Origin: Hadesarchaea archaeon
GTDB taxonomy: Archaea > Hadarchaeota > Hadarchaeia > Hadarchaeales > Hadarchaeaceae
NCBI GenBank assembly: GCA_003661465.1
Contig: QMWE01000001.1
Span: 1 to 39,771 of the forward strand
Reading direction: 5' to 3'
DNA: 39,771 nt
The notes beneath the pieces were generated by a model that was not told the DNA's origin, did not search any database, and saw nothing but the letters and a program-made list of their open reading frames with translations. The translations under genes were made by a program, and so were the position numbers. Positions 1-39,771 of the stretch are shown piece after piece; within the stretch, counting starts at the first letter, position 1; each line of letters starts with the position of its first letter.

Positions 1-1192
1 GGTAGTTATCATACATCGTCTTCAACATCTCTATCGCGTATTCCGGAATGAACGGTATTGAAGCCGCAACAGCTGATGGCGCCACCGTACCGTCAAATGT
101 GCTCCGGTACCCGAGATATCCGTTTTTACCATCGTTTGCCGTAAAGCCCCAGAGTGGAGCCCAGCCGTTGTTAGCGCTTTGTTCCAAACAGAACCTGCGA
201 TTGGCCTCAAGGGCCGCTATCCCGTTCTGCCAGTAGTTCGCATATTCATCGTGCTTTTCCCTGAAGTCTATCCAAGCAGCAGGGAACTGATACAGGTAAG
301 CCAAGAAGTCTGTGCTTCCAGCAGGTGAGAGAAATTTGACACCGCCATAATCCGACCATTTATAGCCAATTGCCATGGAATCCCAGCTGCTCTCTGGAAT
401 GGGATGGGTGGGAGACCCAAGCGCCAGGATATACGCTAAAATGTACTCATCATAACCTCTTTTTTCTGGACCGTTGGGTGTGGCTTTTAGCAGATTGTTG
501 CTCGACAAAAGCCAATCCCATTCAACCGCCCGGTACAGTTCGTCCGCGATGCTCTCTATCTGAGTTCCCTTGAAGTGCTGTCCGGCATGAAGAGCTCCCG
601 CCACAAAAATGGCCGTGTCTATCAGAGAAATTTCTGAATTCCACTCCCGAGCTCCCGTCTGAGTGTTTACCCAATGATAGAAGAAACCGTGACTTCCCTC
701 CACGACCAGATCATTTGGGTCATTTGGATCGTCGTAAAAGCTGTTCAGCGTCGTCAGTATTCTATCATAGGCCTCCTCATAAGTTACCCAGCCTCTCTCC
801 TCCGCAACCACTATCGCAGATAGGCCGAACCCAACCGCTGCTATGCTGCTCACGGTGTCATTTGATGCCCTGTCCGGAACTAGTCCTGTATCCGGATCGG
901 TTTCGTCCCAAAAGTATTGAAACGCTGCCTGCTGAACCCGATCCAGAAAATCCCTATCTTCTTGGGAGAGGTCATTCCAAGTAAGCGAAACCCCACCTTC
1001 GTCCGTTCTAAGCTCATCCCATCCCAACGAAAATTCGTAAGACACATAACCTTGGTCAGTTCCCCCTCCTCCACCGTCAGTAGGACCTCCGGGAACCTTC
1101 TCCGGCTGAAATCCATAGTATGCGCTCAAGCCAGCGACCACAACCATCAATGATATCAAAACTGGGATGACCTTCTTCCTCCGGCTTAGCAT
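1..1192 (-). CDS. GH144 / glucoamylase-like (Glycoamylase-DUF3131 type) glycoside hydrolase with N-terminal membrane anchor; partial, 3' end runs off the window
   Basis: Absent from the ORF track because it has no stop inside the window. The reverse frame is open from ATG at 1192 to position 1 (about 397 codons). The translation starts MLSRRKKVIPVLISLMVVVAGLSAYYG (TM anchor), followed by a Gly-rich linker. It then contains FFYHWVNTQTGAREWNSEISLIDTAIFVAGAL and YDEYILAYILALGSPTHPI, motifs I associate with the (alpha/alpha)6 GH144/DUF3131 family. Confidence 0.6.
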   Translation of the reverse strand, partial: MLSRRKKVIPVLISLMVVVAGLSAYYGFQPEKVPGGPTDGGGGGTDQGYVSYEFSLGWDELRTDEGGVSLTWNDLSQEDRDFLDRVQQAAFQYFWDETDPDTGLVPDRASNDTVSSIAAVGFGLSAIVVAEERGWVTYEEAYDRILTTLNSFYDDPNDPNDLVVEGSHGFFYHWVNTQTGAREWNSEISLIDTAIFVAGALHAGQHFKGTQIESIADELYRAVEWDWLLSSNNLLKATPNGPEKRGYDEYILAYILALGSPTHPIPESSWDSMAIGYKWSDYGGVKFLSPAGSTDFLAYLYQFPAAWIDFREKHDEYANYWQNGIAALEANRRFCLEQSANNGWAPLWGFTANDGKNGYLGYRSTFDGTVAPSAVAASIPFIPEYAIEMLKTMYDNY

Positions 1193-1422
1193 CCATCTCC
1201 ATATGACTTCCGTTTTTCCCCGAACTCCGCCACCCATTCCGGTCCCAAACTCAAGATTCATCGTGATTCCATCCTATCATCTCTCGGGTTTAGATGTTAA
1301 AGATTTCTTATTTGAGCAAAACTGTACCTTATTGCTCGATGAAAGGATCTGTTTCAAAAAACCCGGCTGAAGATATGGATGAAAGCCTTTTTATTGAAGC
1401 ATCCAAAGAAAAACTGAGTTCC

Positions 1423-2514
1423 ATGGTGAAGGTGAAACTGGAACACGTGACAAAACGATTCGGTGAAACCGTAGCAGTTAACGACATGAATCTCACCATA
1501 AAGGACAGAGAACTTGCGGTGGTCGTTGGTCCAAGCGGCTGTGGAAAAACCACGACCATCAGATTGATAGCCGGACTCGAGACGGTGGATTCCGGCAAAA
1601 TCTATTTTGACGACGAGGTCATCAATAACCTCCCCATACGAAAGAGGAGGATCGCCATGGTCTTTCAGGATTATGCTCTCTATCCCCACATGACAAACTA
1701 CGATAACATGGCATTTGGTCTGAGAAACTTGGGATACTCTGAACAGGAAATAAAACACAGGATACACAGAGCTGCGTCCATACTGGGTATAGAGCACCTT
1801 CTGAAACGGAAACCCAAACAGCTCAGCGGAGGACAGCAGCAACGTGTGGCCCTGGGGAGGGCGATCGTGAGGGAACCCAAGGTCTTTCTTTGGGATGAAC
1901 CCCTCTCCAACCTGGATGCGAAGATGAGGGTAACGATGAGGGCAGAGCTCAAAAAGCTTCAGAGGCGGTTAAAAACCACGACGATCCACGTCACTCACGA
2001 TCAGCTTGAGGCGATGACGATGGCGGACAGAGTGGTGGTCATGCACCAGGGTTCTGTAAGGCAAGTGGGCACACCGGACCAAATCTACGATCATCCGGCG
2101 GACACGTTTGTAGCTGGGTTTGTCGGGACGCCCCCGATAAACTTCATCAGATGCTCCCTGAACGAGAGAAAGGAAACTTTCGTGCTGGATGCAGGGGAGT
2201 TTCAAATAGAATTACCATCCAAGATGGGAAAAACCATCGTAAAAAGTGTCACCACATCAGAGGTGCTCATAGGAATCAGGCCCGAGGATGTGAAAATTTC
2301 AAGCGGAAAAGCGGATAACCCCATACCCGCAAGGGTTGATGTCGTCGAACCTGTAGGATCCGACAATTTCATCCACTTTAAAGTTGGAAAAGGGGTCATC
2401 GTCGCGAAAACACCGCCGGATGTGAAGATAGATGTGGGTAGCAGGGCGAATATCACGTTCGATGTGAACAAGATACATGTATTCGATGGGGAAACCGAAA
2501 AAGCCGTATTTTGA
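1423..2514 (+). CDS. ABC transporter ATP-binding protein, MalK/UgpC-type sugar-importer ATPase
   Basis: Walker A GPSGCGKTT, ABC signature LSGGQQQRV, Walker B VFLWDEPLSNLD, H-loop IHVTHD and a C-terminal MalK-type regulatory (TOBE-like) domain. The ORF opens at 1294, but the family-typical N-terminus MVKVKLEHVTKRFG begins at ATG 1423. No permease gene is adjacent. Confidence 0.9.
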   Translation: MVKVKLEHVTKRFGETVAVNDMNLTIKDRELAVVVGPSGCGKTTTIRLIAGLETVDSGKIYFDDEVINNLPIRKRRIAMVFQDYALYPHMTNYDNMAFGLRNLGYSEQEIKHRIHRAASILGIEHLLKRKPKQLSGGQQQRVALGRAIVREPKVFLWDEPLSNLDAKMRVTMRAELKKLQRRLKTTTIHVTHDQLEAMTMADRVVVMHQGSVRQVGTPDQIYDHPADTFVAGFVGTPPINFIRCSLNERKETFVLDAGEFQIELPSKMGKTIVKSVTTSEVLIGIRPEDVKISSGKADNPIPARVDVVEPVGSDNFIHFKVGKGVIVAKTPPDVKIDVGSRANITFDVNKIHVFDGETEKAVF

Positions 2515-2529
2515 CGAGTGCCCGGGCTG

Positions 2530-3156
2530 TTAGGATTGCTGTTTTAACAGGTCTTCAACCTCATCCTCCGAAAGCTCCCGGTATCCCCTTTTGTCCACGA
2601 GCGCAACCATTACGTTATCCCCGGTCGCGGCATCTCGCTCAATCGCCGTCTTGATGGACTGCACCGCCAGATTCGCCCCATCGTTCACATTCATCCCATC
2701 CCGGTACTGCTGCTCGAGCACCCCGTACGCGACTGTGGATCCCGTCCCGGCGCTTGCAAATTTTTCCTCTTCCAGCTTCCCTCCAACCGGATCTAAAAAG
2801 TAGAGACGGGGTTCCTCCTCCAATCCTGCTATCACGCCTGCCACGATATATGGAAACATCCTGCGTTCATGGAGAAGGTTCGAGGCCAGCTGCACCAAAC
2901 CCTTTGTGGAAATCGGATGACCACGATTCAAACGGTATAGATTGGCCTCCGCCCTGAGAAGATTCACCAAACTCTGGATATCACCAGAACTACCTGAAAT
3001 CGCCGCCCCTATGCGATCTTCCAATTTGAATATCTTCCTGACCTGTTTGCTCAGCACCAGATAGTGATATGCGCCTCGGGTATCGGACGCCAAAACGACA
3101 CCGTCTTTACAGCGCACCCCAACCACAGTACCCGTGAAACCGTACATCGATATCAC
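2530..3156 (-). CDS. psmB: proteasome subunit beta
   Basis: MISMYGFTG/TVVGVRCKDGVVLASDTRG: a short propeptide followed by a Gly-Thr processing site. Ntn-hydrolase proteasome beta pattern, 208 aa. Confidence 0.9.
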   Translation of the reverse strand: MISMYGFTGTVVGVRCKDGVVLASDTRGAYHYLVLSKQVRKIFKLEDRIGAAISGSSGDIQSLVNLLRAEANLYRLNRGHPISTKGLVQLASNLLHERRMFPYIVAGVIAGLEEEPRLYFLDPVGGKLEEEKFASAGTGSTVAYGVLEQQYRDGMNVNDGANLAVQSIKTAIERDAATGDNVMVALVDKRGYRELSEDEVEDLLKQQS

Positions 3157-3183
3157 TCCTAGTTTATCTTCATATTATTAAAA

Positions 3184-4647
3184 TCATCTCCGGGCCAGAG
3201 CCACGCCCACCGCCGCGAGCGCGAACACCAGTACCACGAACAGAATGAGCGATGTGAAATCATATATCCCTGATGGCTCAGCCGGCTTAGCTGGGGTCTG
3301 AACCGAAACTTTCCCTTTTGCCAAAAAGGTGCCGCTGCCGCCGGAATACGAGCTTTCGTATGAGACGCTGGAGGTGAACACGTGCCTGCTGCTGTACGCG
3401 TTCTCCTTCAACCGAACCTCAAAACTCGTCTGCCATTCATCCCCGCTGGCCAAAAAGCTCTTCTGTCGAGGGGGAGTCATTATCTCAAAATACGATGTGT
3501 CCGTCTCCAATCCGGCCGTCAGATTACTAACTGAATTTTGTCCCAAATTTTTGATCGTGGCCGTCAGCGTCAGCGTGTCGTTCTCGATTACAGGTGATGT
3601 CTGCAGGTCGATGCTCACTAAGACTTGGGGAATTATCGAACCGGAAACTTGGCCTCCCAGCTCCGTTGGCTCGCCGACATAATAGTTCCACCTCTTCTCT
3701 ATGTATCTGGGTGAGTGCCAGACTATCTGTCCATGTTCGTTCACCACATCATCACCGCCTGTCGTCGCCCCGGCGATGTGGGCATAATCGACCTCTCCAA
3801 ATGAACCCACGTGTTGCGGCCAAACGGCATCTGCTGGAACCCAGCCGTAGTTTGGCAGGTAAAAGATCGCCCACGCATGCCCGAGAGTTTGAATATCAGC
3901 GCCCGCCTCCGTGGTGTAGAGGGCGAGATAACCATAACCGGACACTGATTTAGCCGGAATGCCGGCTGCCCGCGCAAGAGCCACAAAGAGATTGGAGAAC
4001 TCCGTACAGTCGCCCTTGCGGGCGTGGTAGCCCCAGAGCGCGCTGTGTTCCGTTGTTTGAGGTTCGTACTCCATATTTTCCAGAAGCCACTCAAATATCC
4101 TCCTCGCTTTGTAATATGGATTCGTCAAAGTTCCTGTGAGCTCCTGTGCCAAGTTCTGAATCTCGGAACTATCGCTCTCATAAAGCCCCTCCACGGGAGT
4201 CGTGTATGCTATGACCTCCGAAGGAAACGTGCTCCCTACCATTTCGGGATCGACCGAGAGCTCCACTGAATTGACCTTCAAAACCTGCACCACCGATATC
4301 GTCACGGATTCTCCCGGATCCAAATCTCCAAGAGAGATGACGGCCCACCGGTTATCCTCCGTCGATGAGATCTGAGGAGACATCGGATTTCCGTCGACTG
4401 TTATTTCCTCATCGATGACCTCCTGATCTGCCCACCCCGAAAGGTTATCAAACAAGACTATCGTTGCACGCGAGTCAAGCGCCACGTGTTGTCCCACATT
4501 CTGAACCACGTAATTTATAGTCACCGTGTAAACAGCTGCTTCCTCACCCTGCGCGTGGGTCTGTGGACTAAATGCAAGCAAGATGCACAGCGCGATGAGG
4601 ATATGCCCGTACGGTCTCATACGGTTCACGTTTGGTCCACATGACAA
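3184..4647 (-). CDS. transglutaminase-like domain surface protein (signal peptide, C-terminal TM anchor)
   Basis: Transglutaminase core GDCTEFSNLFVALARAAGIPAKSVSGYGY ... GHAWAIFYLPNYGWVPADA (Cys-His-Asp triad). N-terminal signal-like MRPYGHILIALCILLAFSPQTHA and C-terminal hydrophobic LILFVVLVFALAAVGVALARR. The start is either TTG 4647 or ATG 4620. Confidence 0.8.
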   Translation of the reverse strand: MSCGPNVNRMRPYGHILIALCILLAFSPQTHAQGEEAAVYTVTINYVVQNVGQHVALDSRATIVLFDNLSGWADQEVIDEEITVDGNPMSPQISSTEDNRWAVISLGDLDPGESVTISVVQVLKVNSVELSVDPEMVGSTFPSEVIAYTTPVEGLYESDSSEIQNLAQELTGTLTNPYYKARRIFEWLLENMEYEPQTTEHSALWGYHARKGDCTEFSNLFVALARAAGIPAKSVSGYGYLALYTTEAGADIQTLGHAWAIFYLPNYGWVPADAVWPQHVGSFGEVDYAHIAGATTGGDDVVNEHGQIVWHSPRYIEKRWNYYVGEPTELGGQVSGSIIPQVLVSIDLQTSPVIENDTLTLTATIKNLGQNSVSNLTAGLETDTSYFEIMTPPRQKSFLASGDEWQTSFEVRLKENAYSSRHVFTSSVSYESSYSGGSGTFLAKGKVSVQTPAKPAEPSGIYDFTSLILFVVLVFALAAVGVALARR

Positions 4648-4676
4648 TATAACCTAGTATCTGGAGATTTCTCCCC

Positions 4677-4683
4677 TTATAAA
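4677..4683. promoter_or_regulatory. TATA-box-like element (TTATAAA) shared by divergent genes
   Basis: This is the only AT-rich TATA-like motif in the 64-nt spacer. It lies about 29 nt upstream of ATG 4712 on the plus strand and about 30 nt upstream of TTG 4647 on the minus strand. That spacing fits leaderless or near-leaderless divergent transcripts. Confidence 0.35.
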
Positions 4684-4711
4684 CCATTTTCACGCAAGAC
4701 CTTCCGGGAAA

Positions 4712-5377
4712 ATGAACGAAAATATTCTCACAAAAGTTGGGCTGGCATGCTCGATCGTGGGCTTGGGGATCCTGTACGTGGGGGCCATATCAGTTCACCC
4801 CCAGCCCACGCCGATCGCCAGCCTTGACAACAGCCTCATCGGAGTCAGAGTGACCATCTCGGGGGAGGTGGTTGACCTGTACGAACACCCCAATGGGCAC
4901 CTCTTTCTGAAGCTCCGAGATGACTCCGGAGAAGTGATCGACGTGCCAATTTTTTCTGGAGTGCGTGCTGGACTAAAATCAATCGAATTTTTAGATGTGG
5001 TAACGGTTTCCGGGGAGGTCTCGACTTACCGAGGCAGGCTGGAGGTCGTCCCTGAGGATGCGGAGGATGTGAAGGTAACACATACGCCTCCAACGAAGCT
5101 GTCAAACATCACCGTAGAGAACTCTGGATATCCCGCGAAGGTACAGGGAACGATCTTGAACCGCAGAGAATTCTCAAACGGGAGCATCCTCCTCACCATC
5201 CATGAAGACGGGAGCGAACTACCTGTCTTCATACCGTGCTGGATCTCGAACGATAAGCTGGCGGAATTGGACGTGGGGAAGACCCTCCGCGCCAGTGGAT
5301 GGCTTCAACTATACAAGGGAAAAATCGAGCTCAAGGTTGTGAGTTCGTCAGGCTTGCATCTCGTAGAGGATGCATAA
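4712..5377 (+). CDS. membrane-anchored protein with two OB-fold (tRNA_anti-like nucleic-acid-binding type) domains
   Basis: N-terminal TM segment VGLACSIVGLGILYVGAISV, followed by two OB-like units: VTISGEVVDLYEHPNGHLFLKLRDDSGEVIDVPIF ... VTVSGEVSTYRGRLEVVP, and AKVQGTILNRREFSNGSILLTIHEDGSELPVFI ... ASGWLQLYKGKIELKV. Confidence 0.65.
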   Translation: MNENILTKVGLACSIVGLGILYVGAISVHPQPTPIASLDNSLIGVRVTISGEVVDLYEHPNGHLFLKLRDDSGEVIDVPIFSGVRAGLKSIEFLDVVTVSGEVSTYRGRLEVVPEDAEDVKVTHTPPTKLSNITVENSGYPAKVQGTILNRREFSNGSILLTIHEDGSELPVFIPCWISNDKLAELDVGKTLRASGWLQLYKGKIELKVVSSSGLHLVEDA

Positions 5378-6619
5378 ATGCTAGATCTGGTTTTGTACGC
5401 GGCGGCGGGTATCTGGCTAGGGACGTTCACGGGGTTGATCCCAGGAATCCACGTAAACAACATTGCCCCGGTGATGGTCGGCTTGGCCGCGGCCTCCGGA
5501 TTACCACCCACAAATCTGGCGACACTGGTCGTGGCAATGATGACGACCCACATATTCGTCAGTTACATCCCCGCTACTTTTCTCGGCGCTCCAGATGTGG
5601 GGACTGAACTCTCTGTACTGCCGGCCCATCGGCTGCTGCTGGAAGGAAGAGGATACGAAGCCATCCGGTTGACAACACTTGGATGTCTAGGGGCCCTGAT
5701 GATCGGCGCTGTGCTCGCCCTGCCCCTTTCATTGGTGTTTTCTCCAGCTTACGAGATCATGAGACCGCACATGCACTGGCTGTTGCTGGTGATAACCGGG
5801 ATCATGATCGCGCTCGAACACTCGTGGCGAAAAATCTTATGGGCTATGACCATCTTTTTGCTCTCAGGCCTTCTGGGTTTGCTAACCCTTGACACAAACC
5901 TGGTACGTGGAGATGTGGCCCTCATGCCCCTTCTAAGCGGACTTTTCGGAGTGAGCGTGCTCATCCCGAGCATCTTTCGCAATACTGGACTTCCAAGACA
6001 AAATGTTGACACTCGAAAACCCATTGAGCTCATCACCGATCTCAAGGCACTGGGTGCCGGAACTGGTGCAGGGGTTTTAACCGGGATCATGCCAGGAATA
6101 GGACCCTCTCAAGGAACAGTCTTAGCCCAGATGGCGACACGATCCGACGGCGCCGAGGCGTTCCTAGTTGGCGTAAGCGCGGTGAACATGGCCAAGTCGC
6201 TTTTCTCATTTGTAGCGCTCTACGCTATTGGGCGACCAAGAAGTGGAGCGGCCGTCGCAGTCGACCAACTCCTCGGGGATGTGGGATTTAATGAGTTGCT
6301 CCTCCTGATCGGCGCTGCACTTATGGCGGGAGGGGTAGCAGCGATTATCCATCTGAAACTGGGAGGACTTGCGGCCCTGCACATAGGAAAAATCCCTTAC
6401 AGAGCGATGTGTCTGATCGTGACGGGAGGGATAATTACAATGACGTTTTTGTATACTGGACCGACTGGCTTGCTCGTATTGGGAACCGCAACTGCGATCG
6501 GAATGCTTCCAGCCGCCACCAATGTCAAAAGAACTCACTGCATGGGGACCATCATGCTACCATGTGTCCTGTACTTCGCGGGAGTGAAAGGGTGGGTATT
6601 GGCCGGACTTGGACTGTAG
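5378..6619 (+). CDS. TctA-family / DUF112 polytopic membrane protein
   Basis: 413 aa and almost entirely hydrophobic. Repeated G-x-(I/M)PG-I motifs (TGLIPGIHVNN, TGIMPGIGPSQG) are typical of the tripartite tricarboxylate transporter TctA/DUF112 family. ATG 5378 directly abuts the TAA (5375-5377) of the upstream OB-fold gene. Confidence 0.7.
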   Translation: MLDLVLYAAAGIWLGTFTGLIPGIHVNNIAPVMVGLAAASGLPPTNLATLVVAMMTTHIFVSYIPATFLGAPDVGTELSVLPAHRLLLEGRGYEAIRLTTLGCLGALMIGAVLALPLSLVFSPAYEIMRPHMHWLLLVITGIMIALEHSWRKILWAMTIFLLSGLLGLLTLDTNLVRGDVALMPLLSGLFGVSVLIPSIFRNTGLPRQNVDTRKPIELITDLKALGAGTGAGVLTGIMPGIGPSQGTVLAQMATRSDGAEAFLVGVSAVNMAKSLFSFVALYAIGRPRSGAAVAVDQLLGDVGFNELLLLIGAALMAGGVAAIIHLKLGGLAALHIGKIPYRAMCLIVTGGIITMTFLYTGPTGLLVLGTATAIGMLPAATNVKRTHCMGTIMLPCVLYFAGVKGWVLAGLGL

Positions 6620-6621
6620 GA

Positions 6622-6981
6622 TCACCTTTTGGATATTCGATACATCAGAAAGCCCGAAACTATCGCTATGATCGCCCCCAGGACGCCGAGCAATATCCTG
6701 CTCACTACATCCACAGGCCTTGTCACTCCCTGATAGACCATGACACAACCGAGCACGAACAAAACCGGCATCAACGTTATGGTTCTATCCCTGAATTTGC
6801 GTTCTAGATGGTCTCCCAAGAGGACGAAGTAGGAGACGGTCAAGATAGCTCCGGCCACGACAAATACTATATCCAATGCTCCACGGGTCGGGTCGAACTT
6901 TGATCCCTCAAGCAAAAGAAACAACCCGACCACAAGCGCGAGAAATGATGCATAAACCCTTGGACTCACCCTCACCCCCAA
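6622..6981 (-). CDS. small integral membrane protein (about 4 TM), unknown function
   Basis: 119-aa ORF with four hydrophobic stretches and no recognisable motif. It is convergent with the DUF112 gene, with a 2-nt gap. Confidence 0.5.
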   Translation of the reverse strand: MGVRVSPRVYASFLALVVGLFLLLEGSKFDPTRGALDIVFVVAGAILTVSYFVLLGDHLERKFRDRTITLMPVLFVLGCVMVYQGVTRPVDVVSRILLGVLGAIIAIVSGFLMYRISKR

Positions 6982-7097
6982 ATTTCATATGGATATGAAT
7001 ATTTAACCCTGTTGAGTTCACCACCGAAAGCTATTTGTCGTCTTTTTTCCTCTCTCAAAGAGAAGCTCACATGGGTACCATTGTTCTCGGTGATCCA

Positions 7098-7769
7098 ATG
7101 AAAATTGTCTCACTTTTAAGTGGGGGCAAAGACTCCATGCATGCCCTGTGGCTGGCAGAAAAGGAAGGGCACACGGTGGAAAATGTGCTCGTGATGGTTC
7201 CAAATAGGGAGGACTCCTGGATGTACCACCGCCCGAACGTTAAACTAATCGACCTTCTTTCCAAATGCATAGGATTTCCCTTCATCAAGGTAGAGACGAG
7301 CGGTATACGCGAGGAGGAGTTGAACGATCTAAAACGAGTACTTGAGAAACTCGAGGTGGATGGAGTGGTAAGCGGCGCGATAGCATCCGTCTACCAGAAA
7401 AGCCGCATTGATCGCATCTGCAATGAGCTTGGACTGAAGTCCATCACGCCGCTCTGGGGGAGGAACCCGCTAGAACTCTTACGTGAATTTCTCGCAGCAG
7501 GGTTTGAAGCGATCGTGACCAAGGTCTCCGCAGAGGGGCTGGACGAAAACTGGTTGGGAAGAAAACTTGACAGCCAGGCGATGCGCGATCTGCTCGAACT
7601 AAATCGCCGGTACGGGGTCCATATAAGCGGAGAAGGTGGAGAATATGAGAGCCTCGTCCTAAATGGGCCGATTTTTAAGAAACGGATCGAGCTTCTAGAA
7701 GTAAAGCGCCTCTGGCATGGGACGAGTGGACACCTTATCATAAAGCAGGCGAAGCTCGCGGAAAGGTGA
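7098..7769 (+). CDS. PP-loop ATP pyrophosphatase of the MJ0570 / diphthine-ammonia ligase (Dph6) family
   Basis: MKIVSLLSGGKDSMHALW carries the SGGKDS PP-loop, and the downstream GEGGEYESLVLNGP motif is typical of DUF71/Dph6. The ORF opens at 7035, but the family N-terminus begins at ATG 7098. Confidence 0.75.
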   Translation: MKIVSLLSGGKDSMHALWLAEKEGHTVENVLVMVPNREDSWMYHRPNVKLIDLLSKCIGFPFIKVETSGIREEELNDLKRVLEKLEVDGVVSGAIASVYQKSRIDRICNELGLKSITPLWGRNPLELLREFLAAGFEAIVTKVSAEGLDENWLGRKLDSQAMRDLLELNRRYGVHISGEGGEYESLVLNGPIFKKRIELLEVKRLWHGTSGHLIIKQAKLAER

Positions 7770-7773
7770 TCGA

Positions 7774-8802
7774 ATGTCGGTCGCGATTGTTTACTCCGAA
7801 AAGTACTTGGAACATGTTCCGGGTCCTGGGCACCCAGAGCGTCCGGATCGTCTCAAAGCCATCGTCGAGGGGTTAAAACGGGCGGGCCTATGGCATGCTC
7901 CGGATGTGGAGATATTCGAGCCAAATCCGGCGATCCGCGAAGAGATCGAACTCGCACATGACCCGGAATACATCACACTGTTTGAGAAGTTGAGCGCGAT
8001 GGAAAGACCGATCGATGCGGACACTCCCGTCCACAAAAACACGTTGGAACTAGCCATGCTCGCGTCTGGAGGGGCTATCATGGCCGGGCGTCTGGTGGTT
8101 TCCGGAGACGTCAGGAGCGCCTTCGCGCTTGTTCGACCTCCAGGGCATCATGCGTCTAGGTCAGAAGGAGGGGGATTCTGCTATTTCAACAACGCGGCGG
8201 TGATGATCAAATACGTGAAAAAGGAATTTAACATTCGGCGAGTGTTCATTCTAGATATCGACGCTCACCATGGCAACGGTACCCAAGACATATTTTACGA
8301 TGACCCAACCGTGCTTTACATGTCCATTCATCAGCATCCCTCCACGCTTTATCCGGGAACGGGGTTCGTGAGCGAGATCGGAAGCGGAGAAGGAAAAGGA
8401 TACAACGTCAACGTGCCGGTGGGGCCTGGAAGCGACGATGCAGATTATGAGGGCATCATGCGTGAAATTTTCCTTCCACTATCCGAACAATTTAGACCTG
8501 AGTTATTTGTGGTATCCGTTGGGTTTGACGCCCACATCGACGATCCGCTGACGAGTCTCCAGCTTTCCACCTCCGCCTACGGTCGGCTGGCCGATTTTGT
8601 GATCCAGCAGGCGGAAAGGATGTGTGAAAGCAGAGTAATTTTCCTGCTCGAAGGGGGCTACGACCTGAATGCCCTCTCGGGAGGTGTGCTCAACATCATG
8701 AAGGTCATGCGAGGAGAAAGATTTTCACCGACGACGGAGCCCAAACATCCCGAAGTGATCGATGAAGTCAAACTTGCTCTATCCGACAAATGGAAGCTGT
8801 GA
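7774..8802 (+). CDS. histone deacetylase-family amidohydrolase (AcuC / acetylpolyamine amidohydrolase type)
   Basis: All catalytic motifs are present: RPPGHHA, DIDAHHGNGTQ, GFDAH and EGGY. Confidence 0.85.
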   Translation: MSVAIVYSEKYLEHVPGPGHPERPDRLKAIVEGLKRAGLWHAPDVEIFEPNPAIREEIELAHDPEYITLFEKLSAMERPIDADTPVHKNTLELAMLASGGAIMAGRLVVSGDVRSAFALVRPPGHHASRSEGGGFCYFNNAAVMIKYVKKEFNIRRVFILDIDAHHGNGTQDIFYDDPTVLYMSIHQHPSTLYPGTGFVSEIGSGEGKGYNVNVPVGPGSDDADYEGIMREIFLPLSEQFRPELFVVSVGFDAHIDDPLTSLQLSTSAYGRLADFVIQQAERMCESRVIFLLEGGYDLNALSGGVLNIMKVMRGERFSPTTEPKHPEVIDEVKLALSDKWKL

Positions 8803-8805
8803 AAA

Positions 8806-10011
8806 TCAGCTGCACATCTCCTGCGCTATTTCTCCAACTGATGTGACAAACTTTTCGATCTCGCTTTCCGTGTTGTAGTAGTGAACCGAAGCACGGACTG
8901 TCCCCTCCACACCAAGATGATTCATGGTCGGCTGCGCGCAGTGATGCCCAGAACGGACCGCTATCTTGGCGATTTCATCCAGCATCGATGCCACTTTGTG
9001 ATGATCTAGTCCTCTGATGTTAAAGCTGAGCACCCCACCATGCTGCACCGCTTCTGATGGACCATACACTTTGACACCAGCTATGTCCGCTATTTCCAGC
9101 ATCTGCTCAAGCAGTTTTCTTTCCCGTTTTGCGATCTTCTCCACGCCTATCTCAAGCACGTACTCACATGCGCGCCCGAGTCCTATCACTCCTGGAATAT
9201 TGGGGGTGCCCACATCAAAGACCTGTGGTGGCCCGACCAACTTCGACCGATGGAGTTTTACCTCCTCGACGATTCCGCCGCCGACCGTCAGTGGTTCGAG
9301 CCCGGATAATCTCCCCTGCGCGGCATAAAGAAATCCGGTGCCCTGTGGTCCCAACAGACCTTTATGCCCTGGAGCAACGAGAAAATCGCATTTCAACCTC
9401 CTGACATCGACCGGCATGTGACCCACGGACTGCGCGGCGTCGACCAGATACAGGATCTTATGGTCTTGAGCCAGCTTGCCTATTTCTTCCACCGGCTGGA
9501 TGCTCCCCACGGAGTTAGAGACGTGATGGACAGCTATCAGCCGAGTTTTCTTGTCTATTGCCCTTTCGAAATCAGCCGGATCGAGAAGACATTCCTTCGA
9601 TGCACCGACCAGCTCCAATTTTACACCCCGTTCACTCTCGAGGCGCTGCCATGGAAGGAGATTGCTGTGATGCTCGAGAACCGTGCTTATGACCTTATCG
9701 CCTTTCTTCAAGCCCAGTCCTCGAGCAACGATGTTGATGGCCTCAGTGGTATTTTTCGTGTAGGCTATATCCTCAGGTTTCGCCCCAATCACGCGGGCGA
9801 TTTTTACCCTAGTGGCCTCGAAGGCCTCGGTAGCGCGCTTGGCAGCACGATATAATCCTCGTCCGATATTTGCACTGTATTCTTGATAGTACTCGAGCAT
9901 AGCATCCAGGACGGGTTTGGGTGTAGGTGTGGTGGCCGCGTTGTCCAAGTATATCACGCCCGTGCGCAGAAACGGGATATCGGCTCTAACCCTCTCTACA
10001 CTTTTTGGCAC
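8806..10011 (-). CDS. sufS: cysteine desulfurase, class V aminotransferase (SufS/CsdA type)
   Basis: YLDNAATTP N-terminus, PLP-lysine region APGHKGLLGPQGTGFLY and catalytic-Cys loop RSGHHCAQP. Confidence 0.85.
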   Translation of the reverse strand: MPKSVERVRADIPFLRTGVIYLDNAATTPTPKPVLDAMLEYYQEYSANIGRGLYRAAKRATEAFEATRVKIARVIGAKPEDIAYTKNTTEAINIVARGLGLKKGDKVISTVLEHHSNLLPWQRLESERGVKLELVGASKECLLDPADFERAIDKKTRLIAVHHVSNSVGSIQPVEEIGKLAQDHKILYLVDAAQSVGHMPVDVRRLKCDFLVAPGHKGLLGPQGTGFLYAAQGRLSGLEPLTVGGGIVEEVKLHRSKLVGPPQVFDVGTPNIPGVIGLGRACEYVLEIGVEKIAKRERKLLEQMLEIADIAGVKVYGPSEAVQHGGVLSFNIRGLDHHKVASMLDEIAKIAVRSGHHCAQPTMNHLGVEGTVRASVHYYNTESEIEKFVTSVGEIAQEMCS

Positions 10012-10071
10012 TTTTTCACCTCAAAGGCTTCATTATCTAAAGTTGACTAATAATGGTAAAAGAGATAGCGT

Positions 10072-10329
10072 TCACAGCAAGCGCGTCAGACCCACAACCT
10101 GAACATTGCCGATACCGTGGATGCCCGCGAGCTCCCGTTCCAGCTGCTCCGTGCCACCCGCTGCGTCGTCGACAACGGCGACCACGCGGAGAGCTTGGAG
10201 GCCAAACGCCACCGGTTCTCTGGACACTGTGTGAACCTCGACAAGCCCCTTCACCGCCGCCTCGATCCTGTCCAAATCCACATCCGTGCTCTCCGGCATC
10301 AACTTTATGGTAACGGCAACTTTGGCCAT
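10072..10329 (-). CDS. translation elongation factor aEF-1 beta
   Basis: The 85-aa sequence MAKVAVTIKLMPESTDVDLDRIEAAVKGL ... REPVAFGLQALRVVAVVDD ... matches the archaeal EF-1beta size and pattern. It has the usual neighbouring Zn-ribbon gene upstream. Confidence 0.85.
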   Translation of the reverse strand: MAKVAVTIKLMPESTDVDLDRIEAAVKGLVEVHTVSREPVAFGLQALRVVAVVDDAAGGTEQLERELAGIHGIGNVQVVGLTRLL

Positions 10330-10341
10330 CGAATGTCCTCC

Positions 10342-10506
10342 TCACGGGCCGACGAACCCGCAACTTGCGCAACGATATGGCCTGCTGAGCCGTCTGCATT
10401 TTCTACAGCGTAAAATTTCGACGGACCCACAATTAGGGCAAGGAAATCTCGTCACTACCTCTCCCGAGGCTATCTCACGGTTGCATGAAGTACATATCAC
10501 CGCCAT
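10342..10506 (-). CDS. Zn-ribbon protein (COG2888-type, usual partner of aEF-1beta)
   Basis: MAVICTSCNREI...FPCPNCG...RCRKCR...YRCASCGF contains four CxxC pairs. ATG 10506 is preceded by a GGGTGGG Shine-Dalgarno-like site. The track ORF starts at TTG 10533. Confidence 0.7.
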   Translation of the reverse strand: MAVICTSCNREIASGEVVTRFPCPNCGSVEILRCRKCRRLSRPYRCASCGFVGP

Positions 10507-10728
10507 TTTGGTCCCACCCTCTGTTAGCTCCAATCATTTTAACTCTATCGGAAGTTCCCCTGCGAAAGCCGGGAGAAAGCCGCTTTTCCCGTTTATAAGG
10601 AACCAAGTGCCTGCCGAGTAGGGGAGCCACCCTGAATTTACGCCTGTGGACACCGGGGCCTCCGTAACCCAAAAAGTCGTGCGGCTGAAAGATGCTCTTC
10701 GCGAAGGAGAGAGGTCATACATTTGCGT

Positions 10729-10740
10729 GTCGTTTTATTT
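10729..10740 (+). promoter_or_regulatory. TATA-like element upstream of tRNA-Arg
   Basis: GTCGTTTTATTT lies about 25-35 nt upstream of the mature tRNA 5' end at 10765. It could equally act as an oligo-T terminator for an upstream transcript. Confidence 0.3.
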
Positions 10741-10764
10741 GCTCCATCGCTCCATCTATATATC

Positions 10765-10857
10765 GGGCTCGTGGTCCAGCTTGGATAAGACACAGGCCTG
10801 CGGTCGGAAAACGGCAGCGAGCCTGTAACCCGGGTTCGAATCCCGGCGAGCCCGCCA
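10765..10857 (+). tRNA. tRNA-Arg (anticodon GCG) with a 16-nt intron at the canonical 37/38 position; CCA encoded
   Basis: Acceptor stem GGGCTCG/CGAGCCC. T arm CCGGG-TTCGAAT-CCCGG. Anticodon stem CAGGC/GCCTG. Anticodon loop CT-GCG-G...A, with U33 and G37. The intron is 10804-10819 (TCGGAAAACGGCAGCG). CUGC (32-35) pairs with intron GCAG to form a 4-bp helix flanked by 3-nt bulges, which is a bulge-helix-bulge motif. Discriminator G followed by CCA. Confidence 0.85.
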
Positions 10858-10860
10858 GAA

Positions 10861-11613
10861 TCACACATCAAGAATCCGCCTCAGCTGTGCCGCATTTTTG
10901 TACATCTGAAAATTGTTGAACATCACGTAGACCTCGCGATGGTTCTTTTCAAGTTCTCTGACCCTGTCTGCGAGCCGTTCGAGCTCGGATGTAGAGTACT
11001 CGTAGTTGTAATCGTGCTCACGGGGGTTCAGACCGTGCAGACGGATATACGCCACCCAATGGTTTGACAGAGGTTCCCCACGCATCAGATCCACCACGTG
11101 GACCAACTCGAGTTCTTCGCAAAGCTCCTCAATTTTTTCTGGATGTTCCTTCCAGTCGCCTCTAGGCTCCCACGCCAGGACGAGGTCTCCACGCTCGACC
11201 GATGACAAAAATTTTCTCATATTTTCGATATTTTTCCCCGTACATTTGAAATTTGGAGGGCACTGGATTACACAAACTTTGATATCAAGAACATTTGCGA
11301 CTTCCATTATTTGATTCCATGCGTTGAAGTTATCCTGTGTGGGACGAAGCCACCCATACTGCCTTCGCGCAAGGTCCTCCGGCTTCAAGTTGGACCGACG
11401 CCAAGTCGGACTGGTGGACAAGTGAGTGATAGCCTGCCAAGCTTTCAACGTGAACTCAAATCCTTCTGGCGCCTCTGACCTCCATCGCTCGGCCGTCTTA
11501 AGTGCTGGGAGCCTATAAAAGCTCTGCTGAATCTCCACCGTGGAAAACTTCTTCTGATAGGCGCTCAAGCCCCCCCTATAAAAACCCCATCCACAGCACC
11601 CAACTTTGATCAT
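10861..11613 (-). CDS. DUF72 (YecE/UPF0759) family protein
   Basis: The DUF72 pattern is visible: MIKVGCCGWGF...FSTVEIQQSFYRLP...FEFTLKAWQ...VIQCPPNF...AWEPRGDW...YIRLHG...YNYEYS...VYVMFNN. Confidence 0.8.
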   Translation of the reverse strand: MIKVGCCGWGFYRGGLSAYQKKFSTVEIQQSFYRLPALKTAERWRSEAPEGFEFTLKAWQAITHLSTSPTWRRSNLKPEDLARRQYGWLRPTQDNFNAWNQIMEVANVLDIKVCVIQCPPNFKCTGKNIENMRKFLSSVERGDLVLAWEPRGDWKEHPEKIEELCEELELVHVVDLMRGEPLSNHWVAYIRLHGLNPREHDYNYEYSTSELERLADRVRELEKNHREVYVMFNNFQMYKNAAQLRRILDV

Positions 11614-11617
11614 GGGA

Positions 11618-12598
11618 TCACCATGCGTAGAAGAGGGTCAATCCGACCAGATATATCACATACATCGCCAAAAGCGCCATCCCGTGCACGCGCCTCAATC
11701 GTTTTCTTTTCCACATGAACCCGAGCAACATAGCGGAAGAAAAAAGCATCATCGGATTGCTGAACGACATTCCCTGGAGGTCTACACCCAAGGGTACACC
11801 TTTCGCGGCTCCAACCAAAGCTGCGCTGCCGACGACGAACGCCGCGTTGAAGATGTTGGAACCAATCACGGTGCCTATGGAGATATCATGAAGTTTTTTT
11901 CTCACGGAGAGCAATATGGTGGCCAGCTCGGGAATTGACGTCCCCACCGCCACGAGCGTAAAACCTACGGCGGCCTGAGCTTCGAGCTTTGTCATGCCAA
12001 CCGCCACCAACACTCCCTCAGCGATCCCTGAAGCGCCGAACACGAGCAACCGAGCTCCAATTATCACTCCGGCTGTTCCCAAAGTGGAAAGCAAAAACAA
12101 CTTTCGAAGACCGACACGCTTTTTTGGGGTGGTCTCATTTAAGTTTTTTACTCCAGTCCGCTCCCTTTTTATCACAAACCACATGAAGAGGGTAAAAAAC
12201 ACGAGGAGGGAAATACCTTCCACAGGTTCAATCGTCCCATCGAGAGACATCACAGCAAGCGCCCCTCCGATCCCGAGCATTGCCAGACCATCATTGAGTC
12301 CCTTTCTGTCTATCCTAGCTATTCCAAAAATCGCTGCGACCGCCAGAACTAACGCTATGTTGACGATGTTTGAGCCAACCACGTTTCCGTACGAAAGTCC
12401 CCCTTTTCCCAGTCCAACCGCGATCAGCGAAGTGAAGAACTCCGGTGCCGAGGTAGCAAAAGCGATAAGGGTAAGGGCTATCGTCACCTGGGAAACGCCC
12501 AACGCACGGGCTATCCCACATGCCGAGTCGACGAAAAGATCTCCCGCTTTGTGGATCAGAATTATCGATGCCACCAACGCAAGGGCGAACTCTATCAA
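11618..12598 (-). CDS. Ca2+/cation antiporter (CaCA family, YrbG/NCKX-like)
   Basis: Two alpha-repeats, FATSAPEFFTSL and GTSIPELATILLSV, each followed by GSNI(V/F)N. About 10 TM segments. Confidence 0.85.
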   Translation of the reverse strand: MIEFALALVASIILIHKAGDLFVDSACGIARALGVSQVTIALTLIAFATSAPEFFTSLIAVGLGKGGLSYGNVVGSNIVNIALVLAVAAIFGIARIDRKGLNDGLAMLGIGGALAVMSLDGTIEPVEGISLLVFFTLFMWFVIKRERTGVKNLNETTPKKRVGLRKLFLLSTLGTAGVIIGARLLVFGASGIAEGVLVAVGMTKLEAQAAVGFTLVAVGTSIPELATILLSVRKKLHDISIGTVIGSNIFNAAFVVGSAALVGAAKGVPLGVDLQGMSFSNPMMLFSSAMLLGFMWKRKRLRRVHGMALLAMYVIYLVGLTLFYAW

Positions 12599-12647
12599 CC
12601 CAACCCCAAGTCACTCTGACGTTGTTAATTATAAGGAAATACCCGCC

Positions 12648-13535
12648 CTACACGTCACGAATTTGCAACTTTTCCGTTTCCTTGAGGGTCTTTATATCGA
12701 TCCCCTTCATCGGCTGGGGTAGATTTTTGCATGCCTCAAGAACTGCTTCCGGATCATCGTAATGTCTGGTCGCTTCCACTATTGCCCTCGCCATCCTTGG
12801 AGGGTCTGTTGATTTGAAAATTCCGGAACCAACGAATACGCCATCCACGCCAAGTTGCATCACCAGCGCGCTGTCGGCCGGCCCGGCGATCCCGCCCGCT
12901 GCAAACCAGACAACCGGCAGGCGCTGGAGCTTGGCAGTCTCCCTCACGAGCTCGACCGGAACATTATATTCAAGCGCCTTTTTCTCGAGTTCGTCGTCCG
13001 CCATCCTTGAAAGCTCAGATATCTGCCGTTTCGTCAGCTTTATGTGCCGGACCGCCTCGACTATATTTCCGGTCCCGGCCTCCCCCTTTGTCCTGATCAT
13101 CGCTGCTCCCTCATTTATCCTCCGCAACGCCTGCCCGAGGTCATAGGCACCACAGACAAACGGCACTTTGAACTTTCTTTTGTCCACGTGGGCTTCCTCA
13201 TCCGCGACTGTGAGCACTTCACTTTCATCTATCATATCGACCCCCAGAGCCTCGAGGACCTGGGCCTCTGCAAAATGGCCAATCCTGCATTTTGCCATCA
13301 CGGGGATCGTGACGGCATTCATTATCGCTTCTATTACCCCGGGATCCGCCATTCTCGCTACGCCACCTGCCGCCCGGATATCCGCCGGAACCGCCTGCAA
13401 CGCCATCACGGCCACCGCCCCGGCCTCCTCCGCGATTATTGCCTGTTCCGGGGTGGTGACGTCCATTATTACTCCACCTTTCTGCATCTTGGCGAATCCT
13501 CGTTTCAGACGTTCGGAACCAAACACGATCTCCAC
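12648..13535 (-). CDS. pdxS: pyridoxal 5'-phosphate synthase lyase subunit PdxS
   Basis: [47 protein letters not shown] and FVCGA...[12 protein letters not shown] are highly conserved PdxS motifs. Confidence 0.95.
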
Positions 13536-13588
13536 ACGATCGCCTCAAACTACATAGTTTGGGACATGCCTATTAAAAGTGGTGTTCG

Positions 13589-14725
13589 ATGATCTCAAGG
13601 CCAGAGGGCCAAATGGTGAGATGTGAGCTTTGCGGCAGGATCTCGGCCGACATCTCGGCAGCGCTCAGGGTATGCGGTGCCTGCATCAAGGAGCGCTTTG
13701 ATGACGCCAAACCATACATCGAATCTGCCCACGCACGAATCCGGAAGCAACACGGGTTGCCACCCGAGCCACCTCGCGAACCAAGCGGGAAAAAGTGTAA
13801 TGGATGTGGAAATGCCTGTCGTATCCCACTTGGTGGAAGGGGATTCTGTGGACTCGTTGAAAACGTTGATGGAAAACTCGTCAGAAGATTTGGCACTTCA
13901 GAACTGGGGCTGCTAAACTTGTATTATGACCTCATACCCACCAACTGCGTTCCAGCGGAGTTCTGTGCCGGATCTGGCGGATCTGGGTATCCCAAATGGT
14001 GCAGGACGCCGAAAGGTGATGTGGGCTACAAAAATCTGGCAGTTTTCATTGGAAGCTGCACATATAACTGCCTCTTTTGTCAGAACTTTGTCTTTCACGA
14101 ACTCGCCACAAATAAGAAGTCAGCCGTCACTCCGAACGAAATTGCCGAGGCAGCAAACGAAGATACTGCGTGTGTCTGCTACTTTGGGGGAGATCCATCG
14201 AGCCAGATGCCGTTCGTCATCTCATCTGCAAAGTTGGTGCATGAAAGGGCCGACAGGGAAAAGCGTGTCTTACGTGTTTGCCTCGAAACGAACCTGAACA
14301 TGAACTCGGAAGACCTGAAACAGATCGGGAGGATATCCATGAAGAGCGGCGGTGGGATCAAGGCGGACCTAAAATGCTGGTCAACGGAAATATTGTATGC
14401 CTTATCTGGCATGAAACACCGGCAGGCGTATAAAAACTTTGAATGGCTATCCAAACAGCACGAGGAACGTCCGGAGGTACCGTTCGCCAGAGCCAGTACG
14501 TTGCTGGTACCCGGGTATGTGGATGAGGAGGAAATACGTTCCCTAGCTTCATTCATAGCTGATCTGAACCCGAGCATACCATACTCCCTTCTAGCATTTC
14601 ATCCCTCCTACCACATGCAGGATATGCCCTACACACGACGGGAAGAGGCGGAGCTATTTCTGGAGATTTGTAAAAAAGAAGGCCTTCAACGTGTCAGGAT
14701 TGGCAACCCATGGCTACTGTGGTAA
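13589..14725 (+). CDS. radical SAM protein, PflA/AmrS-like activase family, with N-terminal Cys-rich extension
   Basis: The radical SAM CxxxCxxC motif is present as GSCTYNCLFCQN. N-terminal cysteine clusters are CELCG...CGAC and CNGCGNAC...GFCG. Confidence 0.75.
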   Translation: MISRPEGQMVRCELCGRISADISAALRVCGACIKERFDDAKPYIESAHARIRKQHGLPPEPPREPSGKKCNGCGNACRIPLGGRGFCGLVENVDGKLVRRFGTSELGLLNLYYDLIPTNCVPAEFCAGSGGSGYPKWCRTPKGDVGYKNLAVFIGSCTYNCLFCQNFVFHELATNKKSAVTPNEIAEAANEDTACVCYFGGDPSSQMPFVISSAKLVHERADREKRVLRVCLETNLNMNSEDLKQIGRISMKSGGGIKADLKCWSTEILYALSGMKHRQAYKNFEWLSKQHEERPEVPFARASTLLVPGYVDEEEIRSLASFIADLNPSIPYSLLAFHPSYHMQDMPYTRREEAELFLEICKKEGLQRVRIGNPWLLW

Positions 14726-14754
14726 AGTTTTAACATGCCAAGCGCAATCCTGCC

Positions 14755-15918
14755 TTGGTGAGGCGCTTGCCGATTCATGTGTCTGAATGTGTAACAGGCG
14801 TATTCGCATTTGACGACGCAGAGCAGATGATCTCCTCCGAACATTTCCCGAAAGATCCCACCGAGGTCGCCAACCGGATCGCGGACATCCAATCCGGAAT
14901 CCCATCGCCAGAACATCGCAGGCTCATAGGTAGATTGGTGGAGAGAGGGCACACTGATTTTACGCTAGAATCAACTCCTATCGCAAGAAAACTTCAACAA
15001 GAGTTCAGAAGGGCTAAGTTCGAACCAGTCATGCCAAACCTCGCCGGTAAAATTCTCCGCGAGAAATTCATGGAGGTGGAGGGAGATATCGAGCTGGACA
15101 TCCGGAAGTTCGCTCGTGAAGTCAGCTTTGTCCTAGCACGACATAAACTCCGATTAGAAGCAAGCCGACGGGACAAACTCATCATCCAAACGATAGGCCT
15201 GCTGGACGAGATCGACAAATTTTCAAATATCCTGATTGGGATGGTCCGGGAGTGGTATTCCACTCATTTCCCGGAGCTGAACCGCTTGGTCCCGGATCAT
15301 CAGACATATCTAAAACTCATCGTGGATCTAGGGTCACGAGAGAATTTCAGTTTGGAGGGTATCAAAGCTGCTGTGAAAATACCACATGAAAAAGCGGAAA
15401 AGATCATGGAGGCTGCGTTGAGCTCCCTCGGTGCCCAATTTGACGAACTCGACACGGTGACCATACAAGGAAGCGCTCGAGAGATCCTTCACATGTACGA
15501 ACTTCGTGAACAAGTTTCCAGATACATAGACGAAGTGATGGATCAAGTAGCACCAAACCTTCGCACGGTGGTCGGTGGTCCAATCGGTGCCCGCCTCATA
15601 TCGCTTGCTGGCGGACTTGAGAGACTTTCCAAGATGCCCGCCAGTACGATCCAAGTACTCGGAGCTGAAAAGGCACTGTTCCGTGCACTAAAGACCCGAG
15701 CAAGGCCCCCGAAGCACGGTGTGATCTATCAGTATCCCGAGATAAGAGGAGCGCCAAGGTCTATGCGCGGAAAGATAGCTCGCGCGCTTGCAGGAAAGAT
15801 AGCCATTGCAGCGAGGATTGACGCCATGTCCGGAGAGTTTATCGGGGACAAACTGGCTACTGACCTGAAAACTCGTATTGCCAGTATAAGATCCAAAGAG
15901 GAGGGTAGAAAACGATGA
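14755..15918 (+). CDS. nop5: C/D box sRNP core protein Nop5 (Nop56/58)
   Basis: NOSIC/Nop domain motifs YSTHFPELN, APNL...GGPIGARLIS.AGGL..L...PASTIQ.LGAEKALFRA and KHG.IYQ. It overlaps the fibrillarin start (ATGA). The true start may be GTG 14779 rather than TTG 14755. Confidence 0.9.
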   Translation: MVRRLPIHVSECVTGVFAFDDAEQMISSEHFPKDPTEVANRIADIQSGIPSPEHRRLIGRLVERGHTDFTLESTPIARKLQQEFRRAKFEPVMPNLAGKILREKFMEVEGDIELDIRKFAREVSFVLARHKLRLEASRRDKLIIQTIGLLDEIDKFSNILIGMVREWYSTHFPELNRLVPDHQTYLKLIVDLGSRENFSLEGIKAAVKIPHEKAEKIMEAALSSLGAQFDELDTVTIQGSAREILHMYELREQVSRYIDEVMDQVAPNLRTVVGGPIGARLISLAGGLERLSKMPASTIQVLGAEKALFRALKTRARPPKHGVIYQYPEIRGAPRSMRGKIARALAGKIAIAARIDAMSGEFIGDKLATDLKTRIASIRSKEEGRKR

Positions 15919-16595
15919 AAATAGTGGGACATGAACGCTTCAAGTCCGTGTACTGGATCGAATTCGACAACGGGAGCAAAAAGTTAGCCACAGAAAACTT
16001 GGCTCCCGGTGTCCAAGTATACGGAGAGAAACTTGTGAAACTTGAAGGAAGGGAATACAGGACTTGGGATCCGTATCGCAGCAAGCTCGCCGCGTCCATC
16101 TTGAAAAACATCAAAAAAGTTCCTGTGGAATCTGGAAAACTTGTGCTTTATCTAGGAGCGGCAAGTGGGACCACACCTTCACATGTCTCGGATATCGTGG
16201 GATTAGAGGGATGCGTTTACTGTGTGGAAATCTCCCCCCGCCCGTTCAGAGACCTCCTATCCGTATGTGAAAAAAGGGCTAACATGACGCCAATACTTGC
16301 CGACGCCCGTCACCCATCCAATTATTCTGTACTTCTCGAAAAGGTGGATGTGATATACCAGGACATTGCTCAGCCAGATCAGACAGACATTTTCTTGGCC
16401 AACGGGAGGGCGTTCCTCAAAGAGGGAGGATACGCCCTACTGGTACTCAAAGCGCGCAGCATAGACGTGACCAAAGAACCCTGGGAAATATTCAGGAACG
16501 AAATAGAAAAGCTCGAGAAGGAAATGGAACTCTTAGATGCTAAGATCTTGGACCCTTATGAGAAGGATCACGCTATGTTGGTCTTGAGGAAGTAA
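15915..16595 (+). CDS. flpA: fibrillarin-like rRNA/tRNA 2'-O-methyltransferase
   Basis: YRTWDPYRSKLAA, VLYLGAASGTTPSHVSDIV and DVIYQDIAQPDQ are classic fibrillarin motifs. The gene sits immediately downstream of nop5. Confidence 0.95.
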   Translation: MKIVGHERFKSVYWIEFDNGSKKLATENLAPGVQVYGEKLVKLEGREYRTWDPYRSKLAASILKNIKKVPVESGKLVLYLGAASGTTPSHVSDIVGLEGCVYCVEISPRPFRDLLSVCEKRANMTPILADARHPSNYSVLLEKVDVIYQDIAQPDQTDIFLANGRAFLKEGGYALLVLKARSIDVTKEPWEIFRNEIEKLEKEMELLDAKILDPYEKDHAMLVLRK

Positions 16596-16600
16596 AGACG

Positions 16601-17503
16601 TTACCGCGTGGTGACCTCGCACCCCTGCTCAGTTACGATCATCGTGTGCTCGGCTTGCGCGACCTTTCCTCCTGCTCGCTCCGCGAGCACATAATATGGC
16701 CAAAGAGCTCCTATCCCTGAGAGCTCACGCAACGTGAGCTCAAGTCTCAGTTTCGACATACGTTTTGCGAGCCACCTCTCCGCGAAAGGCAATCCATCGT
16801 ATCTACGTCTGATGTCCCTCAGGAGCTCACGAGACATGCGCAGTCTCGTGGGTACTTCCCGCAGATAACGAAAAATGTAGGCTCTTTTTTGATCCTCGAC
16901 ATACCCTGCTCCATCAGTCACAAAGGGTTCGAGCGCTATCACATCTCCCACTTTCAGCTTTTGTCCTGTCCGCTCATCGACGTTCGGGATGGTCAAGCCG
17001 GCATGCAGATCCCATCGGGCCAAACTGTGTCCTGTGAGGTTTCGGATGGGTTTCAAACCTGCGGCTTTAGCCACACCCTCCACAGCCTTGCCAATCTCAC
17101 CCACATCTATTCCTGGCTTAACGACATTTATGGCGGCCTCAAGGGCCTGTTCGACTGTCCGTACCAGATCCTCCTTTTCTCCAATCGCCACCGTGAAAGC
17201 CGTATCCGCGATGTATCCATCTAGGTGAGCCCCCATGTCAACCTTGACCACGTCTCCCTCTTTGATCACCGCATCGTCGGTGGCCGGAGGACTGTAATGA
17301 GCTGCGATTTCGTTAACTGAAACGTTGCATGGAAAAGCCGGCTCGACACCCTTTTGCCGGATGAGATCTTCCGTCGTTTCAGCTATCTCAACCAGTTTCG
17401 TCCCAACTTTTACGAGCGGACGCACCTGTTCGCGAACCTCTGCCAGAAGCTTTCCAACCTTCCTGTATTTTTCTAGTTCTTCGTCGTTCAACATGACAAC
17501 CAC
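16601..17503 (-). CDS. map: methionine aminopeptidase, type II
   Basis: AFPCNVSVNEIAAHYSP, VVKVDMGAHLDGYIADTAFT, LTGHSL and AQAEHT.IVT give the archaeal type-2 MetAP pattern. 300 aa. Confidence 0.95.
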   Translation of the reverse strand: MVVMLNDEELEKYRKVGKLLAEVREQVRPLVKVGTKLVEIAETTEDLIRQKGVEPAFPCNVSVNEIAAHYSPPATDDAVIKEGDVVKVDMGAHLDGYIADTAFTVAIGEKEDLVRTVEQALEAAINVVKPGIDVGEIGKAVEGVAKAAGLKPIRNLTGHSLARWDLHAGLTIPNVDERTGQKLKVGDVIALEPFVTDGAGYVEDQKRAYIFRYLREVPTRLRMSRELLRDIRRRYDGLPFAERWLAKRMSKLRLELTLRELSGIGALWPYYVLAERAGGKVAQAEHTMIVTEQGCEVTTR

Positions 17504-17530
17504 CCAAAATAGGGGGCTGTATAAAAAAAC

Positions 17531-19966
17531 CTATCGGGAGATGCTGATGAACCTGTCCAGACCCACCTGCTTTTTTCGTTCGTATCTCAGATCTTCCTCT
17601 CGGTAACCGAAGACCTCCATGATCCGCATCACTGCTGGCAGAATCTGATGATTAACATAGTATTCAGGATCATATTCCTTTCCTTCAAAGTCCTCCACAG
17701 GCACTGCTCTCTCACTTATACTTCCATGACCCTTGGCTTCAATGTAAGCTATCATCATCCCTGGCTCGATTTCATGCCCCAACTCACGCAGACGCTTCGC
17801 CGCCACGACGTGAGGACCAATCGACCTATAACTCTCGATCGGCATCTTGAGACGGGTGTATATCACAAGATCCTCCAGATTTGCTTTTCCGTCTAAAACC
17901 TCACGAGTGGTCCTGCGAACGATCTCCGCGGCCTTTTCAGGTGATCCATCCCTCAGAACCGCTCTGAGTACGGACTCTTGGGTACGTTTGGCGATCGCCG
18001 CCCAGTCCCGGCGTACGAACTCCAAGCCCTTGACCACCATCTTACCTTCTTCGTTAACCATGGCGTAACGTTTTTTTGTTATGAAAACGCCACGAGGGTA
18101 AAATCCCTCAAGCTCAAGCTCCATTACTCCAGGGAGGCTCTCATTCACCCGCTCCATAAATCTCATGGCATCTTCTTTGGTTTTATCACCGAGTTTACAG
18201 TGTAGGGAGTCGGTGTCGCTGTAGATCACCTCAAGTCCACATTCCTTTGCCATTTCTATCGTTTTATGGATGTAATGACGGCCGAAGCTCGTGACAGATT
18301 CAGCGCACTCCTTGGAGTACCATCGTGCACGCGAGTAACCAAGCATGCCGTAGAAGGAATTGCTGATGATCTTCAAGGCTGTTTGTCTGGAATCGAGCAA
18401 CCGATATTCCCTAGTACCACGCTTGCGATGTCTCAGCTCCTCCTTGAGTTTGGAACGTGTCTTGATGAGACGCTCGAGTGTCTCGGGGATGAAACCTTTC
18501 CGTTTTTTGCAAAATCGATAATTTAATCCCGGCACTTGGACGCTCTCTCCACGTCCACAACATTTACAGTTGAGGGTGGATGGATCGATGTTATGGGACA
18601 CTATTATGCTGGGATACAAACTTCTGAAGTCAAACACGACGAGATTTTCGTGAAGCCCTCTGACCGGCTCCATCACATACGCACCTAGATACGTTTCTCC
18701 AAGACGTTCCTCGTACTCCTCGCCCACGGGTCGCGGTGGCACCAATTCTCCGCGTCTGTGCGCCTCGCGTATGAGCAGCCATTCCACAAGCTGACCAGGG
18801 GTCATCCTGCTGATGTCAAAAATGGTCTGTCCCACTATTCGGGCAAGTTCCGCGAAAAGCGGAATCAGCTCGAGACCCAGCTCAAGTGTTGCATCAGCGT
18901 CCGACATGGAGTATTCGAGCAATCTGCGTCCCAGCTTACCTCCGTGTTCCCATGCCCTGACCATCTCCGTAAACTCGAAATCTGGCTTCTCCTTGCCGAG
19001 CATGTACCGGTAAACGTCCTCGAGGGTGTAATGGATGAGTCTTATCGTGCCTATGGTGGCAAGAAAATCCACCATGGTGAAAACATCCACGTGGACGCGT
19101 CCACGAATTTTGGTAGCAGTAGCAAACCTCCGTTTGCGGACGGATATATCAGAACCATCCCGTCCGAGATCCAACCTGACCTTCAACTGTCTGGCCCGCT
19201 CGCGCAGATATGGAAAGTCAAAGAGATCGGTGTTGTAACCGAGGAGGATGTCCACATCCCGTTCCTTCACAAGTTCGACGAACCGCTTGAGCATCTCTCG
19301 CTCGTTCTCAACCACCTCCACAAACTTGAGGTCAGCTAAATTTCTCCAAGTTATCACCTTTCTTAATCCTTTGTTGTCCGCCACGCTTATCATCAGGATC
19401 GGATCTTTCTCCGGACGAGGGCTTCCGGTCGGATTGTACACCTCGATATCGAAGCTCATCACGTTAAGATCCGGGTCGGATACGGGGATCGGTTTCGGCG
19501 GATGCTTCAAGAGTAAAATTTTCCCGGATCCTTGGCTACCAATATCTCCATCAATCTCTACTCCAGACATCGGGAGCAATCCCCTATCGATCAAATATCG
19601 TCTTACGGGCTGTATGTCGAATTCGTATATTTCCCTTACACCTTGAAGTTGGCGTATGATGTGCCTCAATTTGGCCATCTCTTTGGGATGGTGGAGAGAA
19701 ACTTTTATAGTGTCAACTTTATCGCCAAAAAAAGTACGTCCAACCACCTCAACTGACTTTGGCTTGATCTTCTCCTCTCGCTCGACCACCTCAATGCGAG
19801 AAATGAGCTTCGCTGTTTTCTCCGGATTGTCGGCGACCACGTAGAAGTACTGCTCAAACGCCGGATCTATCGCGATCACCGTTTTGGATCCGCTCTTGAG
19901 AAACATCCTCACGGATGGACGTGCTTCTTCCTCCGCATAATCCGCATCCAGTAAGAAACCCTTCAT
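17531..19966 (-). CDS. polB: family B DNA polymerase
   Basis: Exo I FDIEVY, Exo II YNTDLFDFPYL, Pol A DFRSLYPSII, Pol B KIISNSFYG and Pol C YSDTDS. The motifs are contiguous, so there is no intein. The family N-terminus MKGFLLDADY corresponds to ATG 19966. The track ORF extends to 20047. Confidence 0.95.
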   Translation of the reverse strand: MKGFLLDADYAEEEARPSVRMFLKSGSKTVIAIDPAFEQYFYVVADNPEKTAKLISRIEVVEREEKIKPKSVEVVGRTFFGDKVDTIKVSLHHPKEMAKLRHIIRQLQGVREIYEFDIQPVRRYLIDRGLLPMSGVEIDGDIGSQGSGKILLLKHPPKPIPVSDPDLNVMSFDIEVYNPTGSPRPEKDPILMISVADNKGLRKVITWRNLADLKFVEVVENEREMLKRFVELVKERDVDILLGYNTDLFDFPYLRERARQLKVRLDLGRDGSDISVRKRRFATATKIRGRVHVDVFTMVDFLATIGTIRLIHYTLEDVYRYMLGKEKPDFEFTEMVRAWEHGGKLGRRLLEYSMSDADATLELGLELIPLFAELARIVGQTIFDISRMTPGQLVEWLLIREAHRRGELVPPRPVGEEYEERLGETYLGAYVMEPVRGLHENLVVFDFRSLYPSIIVSHNIDPSTLNCKCCGRGESVQVPGLNYRFCKKRKGFIPETLERLIKTRSKLKEELRHRKRGTREYRLLDSRQTALKIISNSFYGMLGYSRARWYSKECAESVTSFGRHYIHKTIEMAKECGLEVIYSDTDSLHCKLGDKTKEDAMRFMERVNESLPGVMELELEGFYPRGVFITKKRYAMVNEEGKMVVKGLEFVRRDWAAIAKRTQESVLRAVLRDGSPEKAAEIVRRTTREVLDGKANLEDLVIYTRLKMPIESYRSIGPHVVAAKRLRELGHEIEPGMMIAYIEAKGHGSISERAVPVEDFEGKEYDPEYYVNHQILPAVMRIMEVFGYREEDLRYERKKQVGLDRFISISR

Positions 19967-20118
19967 GCACACCGTGAAAAGGTTTACGAATAGATAAAAT
20001 AAAAGTTGGGCAAACACAATTCTCAGTTTTGGATTTACTTCGAGCAATCACAAAAATACGATTTTTTAGAACAAGTTTTATTTATATCCGGCCATAGGTT
20101 TAGGTTGGAGACGATTGA

Positions 20119-21378
20119 ATGAACCCACCCGTGAAACGTCGAAAACGCGGGAGGAGGGCCGCCACAAAGAAAACGCTTGAGATAGCACATTTCTGGGCTG
20201 GAGCCGAACAAGAACCAGTCAATTCCCTCATCCGCGTGTTTGAGAAAAAAAATCCACACGTCAGGGTCAGACAAAAGATCATGAATTGGTGGACCTACAC
20301 GACAACCATGAAGAGGGAGATCGGAGAATCCCCCCCGGATGTGATGGTCCACGACATCGGCGAGAACCTCCTGAGATTTCTGGAGGACGGCGAACTTTTG
20401 GATATCACGGAAATGTGGGAGAGAAAAAAATTCTACGATGTATTCCCAGAGTGGATCAAGAAAAAGTGCAGTTATCAGGGCAGGATGTACTTGGTCCCAT
20501 CCAAATACTTCACCTACGCCGTCTGGTACCTCACTGATGTGTTTAAAAAACACGGAGTCAAACCGCCAAAGACATGGGATGAGTTCATAAACGTGTGCCG
20601 AGCATTCAAGGAATCTGGGATCCACCCGATCATATCAAGTGGCGATGGGATATTTGACCTGTTCATGAACCTTCTGGCTCAGGTCGGAGGAGCATCGTTT
20701 TACGAGGAGTTGGTAAGAGGTGTCGAGAGCTGGAAGGATCCCCGGGTCGTGGAGACGTACGAAATCCTGAGGGAGCTGTCCAAGGAATATATGTACCCTC
20801 ATCCCTTCGGATTTAATTCCCCAATGGCTTGGGTGAAGCTGAACAACCGAGAAGCTGCGATGCACCTTCAGGGAGACTGGCTCAACGGAATGTGGCAAAG
20901 AGAATACGGATACACCCCCGGAAAGGAGTACAATTACTTCTTACTCCCTCCAATCCACCCGAGCATAGGACGTGTGATGGTCGTCGGAGGCAACGCATGG
21001 GCGATACCGAAAAATGCCCGCCATCCCGACCTGGCGAGGAGATTTCTCGAATACGCCGGATCGCTGGAAGCCCACACCTTGATGGCCAGAAAAGGCATGG
21101 GGATCCTCGCCCACAAAAACGTCCCAGAGCAAGTCTATGACCGGATATCCGCAGGACTCCGCAACGAGCTCTCGAAGCATCCAACGGTACATGCTCTCGG
21201 TTCAGCGCTCCCCCTGAAAATAACCAGCATGATAATCATGCAAAACATGAAGATCGTCATGAATCCGGATCTCAAGCGGAAGGATATCGAGAGTCTGACC
21301 GCAGAAATTGACATGGTCGCGAGAGAACATCGAGTTCTCAGGTCCCTAAGCTCACTCCGCGGATATCTATCCGGTTAG
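20119..21378 (+). CDS. ABC-type sugar solute-binding protein (family 1 SBP fold) lacking a recognisable signal peptide
   Basis: SBP_bac_1-like pattern: LEIAHFWAG..E...LIRVFEKKNPHVRV, PPDVM, PKTWDEFINVCRAFKESGIHPI, HLQGDW and AWAIPKNARHPDLARRFLEY. The N-terminus is MNPPVKRRKRGRRAATKK with no hydrophobic segment. An in-frame TGA sits at 20116-20118, immediately upstream. Confidence 0.7.
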   Translation: MNPPVKRRKRGRRAATKKTLEIAHFWAGAEQEPVNSLIRVFEKKNPHVRVRQKIMNWWTYTTTMKREIGESPPDVMVHDIGENLLRFLEDGELLDITEMWERKKFYDVFPEWIKKKCSYQGRMYLVPSKYFTYAVWYLTDVFKKHGVKPPKTWDEFINVCRAFKESGIHPIISSGDGIFDLFMNLLAQVGGASFYEELVRGVESWKDPRVVETYEILRELSKEYMYPHPFGFNSPMAWVKLNNREAAMHLQGDWLNGMWQREYGYTPGKEYNYFLLPPIHPSIGRVMVVGGNAWAIPKNARHPDLARRFLEYAGSLEAHTLMARKGMGILAHKNVPEQVYDRISAGLRNELSKHPTVHALGSALPLKITSMIIMQNMKIVMNPDLKRKDIESLTAEIDMVAREHRVLRSLSSLRGYLSG

Positions 21379-21401
21379 TCCGCGATTTCCAAATCATTCA
21401 A

Positions 21402-22484
21402 CTAAAACCTGAGGGCCCGAGTAGGACATGCAGAAACGCAGAGCCCACATCCGTAACATTTGACCGGATCCACCCTAGCAACCCTACCAACTATGCGAAT
21501 CGCATCGTACATACAGTATCTCTCACACAGGCCACACGCATTACACCTAGACGAGATCACCTCAACAGGTTTGGGGGTGGTGCGAACCGGTTGCTCGGAC
21601 ATGTGTCTGAGAGCCGATCCTTTAAAATCGTTTATGCTGTTGTAACCCTTCGCCCGCATGAATTTTGCCATTTCATCCGCTAAAAGTCCATAAACCTTAT
21701 GACCACGAATTATAGCCGCAGTAGATATCTGCACGGCCGAGGCTCCTGCCATGATGAACTCCACGATATCACGCCCAGTGGAGATCCCCCCCGATCCGAT
21801 CACAGGTATCTTCACCGTACGTGCTATCTCGGCGACGCATCTGACCGCAAACGGTTTGATCGCCTGACCTGACAGCCATCCATAACCATTTGGACTACCA
21901 AGTATCGGCATGCCATTTTCCACGTCTATGACAAGACATGGACCAACAGCATTTATCGCAACTATGCCATCCGCACCGGCAGCTTCCACCGCCTGTGCGA
22001 ACTGGACCACATCAGTGGCGCCAGGGGGAACCTTGACAAAAACAGGCACTTTCACTGCTTCCTTCGCCGCTCTGATAGCTTCCGTGATCGTGGATATATC
22101 TCCGGAGTATAAGGTGGAGAGTTCAAGGGCGTTCGCCCCGGCGTCCACCACCCTTGGAGCGATTTTTTTAATTTCATCGGGGGAGTACCCCACGCTCACG
22201 AGTAAAGGCAACCCAGTTTTTTTCGCCTTGGGAAGCTCGTGTCTTACCCACTGATCCAACGTGATATCACTCCAAAGTTCCGCGTGCATCAGACCATCTC
22301 TGATCTTGACGAGACACGGGCGTGGTACGTGTGCGGGAGCAACACTCAAAGTTTTGGAGACCAGTGCACCCGCCCCTCCCATCGCGGCTTTTACCATGCT
22401 ATCACCGTTGCGCACGGTTGGACCAGCTGCCGGCATAATTGGATTTTTTAGCTTTATGCCGCAGATTTCGACGGATAGATCCAT
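21402..22484 (-). CDS. DHODH / dihydropyrimidine-dehydrogenase (PreA)-like FMN TIM-barrel fused to a C-terminal 2x[4Fe-4S] ferredoxin domain
   Basis: MDLSVEICGIKLKNPIMPAAGP is a typical DHODH N-terminus. FMN-binding motifs are VFVKVPP, IVAINAVGP and IGSGGISTGRDIVEFIMAGASAVQISTA. The C-terminus has CNACGLCERYC and CYGCGLCVSACP. ATG 22484 lies 4 nt downstream of the stop of the preceding gene. The track ORF start at 22613 would overlap that gene. Confidence 0.75.
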   Translation of the reverse strand: MDLSVEICGIKLKNPIMPAAGPTVRNGDSMVKAAMGGAGALVSKTLSVAPAHVPRPCLVKIRDGLMHAELWSDITLDQWVRHELPKAKKTGLPLLVSVGYSPDEIKKIAPRVVDAGANALELSTLYSGDISTITEAIRAAKEAVKVPVFVKVPPGATDVVQFAQAVEAAGADGIVAINAVGPCLVIDVENGMPILGSPNGYGWLSGQAIKPFAVRCVAEIARTVKIPVIGSGGISTGRDIVEFIMAGASAVQISTAAIIRGHKVYGLLADEMAKFMRAKGYNSINDFKGSALRHMSEQPVRTTPKPVEVISSRCNACGLCERYCMYDAIRIVGRVARVDPVKCYGCGLCVSACPTRALRF

Positions 22485-22488
22485 AAGA

Positions 22489-23835
22489 TCATCTGCCCCT
22501 TGCCAATCCCAGTTTTTGCCATATTCGCTCCATAGACCTTTTCGCCTGCTTCGCGATCTCCACTTCATCCACCGTTTGTACCTTTCGGTTTGACATGATA
22601 ACGTTTCCGCCAACCAGCACCGTCTCTACGTTTCGACCGCTGACGGCATTCACCACATGTTCCACCACGTTGTCAGAACGAAGAGGCACTGGAGAATGAC
22701 CTGGATTTACAATTATAATGTCAGCCAGCTTTCCATGCTCAATCGACCCAACTTCATTTTGAAGTCCGTATAATTCCGCACCCTTTATCGTCGCCATCTC
22801 CAGCACTTCCATCGGTGTCAACGCGTCCGGATCATGAGTGACCACTTTTTGTGAAAGGTAAGCAGCCCGGAGGTTCTCAAACCAATCAAAGAGATACCCT
22901 CCGTCACCTATTCCAACCGAAATACCCGAGGAGGCCATTTTCATCACAGGAGTTACACCCACTCCATCCAACATCTCATCCATGGGGCTATGAACCACTT
23001 TGGCCCCTCTTTTTTTGATCAACTTCAATTCCCTTTCACTCACGTGTACGGAATGTACCAACACGGACTCCGGACTCAACAAACCGGCATCGTTTAACCG
23101 CTCCACGGTTCGTTTACCAAAACGTTCATAACTTCGATACACATCGGATAGTCCTTTGGATGTGGTGACGGTAACAAAAGTTTTATACCTGTGTACTAAT
23201 TCCTTGACATACCACAAAAGCTCGTCCGAGACCAAAGATGAAGGCCCAATTCCAAACATTCCTCTCACGCGATGTATTCGCTCCTTTTTCACTTTCCTGA
23301 TAAAACGCTCATTTTCTCTTGTGGCCTTCGCACCTTCAGCTCGAGTACGACGCTCAGTAGCCTCGAACGCTATCATCCCACGAATTCTCGAACGCTCAAC
23401 TGCAAGGGACACCTTATCGAGGATACCTGCAATGGCATTTGGAGCTGAGATCGTGCCAGCAAATGAGGTAACTCCCGTCTTCAGAAATCGAAGGCATGAA
23501 TAAAGTACGACCGCGTATACATCCTCTTTTGTCATTGCTTCCTCCACTGGCCAGTATACCCGCTGCTGGAGCTGGGAAAGATCCGAAAAAGAACCCATCT
23601 TACCCCTTGTGCCCAGTAAAAACAATCCATGAAGACATGTGTGAGAACACACGAAGCCGGGCATGACGATCCTTCCACGTGCATCTATGACCTCCTCGGG
23701 CTTTTCCCTTCCCGCCCAACCGCGTTTTACGGAGATTATACGGCCCTCATCCACGGTCACCGCTCCCTCGGTGATGATCCGGTGATCCTTATCCATCGTG
23801 AGAACCAAACCATTTTTTATCAACAGATCGACCAA
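22489..23835 (-). CDS. amidohydrolase-superfamily protein (SsnA / MtaD / chlorohydrolase-like aminohydrolase)
   Basis: LLIKNGLVLTMD...DEGRIISV...VMPGFVCSHTCLHG, then VHSVHVSERE, VVHSPMDEM, IGDGG and GSIEHGKLADIIIV give the subtype-III amidohydrolase layout. Confidence 0.8.
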   Translation of the reverse strand: MVDLLIKNGLVLTMDKDHRIITEGAVTVDEGRIISVKRGWAGREKPEEVIDARGRIVMPGFVCSHTCLHGLFLLGTRGKMGSFSDLSQLQQRVYWPVEEAMTKEDVYAVVLYSCLRFLKTGVTSFAGTISAPNAIAGILDKVSLAVERSRIRGMIAFEATERRTRAEGAKATRENERFIRKVKKERIHRVRGMFGIGPSSLVSDELLWYVKELVHRYKTFVTVTTSKGLSDVYRSYERFGKRTVERLNDAGLLSPESVLVHSVHVSERELKLIKKRGAKVVHSPMDEMLDGVGVTPVMKMASSGISVGIGDGGYLFDWFENLRAAYLSQKVVTHDPDALTPMEVLEMATIKGAELYGLQNEVGSIEHGKLADIIIVNPGHSPVPLRSDNVVEHVVNAVSGRNVETVLVGGNVIMSNRKVQTVDEVEIAKQAKRSMERIWQKLGLARGR

Positions 23836-23953
23836 ATCAACCCCTGTGAAGGAAACTATGGGAGCCCATTTAACTTTACCGGCATCTGCCCAAATTCAGG
23901 GGTAAGCATCTCCGTGAAGACAAAACCAAATAAATCCCTCAAATTAGAGGAAT

Positions 23954-24178
23954 ATGGTGAAAAATGTGCCTGAGTTCTCCGTCTTGGCCATGAAGAGGCT
24001 CATCCAGAGGGTTTCTAAATTTCGTGTTTCTCGTGGAGCTGCATTAGAGCTCAGTGCTGTGCTTGAGGAGCATGGTTTGAAGATATCCAGTGAAGCCCTG
24101 AAGCTCGCCCAGCATCGTGGCGCGAAGACCGTGAACGAAAAAGACATTCGGGCAGCTGCAGGGGGCGTACAAAGCTAA
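23954..24178 (+). CDS. archaeal histone (HMf-type histone fold)
   Basis: The 74-aa sequence FSVLAMKRLIQRVSKFRVSRGAALELSAVLEEHGLKISSEALKLAQHRGAKTVNEKDIRAA aligns by eye with HMfB, including the RVS, H-x-G-x-KT and (E/K)DI positions. Confidence 0.8.
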   Translation: MVKNVPEFSVLAMKRLIQRVSKFRVSRGAALELSAVLEEHGLKISSEALKLAQHRGAKTVNEKDIRAAAGGVQS

Positions 24179-24191
24179 ATACGATCATCTG

Positions 24192-25535
24192 GTGAACTGC
24201 TTGAGCGAACTTGTCATTCGAAATGCTAGGTTGGTTTTGCCTGAAGGAGTGATACGTGGAGAACTATCTGTTGAAAAAGGGAAAATTCAGGAAATCGCAG
24301 TAAGCGGGCTGGAGAAAGGAGATACGGAGATCGATGCTAGGGGAAAGATCATCATGCCGGGTGTGATAGATACATGTGTTCACATTCGCGCTAGACGATC
24401 GTCCTATCGCGAAGATTTCCACGACTGCAGCGTTGCCGCAATTGCCGGCGGGATCACGACCATCATCGCCATGCCATTGGATCAAACCACCCAAACCCCA
24501 AAGACCATCCAAAACTTGATCAGGGCCGGACAGAAAAATAGCTTGGTTGATTTTGCAACCTATGCAAGCGACACTGAGGAAGGTCTTGCAAAAAATGCTT
24601 TGAAGATAACATCCCTTGGCGTAAAATCTTTCATGATACCGATGTGGAGGGTCATCAACGCGGAACGCGGGGAACTCGAACAATTGATGAGGACTGTGAA
24701 ACCCCTCGACGGCATGATAACGACCGATGCGAGATTTGGAGAAATGGACCAAGACGAAAAAATGATCAAACTTCAAAAACTTCGAAAGGATCCATCCGCA
24801 CATGCTGAAACCCGCCCTGAAGAAATCGAGGAGAAAATTGCGAGAAAGGTGATGGAAGCGAGCGGGCACACCAAGTGTAGGGTTCATTTCTTTCCAGTTA
24901 CTACCAAGAAAACGTCTGAGGTGGTCCTCGAGTTCAAGAAGAAGAAATTGAAAGTGAGCTCTGGGACATGCCTTCATTTCCTTACGTTCACGAAGAAGGA
25001 TATGGAAAAATTTGGCCCATTTTTAAAGGTGGAACCTCCACTGAGGACCAACGAAGATCGCATGGCCCTATGGAAAGCTCTTGAGGAGGGAACGATAGAC
25101 ACCGTCGCGAGCGGTCACACGCCAGTTTTCAGAGATGAAAAGGAAGAGGGCTGGAAAAACATTTGGAAGGTCCCATCGGGAATCCCGGGCCTAGAAACGT
25201 TGCTGCCCGTAATGCTGAAAAACAGCGTGACAGCGGGTCGGCTAACCCTAGAAAATGTCGTGAACATCTTATGCACCAAACCGGCCCAGATATTTGGTTT
25301 ATACCCGCGAAAGGGCATCATCAGTAAAGGCTCGGATGCCGATCTGGTGATGGTGGATTTCCAGAAAGAAACCACGGTAAACGCTGGAAAACTTCACAGC
25401 GCTGCGGACTGGACACCGTACGACGGACTGAAACTCAAGGGGACGCCAACCATGACCATTTCCAGAGGGACCATCCTGATGGAGGACGGAGAAATCATCG
25501 AAAAACTTGGACACGGGCAGTTTTTGGCCGTGTAG
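24192..25535 (+). CDS. cyclic amidohydrolase-like protein (dihydroorotase / dihydropyrimidinase / hydantoinase fold) with a degenerate metal centre
   Basis: The family layout is visible: VIRNARLVLPEG...VEKGKIQEI...IMPGVIDTCVHIR, GGITTI, GVKSFM, KVEPPLR, ALWKALEEGTIDTVASGHTP and GSDADLVMVD. The start codon is GTG. Confidence 0.8.
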   Translation: MNCLSELVIRNARLVLPEGVIRGELSVEKGKIQEIAVSGLEKGDTEIDARGKIIMPGVIDTCVHIRARRSSYREDFHDCSVAAIAGGITTIIAMPLDQTTQTPKTIQNLIRAGQKNSLVDFATYASDTEEGLAKNALKITSLGVKSFMIPMWRVINAERGELEQLMRTVKPLDGMITTDARFGEMDQDEKMIKLQKLRKDPSAHAETRPEEIEEKIARKVMEASGHTKCRVHFFPVTTKKTSEVVLEFKKKKLKVSSGTCLHFLTFTKKDMEKFGPFLKVEPPLRTNEDRMALWKALEEGTIDTVASGHTPVFRDEKEEGWKNIWKVPSGIPGLETLLPVMLKNSVTAGRLTLENVVNILCTKPAQIFGLYPRKGIISKGSDADLVMVDFQKETTVNAGKLHSAADWTPYDGLKLKGTPTMTISRGTILMEDGEIIEKLGHGQFLAV

Positions 25536-25543
25536 CCATGACC

Positions 25544-26866
25544 TCACCTAGCTTTCTCAGAGATTTTTCCATACACATACAGTGATCTCATGAGCAGGGT
25601 TGCCTCTTCGGGAGAACCACAGACGGGCAATTTTGTATCCGCCAAAACCTCCCGCGCACGGGAATGATCATCCGGCGTCGAGGCCATGACGACCACGGGC
25701 TTATCTTTGAACCTCTTCGCCACATCCGCCAGAGCCCCTACCTCTCCTTGCTCCAACAATGCACCTGCAAATGAAGTTATCACTATTACGCCATCCACAT
25801 TTTTATCGGACAACAACTGCTCAACAGAATATCTGTATGCATCTCCCCTAGCCCCAACCCCCAGATCCACAAAAGTTGTGATATTGACATTTCCATACCT
25901 CGCCGAGATCTTCTTGGAAATTTCGGATGAAAGCTGTGCTGGAATCAGCCCACCAAGGGAAAGATGTTTTACCAGGAGTTTTCCCTTTCCTGCTAAATTG
26001 GTGACTACCGCCACGCGGTTACCATGCATGGGCGGTTGCTTCGCCAATCCCTCCGCGAGGAGTAGGGCCTCCCTGACATTCTTGGCTTGAAACGCTTTGA
26101 CCTGCCTGAGTGCCGATGCCAAGATATCTCCGTATTCCATTCCTCCGTACAACACCACAACTGGTTTTCTCTTCGTGGCTTCCCTGACGGATTCAATAAA
26201 TTTTCTCCCATTCCCAAGCTCATCGAGATAAACACATATGCATTTCGTCTCTCTGTCGTTCGCTAGGTATCCAACGACATCCGTAAGGCCGATGCCCATC
26301 TCCTCTCCAGTACACACAAGTTTGCTTATCCCCACGCGATTGGAACACGCCCAATCCAACATTTCGATTGCAAGTCCCCCATCCTGGGAGACTATCGATA
26401 TATTCCCCCGTCTGGGTACTGAAACCGATGCTGGCACGAGCACGAGCCCACATGTAGTATTGACCATCCCACCGCTTGCACCGGGACCCAAGAGAATAAT
26501 TTTGCGTTTCCCTGCCAGATTTTCGAGCACTTTTCGCTGTCTCCGATCTACCTCGTTCGTGAGTAACACCAGCGCCTTGATTTTTTTGCCAATCAGAGCC
26601 GATAAATTCTTGGCAAGGAAAACCTTTGACAACGACACCACTGCCAAATCCTGTCCCTTTGGTACTTTGGCCAAACTCCTCTCGTAACCCTCAACATTTC
26701 CGCTCAAATCCACGCCGTAAACTTTGCCTCTTGTAAACTTGGAGATGTTGGAAACGATCCATCTGAAAAACATTGCGGGCACATTTCCCACATCCTTTGC
26801 GTCCGAGGCGCCCAATACTACCACCGACTTGGGCCCAAACAGAGTGTCGAGCTCCTTCGACATCAT
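25544..26866 (-). CDS. ADP-forming acyl-CoA synthetase (ACD) alpha-subunit-like protein (CoA-binding plus CoA-ligase domains)
   Basis: LFGPKSVVVLGASDAKDVGN is the CoA-binding N-terminus. ILLGPGASGG, ISIVSQDGGLAIEMLDW and VAVVTNLAGKG fit the ACD alpha layout. A strong GGAGGTGA Shine-Dalgarno site precedes the ATG, and the start overlaps the upstream gene's stop (ATGA). Confidence 0.8.
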   Translation of the reverse strand: MMSKELDTLFGPKSVVVLGASDAKDVGNVPAMFFRWIVSNISKFTRGKVYGVDLSGNVEGYERSLAKVPKGQDLAVVSLSKVFLAKNLSALIGKKIKALVLLTNEVDRRQRKVLENLAGKRKIILLGPGASGGMVNTTCGLVLVPASVSVPRRGNISIVSQDGGLAIEMLDWACSNRVGISKLVCTGEEMGIGLTDVVGYLANDRETKCICVYLDELGNGRKFIESVREATKRKPVVVLYGGMEYGDILASALRQVKAFQAKNVREALLLAEGLAKQPPMHGNRVAVVTNLAGKGKLLVKHLSLGGLIPAQLSSEISKKISARYGNVNITTFVDLGVGARGDAYRYSVEQLLSDKNVDGVIVITSFAGALLEQGEVGALADVAKRFKDKPVVVMASTPDDHSRAREVLADTKLPVCGSPEEATLLMRSLYVYGKISEKAR

Positions 26867-27582
26867 TTCACCTCCAAGGTGACTCGAGCGTCCGCCACGA
26901 CCGCGCCCCTGCCCGCGTCGAATACGAAAACTGGGTCTAACTCGACTTTTGATATCTCCAGAAATTCATGCACGAGCTGACCGATCTTGCAGATCACGTC
27001 CGCCAATGCATCCATATCAGATGAAGGTGTGTCCCGGCCACCAACGAGGATTGGATAACCCCTGACCTCGCTGATCATCTCATGAGCGTCGTCTAAAGTC
27101 AAAGGGGCGAGCCTGAAGCTGGAATCGTCCAGCCTGCCCCCCCAAAACTTCTCCATGCTCAAACATACGACGGCTCCAAAAGACGGGTTCCGTTCGGCAC
27201 GGACGATCACCTCGCGCGCGGGTGGTAGGTACTCCTGCACGGTCACGCCCAAGAGCTTGGCACTTGGTCTGTTGGAGCGGGTGTTCTCAATTATCTCATC
27301 AAACGCCTGACGGAGTTCTATCTCCGAGCCGATCCCGACCCTTACTCCACCAACCGAACTCTTTTGAGGTATGTCAGGAGAAGCTATTTTCATGACTAGG
27401 GGATAATGCACCTCGCGTGCGATCCTGATGGCCTCGCTCTTTTCTCTGGCAAGTTCGGTTCGGTTGACGGGGACCCCCCACGCCTCTAGAAGCCGTTTGG
27501 ATTCAATCTCCAAAAGTTCCAACTTCCCATCAGCTTTAGCCGACCTTATAATTTCGGCTACTCTTTTCATCTCAGGAGTCAT
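26863..27582 (-). CDS. ACD beta-subunit-like ATP-grasp protein
   Basis: LLEIESKRLLEAWGVPVNRTELA...HYPLVMKIASPDIPQKSSVGGVRVGI...REVIVRAERNPSFGAVV...YPILVGGRD. ATG 27582 is preceded by AGGTGA. The track ORF starts at TTG 27600. Confidence 0.8.
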   Translation of the reverse strand: MTPEMKRVAEIIRSAKADGKLELLEIESKRLLEAWGVPVNRTELAREKSEAIRIAREVHYPLVMKIASPDIPQKSSVGGVRVGIGSEIELRQAFDEIIENTRSNRPSAKLLGVTVQEYLPPAREVIVRAERNPSFGAVVCLSMEKFWGGRLDDSSFRLAPLTLDDAHEMISEVRGYPILVGGRDTPSSDMDALADVICKIGQLVHEFLEISKVELDPVFVFDAGRGAVVADARVTLEVK

Positions 27583-27827
27583 CCGGTCACCTAAAAACAA
27601 CTTATATTACTACTCAGCGATATAAAAATTTACCCTAAAATCGGAGAAATTGGCTTAATTTTTCCTAGATGGTCATTAAAGTTACGTTTTTTCCTTAAAC
27701 AGTAAAATAAGCCTAAATTTTCGTTGAAAAATTGAAAATAACTTCCGGACCTTATCAAAACCCAGACTGAAGCTCCCACCCGAAACCATTTTAACCAACG
27801 GTATCCTCCTATAACCACGGTGGGCTG

Positions 27828-28484
27828 TTGAAAATACTGGCCACAGCGGACTTCCACGGAGCATCGGGAGCTGAGAAATATCTCTCAAAGTTTTTAGAGA
27901 GGGGATACGACTGTCTGGTGCTGATCGGGGATCTAACCCAGTTTGGTCCCCTCGAGGTAGCCGAGAGCCTACTGGAACTGACAAAATCGGCCAATGTCAA
28001 AACATTTGCTGTCCCCGGGAACTGCGATCCCAAACAAATGCTCCAAGTGCTAGACAAATACGGAGTAAACTTACACGGAAAATGTGTAAAACATGAGGAT
28101 GTGACTTTCTGCGGACTTGGAGGATCCAACCTAACCCCATTCAATACACCCTTTGAACTCACAGAAGTGGAGATCCAGGAAGAACTCACGGCGCTTCCGT
28201 GCAGGAATAACGAAAAATTTGTCCTGGTGACTCACGCGCCCCCCTTTGGGACAAAACTCGACCAGATCAAAGCAGGGACAAACGTCGGAAGTAAAAGCAT
28301 CAGACAATTCATCGAACAGAAACAGCCGCTGCTTTCCTTATGCGGTCACGTGCACGAAGCCAGAGGGGTGGACAAACTTGGACGTACGCTGGTGGTCAAT
28401 CCAGGACCCATATTGAAGGGATTCGCCGCCGAAATCAATATCCCTGTCGAGGGAAACCCGAGCGCTGAGCTTCTCCAGCTCTAA
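27828..28484 (+). CDS. metallophosphoesterase (calcineurin-like, MJ0936/YfcE-type)
   Basis: Motifs ADFHG, LIGDLTQFG, VPGNCD, LVTHAPP and CGHVHE. The start codon is TTG, with GGTGGG 8 nt upstream. Confidence 0.85.
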   Translation: MKILATADFHGASGAEKYLSKFLERGYDCLVLIGDLTQFGPLEVAESLLELTKSANVKTFAVPGNCDPKQMLQVLDKYGVNLHGKCVKHEDVTFCGLGGSNLTPFNTPFELTEVEIQEELTALPCRNNEKFVLVTHAPPFGTKLDQIKAGTNVGSKSIRQFIEQKQPLLSLCGHVHEARGVDKLGRTLVVNPGPILKGFAAEINIPVEGNPSAELLQL

Positions 28485-28496
28485 GGAAGTGCTGCG

Positions 28497-28709
28497 GTGG
28501 AAAAAAGGGAAAAACATTGCCCACGCTGCGGTTCCTCCAAAATAAAATGGGCATCTGGACTTCCCCAGCTCTGGTCCGTTTATGATTGCATGGAGTGCGG
28601 ATACCGAGGGCCACTCGTGATCGAGGATGGAAAGCTGGCCAAAAAGATAAGAAAACGGTGGCTCAGGGAAAGAGAAACGGCACAGGTAAAAACCCAACCT
28701 AAATCTTGA
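28497..28709 (+). CDS. small Zn-ribbon protein, unknown function
   Basis: 70 aa with CPRCGS...CMECGY (two CxxC pairs) and a basic C-terminal tail. The start codon is GTG. Its last 11 nt overlap the 3' end of the convergent Met-10+ gene. Confidence 0.45.
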   Translation: MEKREKHCPRCGSSKIKWASGLPQLWSVYDCMECGYRGPLVIEDGKLAKKIRKRWLRERETAQVKTQPKS

Positions 28710-29571
28710 GGCCTGGGGATATCAGCAGATCCAAGACCACGTGATAACATCGTGTAGCATATGAGCGGATCTTCCGCGCGTGCAGGAGATTCACATCAAA
28801 ACCCATGGAAAGAGCCGCAGATTTTGCGAACTCCAATGCAGGGCCAAAGACATCGGGCTCTTCACCGAAATCGTAAAAATGGATCACGCCTCCGCTTGGT
28901 TTCAGGGCCCGTACTGCGACATCGAAAAAATCGTGAGAGAACTCCGGCAGTGGCATCAACACGCGGTCGGCCTTTCCAAACAGCTCTCGTTCTACCACCT
29001 CCCGCGAATCGCCAAGTATCGGAACCACACGATCCCCGACCTTGTTAATGCGGATGTTCTCCACCATGTACTCAAATGCATCTGGATTTTTGTCTATGGA
29101 GTATACGCGGGTCGCCTCACTATGATGAGCGATGATTATGGAATAACATCCCACACCTGCGAAAAGATTCGTCACCGTTTCTCCAGGGGTAATTAACCTC
29201 GCTATGCGCAGACGTTCTGTTCCCAGTCTGGGAGAGAAGTAAACCTTGGCGAGATCCACCTTGAATTTACACCCCCCTTCACGGTGAACCGTCTCTGTCC
29301 GGGCTTCTCCCGCTATCACCTCTAGGGCTCTCGTTCTAAACTCCCCGAGGACAGGAGTGGTCTGATTGAGAACAGTGCGGATATTCCGGTGAACTTCCAT
29401 CAGCGCCTCACCTATGATGTTTTTTTTCGGAAGAAGCCGTTTAGAGAGCTTTACAACGGCGATATCACCAATTATGTCAAACGCCCGTAACTCTCTGAGC
29501 TCATCCTCAGTAAGTTTTCCCCTCAACGCCTCACGTAAATTTGTTGGCATCTGACCCAACAAGAAGTTCAC
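28699..29571 (-). CDS. Met-10+ family tRNA G37-modifying enzyme (Trm5 / Taw2 type SAM-dependent transferase)
   Basis: FDIIGDIAVVKL, FKVDLAKVYFSPRL..ER, SAM site NLFAGVGCYSII, SIDKNPDA and LMPLP. At 290 aa with no long N-terminal D1 domain, it could be Taw2-like rather than canonical Trm5. Confidence 0.8.
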   Translation of the reverse strand: MNFLLGQMPTNLREALRGKLTEDELRELRAFDIIGDIAVVKLSKRLLPKKNIIGEALMEVHRNIRTVLNQTTPVLGEFRTRALEVIAGEARTETVHREGGCKFKVDLAKVYFSPRLGTERLRIARLITPGETVTNLFAGVGCYSIIIAHHSEATRVYSIDKNPDAFEYMVENIRINKVGDRVVPILGDSREVVERELFGKADRVLMPLPEFSHDFFDVAVRALKPSGGVIHFYDFGEEPDVFGPALEFAKSAALSMGFDVNLLHARKIRSYATRCYHVVLDLLISPGLKI

Positions 29572-29619
29572 TTGAAAGCAAAAGATTTTGCGGATGAAAT
29601 GAAGTGATAACGGACCCCA

Positions 29620-30717
29620 TCACTGAAGTCCGCGGAGTACGGCCGGTTTTTTACCTAAGTACTCCGCAGCCGTGAGGACCTGCTTCCCCAACTTCTTCCC
29701 CGTCTCCCATACCTCACGCGTCCATTCCCTGAACTTTGGCTCGCGAGGCAGGTGATGGTCGTAAATCATCAATCGCATGTCGGTCTTCCTGAGTATCCTC
29801 ACGGCATTTGCCACGGCGCGATCCATGCTGGTACGGGTGGTCAGATATCCGAACATATAACTCATTGGACCGTCGAGGATCAACGTGTCCGGATTTTCCC
29901 GGATGACCCAATCAGCATAGTCCTCTATGATGGGCCCATCCAAGTCGGAAGAATGAATCAGTTTTTCATTTCCGTAGGTGATCACGGTCGAAAACACCCA
30001 GCCGACCCGGGAGAACTCTATACCATGAAAAAGAGGAGACGTGAACCTCAACCTAGTGCGTCCGAATTTGAATTCTTTGCCTTCTGGAAACCTTACCTCG
30101 ATGTCTTCAAATTTTAGCTCAGGAATCCACCCTGAGGAGTTCCAACTCTTCACCCTGTTTCCGAACCACTTGAGCCCTTTTTTGAATAGCTCCTTCCGGC
30201 GTCGGTTGTAGTCCCCAAAGTCTCTATCTCTAGCTCGGGGGATCTCATCCAATGGGTTTCCATAGCTCTTTCGTTCCCGTTTTTGCAGCACATCTTCAAG
30301 CTTGATTCCACCAAATTCCCGGCAGAGATTGTCGAAAAATCGTTCTGCCCTCCCCCGCTGTGAATCGTTTATGAATTCATTCGGGTTCTTCAAGAGGATG
30401 AGTTTTCCCTCATAGATGTCGCGATCGAAGTCGATAAAGTGATCATAATGGTAGTGCGAGATTACCACCACATCTGCTTCTCGGCTCGCCTGCTTGATCG
30501 CGCGCCTTCCCTGAACCTCCCAGTAAAGCTTCTTTGCGAGCGGTGCCGGAAAGCTCGGTTGCATCACCGCAATGCCGGGATCTACCAACACCTTCACGTC
30601 AGGAGTGCTGACCAGGGTACAAGATGATTTTGCGCCCAGAGAGTCGAACCAGACGGGACGAAAGTTGAGCCTGCTCATAACCTCAAGAAATGTTGATGTA
30701 AGGTGGTAATAACTCAT
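29620..30717 (-). CDS. MBL-fold metallo-hydrolase (archaeal UPF0282-like)
   Basis: VLVDPG and VVISHYHYDHF (the HxHxDH motif), plus a later HSSDLDGP. The start is either ATG 30717 or ATG 30678. Confidence 0.75.
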   Translation of the reverse strand: MSYYHLTSTFLEVMSRLNFRPVWFDSLGAKSSCTLVSTPDVKVLVDPGIAVMQPSFPAPLAKKLYWEVQGRRAIKQASREADVVVISHYHYDHFIDFDRDIYEGKLILLKNPNEFINDSQRGRAERFFDNLCREFGGIKLEDVLQKRERKSYGNPLDEIPRARDRDFGDYNRRRKELFKKGLKWFGNRVKSWNSSGWIPELKFEDIEVRFPEGKEFKFGRTRLRFTSPLFHGIEFSRVGWVFSTVITYGNEKLIHSSDLDGPIIEDYADWVIRENPDTLILDGPMSYMFGYLTTRTSMDRAVANAVRILRKTDMRLMIYDHHLPREPKFREWTREVWETGKKLGKQVLTAAEYLGKKPAVLRGLQ

Positions 30718-30888
30718 CCGAAAATTTAAATAGTTGCCAAACCACGCTCTTGTGGTGTAAATATCAGGGGGAGATGGATACTTCTAACCCTGCTTCTTGC
30801 GTTTCTTTGGCTCGCAGCGGTACCAGAGGGAACCAGCGCAAGTCCCGGTGGGCACTGGAAAATCGAAAACGTTTTCACGCAAGGGGCC

Positions 30889-31857
30889 GTGGGTAAATAT
30901 ACCTCCATAGCGCTTGATTCCGGTGATAATCCCCATATCACCTGTTATGACGATACCGCAGGTAATTTGAGATATTTTTACTGGAACGAGGGCGACAATT
31001 CTTGGTGGGGCACGTCATTTGATACGGGAGACATCGGAAAATACAGCTCGCTGGTCTTGGACGAAAACGACAACCCCCACATATGCTACTATGACGACAC
31101 CAATGGCGATTTGAAATACAAATATTATTCCGAGGGCGTCTGGCATACCGAAACCGTAGACTCCGAAGGAGATGTTGGAAGGTACTGTTCCATAGCGTTG
31201 AACTCGGCAGGTAATCCCGCCATAAGCTACTACGACGCCACAAACACGAGTCTAAAATGCGCCAGACGAATATCTGCTTTCGGAGGACATATCTGGATGA
31301 GAGAAAATGTCGACAATTCACCCACCACAAACGTCGGGCAGTACTCCTCCATCGCGATTGATCCCAGCAACAACAAAATCCACATAAGCTACTACGATTC
31401 CACAAATACCAACCTCAAGTACGCGCTCTGGAATGGCGACAATTGGACGATCGAAAATGTGGACAAGAGCCCCGACGACGTGGGAATGTACTCCTCCATA
31501 GCCCTAAACCCGCATGGTGTCCCCTACATAAGCTATTACGACTCGACGAACGGGGACTTGAAATATGCTTACAAAGTACTGGGAACTTGGCTCACGGAAA
31601 CTGTGGATAGCGAGGGTGATGTGGGAAAATATACATCGATAGCTGTAAATGACTCCAATATCCATATAAGCTATGCGAGTTCCACGGACTCCTCTCTCAA
31701 GTATGCCAAATATGAGAGTGGTGTGTGGAAGATAGAAAATGTAGACACTGAGGGCCACGTGGGCTTGTATACCTCTTTAGCCGTGGATTCCGGCGGTTAT
31801 CCCCACATAAGTTACTATGATGCATGGAACGCCAATCTCATGTATGCCAAAATGAAT
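30889..31857 (+). repeat. seven tandem ~46-aa coding repeats (propeller blades)
   Basis: The consensus VG.Y.SIALD..GNPHISYYD.TN..LKYA....G.W..E.VD occurs seven times, at aa 1-48, 49-95, 96-148, 149-197, 198-244, 245-290 and 291-323. Confidence 0.8.
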
Positions 31858-33399
31858 GCTCCTCCAACCCTCTCCGAGCCGAGCGTTTCCCCAACCTCGG
31901 GCCCCTGGGGCGAAACCTTCACCTTTCAGGTCACCTATCAGGACAATGACAACGATGTGCCTCTCGACGTTTGTGTCTACATAGATGGTATATACCACAA
32001 AATGAACTACGTGAGCGGAGATCACCAGACAGGGGCCATCTACCAGTACAAATGGGTAACTGACTCCGGGAACATTGGAGACCACAGTCATTATTTCGGG
32101 GCCCATGATGGTTCAGCCGTGACAAGACTTCCCCCTTCCCCAGACAACTACGACGGACCAACGGTGACTCAACACCCACCGGTAGCCGACTTTACATTCA
32201 CGCCAACCACGCCCTCCATCGGGGACGTAGTTCACTTCAACGACGCTTCAACGGACGATGACGGGACCATAGTGTCCTGGTCGTGGGACTTTGGAGATGG
32301 AAGCCCCACCAGTTCTGAGCAAAACCCAGCTCACCAATTCACATCCTCCGGATCATACACGGTCACCCTTACCGTCACGGACAACGATGGAGCGACTGGC
32401 AACAAATCCAAAATAGTCCACGTGGGAGGGGTTAACCAAGCTCCTACCCTCAGTTCGGGATTCGTTTCGCCCGACTCGGGGGAGGCCGGAACCGTGTTTA
32501 CCTACGAAGTCACATACGCAGATCCGGACGGAGACATCCCATCCTATGTGCGTGTCTACATTGACGGCGTTTCCCATCCCATGACCAAGGTAAGCGGGAC
32601 ATACATGGGCGGAGCAGTGTACCGTTACGAATGGGCTACCAGCGCTGGAGATTCTGGTTCTCACGATTATCACTTTGAGGCCAGCGACGGGACGAATGAT
32701 GTGAGGTTGCCTGAAACGGAAAACTACCAGGGGCCGGAAGTGGTCGCCCCGGGAGAGCATGCCCCAACCCTAACATCAGGCTCCGTCACCCCAGAAACCG
32801 GAATCGCGGGGACCACGTTCACATTTCAGGTCATCTACAGCGACAACGACAACGATGCCCCGACATTTGTCTATCTCATCATCGACGGTTCAATAAAGCA
32901 AATGACGAAAGTTGGAGAAAATTCCTATACCGATGGAGTTCTCTACAAGTACGAATGGGTAACCTCTCCCGAAGAAATCGGAGAACACGAATATTATTTC
33001 ATGGCGAGCGACGGAGAGTACAGGGGAAGATTGCCCGCAACCAATACATACCACGGACCAACGATCACGGGCACAACGTACAAGATATATGGGTATGTGA
33101 CCTCCAACGGTGAGCCGGTACAGGGAGCCACGGTGAGCCTAGACGGACAGTCCGTCACAACAGACCAGGAGGGATACTACGAATTTTCTGGATTAGAAGC
33201 TTACCATACTTATACGATACAGGTCAGCGCCGAGGGATACCAGACATATAGCGAATCGGTCTTTGTCGGAGAAGAGGACAAATCTCTCGACATCGCCCTC
33301 TCCAAGTCCGTGGAGGGTGGAGCCGACTGGACGCCTATCGCGGTGGTCGCGATAATCTTGGTCATCGGAGGTCTTGTGCTCTGGAAAAAACGCAAGTAA
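30889..33399 (+). CDS. large cell-surface protein: 7-bladed propeller-type repeats, 3 copies of an unnamed ~105-aa domain, one PKD domain, a carboxypeptidase-regulatory-like domain and a C-terminal TM anchor
   Basis: The coordinates run from the first canonical start (GTG 30889). The PKD domain is PVADFTFTP...WDFGDGS...YTVTLTVTDNDG. The CarboxypepD_reg-like domain is YKIYGYVTSNGEPVQGATVSLDG...TDQEGYYEF. The TM anchor is WTPIAVVAIILVIGGLVLWKKRK. The real N-terminus is probably upstream (see the finding at 30730-30888). Confidence 0.85.
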   Translation: MGKYTSIALDSGDNPHITCYDDTAGNLRYFYWNEGDNSWWGTSFDTGDIGKYSSLVLDENDNPHICYYDDTNGDLKYKYYSEGVWHTETVDSEGDVGRYCSIALNSAGNPAISYYDATNTSLKCARRISAFGGHIWMRENVDNSPTTNVGQYSSIAIDPSNNKIHISYYDSTNTNLKYALWNGDNWTIENVDKSPDDVGMYSSIALNPHGVPYISYYDSTNGDLKYAYKVLGTWLTETVDSEGDVGKYTSIAVNDSNIHISYASSTDSSLKYAKYESGVWKIENVDTEGHVGLYTSLAVDSGGYPHISYYDAWNANLMYAKMNAPPTLSEPSVSPTSGPWGETFTFQVTYQDNDNDVPLDVCVYIDGIYHKMNYVSGDHQTGAIYQYKWVTDSGNIGDHSHYFGAHDGSAVTRLPPSPDNYDGPTVTQHPPVADFTFTPTTPSIGDVVHFNDASTDDDGTIVSWSWDFGDGSPTSSEQNPAHQFTSSGSYTVTLTVTDNDGATGNKSKIVHVGGVNQAPTLSSGFVSPDSGEAGTVFTYEVTYADPDGDIPSYVRVYIDGVSHPMTKVSGTYMGGAVYRYEWATSAGDSGSHDYHFEASDGTNDVRLPETENYQGPEVVAPGEHAPTLTSGSVTPETGIAGTTFTFQVIYSDNDNDAPTFVYLIIDGSIKQMTKVGENSYTDGVLYKYEWVTSPEEIGEHEYYFMASDGEYRGRLPATNTYHGPTITGTTYKIYGYVTSNGEPVQGATVSLDGQSVTTDQEGYYEFSGLEAYHTYTIQVSAEGYQTYSESVFVGEEDKSLDIALSKSVEGGADWTPIAVVAIILVIGGLVLWKKRK
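31858..33078 (+). repeat. three copies of a ~105-aa coding repeat (copies at 31858-32175, 32440-32760, 32761-33078), interrupted by the PKD domain (32176-32439)
   Basis: Shared pattern APTL(S/T)(S/E)..V.P..G..GT.FT(F/Y).V.Y.D.D.D.P..V.(V/L)(Y/I)IDG....M..V.......G..Y.Y.W.......G.H.Y.F.A.DG......P....Y.GP. Confidence 0.75.
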
Positions 33400-34422
33400 C
33401 TAGGTCGAAGTATACCACTCCCGGATCACATTTTCCGCTGGCTTCCCCGTGAACTCCACATCCGGAAAAGGATCTGTCTGTTCTATTTTCGGACCCCAGC
33501 CGCAGATGAAATATCCTTTCGTGTTGTCCCATGTCTCCTCGAAGAAACGCTGGAAAATCTGCGCTTGCCGCTCTTCTGTGACCGGCACACCCATTTCTCC
33601 GAATAGAGAGCCCTTGAGACCGTAGCTCTCCACGCACCAGTTGAGGAAAGGAATCACCGTTTCCCCCAGATATTCAAAAAACTCAGATTCCGACGTGTCT
33701 ATTGCGTATACATGCACGGACACGTAGTCATATCCTGCGATGGTTCCATGCTCTGAAAAATCCCCGAGCTCTGGACCATAAAATTTTACCGCCACTTCTC
33801 CACTGAATCGTTGCTTGATGAGAGGAAGGATGTTCTCGGACCACCAGATGCCATCTTCGACGCCAAAAACCTGGGTCGGCTCGTTGATCGGGGAGAAGAG
33901 CTCCACATTTTCCTGCTCAGCTATCTCCGCCCAGTAAACGGAGACATCTGCAGAATTCTGCATTGCTACATCTCTTATTCCGGCGGGAACCACACCATCC
34001 GCATATTCTACATCGACCGTGAGATACACTCCCAGACCTGCATCGTGGGCCTTTCTTATGAGGGTAACGTATCCTTCCTCCGGGTTTTCCTCCCACTCAG
34101 GGGCAAACGGCACAGGGGTGAGGGTCCCATCGGAATTTATATCGTAAAATATCGAAAGGGCAAAAATGTTTATCCCATCCGCTATCATGTTGTCCGTGTC
34201 GTGTTCCAGCGCACGTTTCTCTCCTCCAGGCTGGGTCCAAACACCTTTGAAGAAAGAGAGATTCAGCCTCTGATGGGATTGCGACGATGCATTTTCCTGT
34301 GGCTGTGGCGCGGGCGGCGCGGTTTTATGATCATGTACTTGTTGAGCTAGAAAATATGCTGTTGCCCCTACGGTGATACACGCTGCAACTATTAGAATTA
34401 CTATATTTTTTCTAACGGTCAT
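33400..34422 (-). CDS. GH5-like (clan GH-A TIM-barrel) glycoside hydrolase with N-terminal membrane anchor
   Basis: TM anchor IVILIVAACITVGATAYFLA. VELFSPINEPTQ contains the NEP acid/base motif. YVSVHVYA is an H-x-Y motif. SLFGEMGVP is a GE-x-G nucleophile region. ATG 34422 is preceded by GAGGTGA. The track ORF starts at GTG 34431. Confidence 0.6.
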   Translation of the reverse strand: MTVRKNIVILIVAACITVGATAYFLAQQVHDHKTAPPAPQPQENASSQSHQRLNLSFFKGVWTQPGGEKRALEHDTDNMIADGINIFALSIFYDINSDGTLTPVPFAPEWEENPEEGYVTLIRKAHDAGLGVYLTVDVEYADGVVPAGIRDVAMQNSADVSVYWAEIAEQENVELFSPINEPTQVFGVEDGIWWSENILPLIKQRFSGEVAVKFYGPELGDFSEHGTIAGYDYVSVHVYAIDTSESEFFEYLGETVIPFLNWCVESYGLKGSLFGEMGVPVTEERQAQIFQRFFEETWDNTKGYFICGWGPKIEQTDPFPDVEFTGKPAENVIREWYTST

Positions 34423-34441
34423 CAAGTTCACCTCAATTCAT

Positions 34442-34625
34442 CACCTGGTGGAAAGCGCGGGTAAACGTCGGGTGGGGAATCCGCGCAAATAGCTTTCGGG
34501 ACGGGACCGAGAGAGTGGCGCCCTCAACAACCCGAGTCCCTGCCTCTTGGAAGAGGTGGCCCCGCCAACGGCCGCGTCTTGTCCGGTGAGGGTGTGGGTT
34601 GGCAACTTCGATCACCTGAGGGGCA
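34442..34625 (+). ncRNA. candidate structured RNA or structured leader (unclassified)
   Basis: GC-rich spacer with nested long-range complementarity. 34450-34460 pairs with 34572-84, and 34467-34477 pairs with 34560-34572. These enclose a GGGAC/GTCCC helix (34498-34502 with 34536-34540) and a CCUCU-UGGA-AGAGG hairpin (34543-34556). Two G-U pairs favour the plus strand. I recognised no family motif. Confidence 0.25.
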
Positions 34626-34636
34626 AGCTCCATCCG

Positions 34637-35575
34637 TTAGGGCGGGGTAGTTGACTCGACATAATCTAACCAAGACTCGTACTTCGACTCCTTCCCGCGA
34701 ACCGCGTTGAAAAATATGCGCTGAAGCTTTTCCGTGAGGGGGCCGCGCTTCCCGTCACCTATTGGCTTTCCGTCCACCTCTCGAATGGGCGTGACCTCAG
34801 CTGCTGTGCCCGTGAAGAAAGCTTCGTCAGCGGCGTACAGCTCTTCGGGCTTAAAGTTGCGCTCCTCGAATTTTATCCCTTCGTCCCTGGCAATTTTGAT
34901 TATCGAGTCCCTCGTTATCCCGACTAGAGCTCCAGAAGAAACCGGGGGAGAAAAGAGCTCTCCATTTTTTACCATGAACACGTTTTCACCTGGACCCTCT
35001 GCCACGTAACCATCGAGATTCAGCAGGATCGCCTCGTCGTATCCGGACTCGAGCGCATCCACCTTTGCGAATATCGAGTTCGCATAGTTCGCGACGAGCT
35101 TCGCCTGCGGAGGGAGAATGCGCGGATGAATTCGGATCCACGGAGAGATCTTGGCTCGAATGCCCCTCTCCAGACCCTCCTCACCGAGATAGGTTCCCCA
35201 CGGCCACACCGCTATCGCCACGTTCACAGGAGATCCCTTGGGATTCAGGCCCATCACACCATAGCCGTAAAAAGCTATTGGCCTGATGTAACACTCGTCG
35301 ATCTCGTTCGCCCTTATCGTCTCTTTTGTCGCTTTCACGAGCTCATCCGTTGAGTAGGGAAGCTTCATTCCCACGAGCTTTGCTGAATTTTCCATTCTCT
35401 CCATGTGATCCCTGAGTCTGAATACCGCCGGGCCTTTGGAGGTCCTGTAACACCGGATTCCCTCGAAGACGCCGAGACCGTAATGGAGAGTATGTGTAAG
35501 AACATGAACGTTCGCTTCCTTCCACGGGACAAATTCTCCGTTCATCCATATCGTTTTTGTGGGGGTTAAACCCAT
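34637..35575 (-). CDS. ilvE: branched-chain amino acid aminotransferase
   Basis: IWMNGEFVPWKEANVHVLTHTLHYGLGVFEGIRCY, PLP-fold type IV motifs EGPGENVF.VKNG and GITRDS, and FFTGTAAEVTPI. The family N-terminus fits ATG 35575. The track ORF starts at 35605. Confidence 0.9.
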   Translation of the reverse strand: MGLTPTKTIWMNGEFVPWKEANVHVLTHTLHYGLGVFEGIRCYRTSKGPAVFRLRDHMERMENSAKLVGMKLPYSTDELVKATKETIRANEIDECYIRPIAFYGYGVMGLNPKGSPVNVAIAVWPWGTYLGEEGLERGIRAKISPWIRIHPRILPPQAKLVANYANSIFAKVDALESGYDEAILLNLDGYVAEGPGENVFMVKNGELFSPPVSSGALVGITRDSIIKIARDEGIKFEERNFKPEELYAADEAFFTGTAAEVTPIREVDGKPIGDGKRGPLTEKLQRIFFNAVRGKESKYESWLDYVESTTPP

Positions 35576-35638
35576 CTCAATCCCACAAAACGAATTTTCC
35601 CCCAAACCTTATAATAACTATGGAAAAAATTTCTGGGC

Positions 35639-36937
35639 TCATCTCCAGCGGATCAGTCTACGAATCGCCTCGGCGTTACTCATCACTCCCACCACGGCTA
35701 GCGCTGGAAGGGGCTGATTCACAAATGCTCCGACCGCGAGCAGGAAGATGCGGACATCTCTAGTTGCGGGTATGCCTCCCGGACGGATCCCTGTCCCGAA
35801 CACGCCCTCATATCTGGCACGGGTGTAACTCACGGCGAATGACCCTGAAAGAGCCAACAAACATGCTAACCACACAAACTCACCGCCAGCTATGCGCCAG
35901 TATCCATAAGCCAGTGAGATAATCATGAAAGCGTCTGCGTACCGATCCAGCACCGAATCGAGAAAACCCCCGCGTCTCGTGGTGCGAAACTTCAACCTAG
36001 CCAGCTCCCCGTCGCACCCATCGAGTATCGACGAGAGCTGTATGAGCATGCCCCCGGCAAACAGGAAAGGATATTGTCCCGAGGAAAAAAATGGTACTGC
36101 AAGGAGCCCAAGAAGAAATGAGAGTATCGACATCTGCATTGGGGTGATCCCGCTTCCCGCGAGTCTGGCGGAGATGCGAGTAGAGATTCTGCGGTTTATG
36201 GACTTGGAGACTATCCCATCCTCCTTCTTGGAGAGGGCGCGAAGTATCCTCCGCTTCGCCTCCCTGAGGTCCCCCGGGGTGTCCACATCGAACCAAAATG
36301 CCCCCTTGACATCCATGGCTCTCACCTTACCCTGCCTGGCAAGCAAAGCTATAGCATGGGAAAGCTCTCCCTGCCCCCTCGCCACGCACTCCTGCACGGC
36401 GGAAAACACATCACTCGTACAAAGGAAAATACCGCAGTCGACAGCGTTAAACTCTCCAAGGTTCTTTCCCACGTCTCTGACTTTTCCATCCTCGAGCAGC
36501 ACCTTCGTGGCCTCATGTACGTCGAAAACCGAACTAAGGTTTCTGTCCACGCACGCGACGCATCCCTCGGATATCCTGATTTCCACCAACCGCCGGATGA
36601 TCTCGGGATCAAACTGATGGTCCCCCATCACCAGGAGAAACCGATCTCCATTCAAGACCTCTTTGGCCGCGAGGACGGAGTAAGCATTGCCTTTTTCCCA
36701 GTCTTCGTTATTCACATAGGTTATGCGAACGCCGAGCCTCGACCCGTCCCCGAGCGCATTTATAATTTCTCCATTGGAATGCCCGACCACAACGCAGAAC
36801 TCGGAGGGTCCAGCTTCTCTGACCGTGAGGATCACGCGCTCAAGCAGCGGGAGACCCAGCAACCGCTCGAGGACCTTGGGCCTCCCCGAATTTCCAAATC
36901 TTCTACCCATTCCCGCTGCAAGCACCAGCACCCTCAC
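35639..36937 (-). CDS. bifunctional CTP:inositol-1-phosphate cytidylyltransferase / di-myo-inositol-phosphate-phosphate synthase (IPCT/DIPPS-type fusion)
   Basis: The N-terminal NTP-transferase domain has VLVLAAGMGRRFG. The C-terminal membrane domain has the CDP-alcohol phosphatidyltransferase motif DGCDGELARLKFRTTRRGGFLDSVLDRYAD. GTG 36937 has GGAG 9 nt upstream. The track ORF start at 37078 would overlap rio1. Confidence 0.8.
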   Translation of the reverse strand: MRVLVLAAGMGRRFGNSGRPKVLERLLGLPLLERVILTVREAGPSEFCVVVGHSNGEIINALGDGSRLGVRITYVNNEDWEKGNAYSVLAAKEVLNGDRFLLVMGDHQFDPEIIRRLVEIRISEGCVACVDRNLSSVFDVHEATKVLLEDGKVRDVGKNLGEFNAVDCGIFLCTSDVFSAVQECVARGQGELSHAIALLARQGKVRAMDVKGAFWFDVDTPGDLREAKRRILRALSKKEDGIVSKSINRRISTRISARLAGSGITPMQMSILSFLLGLLAVPFFSSGQYPFLFAGGMLIQLSSILDGCDGELARLKFRTTRRGGFLDSVLDRYADAFMIISLAYGYWRIAGGEFVWLACLLALSGSFAVSYTRARYEGVFGTGIRPGGIPATRDVRIFLLAVGAFVNQPLPALAVVGVMSNAEAIRRLIRWR

Positions 36938-37031
36938 AAGCCCAACTCCTGACGAGCCGGATTGAAATAAATACCATAATACCAGAAAACCTGCGATTTT
37001 TAGACTTTTTGTCGGGGACTCCCGGGGTTGG

Positions 37032-37799
37032 CTAAACGCCCGAGATCTCCTCCAGCAGCTGCTCGAGCGGAGGCACATCCACTCCGAGCTTGCGGAAGTA
37101 CCTCGTCAGCTTATCCAGATCCCTCGTGAGAAGTTCCTCGGCCGCGGGGTTCGCGCGATCCGTTCCCATCGAGAAGTCTATGAGCACGGGGTCGGGGGCA
37201 AGCAACACGTTGTATTCGCTCAGGTCCGAGTGGACTATTCCCGCCTCGCGGTATAGGGTTTTCACGGCATCGACCAATTTGTCGAAAGCTCGCTCTGGCT
37301 CACGTGGAGGTACGTCCTTCATGCGGGGATATGGAACACCATTTTCTCCGACGAACTCCATGGCGAGCACATTTTTCTCACAGTCTATGGGTCTGGGCAC
37401 CGGGACTCCAGCCTCGTAAGCCCTCTGGAGGTTCTTAAATTCCCGAGAAGTCCAGGCGTGAACGATCTCCCTCCTTTTCTTCGGGATCCTCCCAAAACGT
37501 GGATCTCCGGACAGATATCGATGCATGTTCTTGAAGTTTGATGTGGCCACCCTGTAGATCTTCACCGCCACGTAATTTCCTTCTCTATCCAGGGCGCAGA
37601 AGATGTTCGCCTCTTTGCCCGTGGAAACCGCTCCATAAAAAAATTCCATCACCCCGCGGTTGATCATGCGATACAGGGTAAGCAAGGTGGAGGTGTCGAA
37701 AACCCTTTCCATGATCTTGTAGGTCTCCGAATCCTTCTCGAGCCTTTCCAATTTACGGTGCTCCAGCCTTCGGAGTAGGGCTCCCAGATCTCCATCCAC
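37032..37799 (-). CDS. rio1: RIO-type serine/threonine protein kinase Rio1
   Basis: GAVSTGKEANIF, VAVKIYR, FVGENG and IVHSDLSEYNVL...IDF. There is no N-terminal wHTH domain, so it is Rio1 rather than Rio2. Confidence 0.9.
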   Translation of the reverse strand: MDGDLGALLRRLEHRKLERLEKDSETYKIMERVFDTSTLLTLYRMINRGVMEFFYGAVSTGKEANIFCALDREGNYVAVKIYRVATSNFKNMHRYLSGDPRFGRIPKKRREIVHAWTSREFKNLQRAYEAGVPVPRPIDCEKNVLAMEFVGENGVPYPRMKDVPPREPERAFDKLVDAVKTLYREAGIVHSDLSEYNVLLAPDPVLIDFSMGTDRANPAAEELLTRDLDKLTRYFRKLGVDVPPLEQLLEEISGV

Positions 37800-37809
37800 A
37801 GAACTCCCT

Positions 37810-38118
37810 CTACTCCCAGAGACCCTTTCTCCTCAACCACTCAACCTGTGTGTTCGTGTAGCGGTACATTATGTCTCCTTTCTCGTTCCCCTGCACGGGC
37901 CAGGGGGCAACTATAACCACGTCCCCCTCGCGCACCCACATCCGTTTTCGAATTTTTCCACGAATGCGACAGTTGCGCACATGGCCATCCCTGCACCTAA
38001 CCCTCAGGCGGTCGAACCCAAACATCTGCTCCACCACGCCCAGTACCTCTCCCGGTTTAGGTATCCGCAGGCGCTCGATCTCCTCGGCCGGAGTCAGTTT
38101 TTTGGCCTTTGGCATCAT
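37810..38118 (-). CDS. eif1a: translation initiation factor aIF-1A
   Basis: [56 protein letters not shown] is an S1-like OB fold. The gene has the conserved archaeal adjacency to rio1. Confidence 0.95.
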
Positions 38119-39614
38119 AACCCTCCAAGCTTTCGGTCCCAGAGCAGACGGTTGACCCCGTTCAGCATCGCCTGGACGCTTGCCATGATTATATCACCAC
38201 TCGTGCCACGTGCGGTTACTATCCGTTTTCCATCGGTTAGCTTTACGACCACGCTGACGACCGCGTCGGTTCCCCCCGAGATGGCGTCCACGTGGTACTC
38301 CTTGAGCCGGATGTTCGCCATCCCCTCCACCACCTTCTTTATCGCGTTCATGGCCGCATCCACGGGACCTATCCCCAGACCTGACTCGACCACCTCTTTA
38401 TCCCCGAATTTTACCTTCACGGAGGATGTCGGGGTCACGCGATTGCCGCTGACCACGGTCAATTCTTCGAGCTTGACTACCTCCTTGAACTTCCTGCCCA
38501 TCACCGCATCCACTATCGCGCGCAACTCTGCATCGGTGACCATCTTCCCCCTGTCACCCAGGTGCTTGACCTGATCCGATATCTTCTGAACCTGCATCTT
38601 CGTCGGCTTCAGGCCCATCCTTCGAAGTTCACTTTCGATGGCGTGGGTGCCAACGTGTTTTCCGAAGACCAGCCTGCGATGGTGTCCTACGACCTCCGGG
38701 GAGACCGGCTCGTATGTTCCAGGATAAGCCAGCACCCCGTGCGCGTGGATTCCGGCCTCGTGAGCAAACGCGTTCTCGCCCACAACCGCTTTGTTCGGGG
38801 GAACGGGGACGCCCGTATGCCGCTCCACCAGTTTCGAGACCTGGTAGAGTTTGTTGAGCCTGATCCCGGTCCTGAGCCCGTGGAGATGGGAAAGCGCGAG
38901 GACCACCTCCTCCAGCGCCGCATTTCCTCCGCGTTCTCCGAGGCCGTTCACCGTCACGTGTACCTCCCCCGCACCGGAGCGTGCTGCCGCCAAAGTGTTC
39001 GCCGTCGCCATCCCAAAGTCATCGTGGCAGTGCGCGGCCACGGGCACCTTGAGCTGCTTCGTTATGTCTGAGAAGAGCTTGGCCGATGATTCGGGAGTGA
39101 GGATCCCAACCGTGTCGCATACGCATACGCGTTGGACACCCTCATCCACGGCCGCCGAGAGTATCTTCATCAAGAACGCTGGCTCCGTACGGGTGGCATC
39201 TTCCGCGGAAAATTCAACCATCAATCCGTGATCCAGAGCGTAACGAGCGACGTCCAGCGCCATCCTCTGCACCTCCTGCCTCGTCTTCTTGAGTTTGTAC
39301 TTCAGGTGGAGGTCCGAGGTCGGCACGACCAGGTGCACGCTGTCGACGTCGCACTCGAGCGCCGCGTCCACATCGGATCGAACGGCGCGCGCAAAGCTAC
39401 ATATCTCGGCGTCCAGTCCCGCCTTCGATATCAGCTTTATCGCCCTGCGTTCGCCCTCCGAGGTTATCGCGGCTCCGGCCTCGATCACGTCCACTCCGAG
39501 GTCGTCGAGAGCCCGGGCTATCTCCAGTTTTTGTTCTGGGGCCAGCGCCACCCCCGGGGTCTGCTCTCCATCCCGTAGAGTGGTATCCAGGACCTTTACG
39601 CGGCGTTTTGGCAT
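38115..39614 (-). CDS. cimA: (R)-citramalate synthase / 2-isopropylmalate synthase family enzyme with LeuA-dimer regulatory domain (CimA-like)
   Basis: [61 protein letters not shown] and FAHEAGIH. From memory it closely resembles methanogen CimA, but the LeuA/CimA distinction needs phylogeny. Confidence 0.8.
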
Positions 39615-39771
39615 GTGGGGTCGCCTCGCTGATATATTGAAGGGGGTTGTTATTAATCTTCAGAAAGATTGGAAGGACAGGAAGGTTGTTAATTTTTGGG
39701 AGAATTGTGTCATTTTCAATATTCTCAAAAGCAGCCCCATACTCTTCCTCTTTAGCTCCTTTATACAAAAC

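Follow-up and report, generated by a model that had tools for sequence, protein, structure and literature searches.

A conserved Hadarchaeota gene block whose degenerate enzyme-like proteins may be retained as pseudoenzymes

On balance, we lean towards the view that a six-gene block of Hadesarchaea archaeon (Hadarchaeota) descends from an N-heterocycle degradation block in which the active sites of two amidohydrolase-like proteins (B and D) and an ATP-grasp protein (F) were lost, the proteins being retained as pseudoenzymes around a competent flavoprotein (A). A set of pseudoenzymes was among the readings raised in the initial annotation, and the selection analysis makes it the best supported one. 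The window, by which we mean the whole stretch of 39,771 nt analysed from contig QMWE01000001.1, carries the studied block at 21,402-27,582:

A, 21402-22484, minus strand: 360 aa; DHO_dh (DHODH/DPD-like FMN TIM barrel) fused to a 2x[4Fe-4S] ferredoxin domain
B, 22489-23835, minus strand: 448 aa; Amidohydro_1, top match SsnA; SsnA paralogue
Divergent spacer between B and histone, 23836-23953: 118 nt; sequence inspected directly
Histone, 23954-24178, plus strand: 74 aa; archaeal histone, NCBIfam archaea_histone 60.4 bits (cut-off 50)
D, 24192-25535, plus strand: 447 aa; cyclic amidohydrolase (hydantoinase/allantoinase/DHOase-like)
E, 25544-26866, minus strand: 440 aa; ACD alpha-subunit-like, Succ_CoA_lig
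F, 26863-27582, minus strand: 239 aa; ACD beta-subunit-like, ATP-grasp_5

The six open reading frames lie where they were originally placed, with a 4-nt gap between A and B, a 13-nt gap between histone and D, and a 4-nt overlap (ATGA) in which the stop of F overlaps the start of E; D and E are 8 nt apart, and the start of D may be the TTG at 24,201. The five enzyme-like proteins (A, B, D, E and F) had been called paralogues, a label that does not hold, as they are not mutually paralogous. The spacer presumably holds both divergent promoters, for B and for the histone gene, and contains the A/T-rich AAATAAAT some 20 nt before the histone ATG. The histone itself is an ordinary archaeal histone (dN/dS 0.10), found 13-22 nt upstream of D, a placement shared by almost every Hadarchaeota version of the block; its central position is a matter of phylum-wide synteny, without sign of a functional tie.

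Block conservation and urate-pathway neighbours

Conserved co-localisation, which the initial annotation had proposed to look for, extends to at least 15 independent Hadarchaeota contigs with the order F-E-D-histone-B-A (the window, L001, L085, L088, L004, L087, L098-L102, L107, L108, L110 and L115). This conservation partly reflects general Hadarchaeota synteny, and gene order in the flanks is common to L004, L087 and L091 over about 20 kb. Such shared flanks would suit three unrelated operons (A-B, histone-D and F-E) joined by phylum-wide synteny, with coincidental parallel loss and a purine link confined at most to A-B, as would the occurrence of D-E without adjoining A-B in L091 and L089, of A-B and E-F without D in L093/L094, and of a degenerate D with a nearly intact B in L090. 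We regard this arrangement as distinctly improbable, because the block stays intact where its flanks have been replaced (PolB and SBP in the window and L001, topoisomerase I in L090; YgfK/SsnA is a further flank), the losses in B, D and F build up along one lineage series, and genuine reductase and SsnA pairs have been inserted beside A in two distant lineages.

The block abuts genuine reductive-urate genes in three contigs. Beside A, L004 and L101 carry a true YgfK (1012.8, cut-off 835.3) and SsnA (560, cut-off 444) together with XdhC- and MocA-like genes, and L110 carries PreT/PreA and SsnA (PreA 462, cut-off 335; SsnA 581). Genuine YgfK and SsnA do not adjoin the block within the 39.8-kb window or the 21.4-kb L001 locus of a 35-kb contig, and XdhD, YgeW/UacY, YgeY and YgeX are all absent from the window.

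The likeness to anaerobic N-heterocycle catabolic islands suggested earlier can now be given a named counterpart, the reductive uric-acid or 2,8-dioxopurine cluster of anaerobic bacteria, which reads xdhD-ygfK-ssnA-hyuA-ygeW-ygeY-ygeX in E. coli and has a variant with UacX in C. difficile (PMC12507026; bioRxiv 10.1101/2025.04.24.650524; enzyme roles are taken from PMC12507026). Common to both are the superfamilies and their arrangement, with a flavin/Fe-S reductase and an SsnA-type amidohydrolase tightly coupled and a hydantoinase-type cyclic amidohydrolase coming next, and the architecture of A, a DHO_dh barrel without FAD domain plus Fe-S clusters, is similar to that of UacX. The Hadarchaeota block differs in being archaeal (archaea are unmentioned in both sources), in the missing catalytic-Cys loop of A, in having an SsnA paralogue for B and a D only 26-31% identical to HyuA, in carrying a histone gene and an ACD-like pair where the bacterial cluster has XdhD, YgeW/UacY, YgeY and YgeX, and in that the hydrolases B and D of the window lineage are predicted to be catalytically dead.

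In these six genes the window carries its own version of a Hadarchaeota-wide block (A and B translationally coupled, histone with D, and F with E). We infer that the ancestral role of the block would have been reductive degradation of an N-heterocycle, of purine or urate type. The reductase would have dearomatised the ring, B would have opened the six-membered ring and D the five-membered ring, mirroring the UacX/YgfK-SsnA-HyuA steps of the bacterial pathway.

Active-site changes in the enzyme-like proteins

Orthologue alignments and reference motifs bear out every catalytic deviation originally claimed for A, B, D, E and F, but the statement that each protein deviates mixed two phenomena: the changes in A and E are family-wide, and those in B, D and F are specific to a sub-lineage. 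The sub-lineage-specific changes comprise four of six site residues in B, five of six in D, a His to Gln change in F and an Asn to His change in A, all at positions where most relatives are intact. There is hardly any likelihood that these are ordinary enzymes and that the deviations come from faulty alignment or sequencing. No point speaks for it, the sole alignment ambiguity (the carboxylated Lys of D) having been settled toward more loss, and ungapped orthologue alignments at 50-90% identity display the substitutions directly. The same or nearly the same residue states recur in independent NCBI, JGI and ENA assemblies, and the deviations are therefore not assembly errors. All five proteins also fall below every NCBIfam equivalog cut-off; these scores and the site alignments refute ordinary family members with intact active sites.

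Flavoprotein A matches Pfam DHO_dh (131 bits) and Fer4 domains and scores 205 for PyrD (cut-off 269) and 184 for PreA (cut-off 335). Like class 1B DHODH, PreA and clostridial PydA-type Fe-S flavoproteins, it has the FMN TIM barrel with the FMN-site Lys and the GG and GAS motifs, and it shares with PreA the C-terminal 2x[4Fe-4S] domain, with all eight cluster Cys retained. It differs from them in a 12-residue deletion that removes the catalytic-Cys loop N-x-S-C-P-N and leaves ELST(H/L)Y; the Hadarchaeota/MSBL1/Asgard subfamily to which A belongs reads ELSTHYLGD there, and the loop is missing in all Hadarchaeota. Two of the four pyrimidine-binding Asn are altered family-wide and a third in the window lineage, and alignment indicates the loss of one putative substrate-binding Asn in that sub-lineage; Asn67 is His in the window and L001 only, 118 of 121 homologues having N or S. 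From its intact cofactor motifs, A is probably still redox-active. The Cys on which DPD, PydA and DHODH rely is missing from A, and this counts against our preferred explanation.

B scores 298.9 against the NCBIfam SsnA cut-off of 444. It is not SsnA itself but a paralogue, with 41% identity to the SsnA encoded in the same genome. Relative to its orthologues and E. coli SsnA, SHTH has become SHTC, IHTSE has become TTSK and GNDG has become GDGG (in generic terms, HxH to HxC, HxxE to TTSK and GxDG to GDGG), and the predicted metal and catalytic site is destroyed. The B of L004 matches all E. coli SsnA site motifs. In L001, a 90%-identical relative, the HxH motif of B reads SYTS; residues at the former ligand positions therefore vary even between such close relatives.

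In D, the six-site signature is CHMDPG as against HHKHHD in 91 of 121 homologues, both the carboxylated Lys and the catalytic Asp being among the residues lost from the binuclear site. That Lys is the SFK lysine, at position 148 in the window's copy (now Met), not K145. The signature degrades stepwise, from HHKHPD in L088 through CHRDSD in L085 to that of the window. D is nonetheless predicted to fold confidently as a hydantoinase, with an AlphaFold pLDDT of 89.9 and 1gkr (L-hydantoinase) as top fold match (TM 0.91); CRMP1, CRMP2, CRMP4 and DPYSL3 (CRMP4) are among the top structural matches (TM 0.87-0.91). PyrC was considered as an identity for D and ruled out.

Perhaps the substitutions instead create new sites, for example a mononuclear Cys/His/Asp site in D, for a modified ring-opening or salvage reaction. 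Cys62, His64 and Asp179 are common to the three degenerate D sequences (window, L001 and L085), the second HxH position of B has become Cys, purifying selection continues, and A is strongly constrained with its cofactor motifs intact. Nevertheless we consider altered chemistry unlikely. The beta-8 Asp, the general base across the amidohydrolase superfamily, has been replaced by Gly in B as well as in D; in L001, B has Ser in place of the new Cys and Tyr in place of the first His, and the Lys position of D, Met in the window, is Thr. The substituted residue sets are not conserved, unlike those of a newly selected site, and neither protein shows a conserved replacement site, their ligand positions differing between 90%-identical relatives (HTC/YTS in B; M/T in D).

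E (Pfam Succ_CoA_lig, 102.7 bits; TIGR02717, 208.6 with a cut-off of 567) and F (Pfam ATP-grasp_5, 211.5 bits) resemble NDP-forming acyl-CoA synthetases (ACD; PDB 4xyl, 2csu/1wr2) in their alpha (CoA-ligase flavodoxin) and beta (ATP-grasp_5) domains, and share with archaeal ACDs the typical overlapping gene pair. A 16-residue deletion in E, relative to 2csu and Bathyarchaeia relatives, removes SHTGSLAG. This phosphohistidine loop is missing throughout Hadarchaeota, including members with intact hydrolases; the E of L091/P0256 keeps the loop without its His. In F, the beta-subunit His is Gln (SPDIPQKSSVGGV versus SPQVVHKSDVGGV of 4xyl_B) and the DxN Mg motif reads ELD; the His is retained in L004, L087, L091 and most relatives, and the residue varies among S, R, N and Q across L088, L085/L093, L099 and the window. 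Together, the deleted loop of E and the lost His of F exclude canonical substrate-level phosphorylation, and the earlier proposal of an ADP-forming, energy-conserving end step finds no support, the loop being absent from every Hadarchaeon. The pair likewise recalls the inactive ACD-like domain of Pat/PatZ protein acetyltransferases (PDB 9it0, 9isq), in which the catalytic His relay is also missing, but has no attached GNAT domain. The chemistry of E and F is not assignable, which also counts against the preferred explanation.

Stepwise loss under continued selection

B, D and F follow a common series of loss, from intact sites (L004, L087, L091 and about 100 others) through L088 and L085 to the window and L001; judged by these alignments, predicted metal-binding, catalytic and phosphoryl-relay residues were shed stepwise and in parallel in the window sub-lineage. 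With L004 as outgroup, branch lengths rise from 0.19 to 0.53 for B, 0.46 to 0.75 for D, 0.39 to 0.61 for F and 0.31 to 0.39 for A, with no increase for a control phosphoesterase. For the single close pair of window and L001 (90% identical; Nei-Gojobori method, bootstrap upper bounds at most 0.31), dN/dS is 0.154 for B, 0.140 for D, 0.174 for E, 0.168 for F and 0.060 for A. Intact-site pairs give 0.17-0.22 for D (degenerate range 0.14-0.18), 0.19-0.31 for E and 0.17-0.31 for F, and constraint on these three is indistinguishable from that in intact-site lineages; B, at 0.15-0.19 versus 0.09-0.10, is about twice as relaxed.

These rates bear on slow gene decay, in which the pathway would be useless to the window lineage, its genes en route to loss and the constraint residual or an artefact of a short comparison. 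D has been deleted from three related contigs (L093, L094 and L105) and is therefore dispensable in some lineages, an absence that fits decay no less than moonlighting; B, D and F evolved 1.6-2.8 times faster toward the window than toward L088; and the relaxation of B and the lack of adjoining YgfK and SsnA point the same way. Still, decay seems to us a poor bet, given that dN/dS of 0.14-0.19 lies well under 1 even at its upper bootstrap limits of 0.24-0.31 and that D, E and F match their intact-site counterparts. None of the four diverged genomes in the degenerate clade has a stop or frameshift in these genes, nor do the degenerate D homologues found in L089 and L090 (about 40% identity), whose reading frames are still full-length, and the 4-nt gap and ATGA overlap are maintained among orthologues. 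B, D, E and F do not look like decaying pseudogenes; they are full-length and under purifying selection.

Because selection keeps B, D and F intact despite their lost catalytic residues, the retained proteins probably serve a non-catalytic role. As pseudoenzymes they may now bind ligands without hydrolysing them or act as scaffolds, with flavoprotein A as the most plausible partner. The animal dihydropyrimidinase-like CRMP/DPYSL proteins and Pseudomonas PyrC', a dihydroorotase-like partner of aspartate transcarbamoylase, are catalytically inactive and kept for non-catalytic roles, and D similarly keeps the cyclic-amidohydrolase fold after metal-ligand loss. Unlike theirs, the losses in D are independent, recent and traceable stepwise among close relatives, and coincide with losses in B and F, two unrelated enzymes encoded nearby.

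Layout and conservation of the gene block

The evidence presented here is entirely computational, drawn from MAG or metagenome contigs. Every coordinate proposed for the six genes in the initial annotation was reproduced in our ORF list, as were the spacings (4 nt between A and B, 13 nt between the histone gene and D, and a 4-nt overlap of E and F):

21402-22484, minus strand: A, DHODH/DPD-like Fe-S flavoprotein, 360 aa; DHO_dh plus two [4Fe-4S] (Pfam/NCBIfam)
22489-23835, minus strand: B, SsnA-paralogue amidohydrolase, 448 aa; Amidohydro_1, SsnA the top match (Pfam/NCBIfam)
23954-24178, plus strand: archaeal histone, 74 aa
24192-25535, plus strand: D, cyclic-amidohydrolase-like protein, 447 aa; cyclic amidohydrolase (Pfam/NCBIfam)
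25544-26866, minus strand: E, ACD alpha-subunit-like protein, 440 aa; Succ_CoA_lig (Pfam)
26863-27582, minus strand: F, ACD beta-subunit-like ATP-grasp protein, 239 aa; ATP-grasp_5 (Pfam)

The histone fold scores above its NCBIfam cut-off (NF043032, 60.4 bits vs 50), and all of the enzyme-like proteins (A, B, D, E and F) fall below every curated NCBIfam equivalog cut-off. The start of D is ambiguous (24192-24203): a GTG lies at 24192, 13 nt past the histone stop, and an alternative TTG at 24201 would yield MSELVIRN, closer to the orthologue consensus MxxLVIRN. An oligo-T terminator is absent between the two genes. Elsewhere in the window, a lone sugar-type solute-binding protein (SBP_bac_1/SBP_bac_8, 419 aa; 20119-21378, plus strand) separates DNA polymerase B from A and adjoins neither permease nor ATPase genes, an arrangement identical in L001, the contig of a close relative. 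A histone-deacetylase-family gene (Hist_deacetyl, 329 bits; 7774-8802, plus strand) lies 15 kb upstream of the histone gene, and a 70-aa ORF with two CxxC pairs, zinc-ribbon-like (28497-28709, plus strand), lies between a metallophosphoesterase and a Trm5/Tyw2-like methyltransferase.

Hadarchaeota (Hadesarchaea) MAGs supply the top homologues of A, D and E. In a first round of synteny sampling, contigs encoding D homologues were taken at falling identity, and the A-B / histone-D / E-F order was found in L001 (D 90% identical; GCA_964564905.1), L085 (66%), L088 (57%; GCA_030616305.1), L004 (52%; Hadesarchaea B3_Hades, GCA_005222995.1) and L087 (49%; a 1.03-Mb contig, GCA_964514965.1). A metagenome scan seeded with the E alignment located the block also in L098-L102, L107, L108, L110 and L115, together with partial copies. 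The conserved co-localisation that the initial annotation proposed to check for is thus borne out, with at least 15 independent contigs carrying the block. General Hadarchaeota synteny accounts for part of this conservation, as L004, L087 and the basal contig L091 also agree in gene order across about 20 kb around the block. The block nevertheless stays intact despite different flanks, namely PolB and the solute-binding protein (window, L001), topoisomerase IB (L087, L090) or YgfK/SsnA (L004), and we consider it highly unlikely that three unrelated operons are united here by synteny only.

The topoisomerase IB adjoining A is of eukaryote type (Topoisom_I_N, Topoisom_I, Topo_C_assoc; L087 5469-7040, L090 1020-2780). 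The A orthologue encoded by L085 (P0122), of Hadarchaeota type, is filed at NCBI as 'Candidatus Poribacteria bacterium', and its contig is probably mis-binned. The Thorarchaeota contig L005 (JBHLRZ010000001.1) was rejected as an outgroup representative, being uninformative. It holds only an A-like flavoprotein gene (6342-7436; 46-51% identity, the Cys loop again missing) and, about 2.5 kb away, a D-like amidohydrolase gene (9950-11356), with unrelated genes between them and two aldehyde:ferredoxin oxidoreductase genes and a polyferredoxin gene around the pair. Relatives of E in Bathyarchaeia (L092, L111-L114) were also set aside: they keep the phosphohistidine and are not accompanied by A, B or D, and are therefore ordinary ACD alpha subunits. 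A contig scan with the D alignment gave, among the matches listed, only cyclic amidohydrolases of at most 38% identity and no Hadarchaeota, and a literature search on Hadarchaeota together with the block's enzymes found nothing relevant.

Ties to reductive purine catabolism

In the reductive urate pathway, 2,8-dioxopurine is reductively dearomatised by YgfK, or in C. difficile by the DHO_dh-family protein UacX, and the hydantoin ring is opened by HyuA; archaea are unmentioned in either of the 2025 papers that define the pathway (PMC12507026; bioRxiv 10.1101/2025.04.24.650524). Judging by profile scores, Hadarchaeota encode genuine proteins of this pathway (YgfK, SsnA and PreA). In L004 (658-7171) and the near-identical L101, a genuine YgfK (TIGR03315, 1012.8 bits; cut-off 835.3) and a genuine SsnA (560; cut-off 444) lie directly beside A, preceded by XdhC-like, MocA-like and molybdenum-cofactor genes. 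In L110 (10633-14643), the genes directly adjoining A encode SsnA (581) and PreA (462; cut-off 335), both genuine, along with a PreT/GltD-like subunit. The B protein of L004 shares 41% identity with that genome's own SsnA and carries every E. coli SsnA site motif.

The layout of the block also resembles that of the pathway, in that A, a DHO_dh Fe-S flavoprotein without an FAD domain, lies 4 nt from the SsnA paralogue B, with D next; A is likened to UacX (Q181U4) by architecture and description, although A lacks the Cys loop. These genuine neighbours and this layout together support the link to anaerobic N-heterocycle catabolism drawn in the initial annotation, and show a conserved Hadarchaeota block with evolutionary ties to reductive purine-type catabolism. 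Unlike a 2,8-dioxopurine cluster, however, the 39.8-kb window holds neither YgfK nor a Cys-bearing UacX-type reductase, its B falls below the SsnA cut-off (NF005540, 298.9 vs 444) with 4 of 6 site residues changed, and an intact HyuA-type site is absent. A Pfam survey of the window found no XdhD, HyuA, YgeW/UacY, YgeY or YgeX near the block, and no other purine or pyrimidine catabolism genes in the remainder. By gene content and motifs, the window block itself falls outside the bacterial 2,8-dioxopurine cluster, which is nonetheless its nearest known system and to which it is demonstrably related via its orthologues. A pathway recently solved in gut bacteria has its genes in deep-subsurface archaea as well, and the placement of genuine YgfK, SsnA and PreA next to a reductase/hydrolase paralogue pair that is still uncharacterised hints at additional N-heterocycle substrates.

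We also considered whether D is the cell's PyrC, with A as PyrD, in de novo pyrimidine synthesis. This was rejected, as D scores below PyrC and is without its motif, and A lacks the catalytic loop. True archaeal PyrC (L010, L012), drawn like the PreA comparators from the D-alignment contig scan, carries HVHFRDPG, with PRK02382 scores of 596 and 533 (cut-off 452), whereas Hadarchaeota D has HxHxYD in place of HxHxR(D/E)PG and scores 340-378 (window D 290). Its scores on allantoinase, DHOase and hydantoinase models are about equal.

Family-wide and lineage-specific changes at catalytic sites

The initial annotation held that each of the five enzyme-like proteins deviates at sites that its family normally keeps unchanged. 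All of these deviations were seen, and they are of two kinds: those of A and E are family-wide, and those of B, D and F (with Asn67 of A) are specific to the window's sub-lineage.

Aligned to the DHODH B structure, A is without the N-x-S-C-P-N loop. This 12-residue catalytic-Cys loop is missing in all Hadarchaeota A proteins and one Thorarchaeota relative, and is present in every bacterial PreA/PydA-type protein of the comparison set; in the 120 closest A homologues (at least 54% identical; Hadarchaeota, MSBL1, Hodarchaeaceae) it is replaced by ELSTHYLGD. Unlike DHODH/DPD catalytic subunits, A has no catalytic Cys/Ser loop, and its four-Asn set is incomplete, the ring-binding Asn positions (PF01180) being H67, S123, G and N178 in the window. 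Like PreA-type DHODH/DPD, it keeps the FMN-barrel motifs VSKT, FVKV, GSGGIS and GASAVQ and two CxxCxxCxxxC motifs; these FMN and [4Fe-4S] motifs are conserved across all orthologues.

E and F resemble ACD in their ATP-grasp_5 (PF13549, 211.5 bits) and CoA-ligase flavodoxin (PF13607, 102.7 bits) domains, and differ from it in that window E is without the phosphohistidine loop and window F without the beta-subunit His (His71-beta). Alignment to 2csu reveals a 16-residue deletion of the SHTGSLAG loop in E, seen also against the Bathyarchaeia relatives. The loop is missing from all Hadarchaeota E except that of L091 (P0256), in which it is kept and the His lost; the nearest outgroup, 452-aa Bathyarchaeia proteins, retains SHTASMAG. 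With the alpha His missing, E and F would be incapable of ACD-type substrate-level phosphorylation in any Hadarchaeon, which speaks against the energy-conserving end step envisaged in the initial annotation. That the beta His has eroded in several lineages is likely a consequence. This position is Gln in the window vs His in 4xyl_B, L004, L087 and L091, and is Arg in L093 and Asn in L099.

The lineage-specific changes, as read from alignments, are restricted to the sub-lineage of the window and build up step by step:

Catalytic-site residues along the degenerate series, in the order intact relatives; L088; L085; L001; window
D, six sites: HHKHHD; HHKHPD; CHRDSD; CHTDPG; CHMDPG
B, HxH: SHTH; SHTH; SHTH; SYTS; SHTC
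B, HxxE: IHTSE; IHASE; SNASE; VTSK; TTSK
B, Asp motif: GNDG; GNDG; GDDG; GDGG; GDGG
F, beta His: H; S; R; Q; Q
A, Asn67: N; N; N; H; H

The intact six-site signature of D is shared by E. coli HyuA and 91 of 121 homologues, and 11 more of these have HHKHHE. The carboxylated Lys is the SFK lysine (window position 148, not K145) and is Met in the window. Structure alignments likewise place lost metal ligands in D (against L-hydantoinase 1gkr) and in B (against AtzA and MTA deaminases). Perhaps the substitutions form new active sites with altered chemistry, but we regard this as unlikely, because the former ligand positions differ between the window and the 90%-identical L001 (B, HTC vs YTS; D Lys position, M vs T).

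Twelve strongly degenerate D sequences (including P0004-P0008, P0071, P0101, P0110 and P0116) all lack His235 and form one clade in an NJ tree, which may reflect either one early loss of His235 with further erosion or long-branch attraction. Independent convergent degeneration in L089 and L090 was set aside, since the tree places both with the other degenerate D, and is left as an alternative. Asp308 has become Gly in three sub-groups, a change from which L085 and L088 are free.

Selection, fold and possible non-catalytic roles

Evolutionary distances and selection on block genes, in the order Kimura distance from outgroup L004 to L088; to the window; dN/dS, window vs L001; dN/dS, five intact-site genome pairs
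A: 0.31; 0.39; 0.060; 0.06-0.08
B: 0.19; 0.53; 0.154; 0.09-0.10
D: 0.46; 0.75; 0.140; 0.17-0.22
E: -; -; 0.174; 0.19-0.31
F: 0.39; 0.61; 0.168; 0.17-0.31
Histone: -; -; 0.097; -

Relative rates from L004 reveal a burst of change on the branch to the window, with no increase in a neighbouring phosphoesterase used as control (L085 0.47, window 0.39). The dN/dS values derive from the simple Nei-Gojobori estimator, with window vs L001 as one close pair (dS 0.3-0.5); no bootstrap 95% upper limit exceeds 0.31, and flanking housekeeping genes give 0.05-0.09. Compared with the five intact-site pairs, D, E and F are as constrained here as in intact lineages, and only B is relaxed, about two-fold. No stop or frameshift occurs in any degenerate-clade copy, and degenerate D homologues at down to 40% identity (L089, L090) are still full-length.

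Window D, unlike binuclear cyclic amidohydrolases (hydantoinase/allantoinase/dihydropyrimidinase), is without the HxH/Lys/His/His/Asp set, yet its AlphaFold model (pLDDT 89.9, pTM 0.92) shares their TIM barrel and beta-sandwich composite domain. The top fold match is L-hydantoinase 1gkr (TM 0.91), and animal CRMPs, which are non-catalytic amidohydrolase-fold proteins, are among the top structural matches. The nearest known concept is the amidohydrolase pseudoenzyme, as in the CRMPs and Pseudomonas PyrC'; pseudoenzymes are usually found singly.

On operational grounds for naming pseudoenzymes, catalytic residues are lost, dN/dS is 0.14-0.19, and the fold is kept (in D only, in a predicted model). 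In this lineage B, D and F have lost their canonical catalytic machinery under continuing purifying selection. They would perform neither hydrolysis nor phosphate relay, and are probably kept as ligand-binding or scaffolding pseudoenzymes. Their likeliest partner would be A, in which every FMN and Fe-S motif is retained and constraint is the strongest among the block genes. It is possible, though doubtful, that a catabolic module (SsnA-like, hydantoinase-like and ACD-like pair) was converted jointly to co-evolving pseudoenzymes, forming a non-catalytic assembly, perhaps a purine-metabolite sensor or scaffold, round the Fe-S flavoprotein with the histone co-expressed. If so, the animal CRMPs would have a prokaryotic counterpart, and adjacent pathway genes would, as a rare case, have changed function jointly.

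The archaeal setting is new, as would be the concerted stepwise inactivation of several adjacent unrelated enzymes under maintained selection. Three neighbouring unrelated enzymes would lose catalysis in parallel, with intermediates surviving in sister lineages and selection strength unchanged, an unusually clean natural series for asking why dead enzymes are kept. The pipeline names "dihydroorotase", "DHODH" and "acyl-CoA synthetase", and metabolic reconstructions built on them, would be wrong for this lineage.

Alternatively, the block genes may be in slow decay. D is missing altogether from L093, L094 and L105, which shows it to be dispensable in some lineages and favours such decay; given the constraint and the full-length copies described here, we think decay improbable.

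In these three contigs the histone gene directly follows E (L093 5638-7230, L094 210-1806, L105 9947-11869). A and B are intact in L093 and L094, the beta His of F is already Arg in L093, and F of L094 is cut by the contig end.

Follow-up and report, generated by a model that had tools for sequence, protein, structure and literature searches.

The two overlapping Hadarchaeota genes described here encode a beta-like and an alpha-like protein with the folds of an ADP-forming acyl-CoA synthetase (ACD), and alignment to solved ACDs placed no conserved histidine at either catalytic site, which bears out the claim of an earlier note on this DNA that both catalytic histidines are missing. As both are absent, the known ACD phosphoryl relay is impossible. 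Given that the frames are intact, overlap and are under purifying selection despite the lost catalysis, a non-catalytic complex is the best reading, and we lean towards the view that the pair is a catalytically dead ACD descendant, retained as an alpha/beta complex that works by binding.

The window, i.e. the whole analysed stretch of 39,771 nucleotides, is a fragment of a Hadarchaeota (Hadesarchaea) genome. The genes and their translation signals, the latter read directly from the sequence, are located as follows:

26863..27582, minus strand: beta-like gene, 239 aa, ATP-grasp subunit of the ACD type
25544..26866, minus strand: alpha-like gene, 440 aa, with the fold of an ACD alpha subunit (subdomains 1-2-5) but no swinging loop
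26863..26866, minus strand: ATGA overlap of beta stop and alpha start
27587..27592, minus strand: Shine-Dalgarno-like AGGTGA, 4 nt upstream of the beta ATG
26868..26875, minus strand: Shine-Dalgarno-like GGAGGTGA upstream of the alpha ATG, within the end of beta

Beta starts with the ATG at 27582 and stops with the TGA at 26865-26863, and alpha starts with the ATG at 26866-26864. The alpha peptide ATKRKPVVVLYGGMEYGDILASALRQVKAF and the beta peptide KIASPDIPQKSSVGGVRV are both present in these frames at the expected positions. An overlap of beta stop and alpha start (ATGA, GTGA or TAATG) was retained in 18 of 20 Hadarchaeota loci, and the predicted message is an overlapping bicistronic one on which the two genes are translationally coupled. 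Both ORFs are of full length in essentially all of the 21 species compared, in which alpha identity falls to 40%, and neither is disrupted at any locus whose sequence covers the pair. In comparison to the closest relative, alpha had a dN/dS of 0.174 and beta one of 0.168, as against 0.06-0.15 in the genes nearby; other loop-less pairs gave 0.17-0.55, well below 1 throughout, whereas comparisons with histidine-containing relatives were uninformative because dS was saturated (1.8-2.5). Both genes are thus intact and under purifying selection (dN/dS about 0.17), in agreement with the earlier description of intact genes with an ATGA overlap and Shine-Dalgarno sites. Alpha is the fastest-evolving and least conserved gene of the neighbourhood, and this fast evolution, together with dN/dS values above those of the housekeeping neighbours, could equally well reflect relaxed constraint.

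The assignment of beta to the ACD family is straightforward. The Pfam model PF13549 was matched over its full length, positions 2-221 of 221 (E = 1.4e-62), the structures 1wr2 and 4xyl_B were matched with E about 1e-50, and the AlphaFold2 model (pLDDT 93.1) superimposed in Foldseek with 4xym_B and 1wr2 at TM 0.89-0.91, so that beta has the ATP-grasp fold of ACD beta subunits (subdomains 3-4). Alpha has the three subdomains 1-2-5 of an ACD alpha subunit (CoA-binding Rossmann, flavodoxin-like and ligase-CoA). It matched 2csu_A in a sequence search of the PDB (E = 1.6e-42), and its model (pLDDT 93.7; like that of beta, a single-chain monomer model) gave TM 0.87 to 2csu over 445 aligned columns, 0.85 to ckcACD1 and 0.84 to PatZ. 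The profile matches of alpha are less complete: PF13607 was matched only over positions 1-95 of 138, in addition to PF00549, no Pfam CoA_binding model was matched, and the score of 208.6 bits against the NCBIfam equivalog TIGR02717 (AcCoA-syn-alpha) is below the cut-off of 567.15.

The site that carries the phosphohistidine in active enzymes is missing from alpha. We aligned both proteins with the reference structures 2csu, 8wzu, 9y43, 4xyl_B and 1wr2, and two regions of alpha stood out:

26132..26146, minus strand: alpha residues 241-245 (GGMEY), forming a turn of five residues where canonical enzymes have the phosphohistidine swinging loop (alignments and AlphaFold2)
26375..26389, minus strand: alpha residues 160-164 (SQDGG) at the power helix 1 tip, where Asp162 takes the place of the serine of the canonical SQSG (alignments)

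The swinging loop of canonical ACDs has about 21 residues and bears the phosphorylatable histidine in the motif S-H-T-G/A-S-x-A-G. Alpha has neither the motif nor the histidine; it has a gap of 16 residues precisely at the position of SESGARAASSHTGSLAGS, so that the deletion noticed earlier is real but larger than the dozen or so residues estimated by eye. In the model, the strand 236-240 leads via the turn directly into the helix 246-255. The deletion recurs in 15 protein clusters of 40-100% identity; counted by locus, 19 of the 21 Hadarchaeota species have it. In the alignment of the loop-less alpha clade, no histidine is invariant at any position, and neither an alternative conserved histidine nor a clade-specific new polar cluster was found.

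The damage to alpha extends into site I. Four motifs are changed (SQSG to SQDGG, GGP to GKG, NP(V/I)D to TFVD, and GPNC to GPGA), and the phosphate-binding tips of the power helices, canonically SQSG and (T/S)N(A/V)GGP, read SQDGG and TNLAGKG. Ser411 of Nmar_1309, the equivalent of the lost serine, stabilises the phosphohistidine/phosphate (PMC13018889), and G163 and A164 of Nmar_0206 bind sulfate or phosphate (PMC11494057). Altogether, 22 of the 61 alpha columns that are identical across histidine-containing alphas are altered in the window protein. Site I residues that are still present are Q161, G163, G293 and D334 of FVDLG, the last being the equivalent of Asp602' of Nmar_1309 (PMC13018889). 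At the former phosphate site, the clade alignment shows a new acidic residue, Asp162, that is nearly invariant. Otherwise, the invariant residues of loop-less alphas are mostly common to canonical ACDs as well, and active-site positions vary among sublineages (N or D; xGQ or GKG; W or F).

The second active site, in beta, is altered at three places identified in the alignments:

27364..27366, minus strand: beta Gln73 (codon CAA) at the second catalytic histidine site
27148..27159, minus strand: beta residues 142-145 (SMEK), replacing the G(L/M)GG loop
26932..26949, minus strand: beta residues 212-217 (KVELDP), replacing E(M/L)D(L/M)NP, the acidic/Asn metal-site motif of the ATP-grasp fold

Gln73 aligns with the conserved histidine of SPQ(I/V)(V/L/I)HKSD in the solved ACDs, corresponding to His71-beta of ckcACD1 and H535 of Nmar_0206, which confirms the glutamine that had been suspected here. 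This histidine is present in 102 of 120 related betas, whereas the sub-clade of the window has R, Q, S or K there. The SMEK stretch is the least confidently predicted part of the beta model, and the V-E that canonically follows it is G-G. In total, 12 of 49 otherwise invariant beta core positions are altered, as opposed to 0-3 in betas that keep the histidine. Betas of sister Hadarchaeota lineages retain the histidine and an ATP-grasp core with a median of 49/49. With no Pfam CoA_binding match, 22 of 61 alpha positions changed and 12 of 49 beta positions changed, the earlier statement that the motifs for CoA binding and those of the ATP-grasp fold are kept was wrong.

The comparison with other Hadarchaeota indicates how the pair arose. 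In all 20 species loci that reach past the gene pair, the gene order is the same: beta and alpha are followed by a dihydroorotase-like and a histone gene in the opposite direction, and then by SsnA-like and DHOdh/Fer4 genes in the direction of the pair. One of these loci, L029, encodes an alpha with SHTASLAG together with a canonical beta, and the window pair is hence the positional orthologue of a canonical ACD that has been kept by one Hadarchaeota species. The 21 species form a series: histidine kept; histidine replaced by arginine; loop deletion of 11-13 residues with the beta histidine present; deletion of 16 residues; and, as the last stage, to which the window clade belongs, additional loss of the beta histidine. 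The alpha histidine disappeared by several routes: it was exchanged for R, was lost in a partial deletion, or went with deletions of 11-13 or 16-17 residues. In a single species (L024), the beta histidine is replaced by asparagine and the N-terminus is shortened. As the neighbour-joining tree nests the window clade within the loop-deleted clade, the pair is, judged by these sequence comparisons, the end member of a phylum-wide graded loss. The histidine-less orthologues share a conserved gene order, and they form a graded series rather than a separate clade of dedicated sensors.

In an exhaustive profile search, loop-less alphas were confined to clusters whose named members are Hadarchaeota. 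Four of the six remaining histidine-less matches were Pat-like proteins of about 820-911 aa with GNAT (Acetyltransf) domains, and the next-best scorers (P0224, P0227 and P0228) were fused canonical beta-alpha proteins, P0227 lying in an unrelated archaeal context. A functional tie of the pair to its conserved neighbours (dihydroorotase-like, histone, SsnA-like, DHOdh/Fer4, metallophosphoesterase and HypD) was considered and rejected: as the same order surrounds the canonical ACD of L029, the flanks are convergent or divergent, and one neighbour encodes a histone, we take the order as positional only. A scan of the window ORFs revealed neither a GNAT gene nor any other obvious client, be it in the operon or elsewhere in the 39.8 kb, and no second ACD gene was found in the window. 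Our search of the literature on Hadarchaeota ACD found no paper on the locus or the missing histidines, and the supplement of PMC10811742 has no entry on acd genes.

With ACDs proper (EC 6.2.1.13, alpha2beta2; K. cryptofilum ACD1, 4xyl/4xym; P. horikoshii PH0766, 2csu and 1wr2), the window pair shares the two-gene beta/alpha layout, the subunit sizes and the subunit folds (TM 0.85-0.91) at identities of 23-28% for alpha and 37-38% for beta, but it lacks the swinging loop, both histidines, GLGG and EMDLNP, and alpha fails the NCBIfam equivalog. The Nitrosopumilus 4-hydroxybutyryl-CoA (8wzu) and 3-hydroxypropionyl-CoA (9y43) synthetases and the DMSP lyase DddX (7cm9) belong to the same five-subdomain superfamily and gave good sequence and structure matches. 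Unlike the window pair, this group consists of fused single chains in which both histidines (H256/H535; H503/H69) are retained, as are the power-helix motifs. Distant superfamily kin with the same phosphohistidine-loop logic are succinyl-CoA synthetase and ATP-citrate lyase, but their subdomains are split differently between the chains; their matches were weak (E 1e-6 or worse; NCBIfam 41-45 against cut-offs of 336-353), and the succinyl-CoA synthetase models failed (TIGR01019, 41.1 against 353.2; TIGR01016, 18.2 against 375.6).

A precedent for inactive, histidine-less ACD-like modules, which had been put forward for this pair, is indeed documented in Pat/PatZ (PMC8556138, PMC12184503). The regulatory domains of Pat, PatZ and PatA (9it0/9isq/9isb) have in common with the window pair an inactive ACD-like architecture without the alpha histidine. 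The PatZ loop is also shortened, although by 4 residues as compared to 16. PatZ is one chain of about 880 aa that includes a fused GNAT domain, whereas the window encodes two free-standing ORFs (239 and 440 aa), neither of which has a GNAT domain. Moreover, PatZ retains the SQS phosphate site with bound phosphate, basic acetyl-CoA-binding residues and the ATP-contacting beta-site histidine H531 (PMC12184503), and by alignment all three features seem lost from the window pair. The acetyl-CoA clamp residues K23 and R26 of PatZ have Ala23 and Val26 as their aligned counterparts (consensus of the clade: Leu and Glu), and a lysine is retained near the position of R81; the SQS phosphate site is SQD; and the ATP-contacting H531 and H676 of PatZ, in SPDIPHKSE and DIHP, face SPDIPQKSS and ELDP. 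As the Pfam CoA-binding model is not matched and the phosphate site that PatZ keeps is changed, the analogy to Pat is architectural only.

How the pair would function can be outlined as follows. Every element of the phosphoryl relay has been lost stepwise, comprising the swinging loop with the alpha histidine, the serine of power helix 1, the GGP and NP(V/I)D loops, the beta histidine, the glycine-rich loop of beta and the metal-site asparagine, and the reaction acyl-CoA + ADP + Pi <-> acid + CoA + ATP would be impossible for such a pair. The retained complex, probably alpha2beta2, may bind a protein partner or, in what is left of site I, a small ligand, and would thus work like the inactive ACD-like domain of Pat/PatZ, but in trans. 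CoA or acyl-CoA is a possible ligand. A nucleotide is an unlikely one in the lineage of the window, because the glycine-rich loop and the Mg-ligand position of the beta ATP-grasp fold have drifted, as has the alpha phosphate site. Of the earlier suggestion that the pair is a sensor or scaffold rather than a synthetase, the absence of the known ACD relay therefore stands, whereas a nucleotide sensor is unlikely in this lineage.

The alternative that we take most seriously, although we consider it unlikely, is a neofunctionalised enzyme, in which the remnant of site I, i.e. the CoA/acyl pocket lying between subdomains 1, 2 and 5 of alpha, or a remodelled ATP-grasp cleft catalyses a different reaction. 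Candidates would be an acyl-CoA hydrolase, a transferase, a phosphotransacylase-like partial reaction or non-CoA chemistry. Purifying selection and the conserved fold suit such an enzyme, as do Q161, G163, G293 and D334 in site I and the nearly invariant Asp162 at the old phosphate site, and DddX (7cm9) is a precedent for repurposing within the superfamily. However, a new activity is not reflected in any clade-specific polar cluster, the invariant residues are mostly canonical ACD residues, the sublineage-dependent changes at the active site look like drift and not like convergence, and the operon partners hint at no pathway. A further alternative is a decaying relic, i.e. genes that erode without function after the phylum's need for an ACD had gone, so that the series would consist of snapshots of pseudogenisation. 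The progressive loss of alpha elements first and beta elements later, the poor conservation of alpha, the dN/dS of 0.4-0.55 in some close pairs and the L024 beta with its asparagine and short N-terminus fit this scenario. We nevertheless judge it improbable, as a functionless frame is not expected to stay open across such divergence: the ORFs are of full length and the overlap is conserved in essentially all 21 species at alpha identities down to 40%, dN/dS is well below 1 in every comparison, and the AlphaFold2 folds are very confident.

That the pair is still an acyl-CoA synthetase, with the histidine or loop provided in trans (for instance by a canonical paralogue of alpha that is encoded elsewhere in the genome and shares the beta, as in Thermococcales) or with another nucleophile, is very improbable. 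The histidine and the complete ATP-grasp core of the sister-lineage betas would make sense if these served a working alpha or bound ATP, but the window beta itself has lost the histidine, the glycine-rich loop and the asparagine, alpha has a damaged phosphate site in addition to lacking a conserved histidine, and the window holds no second ACD gene. In addition, about 30-40 Angstrom separate site I from site II in solved ACDs, and the two sites depend on the loop (PMC11494057, PMC13018889). An artefact of assembly, sequencing or alignment is effectively refuted, as the features recur in independent NCBI, JGI, ENA and Logan assemblies and phmmer, MAFFT and hmmalign agree; no point in its favour was found.

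Returning to the non-catalytic complex, a wider and much more tentative proposal is that, in most of Hadarchaeota, the energy-conserving ACD became, without leaving its locus, a non-catalytic alpha2beta2 sensor or regulator that stands alone and works in trans on a different protein, which would make it the unfused archaeal counterpart of Pat/PatZ. The loci would then amount to a natural time series: the non-catalytic role would have come first, and parts would have been shed successively, beginning with the alpha histidine, followed by the alpha phosphate site and lastly by the beta histidine with the nucleotide site.

In databases, these proteins are labelled 'acetyl-CoA synthetase (ADP-forming)', 'acetate--CoA ligase family protein' or 'acyl-CoA synthetase (NDP forming)'. 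Such labels are routinely taken to show acetate fermentation and substrate-level ATP synthesis in uncultured archaea. For the window pair, the acetate/ATP function commonly assigned to genes of this kind is probably not applicable. Among the 21 Hadarchaeota species loci that were examined, 20 are predicted to be unable to use the known ACD mechanism, so that the acetate/ATP inference should not be drawn from this locus. The locus also provides an unusually clean orthologous and syntenic series from an active enzyme to a pseudoenzyme, in which histidines were lost by several independent routes and the two active sites decayed in an ordered way. If the binding or regulatory role is true, the ACD scaffold would be usable as a stand-alone regulator outside the bacterial Pat fusions.

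The gene pair lies on the minus strand of the window, and its two genes share an ATGA overlap, as the earlier note had read from the sequence; the two peptides quoted there were also found in the encoded proteins.

27582 to 26863, minus strand: beta-like gene, upstream gene of the pair, 239 aa, ATG start preceded by AGGTGA
26866 to 25544, minus strand: alpha-like gene, downstream gene of the pair, 440 aa, ATG start preceded by GGAGGTGA

The beta-like protein is a full-length match to Pfam ATP-grasp_5 (E = 1.4e-62), and its best solved relatives are 1wr2 and the beta subunit of Ca. Korarchaeum ACD1, an ADP-forming acetyl-CoA synthetase (ACD; E about 1e-50). The alpha-like protein, whose best solved relative is the ACD subunit 2csu (E = 1.6e-42), matched Pfam Ligase_CoA and Succ_CoA_lig, the latter covered at positions 1-95 of 138 only, and matched none of the Pfam CoA_binding models. 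Its score of 208.6 with the NCBIfam equivalog model was far under the cut-off of 567, and most named alpha relatives without the phosphohistidine loop are called 'hypothetical protein' by NCBI. Structure prediction and structure matches indicated with high confidence that both window proteins keep the ACD folds.

In this superfamily, ATP phosphorylates the beta histidine, the phosphate is then passed to the alpha histidine, and the loop bearing the phosphorylated alpha histidine then travels about 30-40 Angstrom to reach the CoA site (PMC11494057, PMC13018889). Pairwise and multiple alignments revealed a 16-residue gap in the window alpha exactly over this loop: canonical alphas read K(A/G)G(K/R)SxxGAxAAxSHTG(S/A)LAGS, the window protein LYGGMEYGDIL. 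In the AF2 model of the alpha (pLDDT 93.7), a five-residue turn connects strand 236-240 to helix 246-255. In the window beta, Gln73 occupies the aligned position of the conserved histidine in SPxxxHKSD. Alignment to solved ACDs therefore bears out the earlier claim that both catalytic histidines are missing, and as the loop is absent as well, the ACD phosphoryl relay cannot run in this pair. An assembly or sequencing artefact was excluded, as the features recur in independent assemblies.

The other motifs had been regarded as kept, but the alignments showed that active-site motifs of both subunits are altered. The tip of power helix 1 of the window alpha reads SQDGG, with Asp162 replacing the Ser of SQSG; in Nmar_1309, the equivalent Ser and an Asp of the partner chain stabilise the phosphohistidine (PMC13018889). 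The second power-helix tip has changed from (T/S)N(A/V)GGP to TNLAGKG, and NP(V/I)D, GPNC and ITAGF have become TFVD, GPGA and LLTNEV, respectively. Altogether, 22 of the 61 alpha columns that are identical in five histidine-containing alphas are changed in the window protein. The window beta has SMEK..GG in place of the Gly-rich G(L/M)GG..VE, and KVELDP in place of E(M/L)D(L/M)NP. Changes affect 12 of 49 beta core positions, defined by identity among three solved betas and by conservation in at least 90% of the histidine-bearing Hadarchaeota betas, whereas betas with the histidine show 0-3 changes.

Scanning GTDB with one genome for each species yielded 21 Hadarchaeota loci, and all 20 that extend past the pair share the gene order (metallophosphoesterase, often HypD), beta > alpha > < dihydroorotase-like < histone, SsnA-like >, DHOdh/Fer4 >, with arrowheads giving directions. 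At the same position, locus L029 carries a fully canonical pair (alpha 917-2254, with ALSHTASLAGQ; beta 186-890, with SPDIIHKTDAGGVK, GLGG and EMDINP). Locus L026, of the P0016 type, retains the loop with Arg in place of the histidine, an exchange also found with an intact loop in protein cluster P0221 ('AISRTASLAG' in 8 members). An 11-13-residue deletion is present in 13 species, together with the beta histidine (Asn at this site in one) and all beta core motifs. L016 combines a 16-residue deletion with the beta histidine, and in the window and L011-L014, the deletion is 16-17 residues long, the beta histidine is changed to Q, S or R, and the beta motifs are lost. L015, a partial locus with the beta outside coverage, has the same alpha deletion as the window group. 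The motifs of the CoA/acyl/phosphate pocket of alpha drift in the same order as the loop is lost, from SQSG over SQSS and SQN/SQD to SQDGG, and from GGP over SGP/DGA to GQA/GKG. In a neighbour-joining tree of the alphas, the loop-deleted proteins form one clade in which the window group is nested on the longest branch, and the canonical and His-to-Arg forms constitute the sister group, together with Bathyarchaeia alphas. At the level of sequence and gene order, this series demonstrates that the window pair is orthologous to a working ACD and occupies its place, and that living lineages still carry the intermediates.

In contrast to the Hadarchaeota loci, the 4 kb flanking the closest histidine-containing alpha relatives on each side contain no beta gene; these relatives are from Bathyarchaeia (L032 and L034; 452 aa, SHTASIAG). 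The beta of Hadesarchaea archaeon DG-33 (L024, 3396-4001) has Asn at the histidine position, an N-terminus about 40 residues short, and a dN/dS of 0.50 against the near-identical L025; either true decay of this copy or a problem of the assembly may be the cause.

Every species locus that spans the two genes has both frames open, and the overlap of beta stop and alpha start (ATGA, GTGA or TAATG) is preserved in 18 of 20 loci. With the closest relative as reference (85-90% amino-acid identity), alpha gave a dN/dS of 0.174 and beta one of 0.168, values close to those of the two neighbouring amidohydrolases (0.14-0.15); Trm5, a metallo-beta-lactamase-fold gene and the phosphoesterase had lower values (0.06-0.08). 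Other loop-less pairs gave 0.17-0.55. Alpha is the fastest-changing gene of the neighbourhood, with 40-44% identity to the clade with the 11-13-residue deletion versus 57-76% for most surrounding genes. The window genes are not pseudogenes.

That the pair is a functionless relic is unlikely in view of the open frames and a dN/dS well under 1 across deep divergence. Enzymatic activity of a new kind on the ACD scaffold would be compatible with such selection and is a less likely alternative; no new conserved polar cluster was found, and sublineages differ in their active-site replacements. In the sister lineages, where beta is intact, this subunit could serve another alpha or still bind ATP. For the window pair, residual ACD activity with the help of a trans-acting partner is very unlikely because its beta is damaged, too.

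The surroundings of the pair are archaeal housekeeping genes, including PolB, fibrillarin/Nop5, a histone, Trm5, a proteasome subunit and a RIO kinase. A conserved block (21402-25535), with the same order in 20 Hadarchaeota species, adjoins the pair:

24192-25535: dihydroorotase-like amidohydrolase, passes TIGR00857
23954-24178: archaeal histone
22489-23835: SsnA-like aminohydrolase
21402-22613: DHO-dehydrogenase-like protein with two 4Fe-4S motifs, resembling PyrD or PreA

This block, which in some relatives gains a 1094-aa Fer4_20/Pyr_redox_2 protein, could function in pyrimidine synthesis or a reductive purine/pyrimidine pathway. The mechanical DHOdh-like frame has a TTG start and a 125-nt overlap with the SsnA-like gene; as the orthologue in L001 was called at 360 aa, the start is probably farther downstream. 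In most Hadarchaeota loci, a gene for HypD (hydrogenase maturation) immediately precedes beta in the same orientation (for example L004 7979-9064, L007 8066-9244 and L009 6707-7798); the window and its closest relative (L001/L011) have no such gene between the phosphoesterase gene and beta. Elsewhere in the window, a tRNA-Ala(TGC) (10765-10857) was called at 93 nt, over the standard tRNA length and consistent with an archaeal intron, a histone-deacetylase-family protein (7774-8802) matched Pfam (E = 3.8e-98) but no NCBIfam model, and a 343-aa ORF (33400-34431) matched neither.

Nine clusters without the loop, at the 50% identity level, emerged from an exhaustive profile search across 1.84 billion representative proteins, which also recovered His-to-Arg and partial-deletion clusters; every named cluster among these came from Hadarchaeota. 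The best 150 matches included six other histidine-less proteins, four of them Pat-like (820-911 aa, with GNAT domains) and two of them fused chains of about 700 aa that lack GNAT. The latter, P0319 (698 aa) and P0368 (708 aa) from metagenome contigs, appear to have a full-length loop with no histidine at the aligned position. Free-standing histidine-less ACD-like proteins may thus occur sporadically outside Hadarchaeota.

The window pair is an orthologous, selected and well-folded ACD derivative without any known catalytic element of the relay. It would no longer make ATP from acyl-CoA, and the alpha/beta assembly was probably retained for a task that needs its architecture and not its chemistry, for example the binding of a partner or ligand. 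As a precedent for a non-catalytic ACD-like module, only the regulatory domain of the bacterial acetyltransferases Pat/PatZ has been characterised, which in PatZ is inactive because the alpha histidine is replaced (ACD1 H254 corresponds to PatZ L245), binds acetyl-CoA and phosphate, and allosterically controls the fused GNAT (PMC8556138, PMC12184503). The likeness is architectural only: PatZ is a single GNAT-fused chain that retains the SQS phosphate site, basic acetyl-CoA clamp residues and the ATP-contacting beta-site histidine, whereas the window pair consists of two free-standing subunits and has none of these features. We therefore rejected an assignment as a Pat-type domain. As for the sensor proposed in the earlier note, the altered motifs make nucleotide sensing unlikely in the window lineage, and CoA sensing is a possible role.

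Histidine-less ACD-like modules were already known from Pat/PatZ; new are the free-standing two-subunit form, the complete excision of the loop, the restriction to one archaeal phylum, the additional loss of the beta histidine together with both the phosphate and the nucleotide sites, and the orthology in place with a working ACD, traced through surviving intermediates. Our literature search found no paper describing a free-standing histidine-less ACD pair of Hadarchaeota. Public sources label these genes as ADP-forming acetyl-CoA synthetase, and metabolic reconstructions of subsurface archaea draw on labels of this kind. Within a single phylum, the catalytic histidine disappeared along several independent routes, with selection on the genes maintained; this suggests that a non-catalytic role was already in place when catalysis became dispensable.
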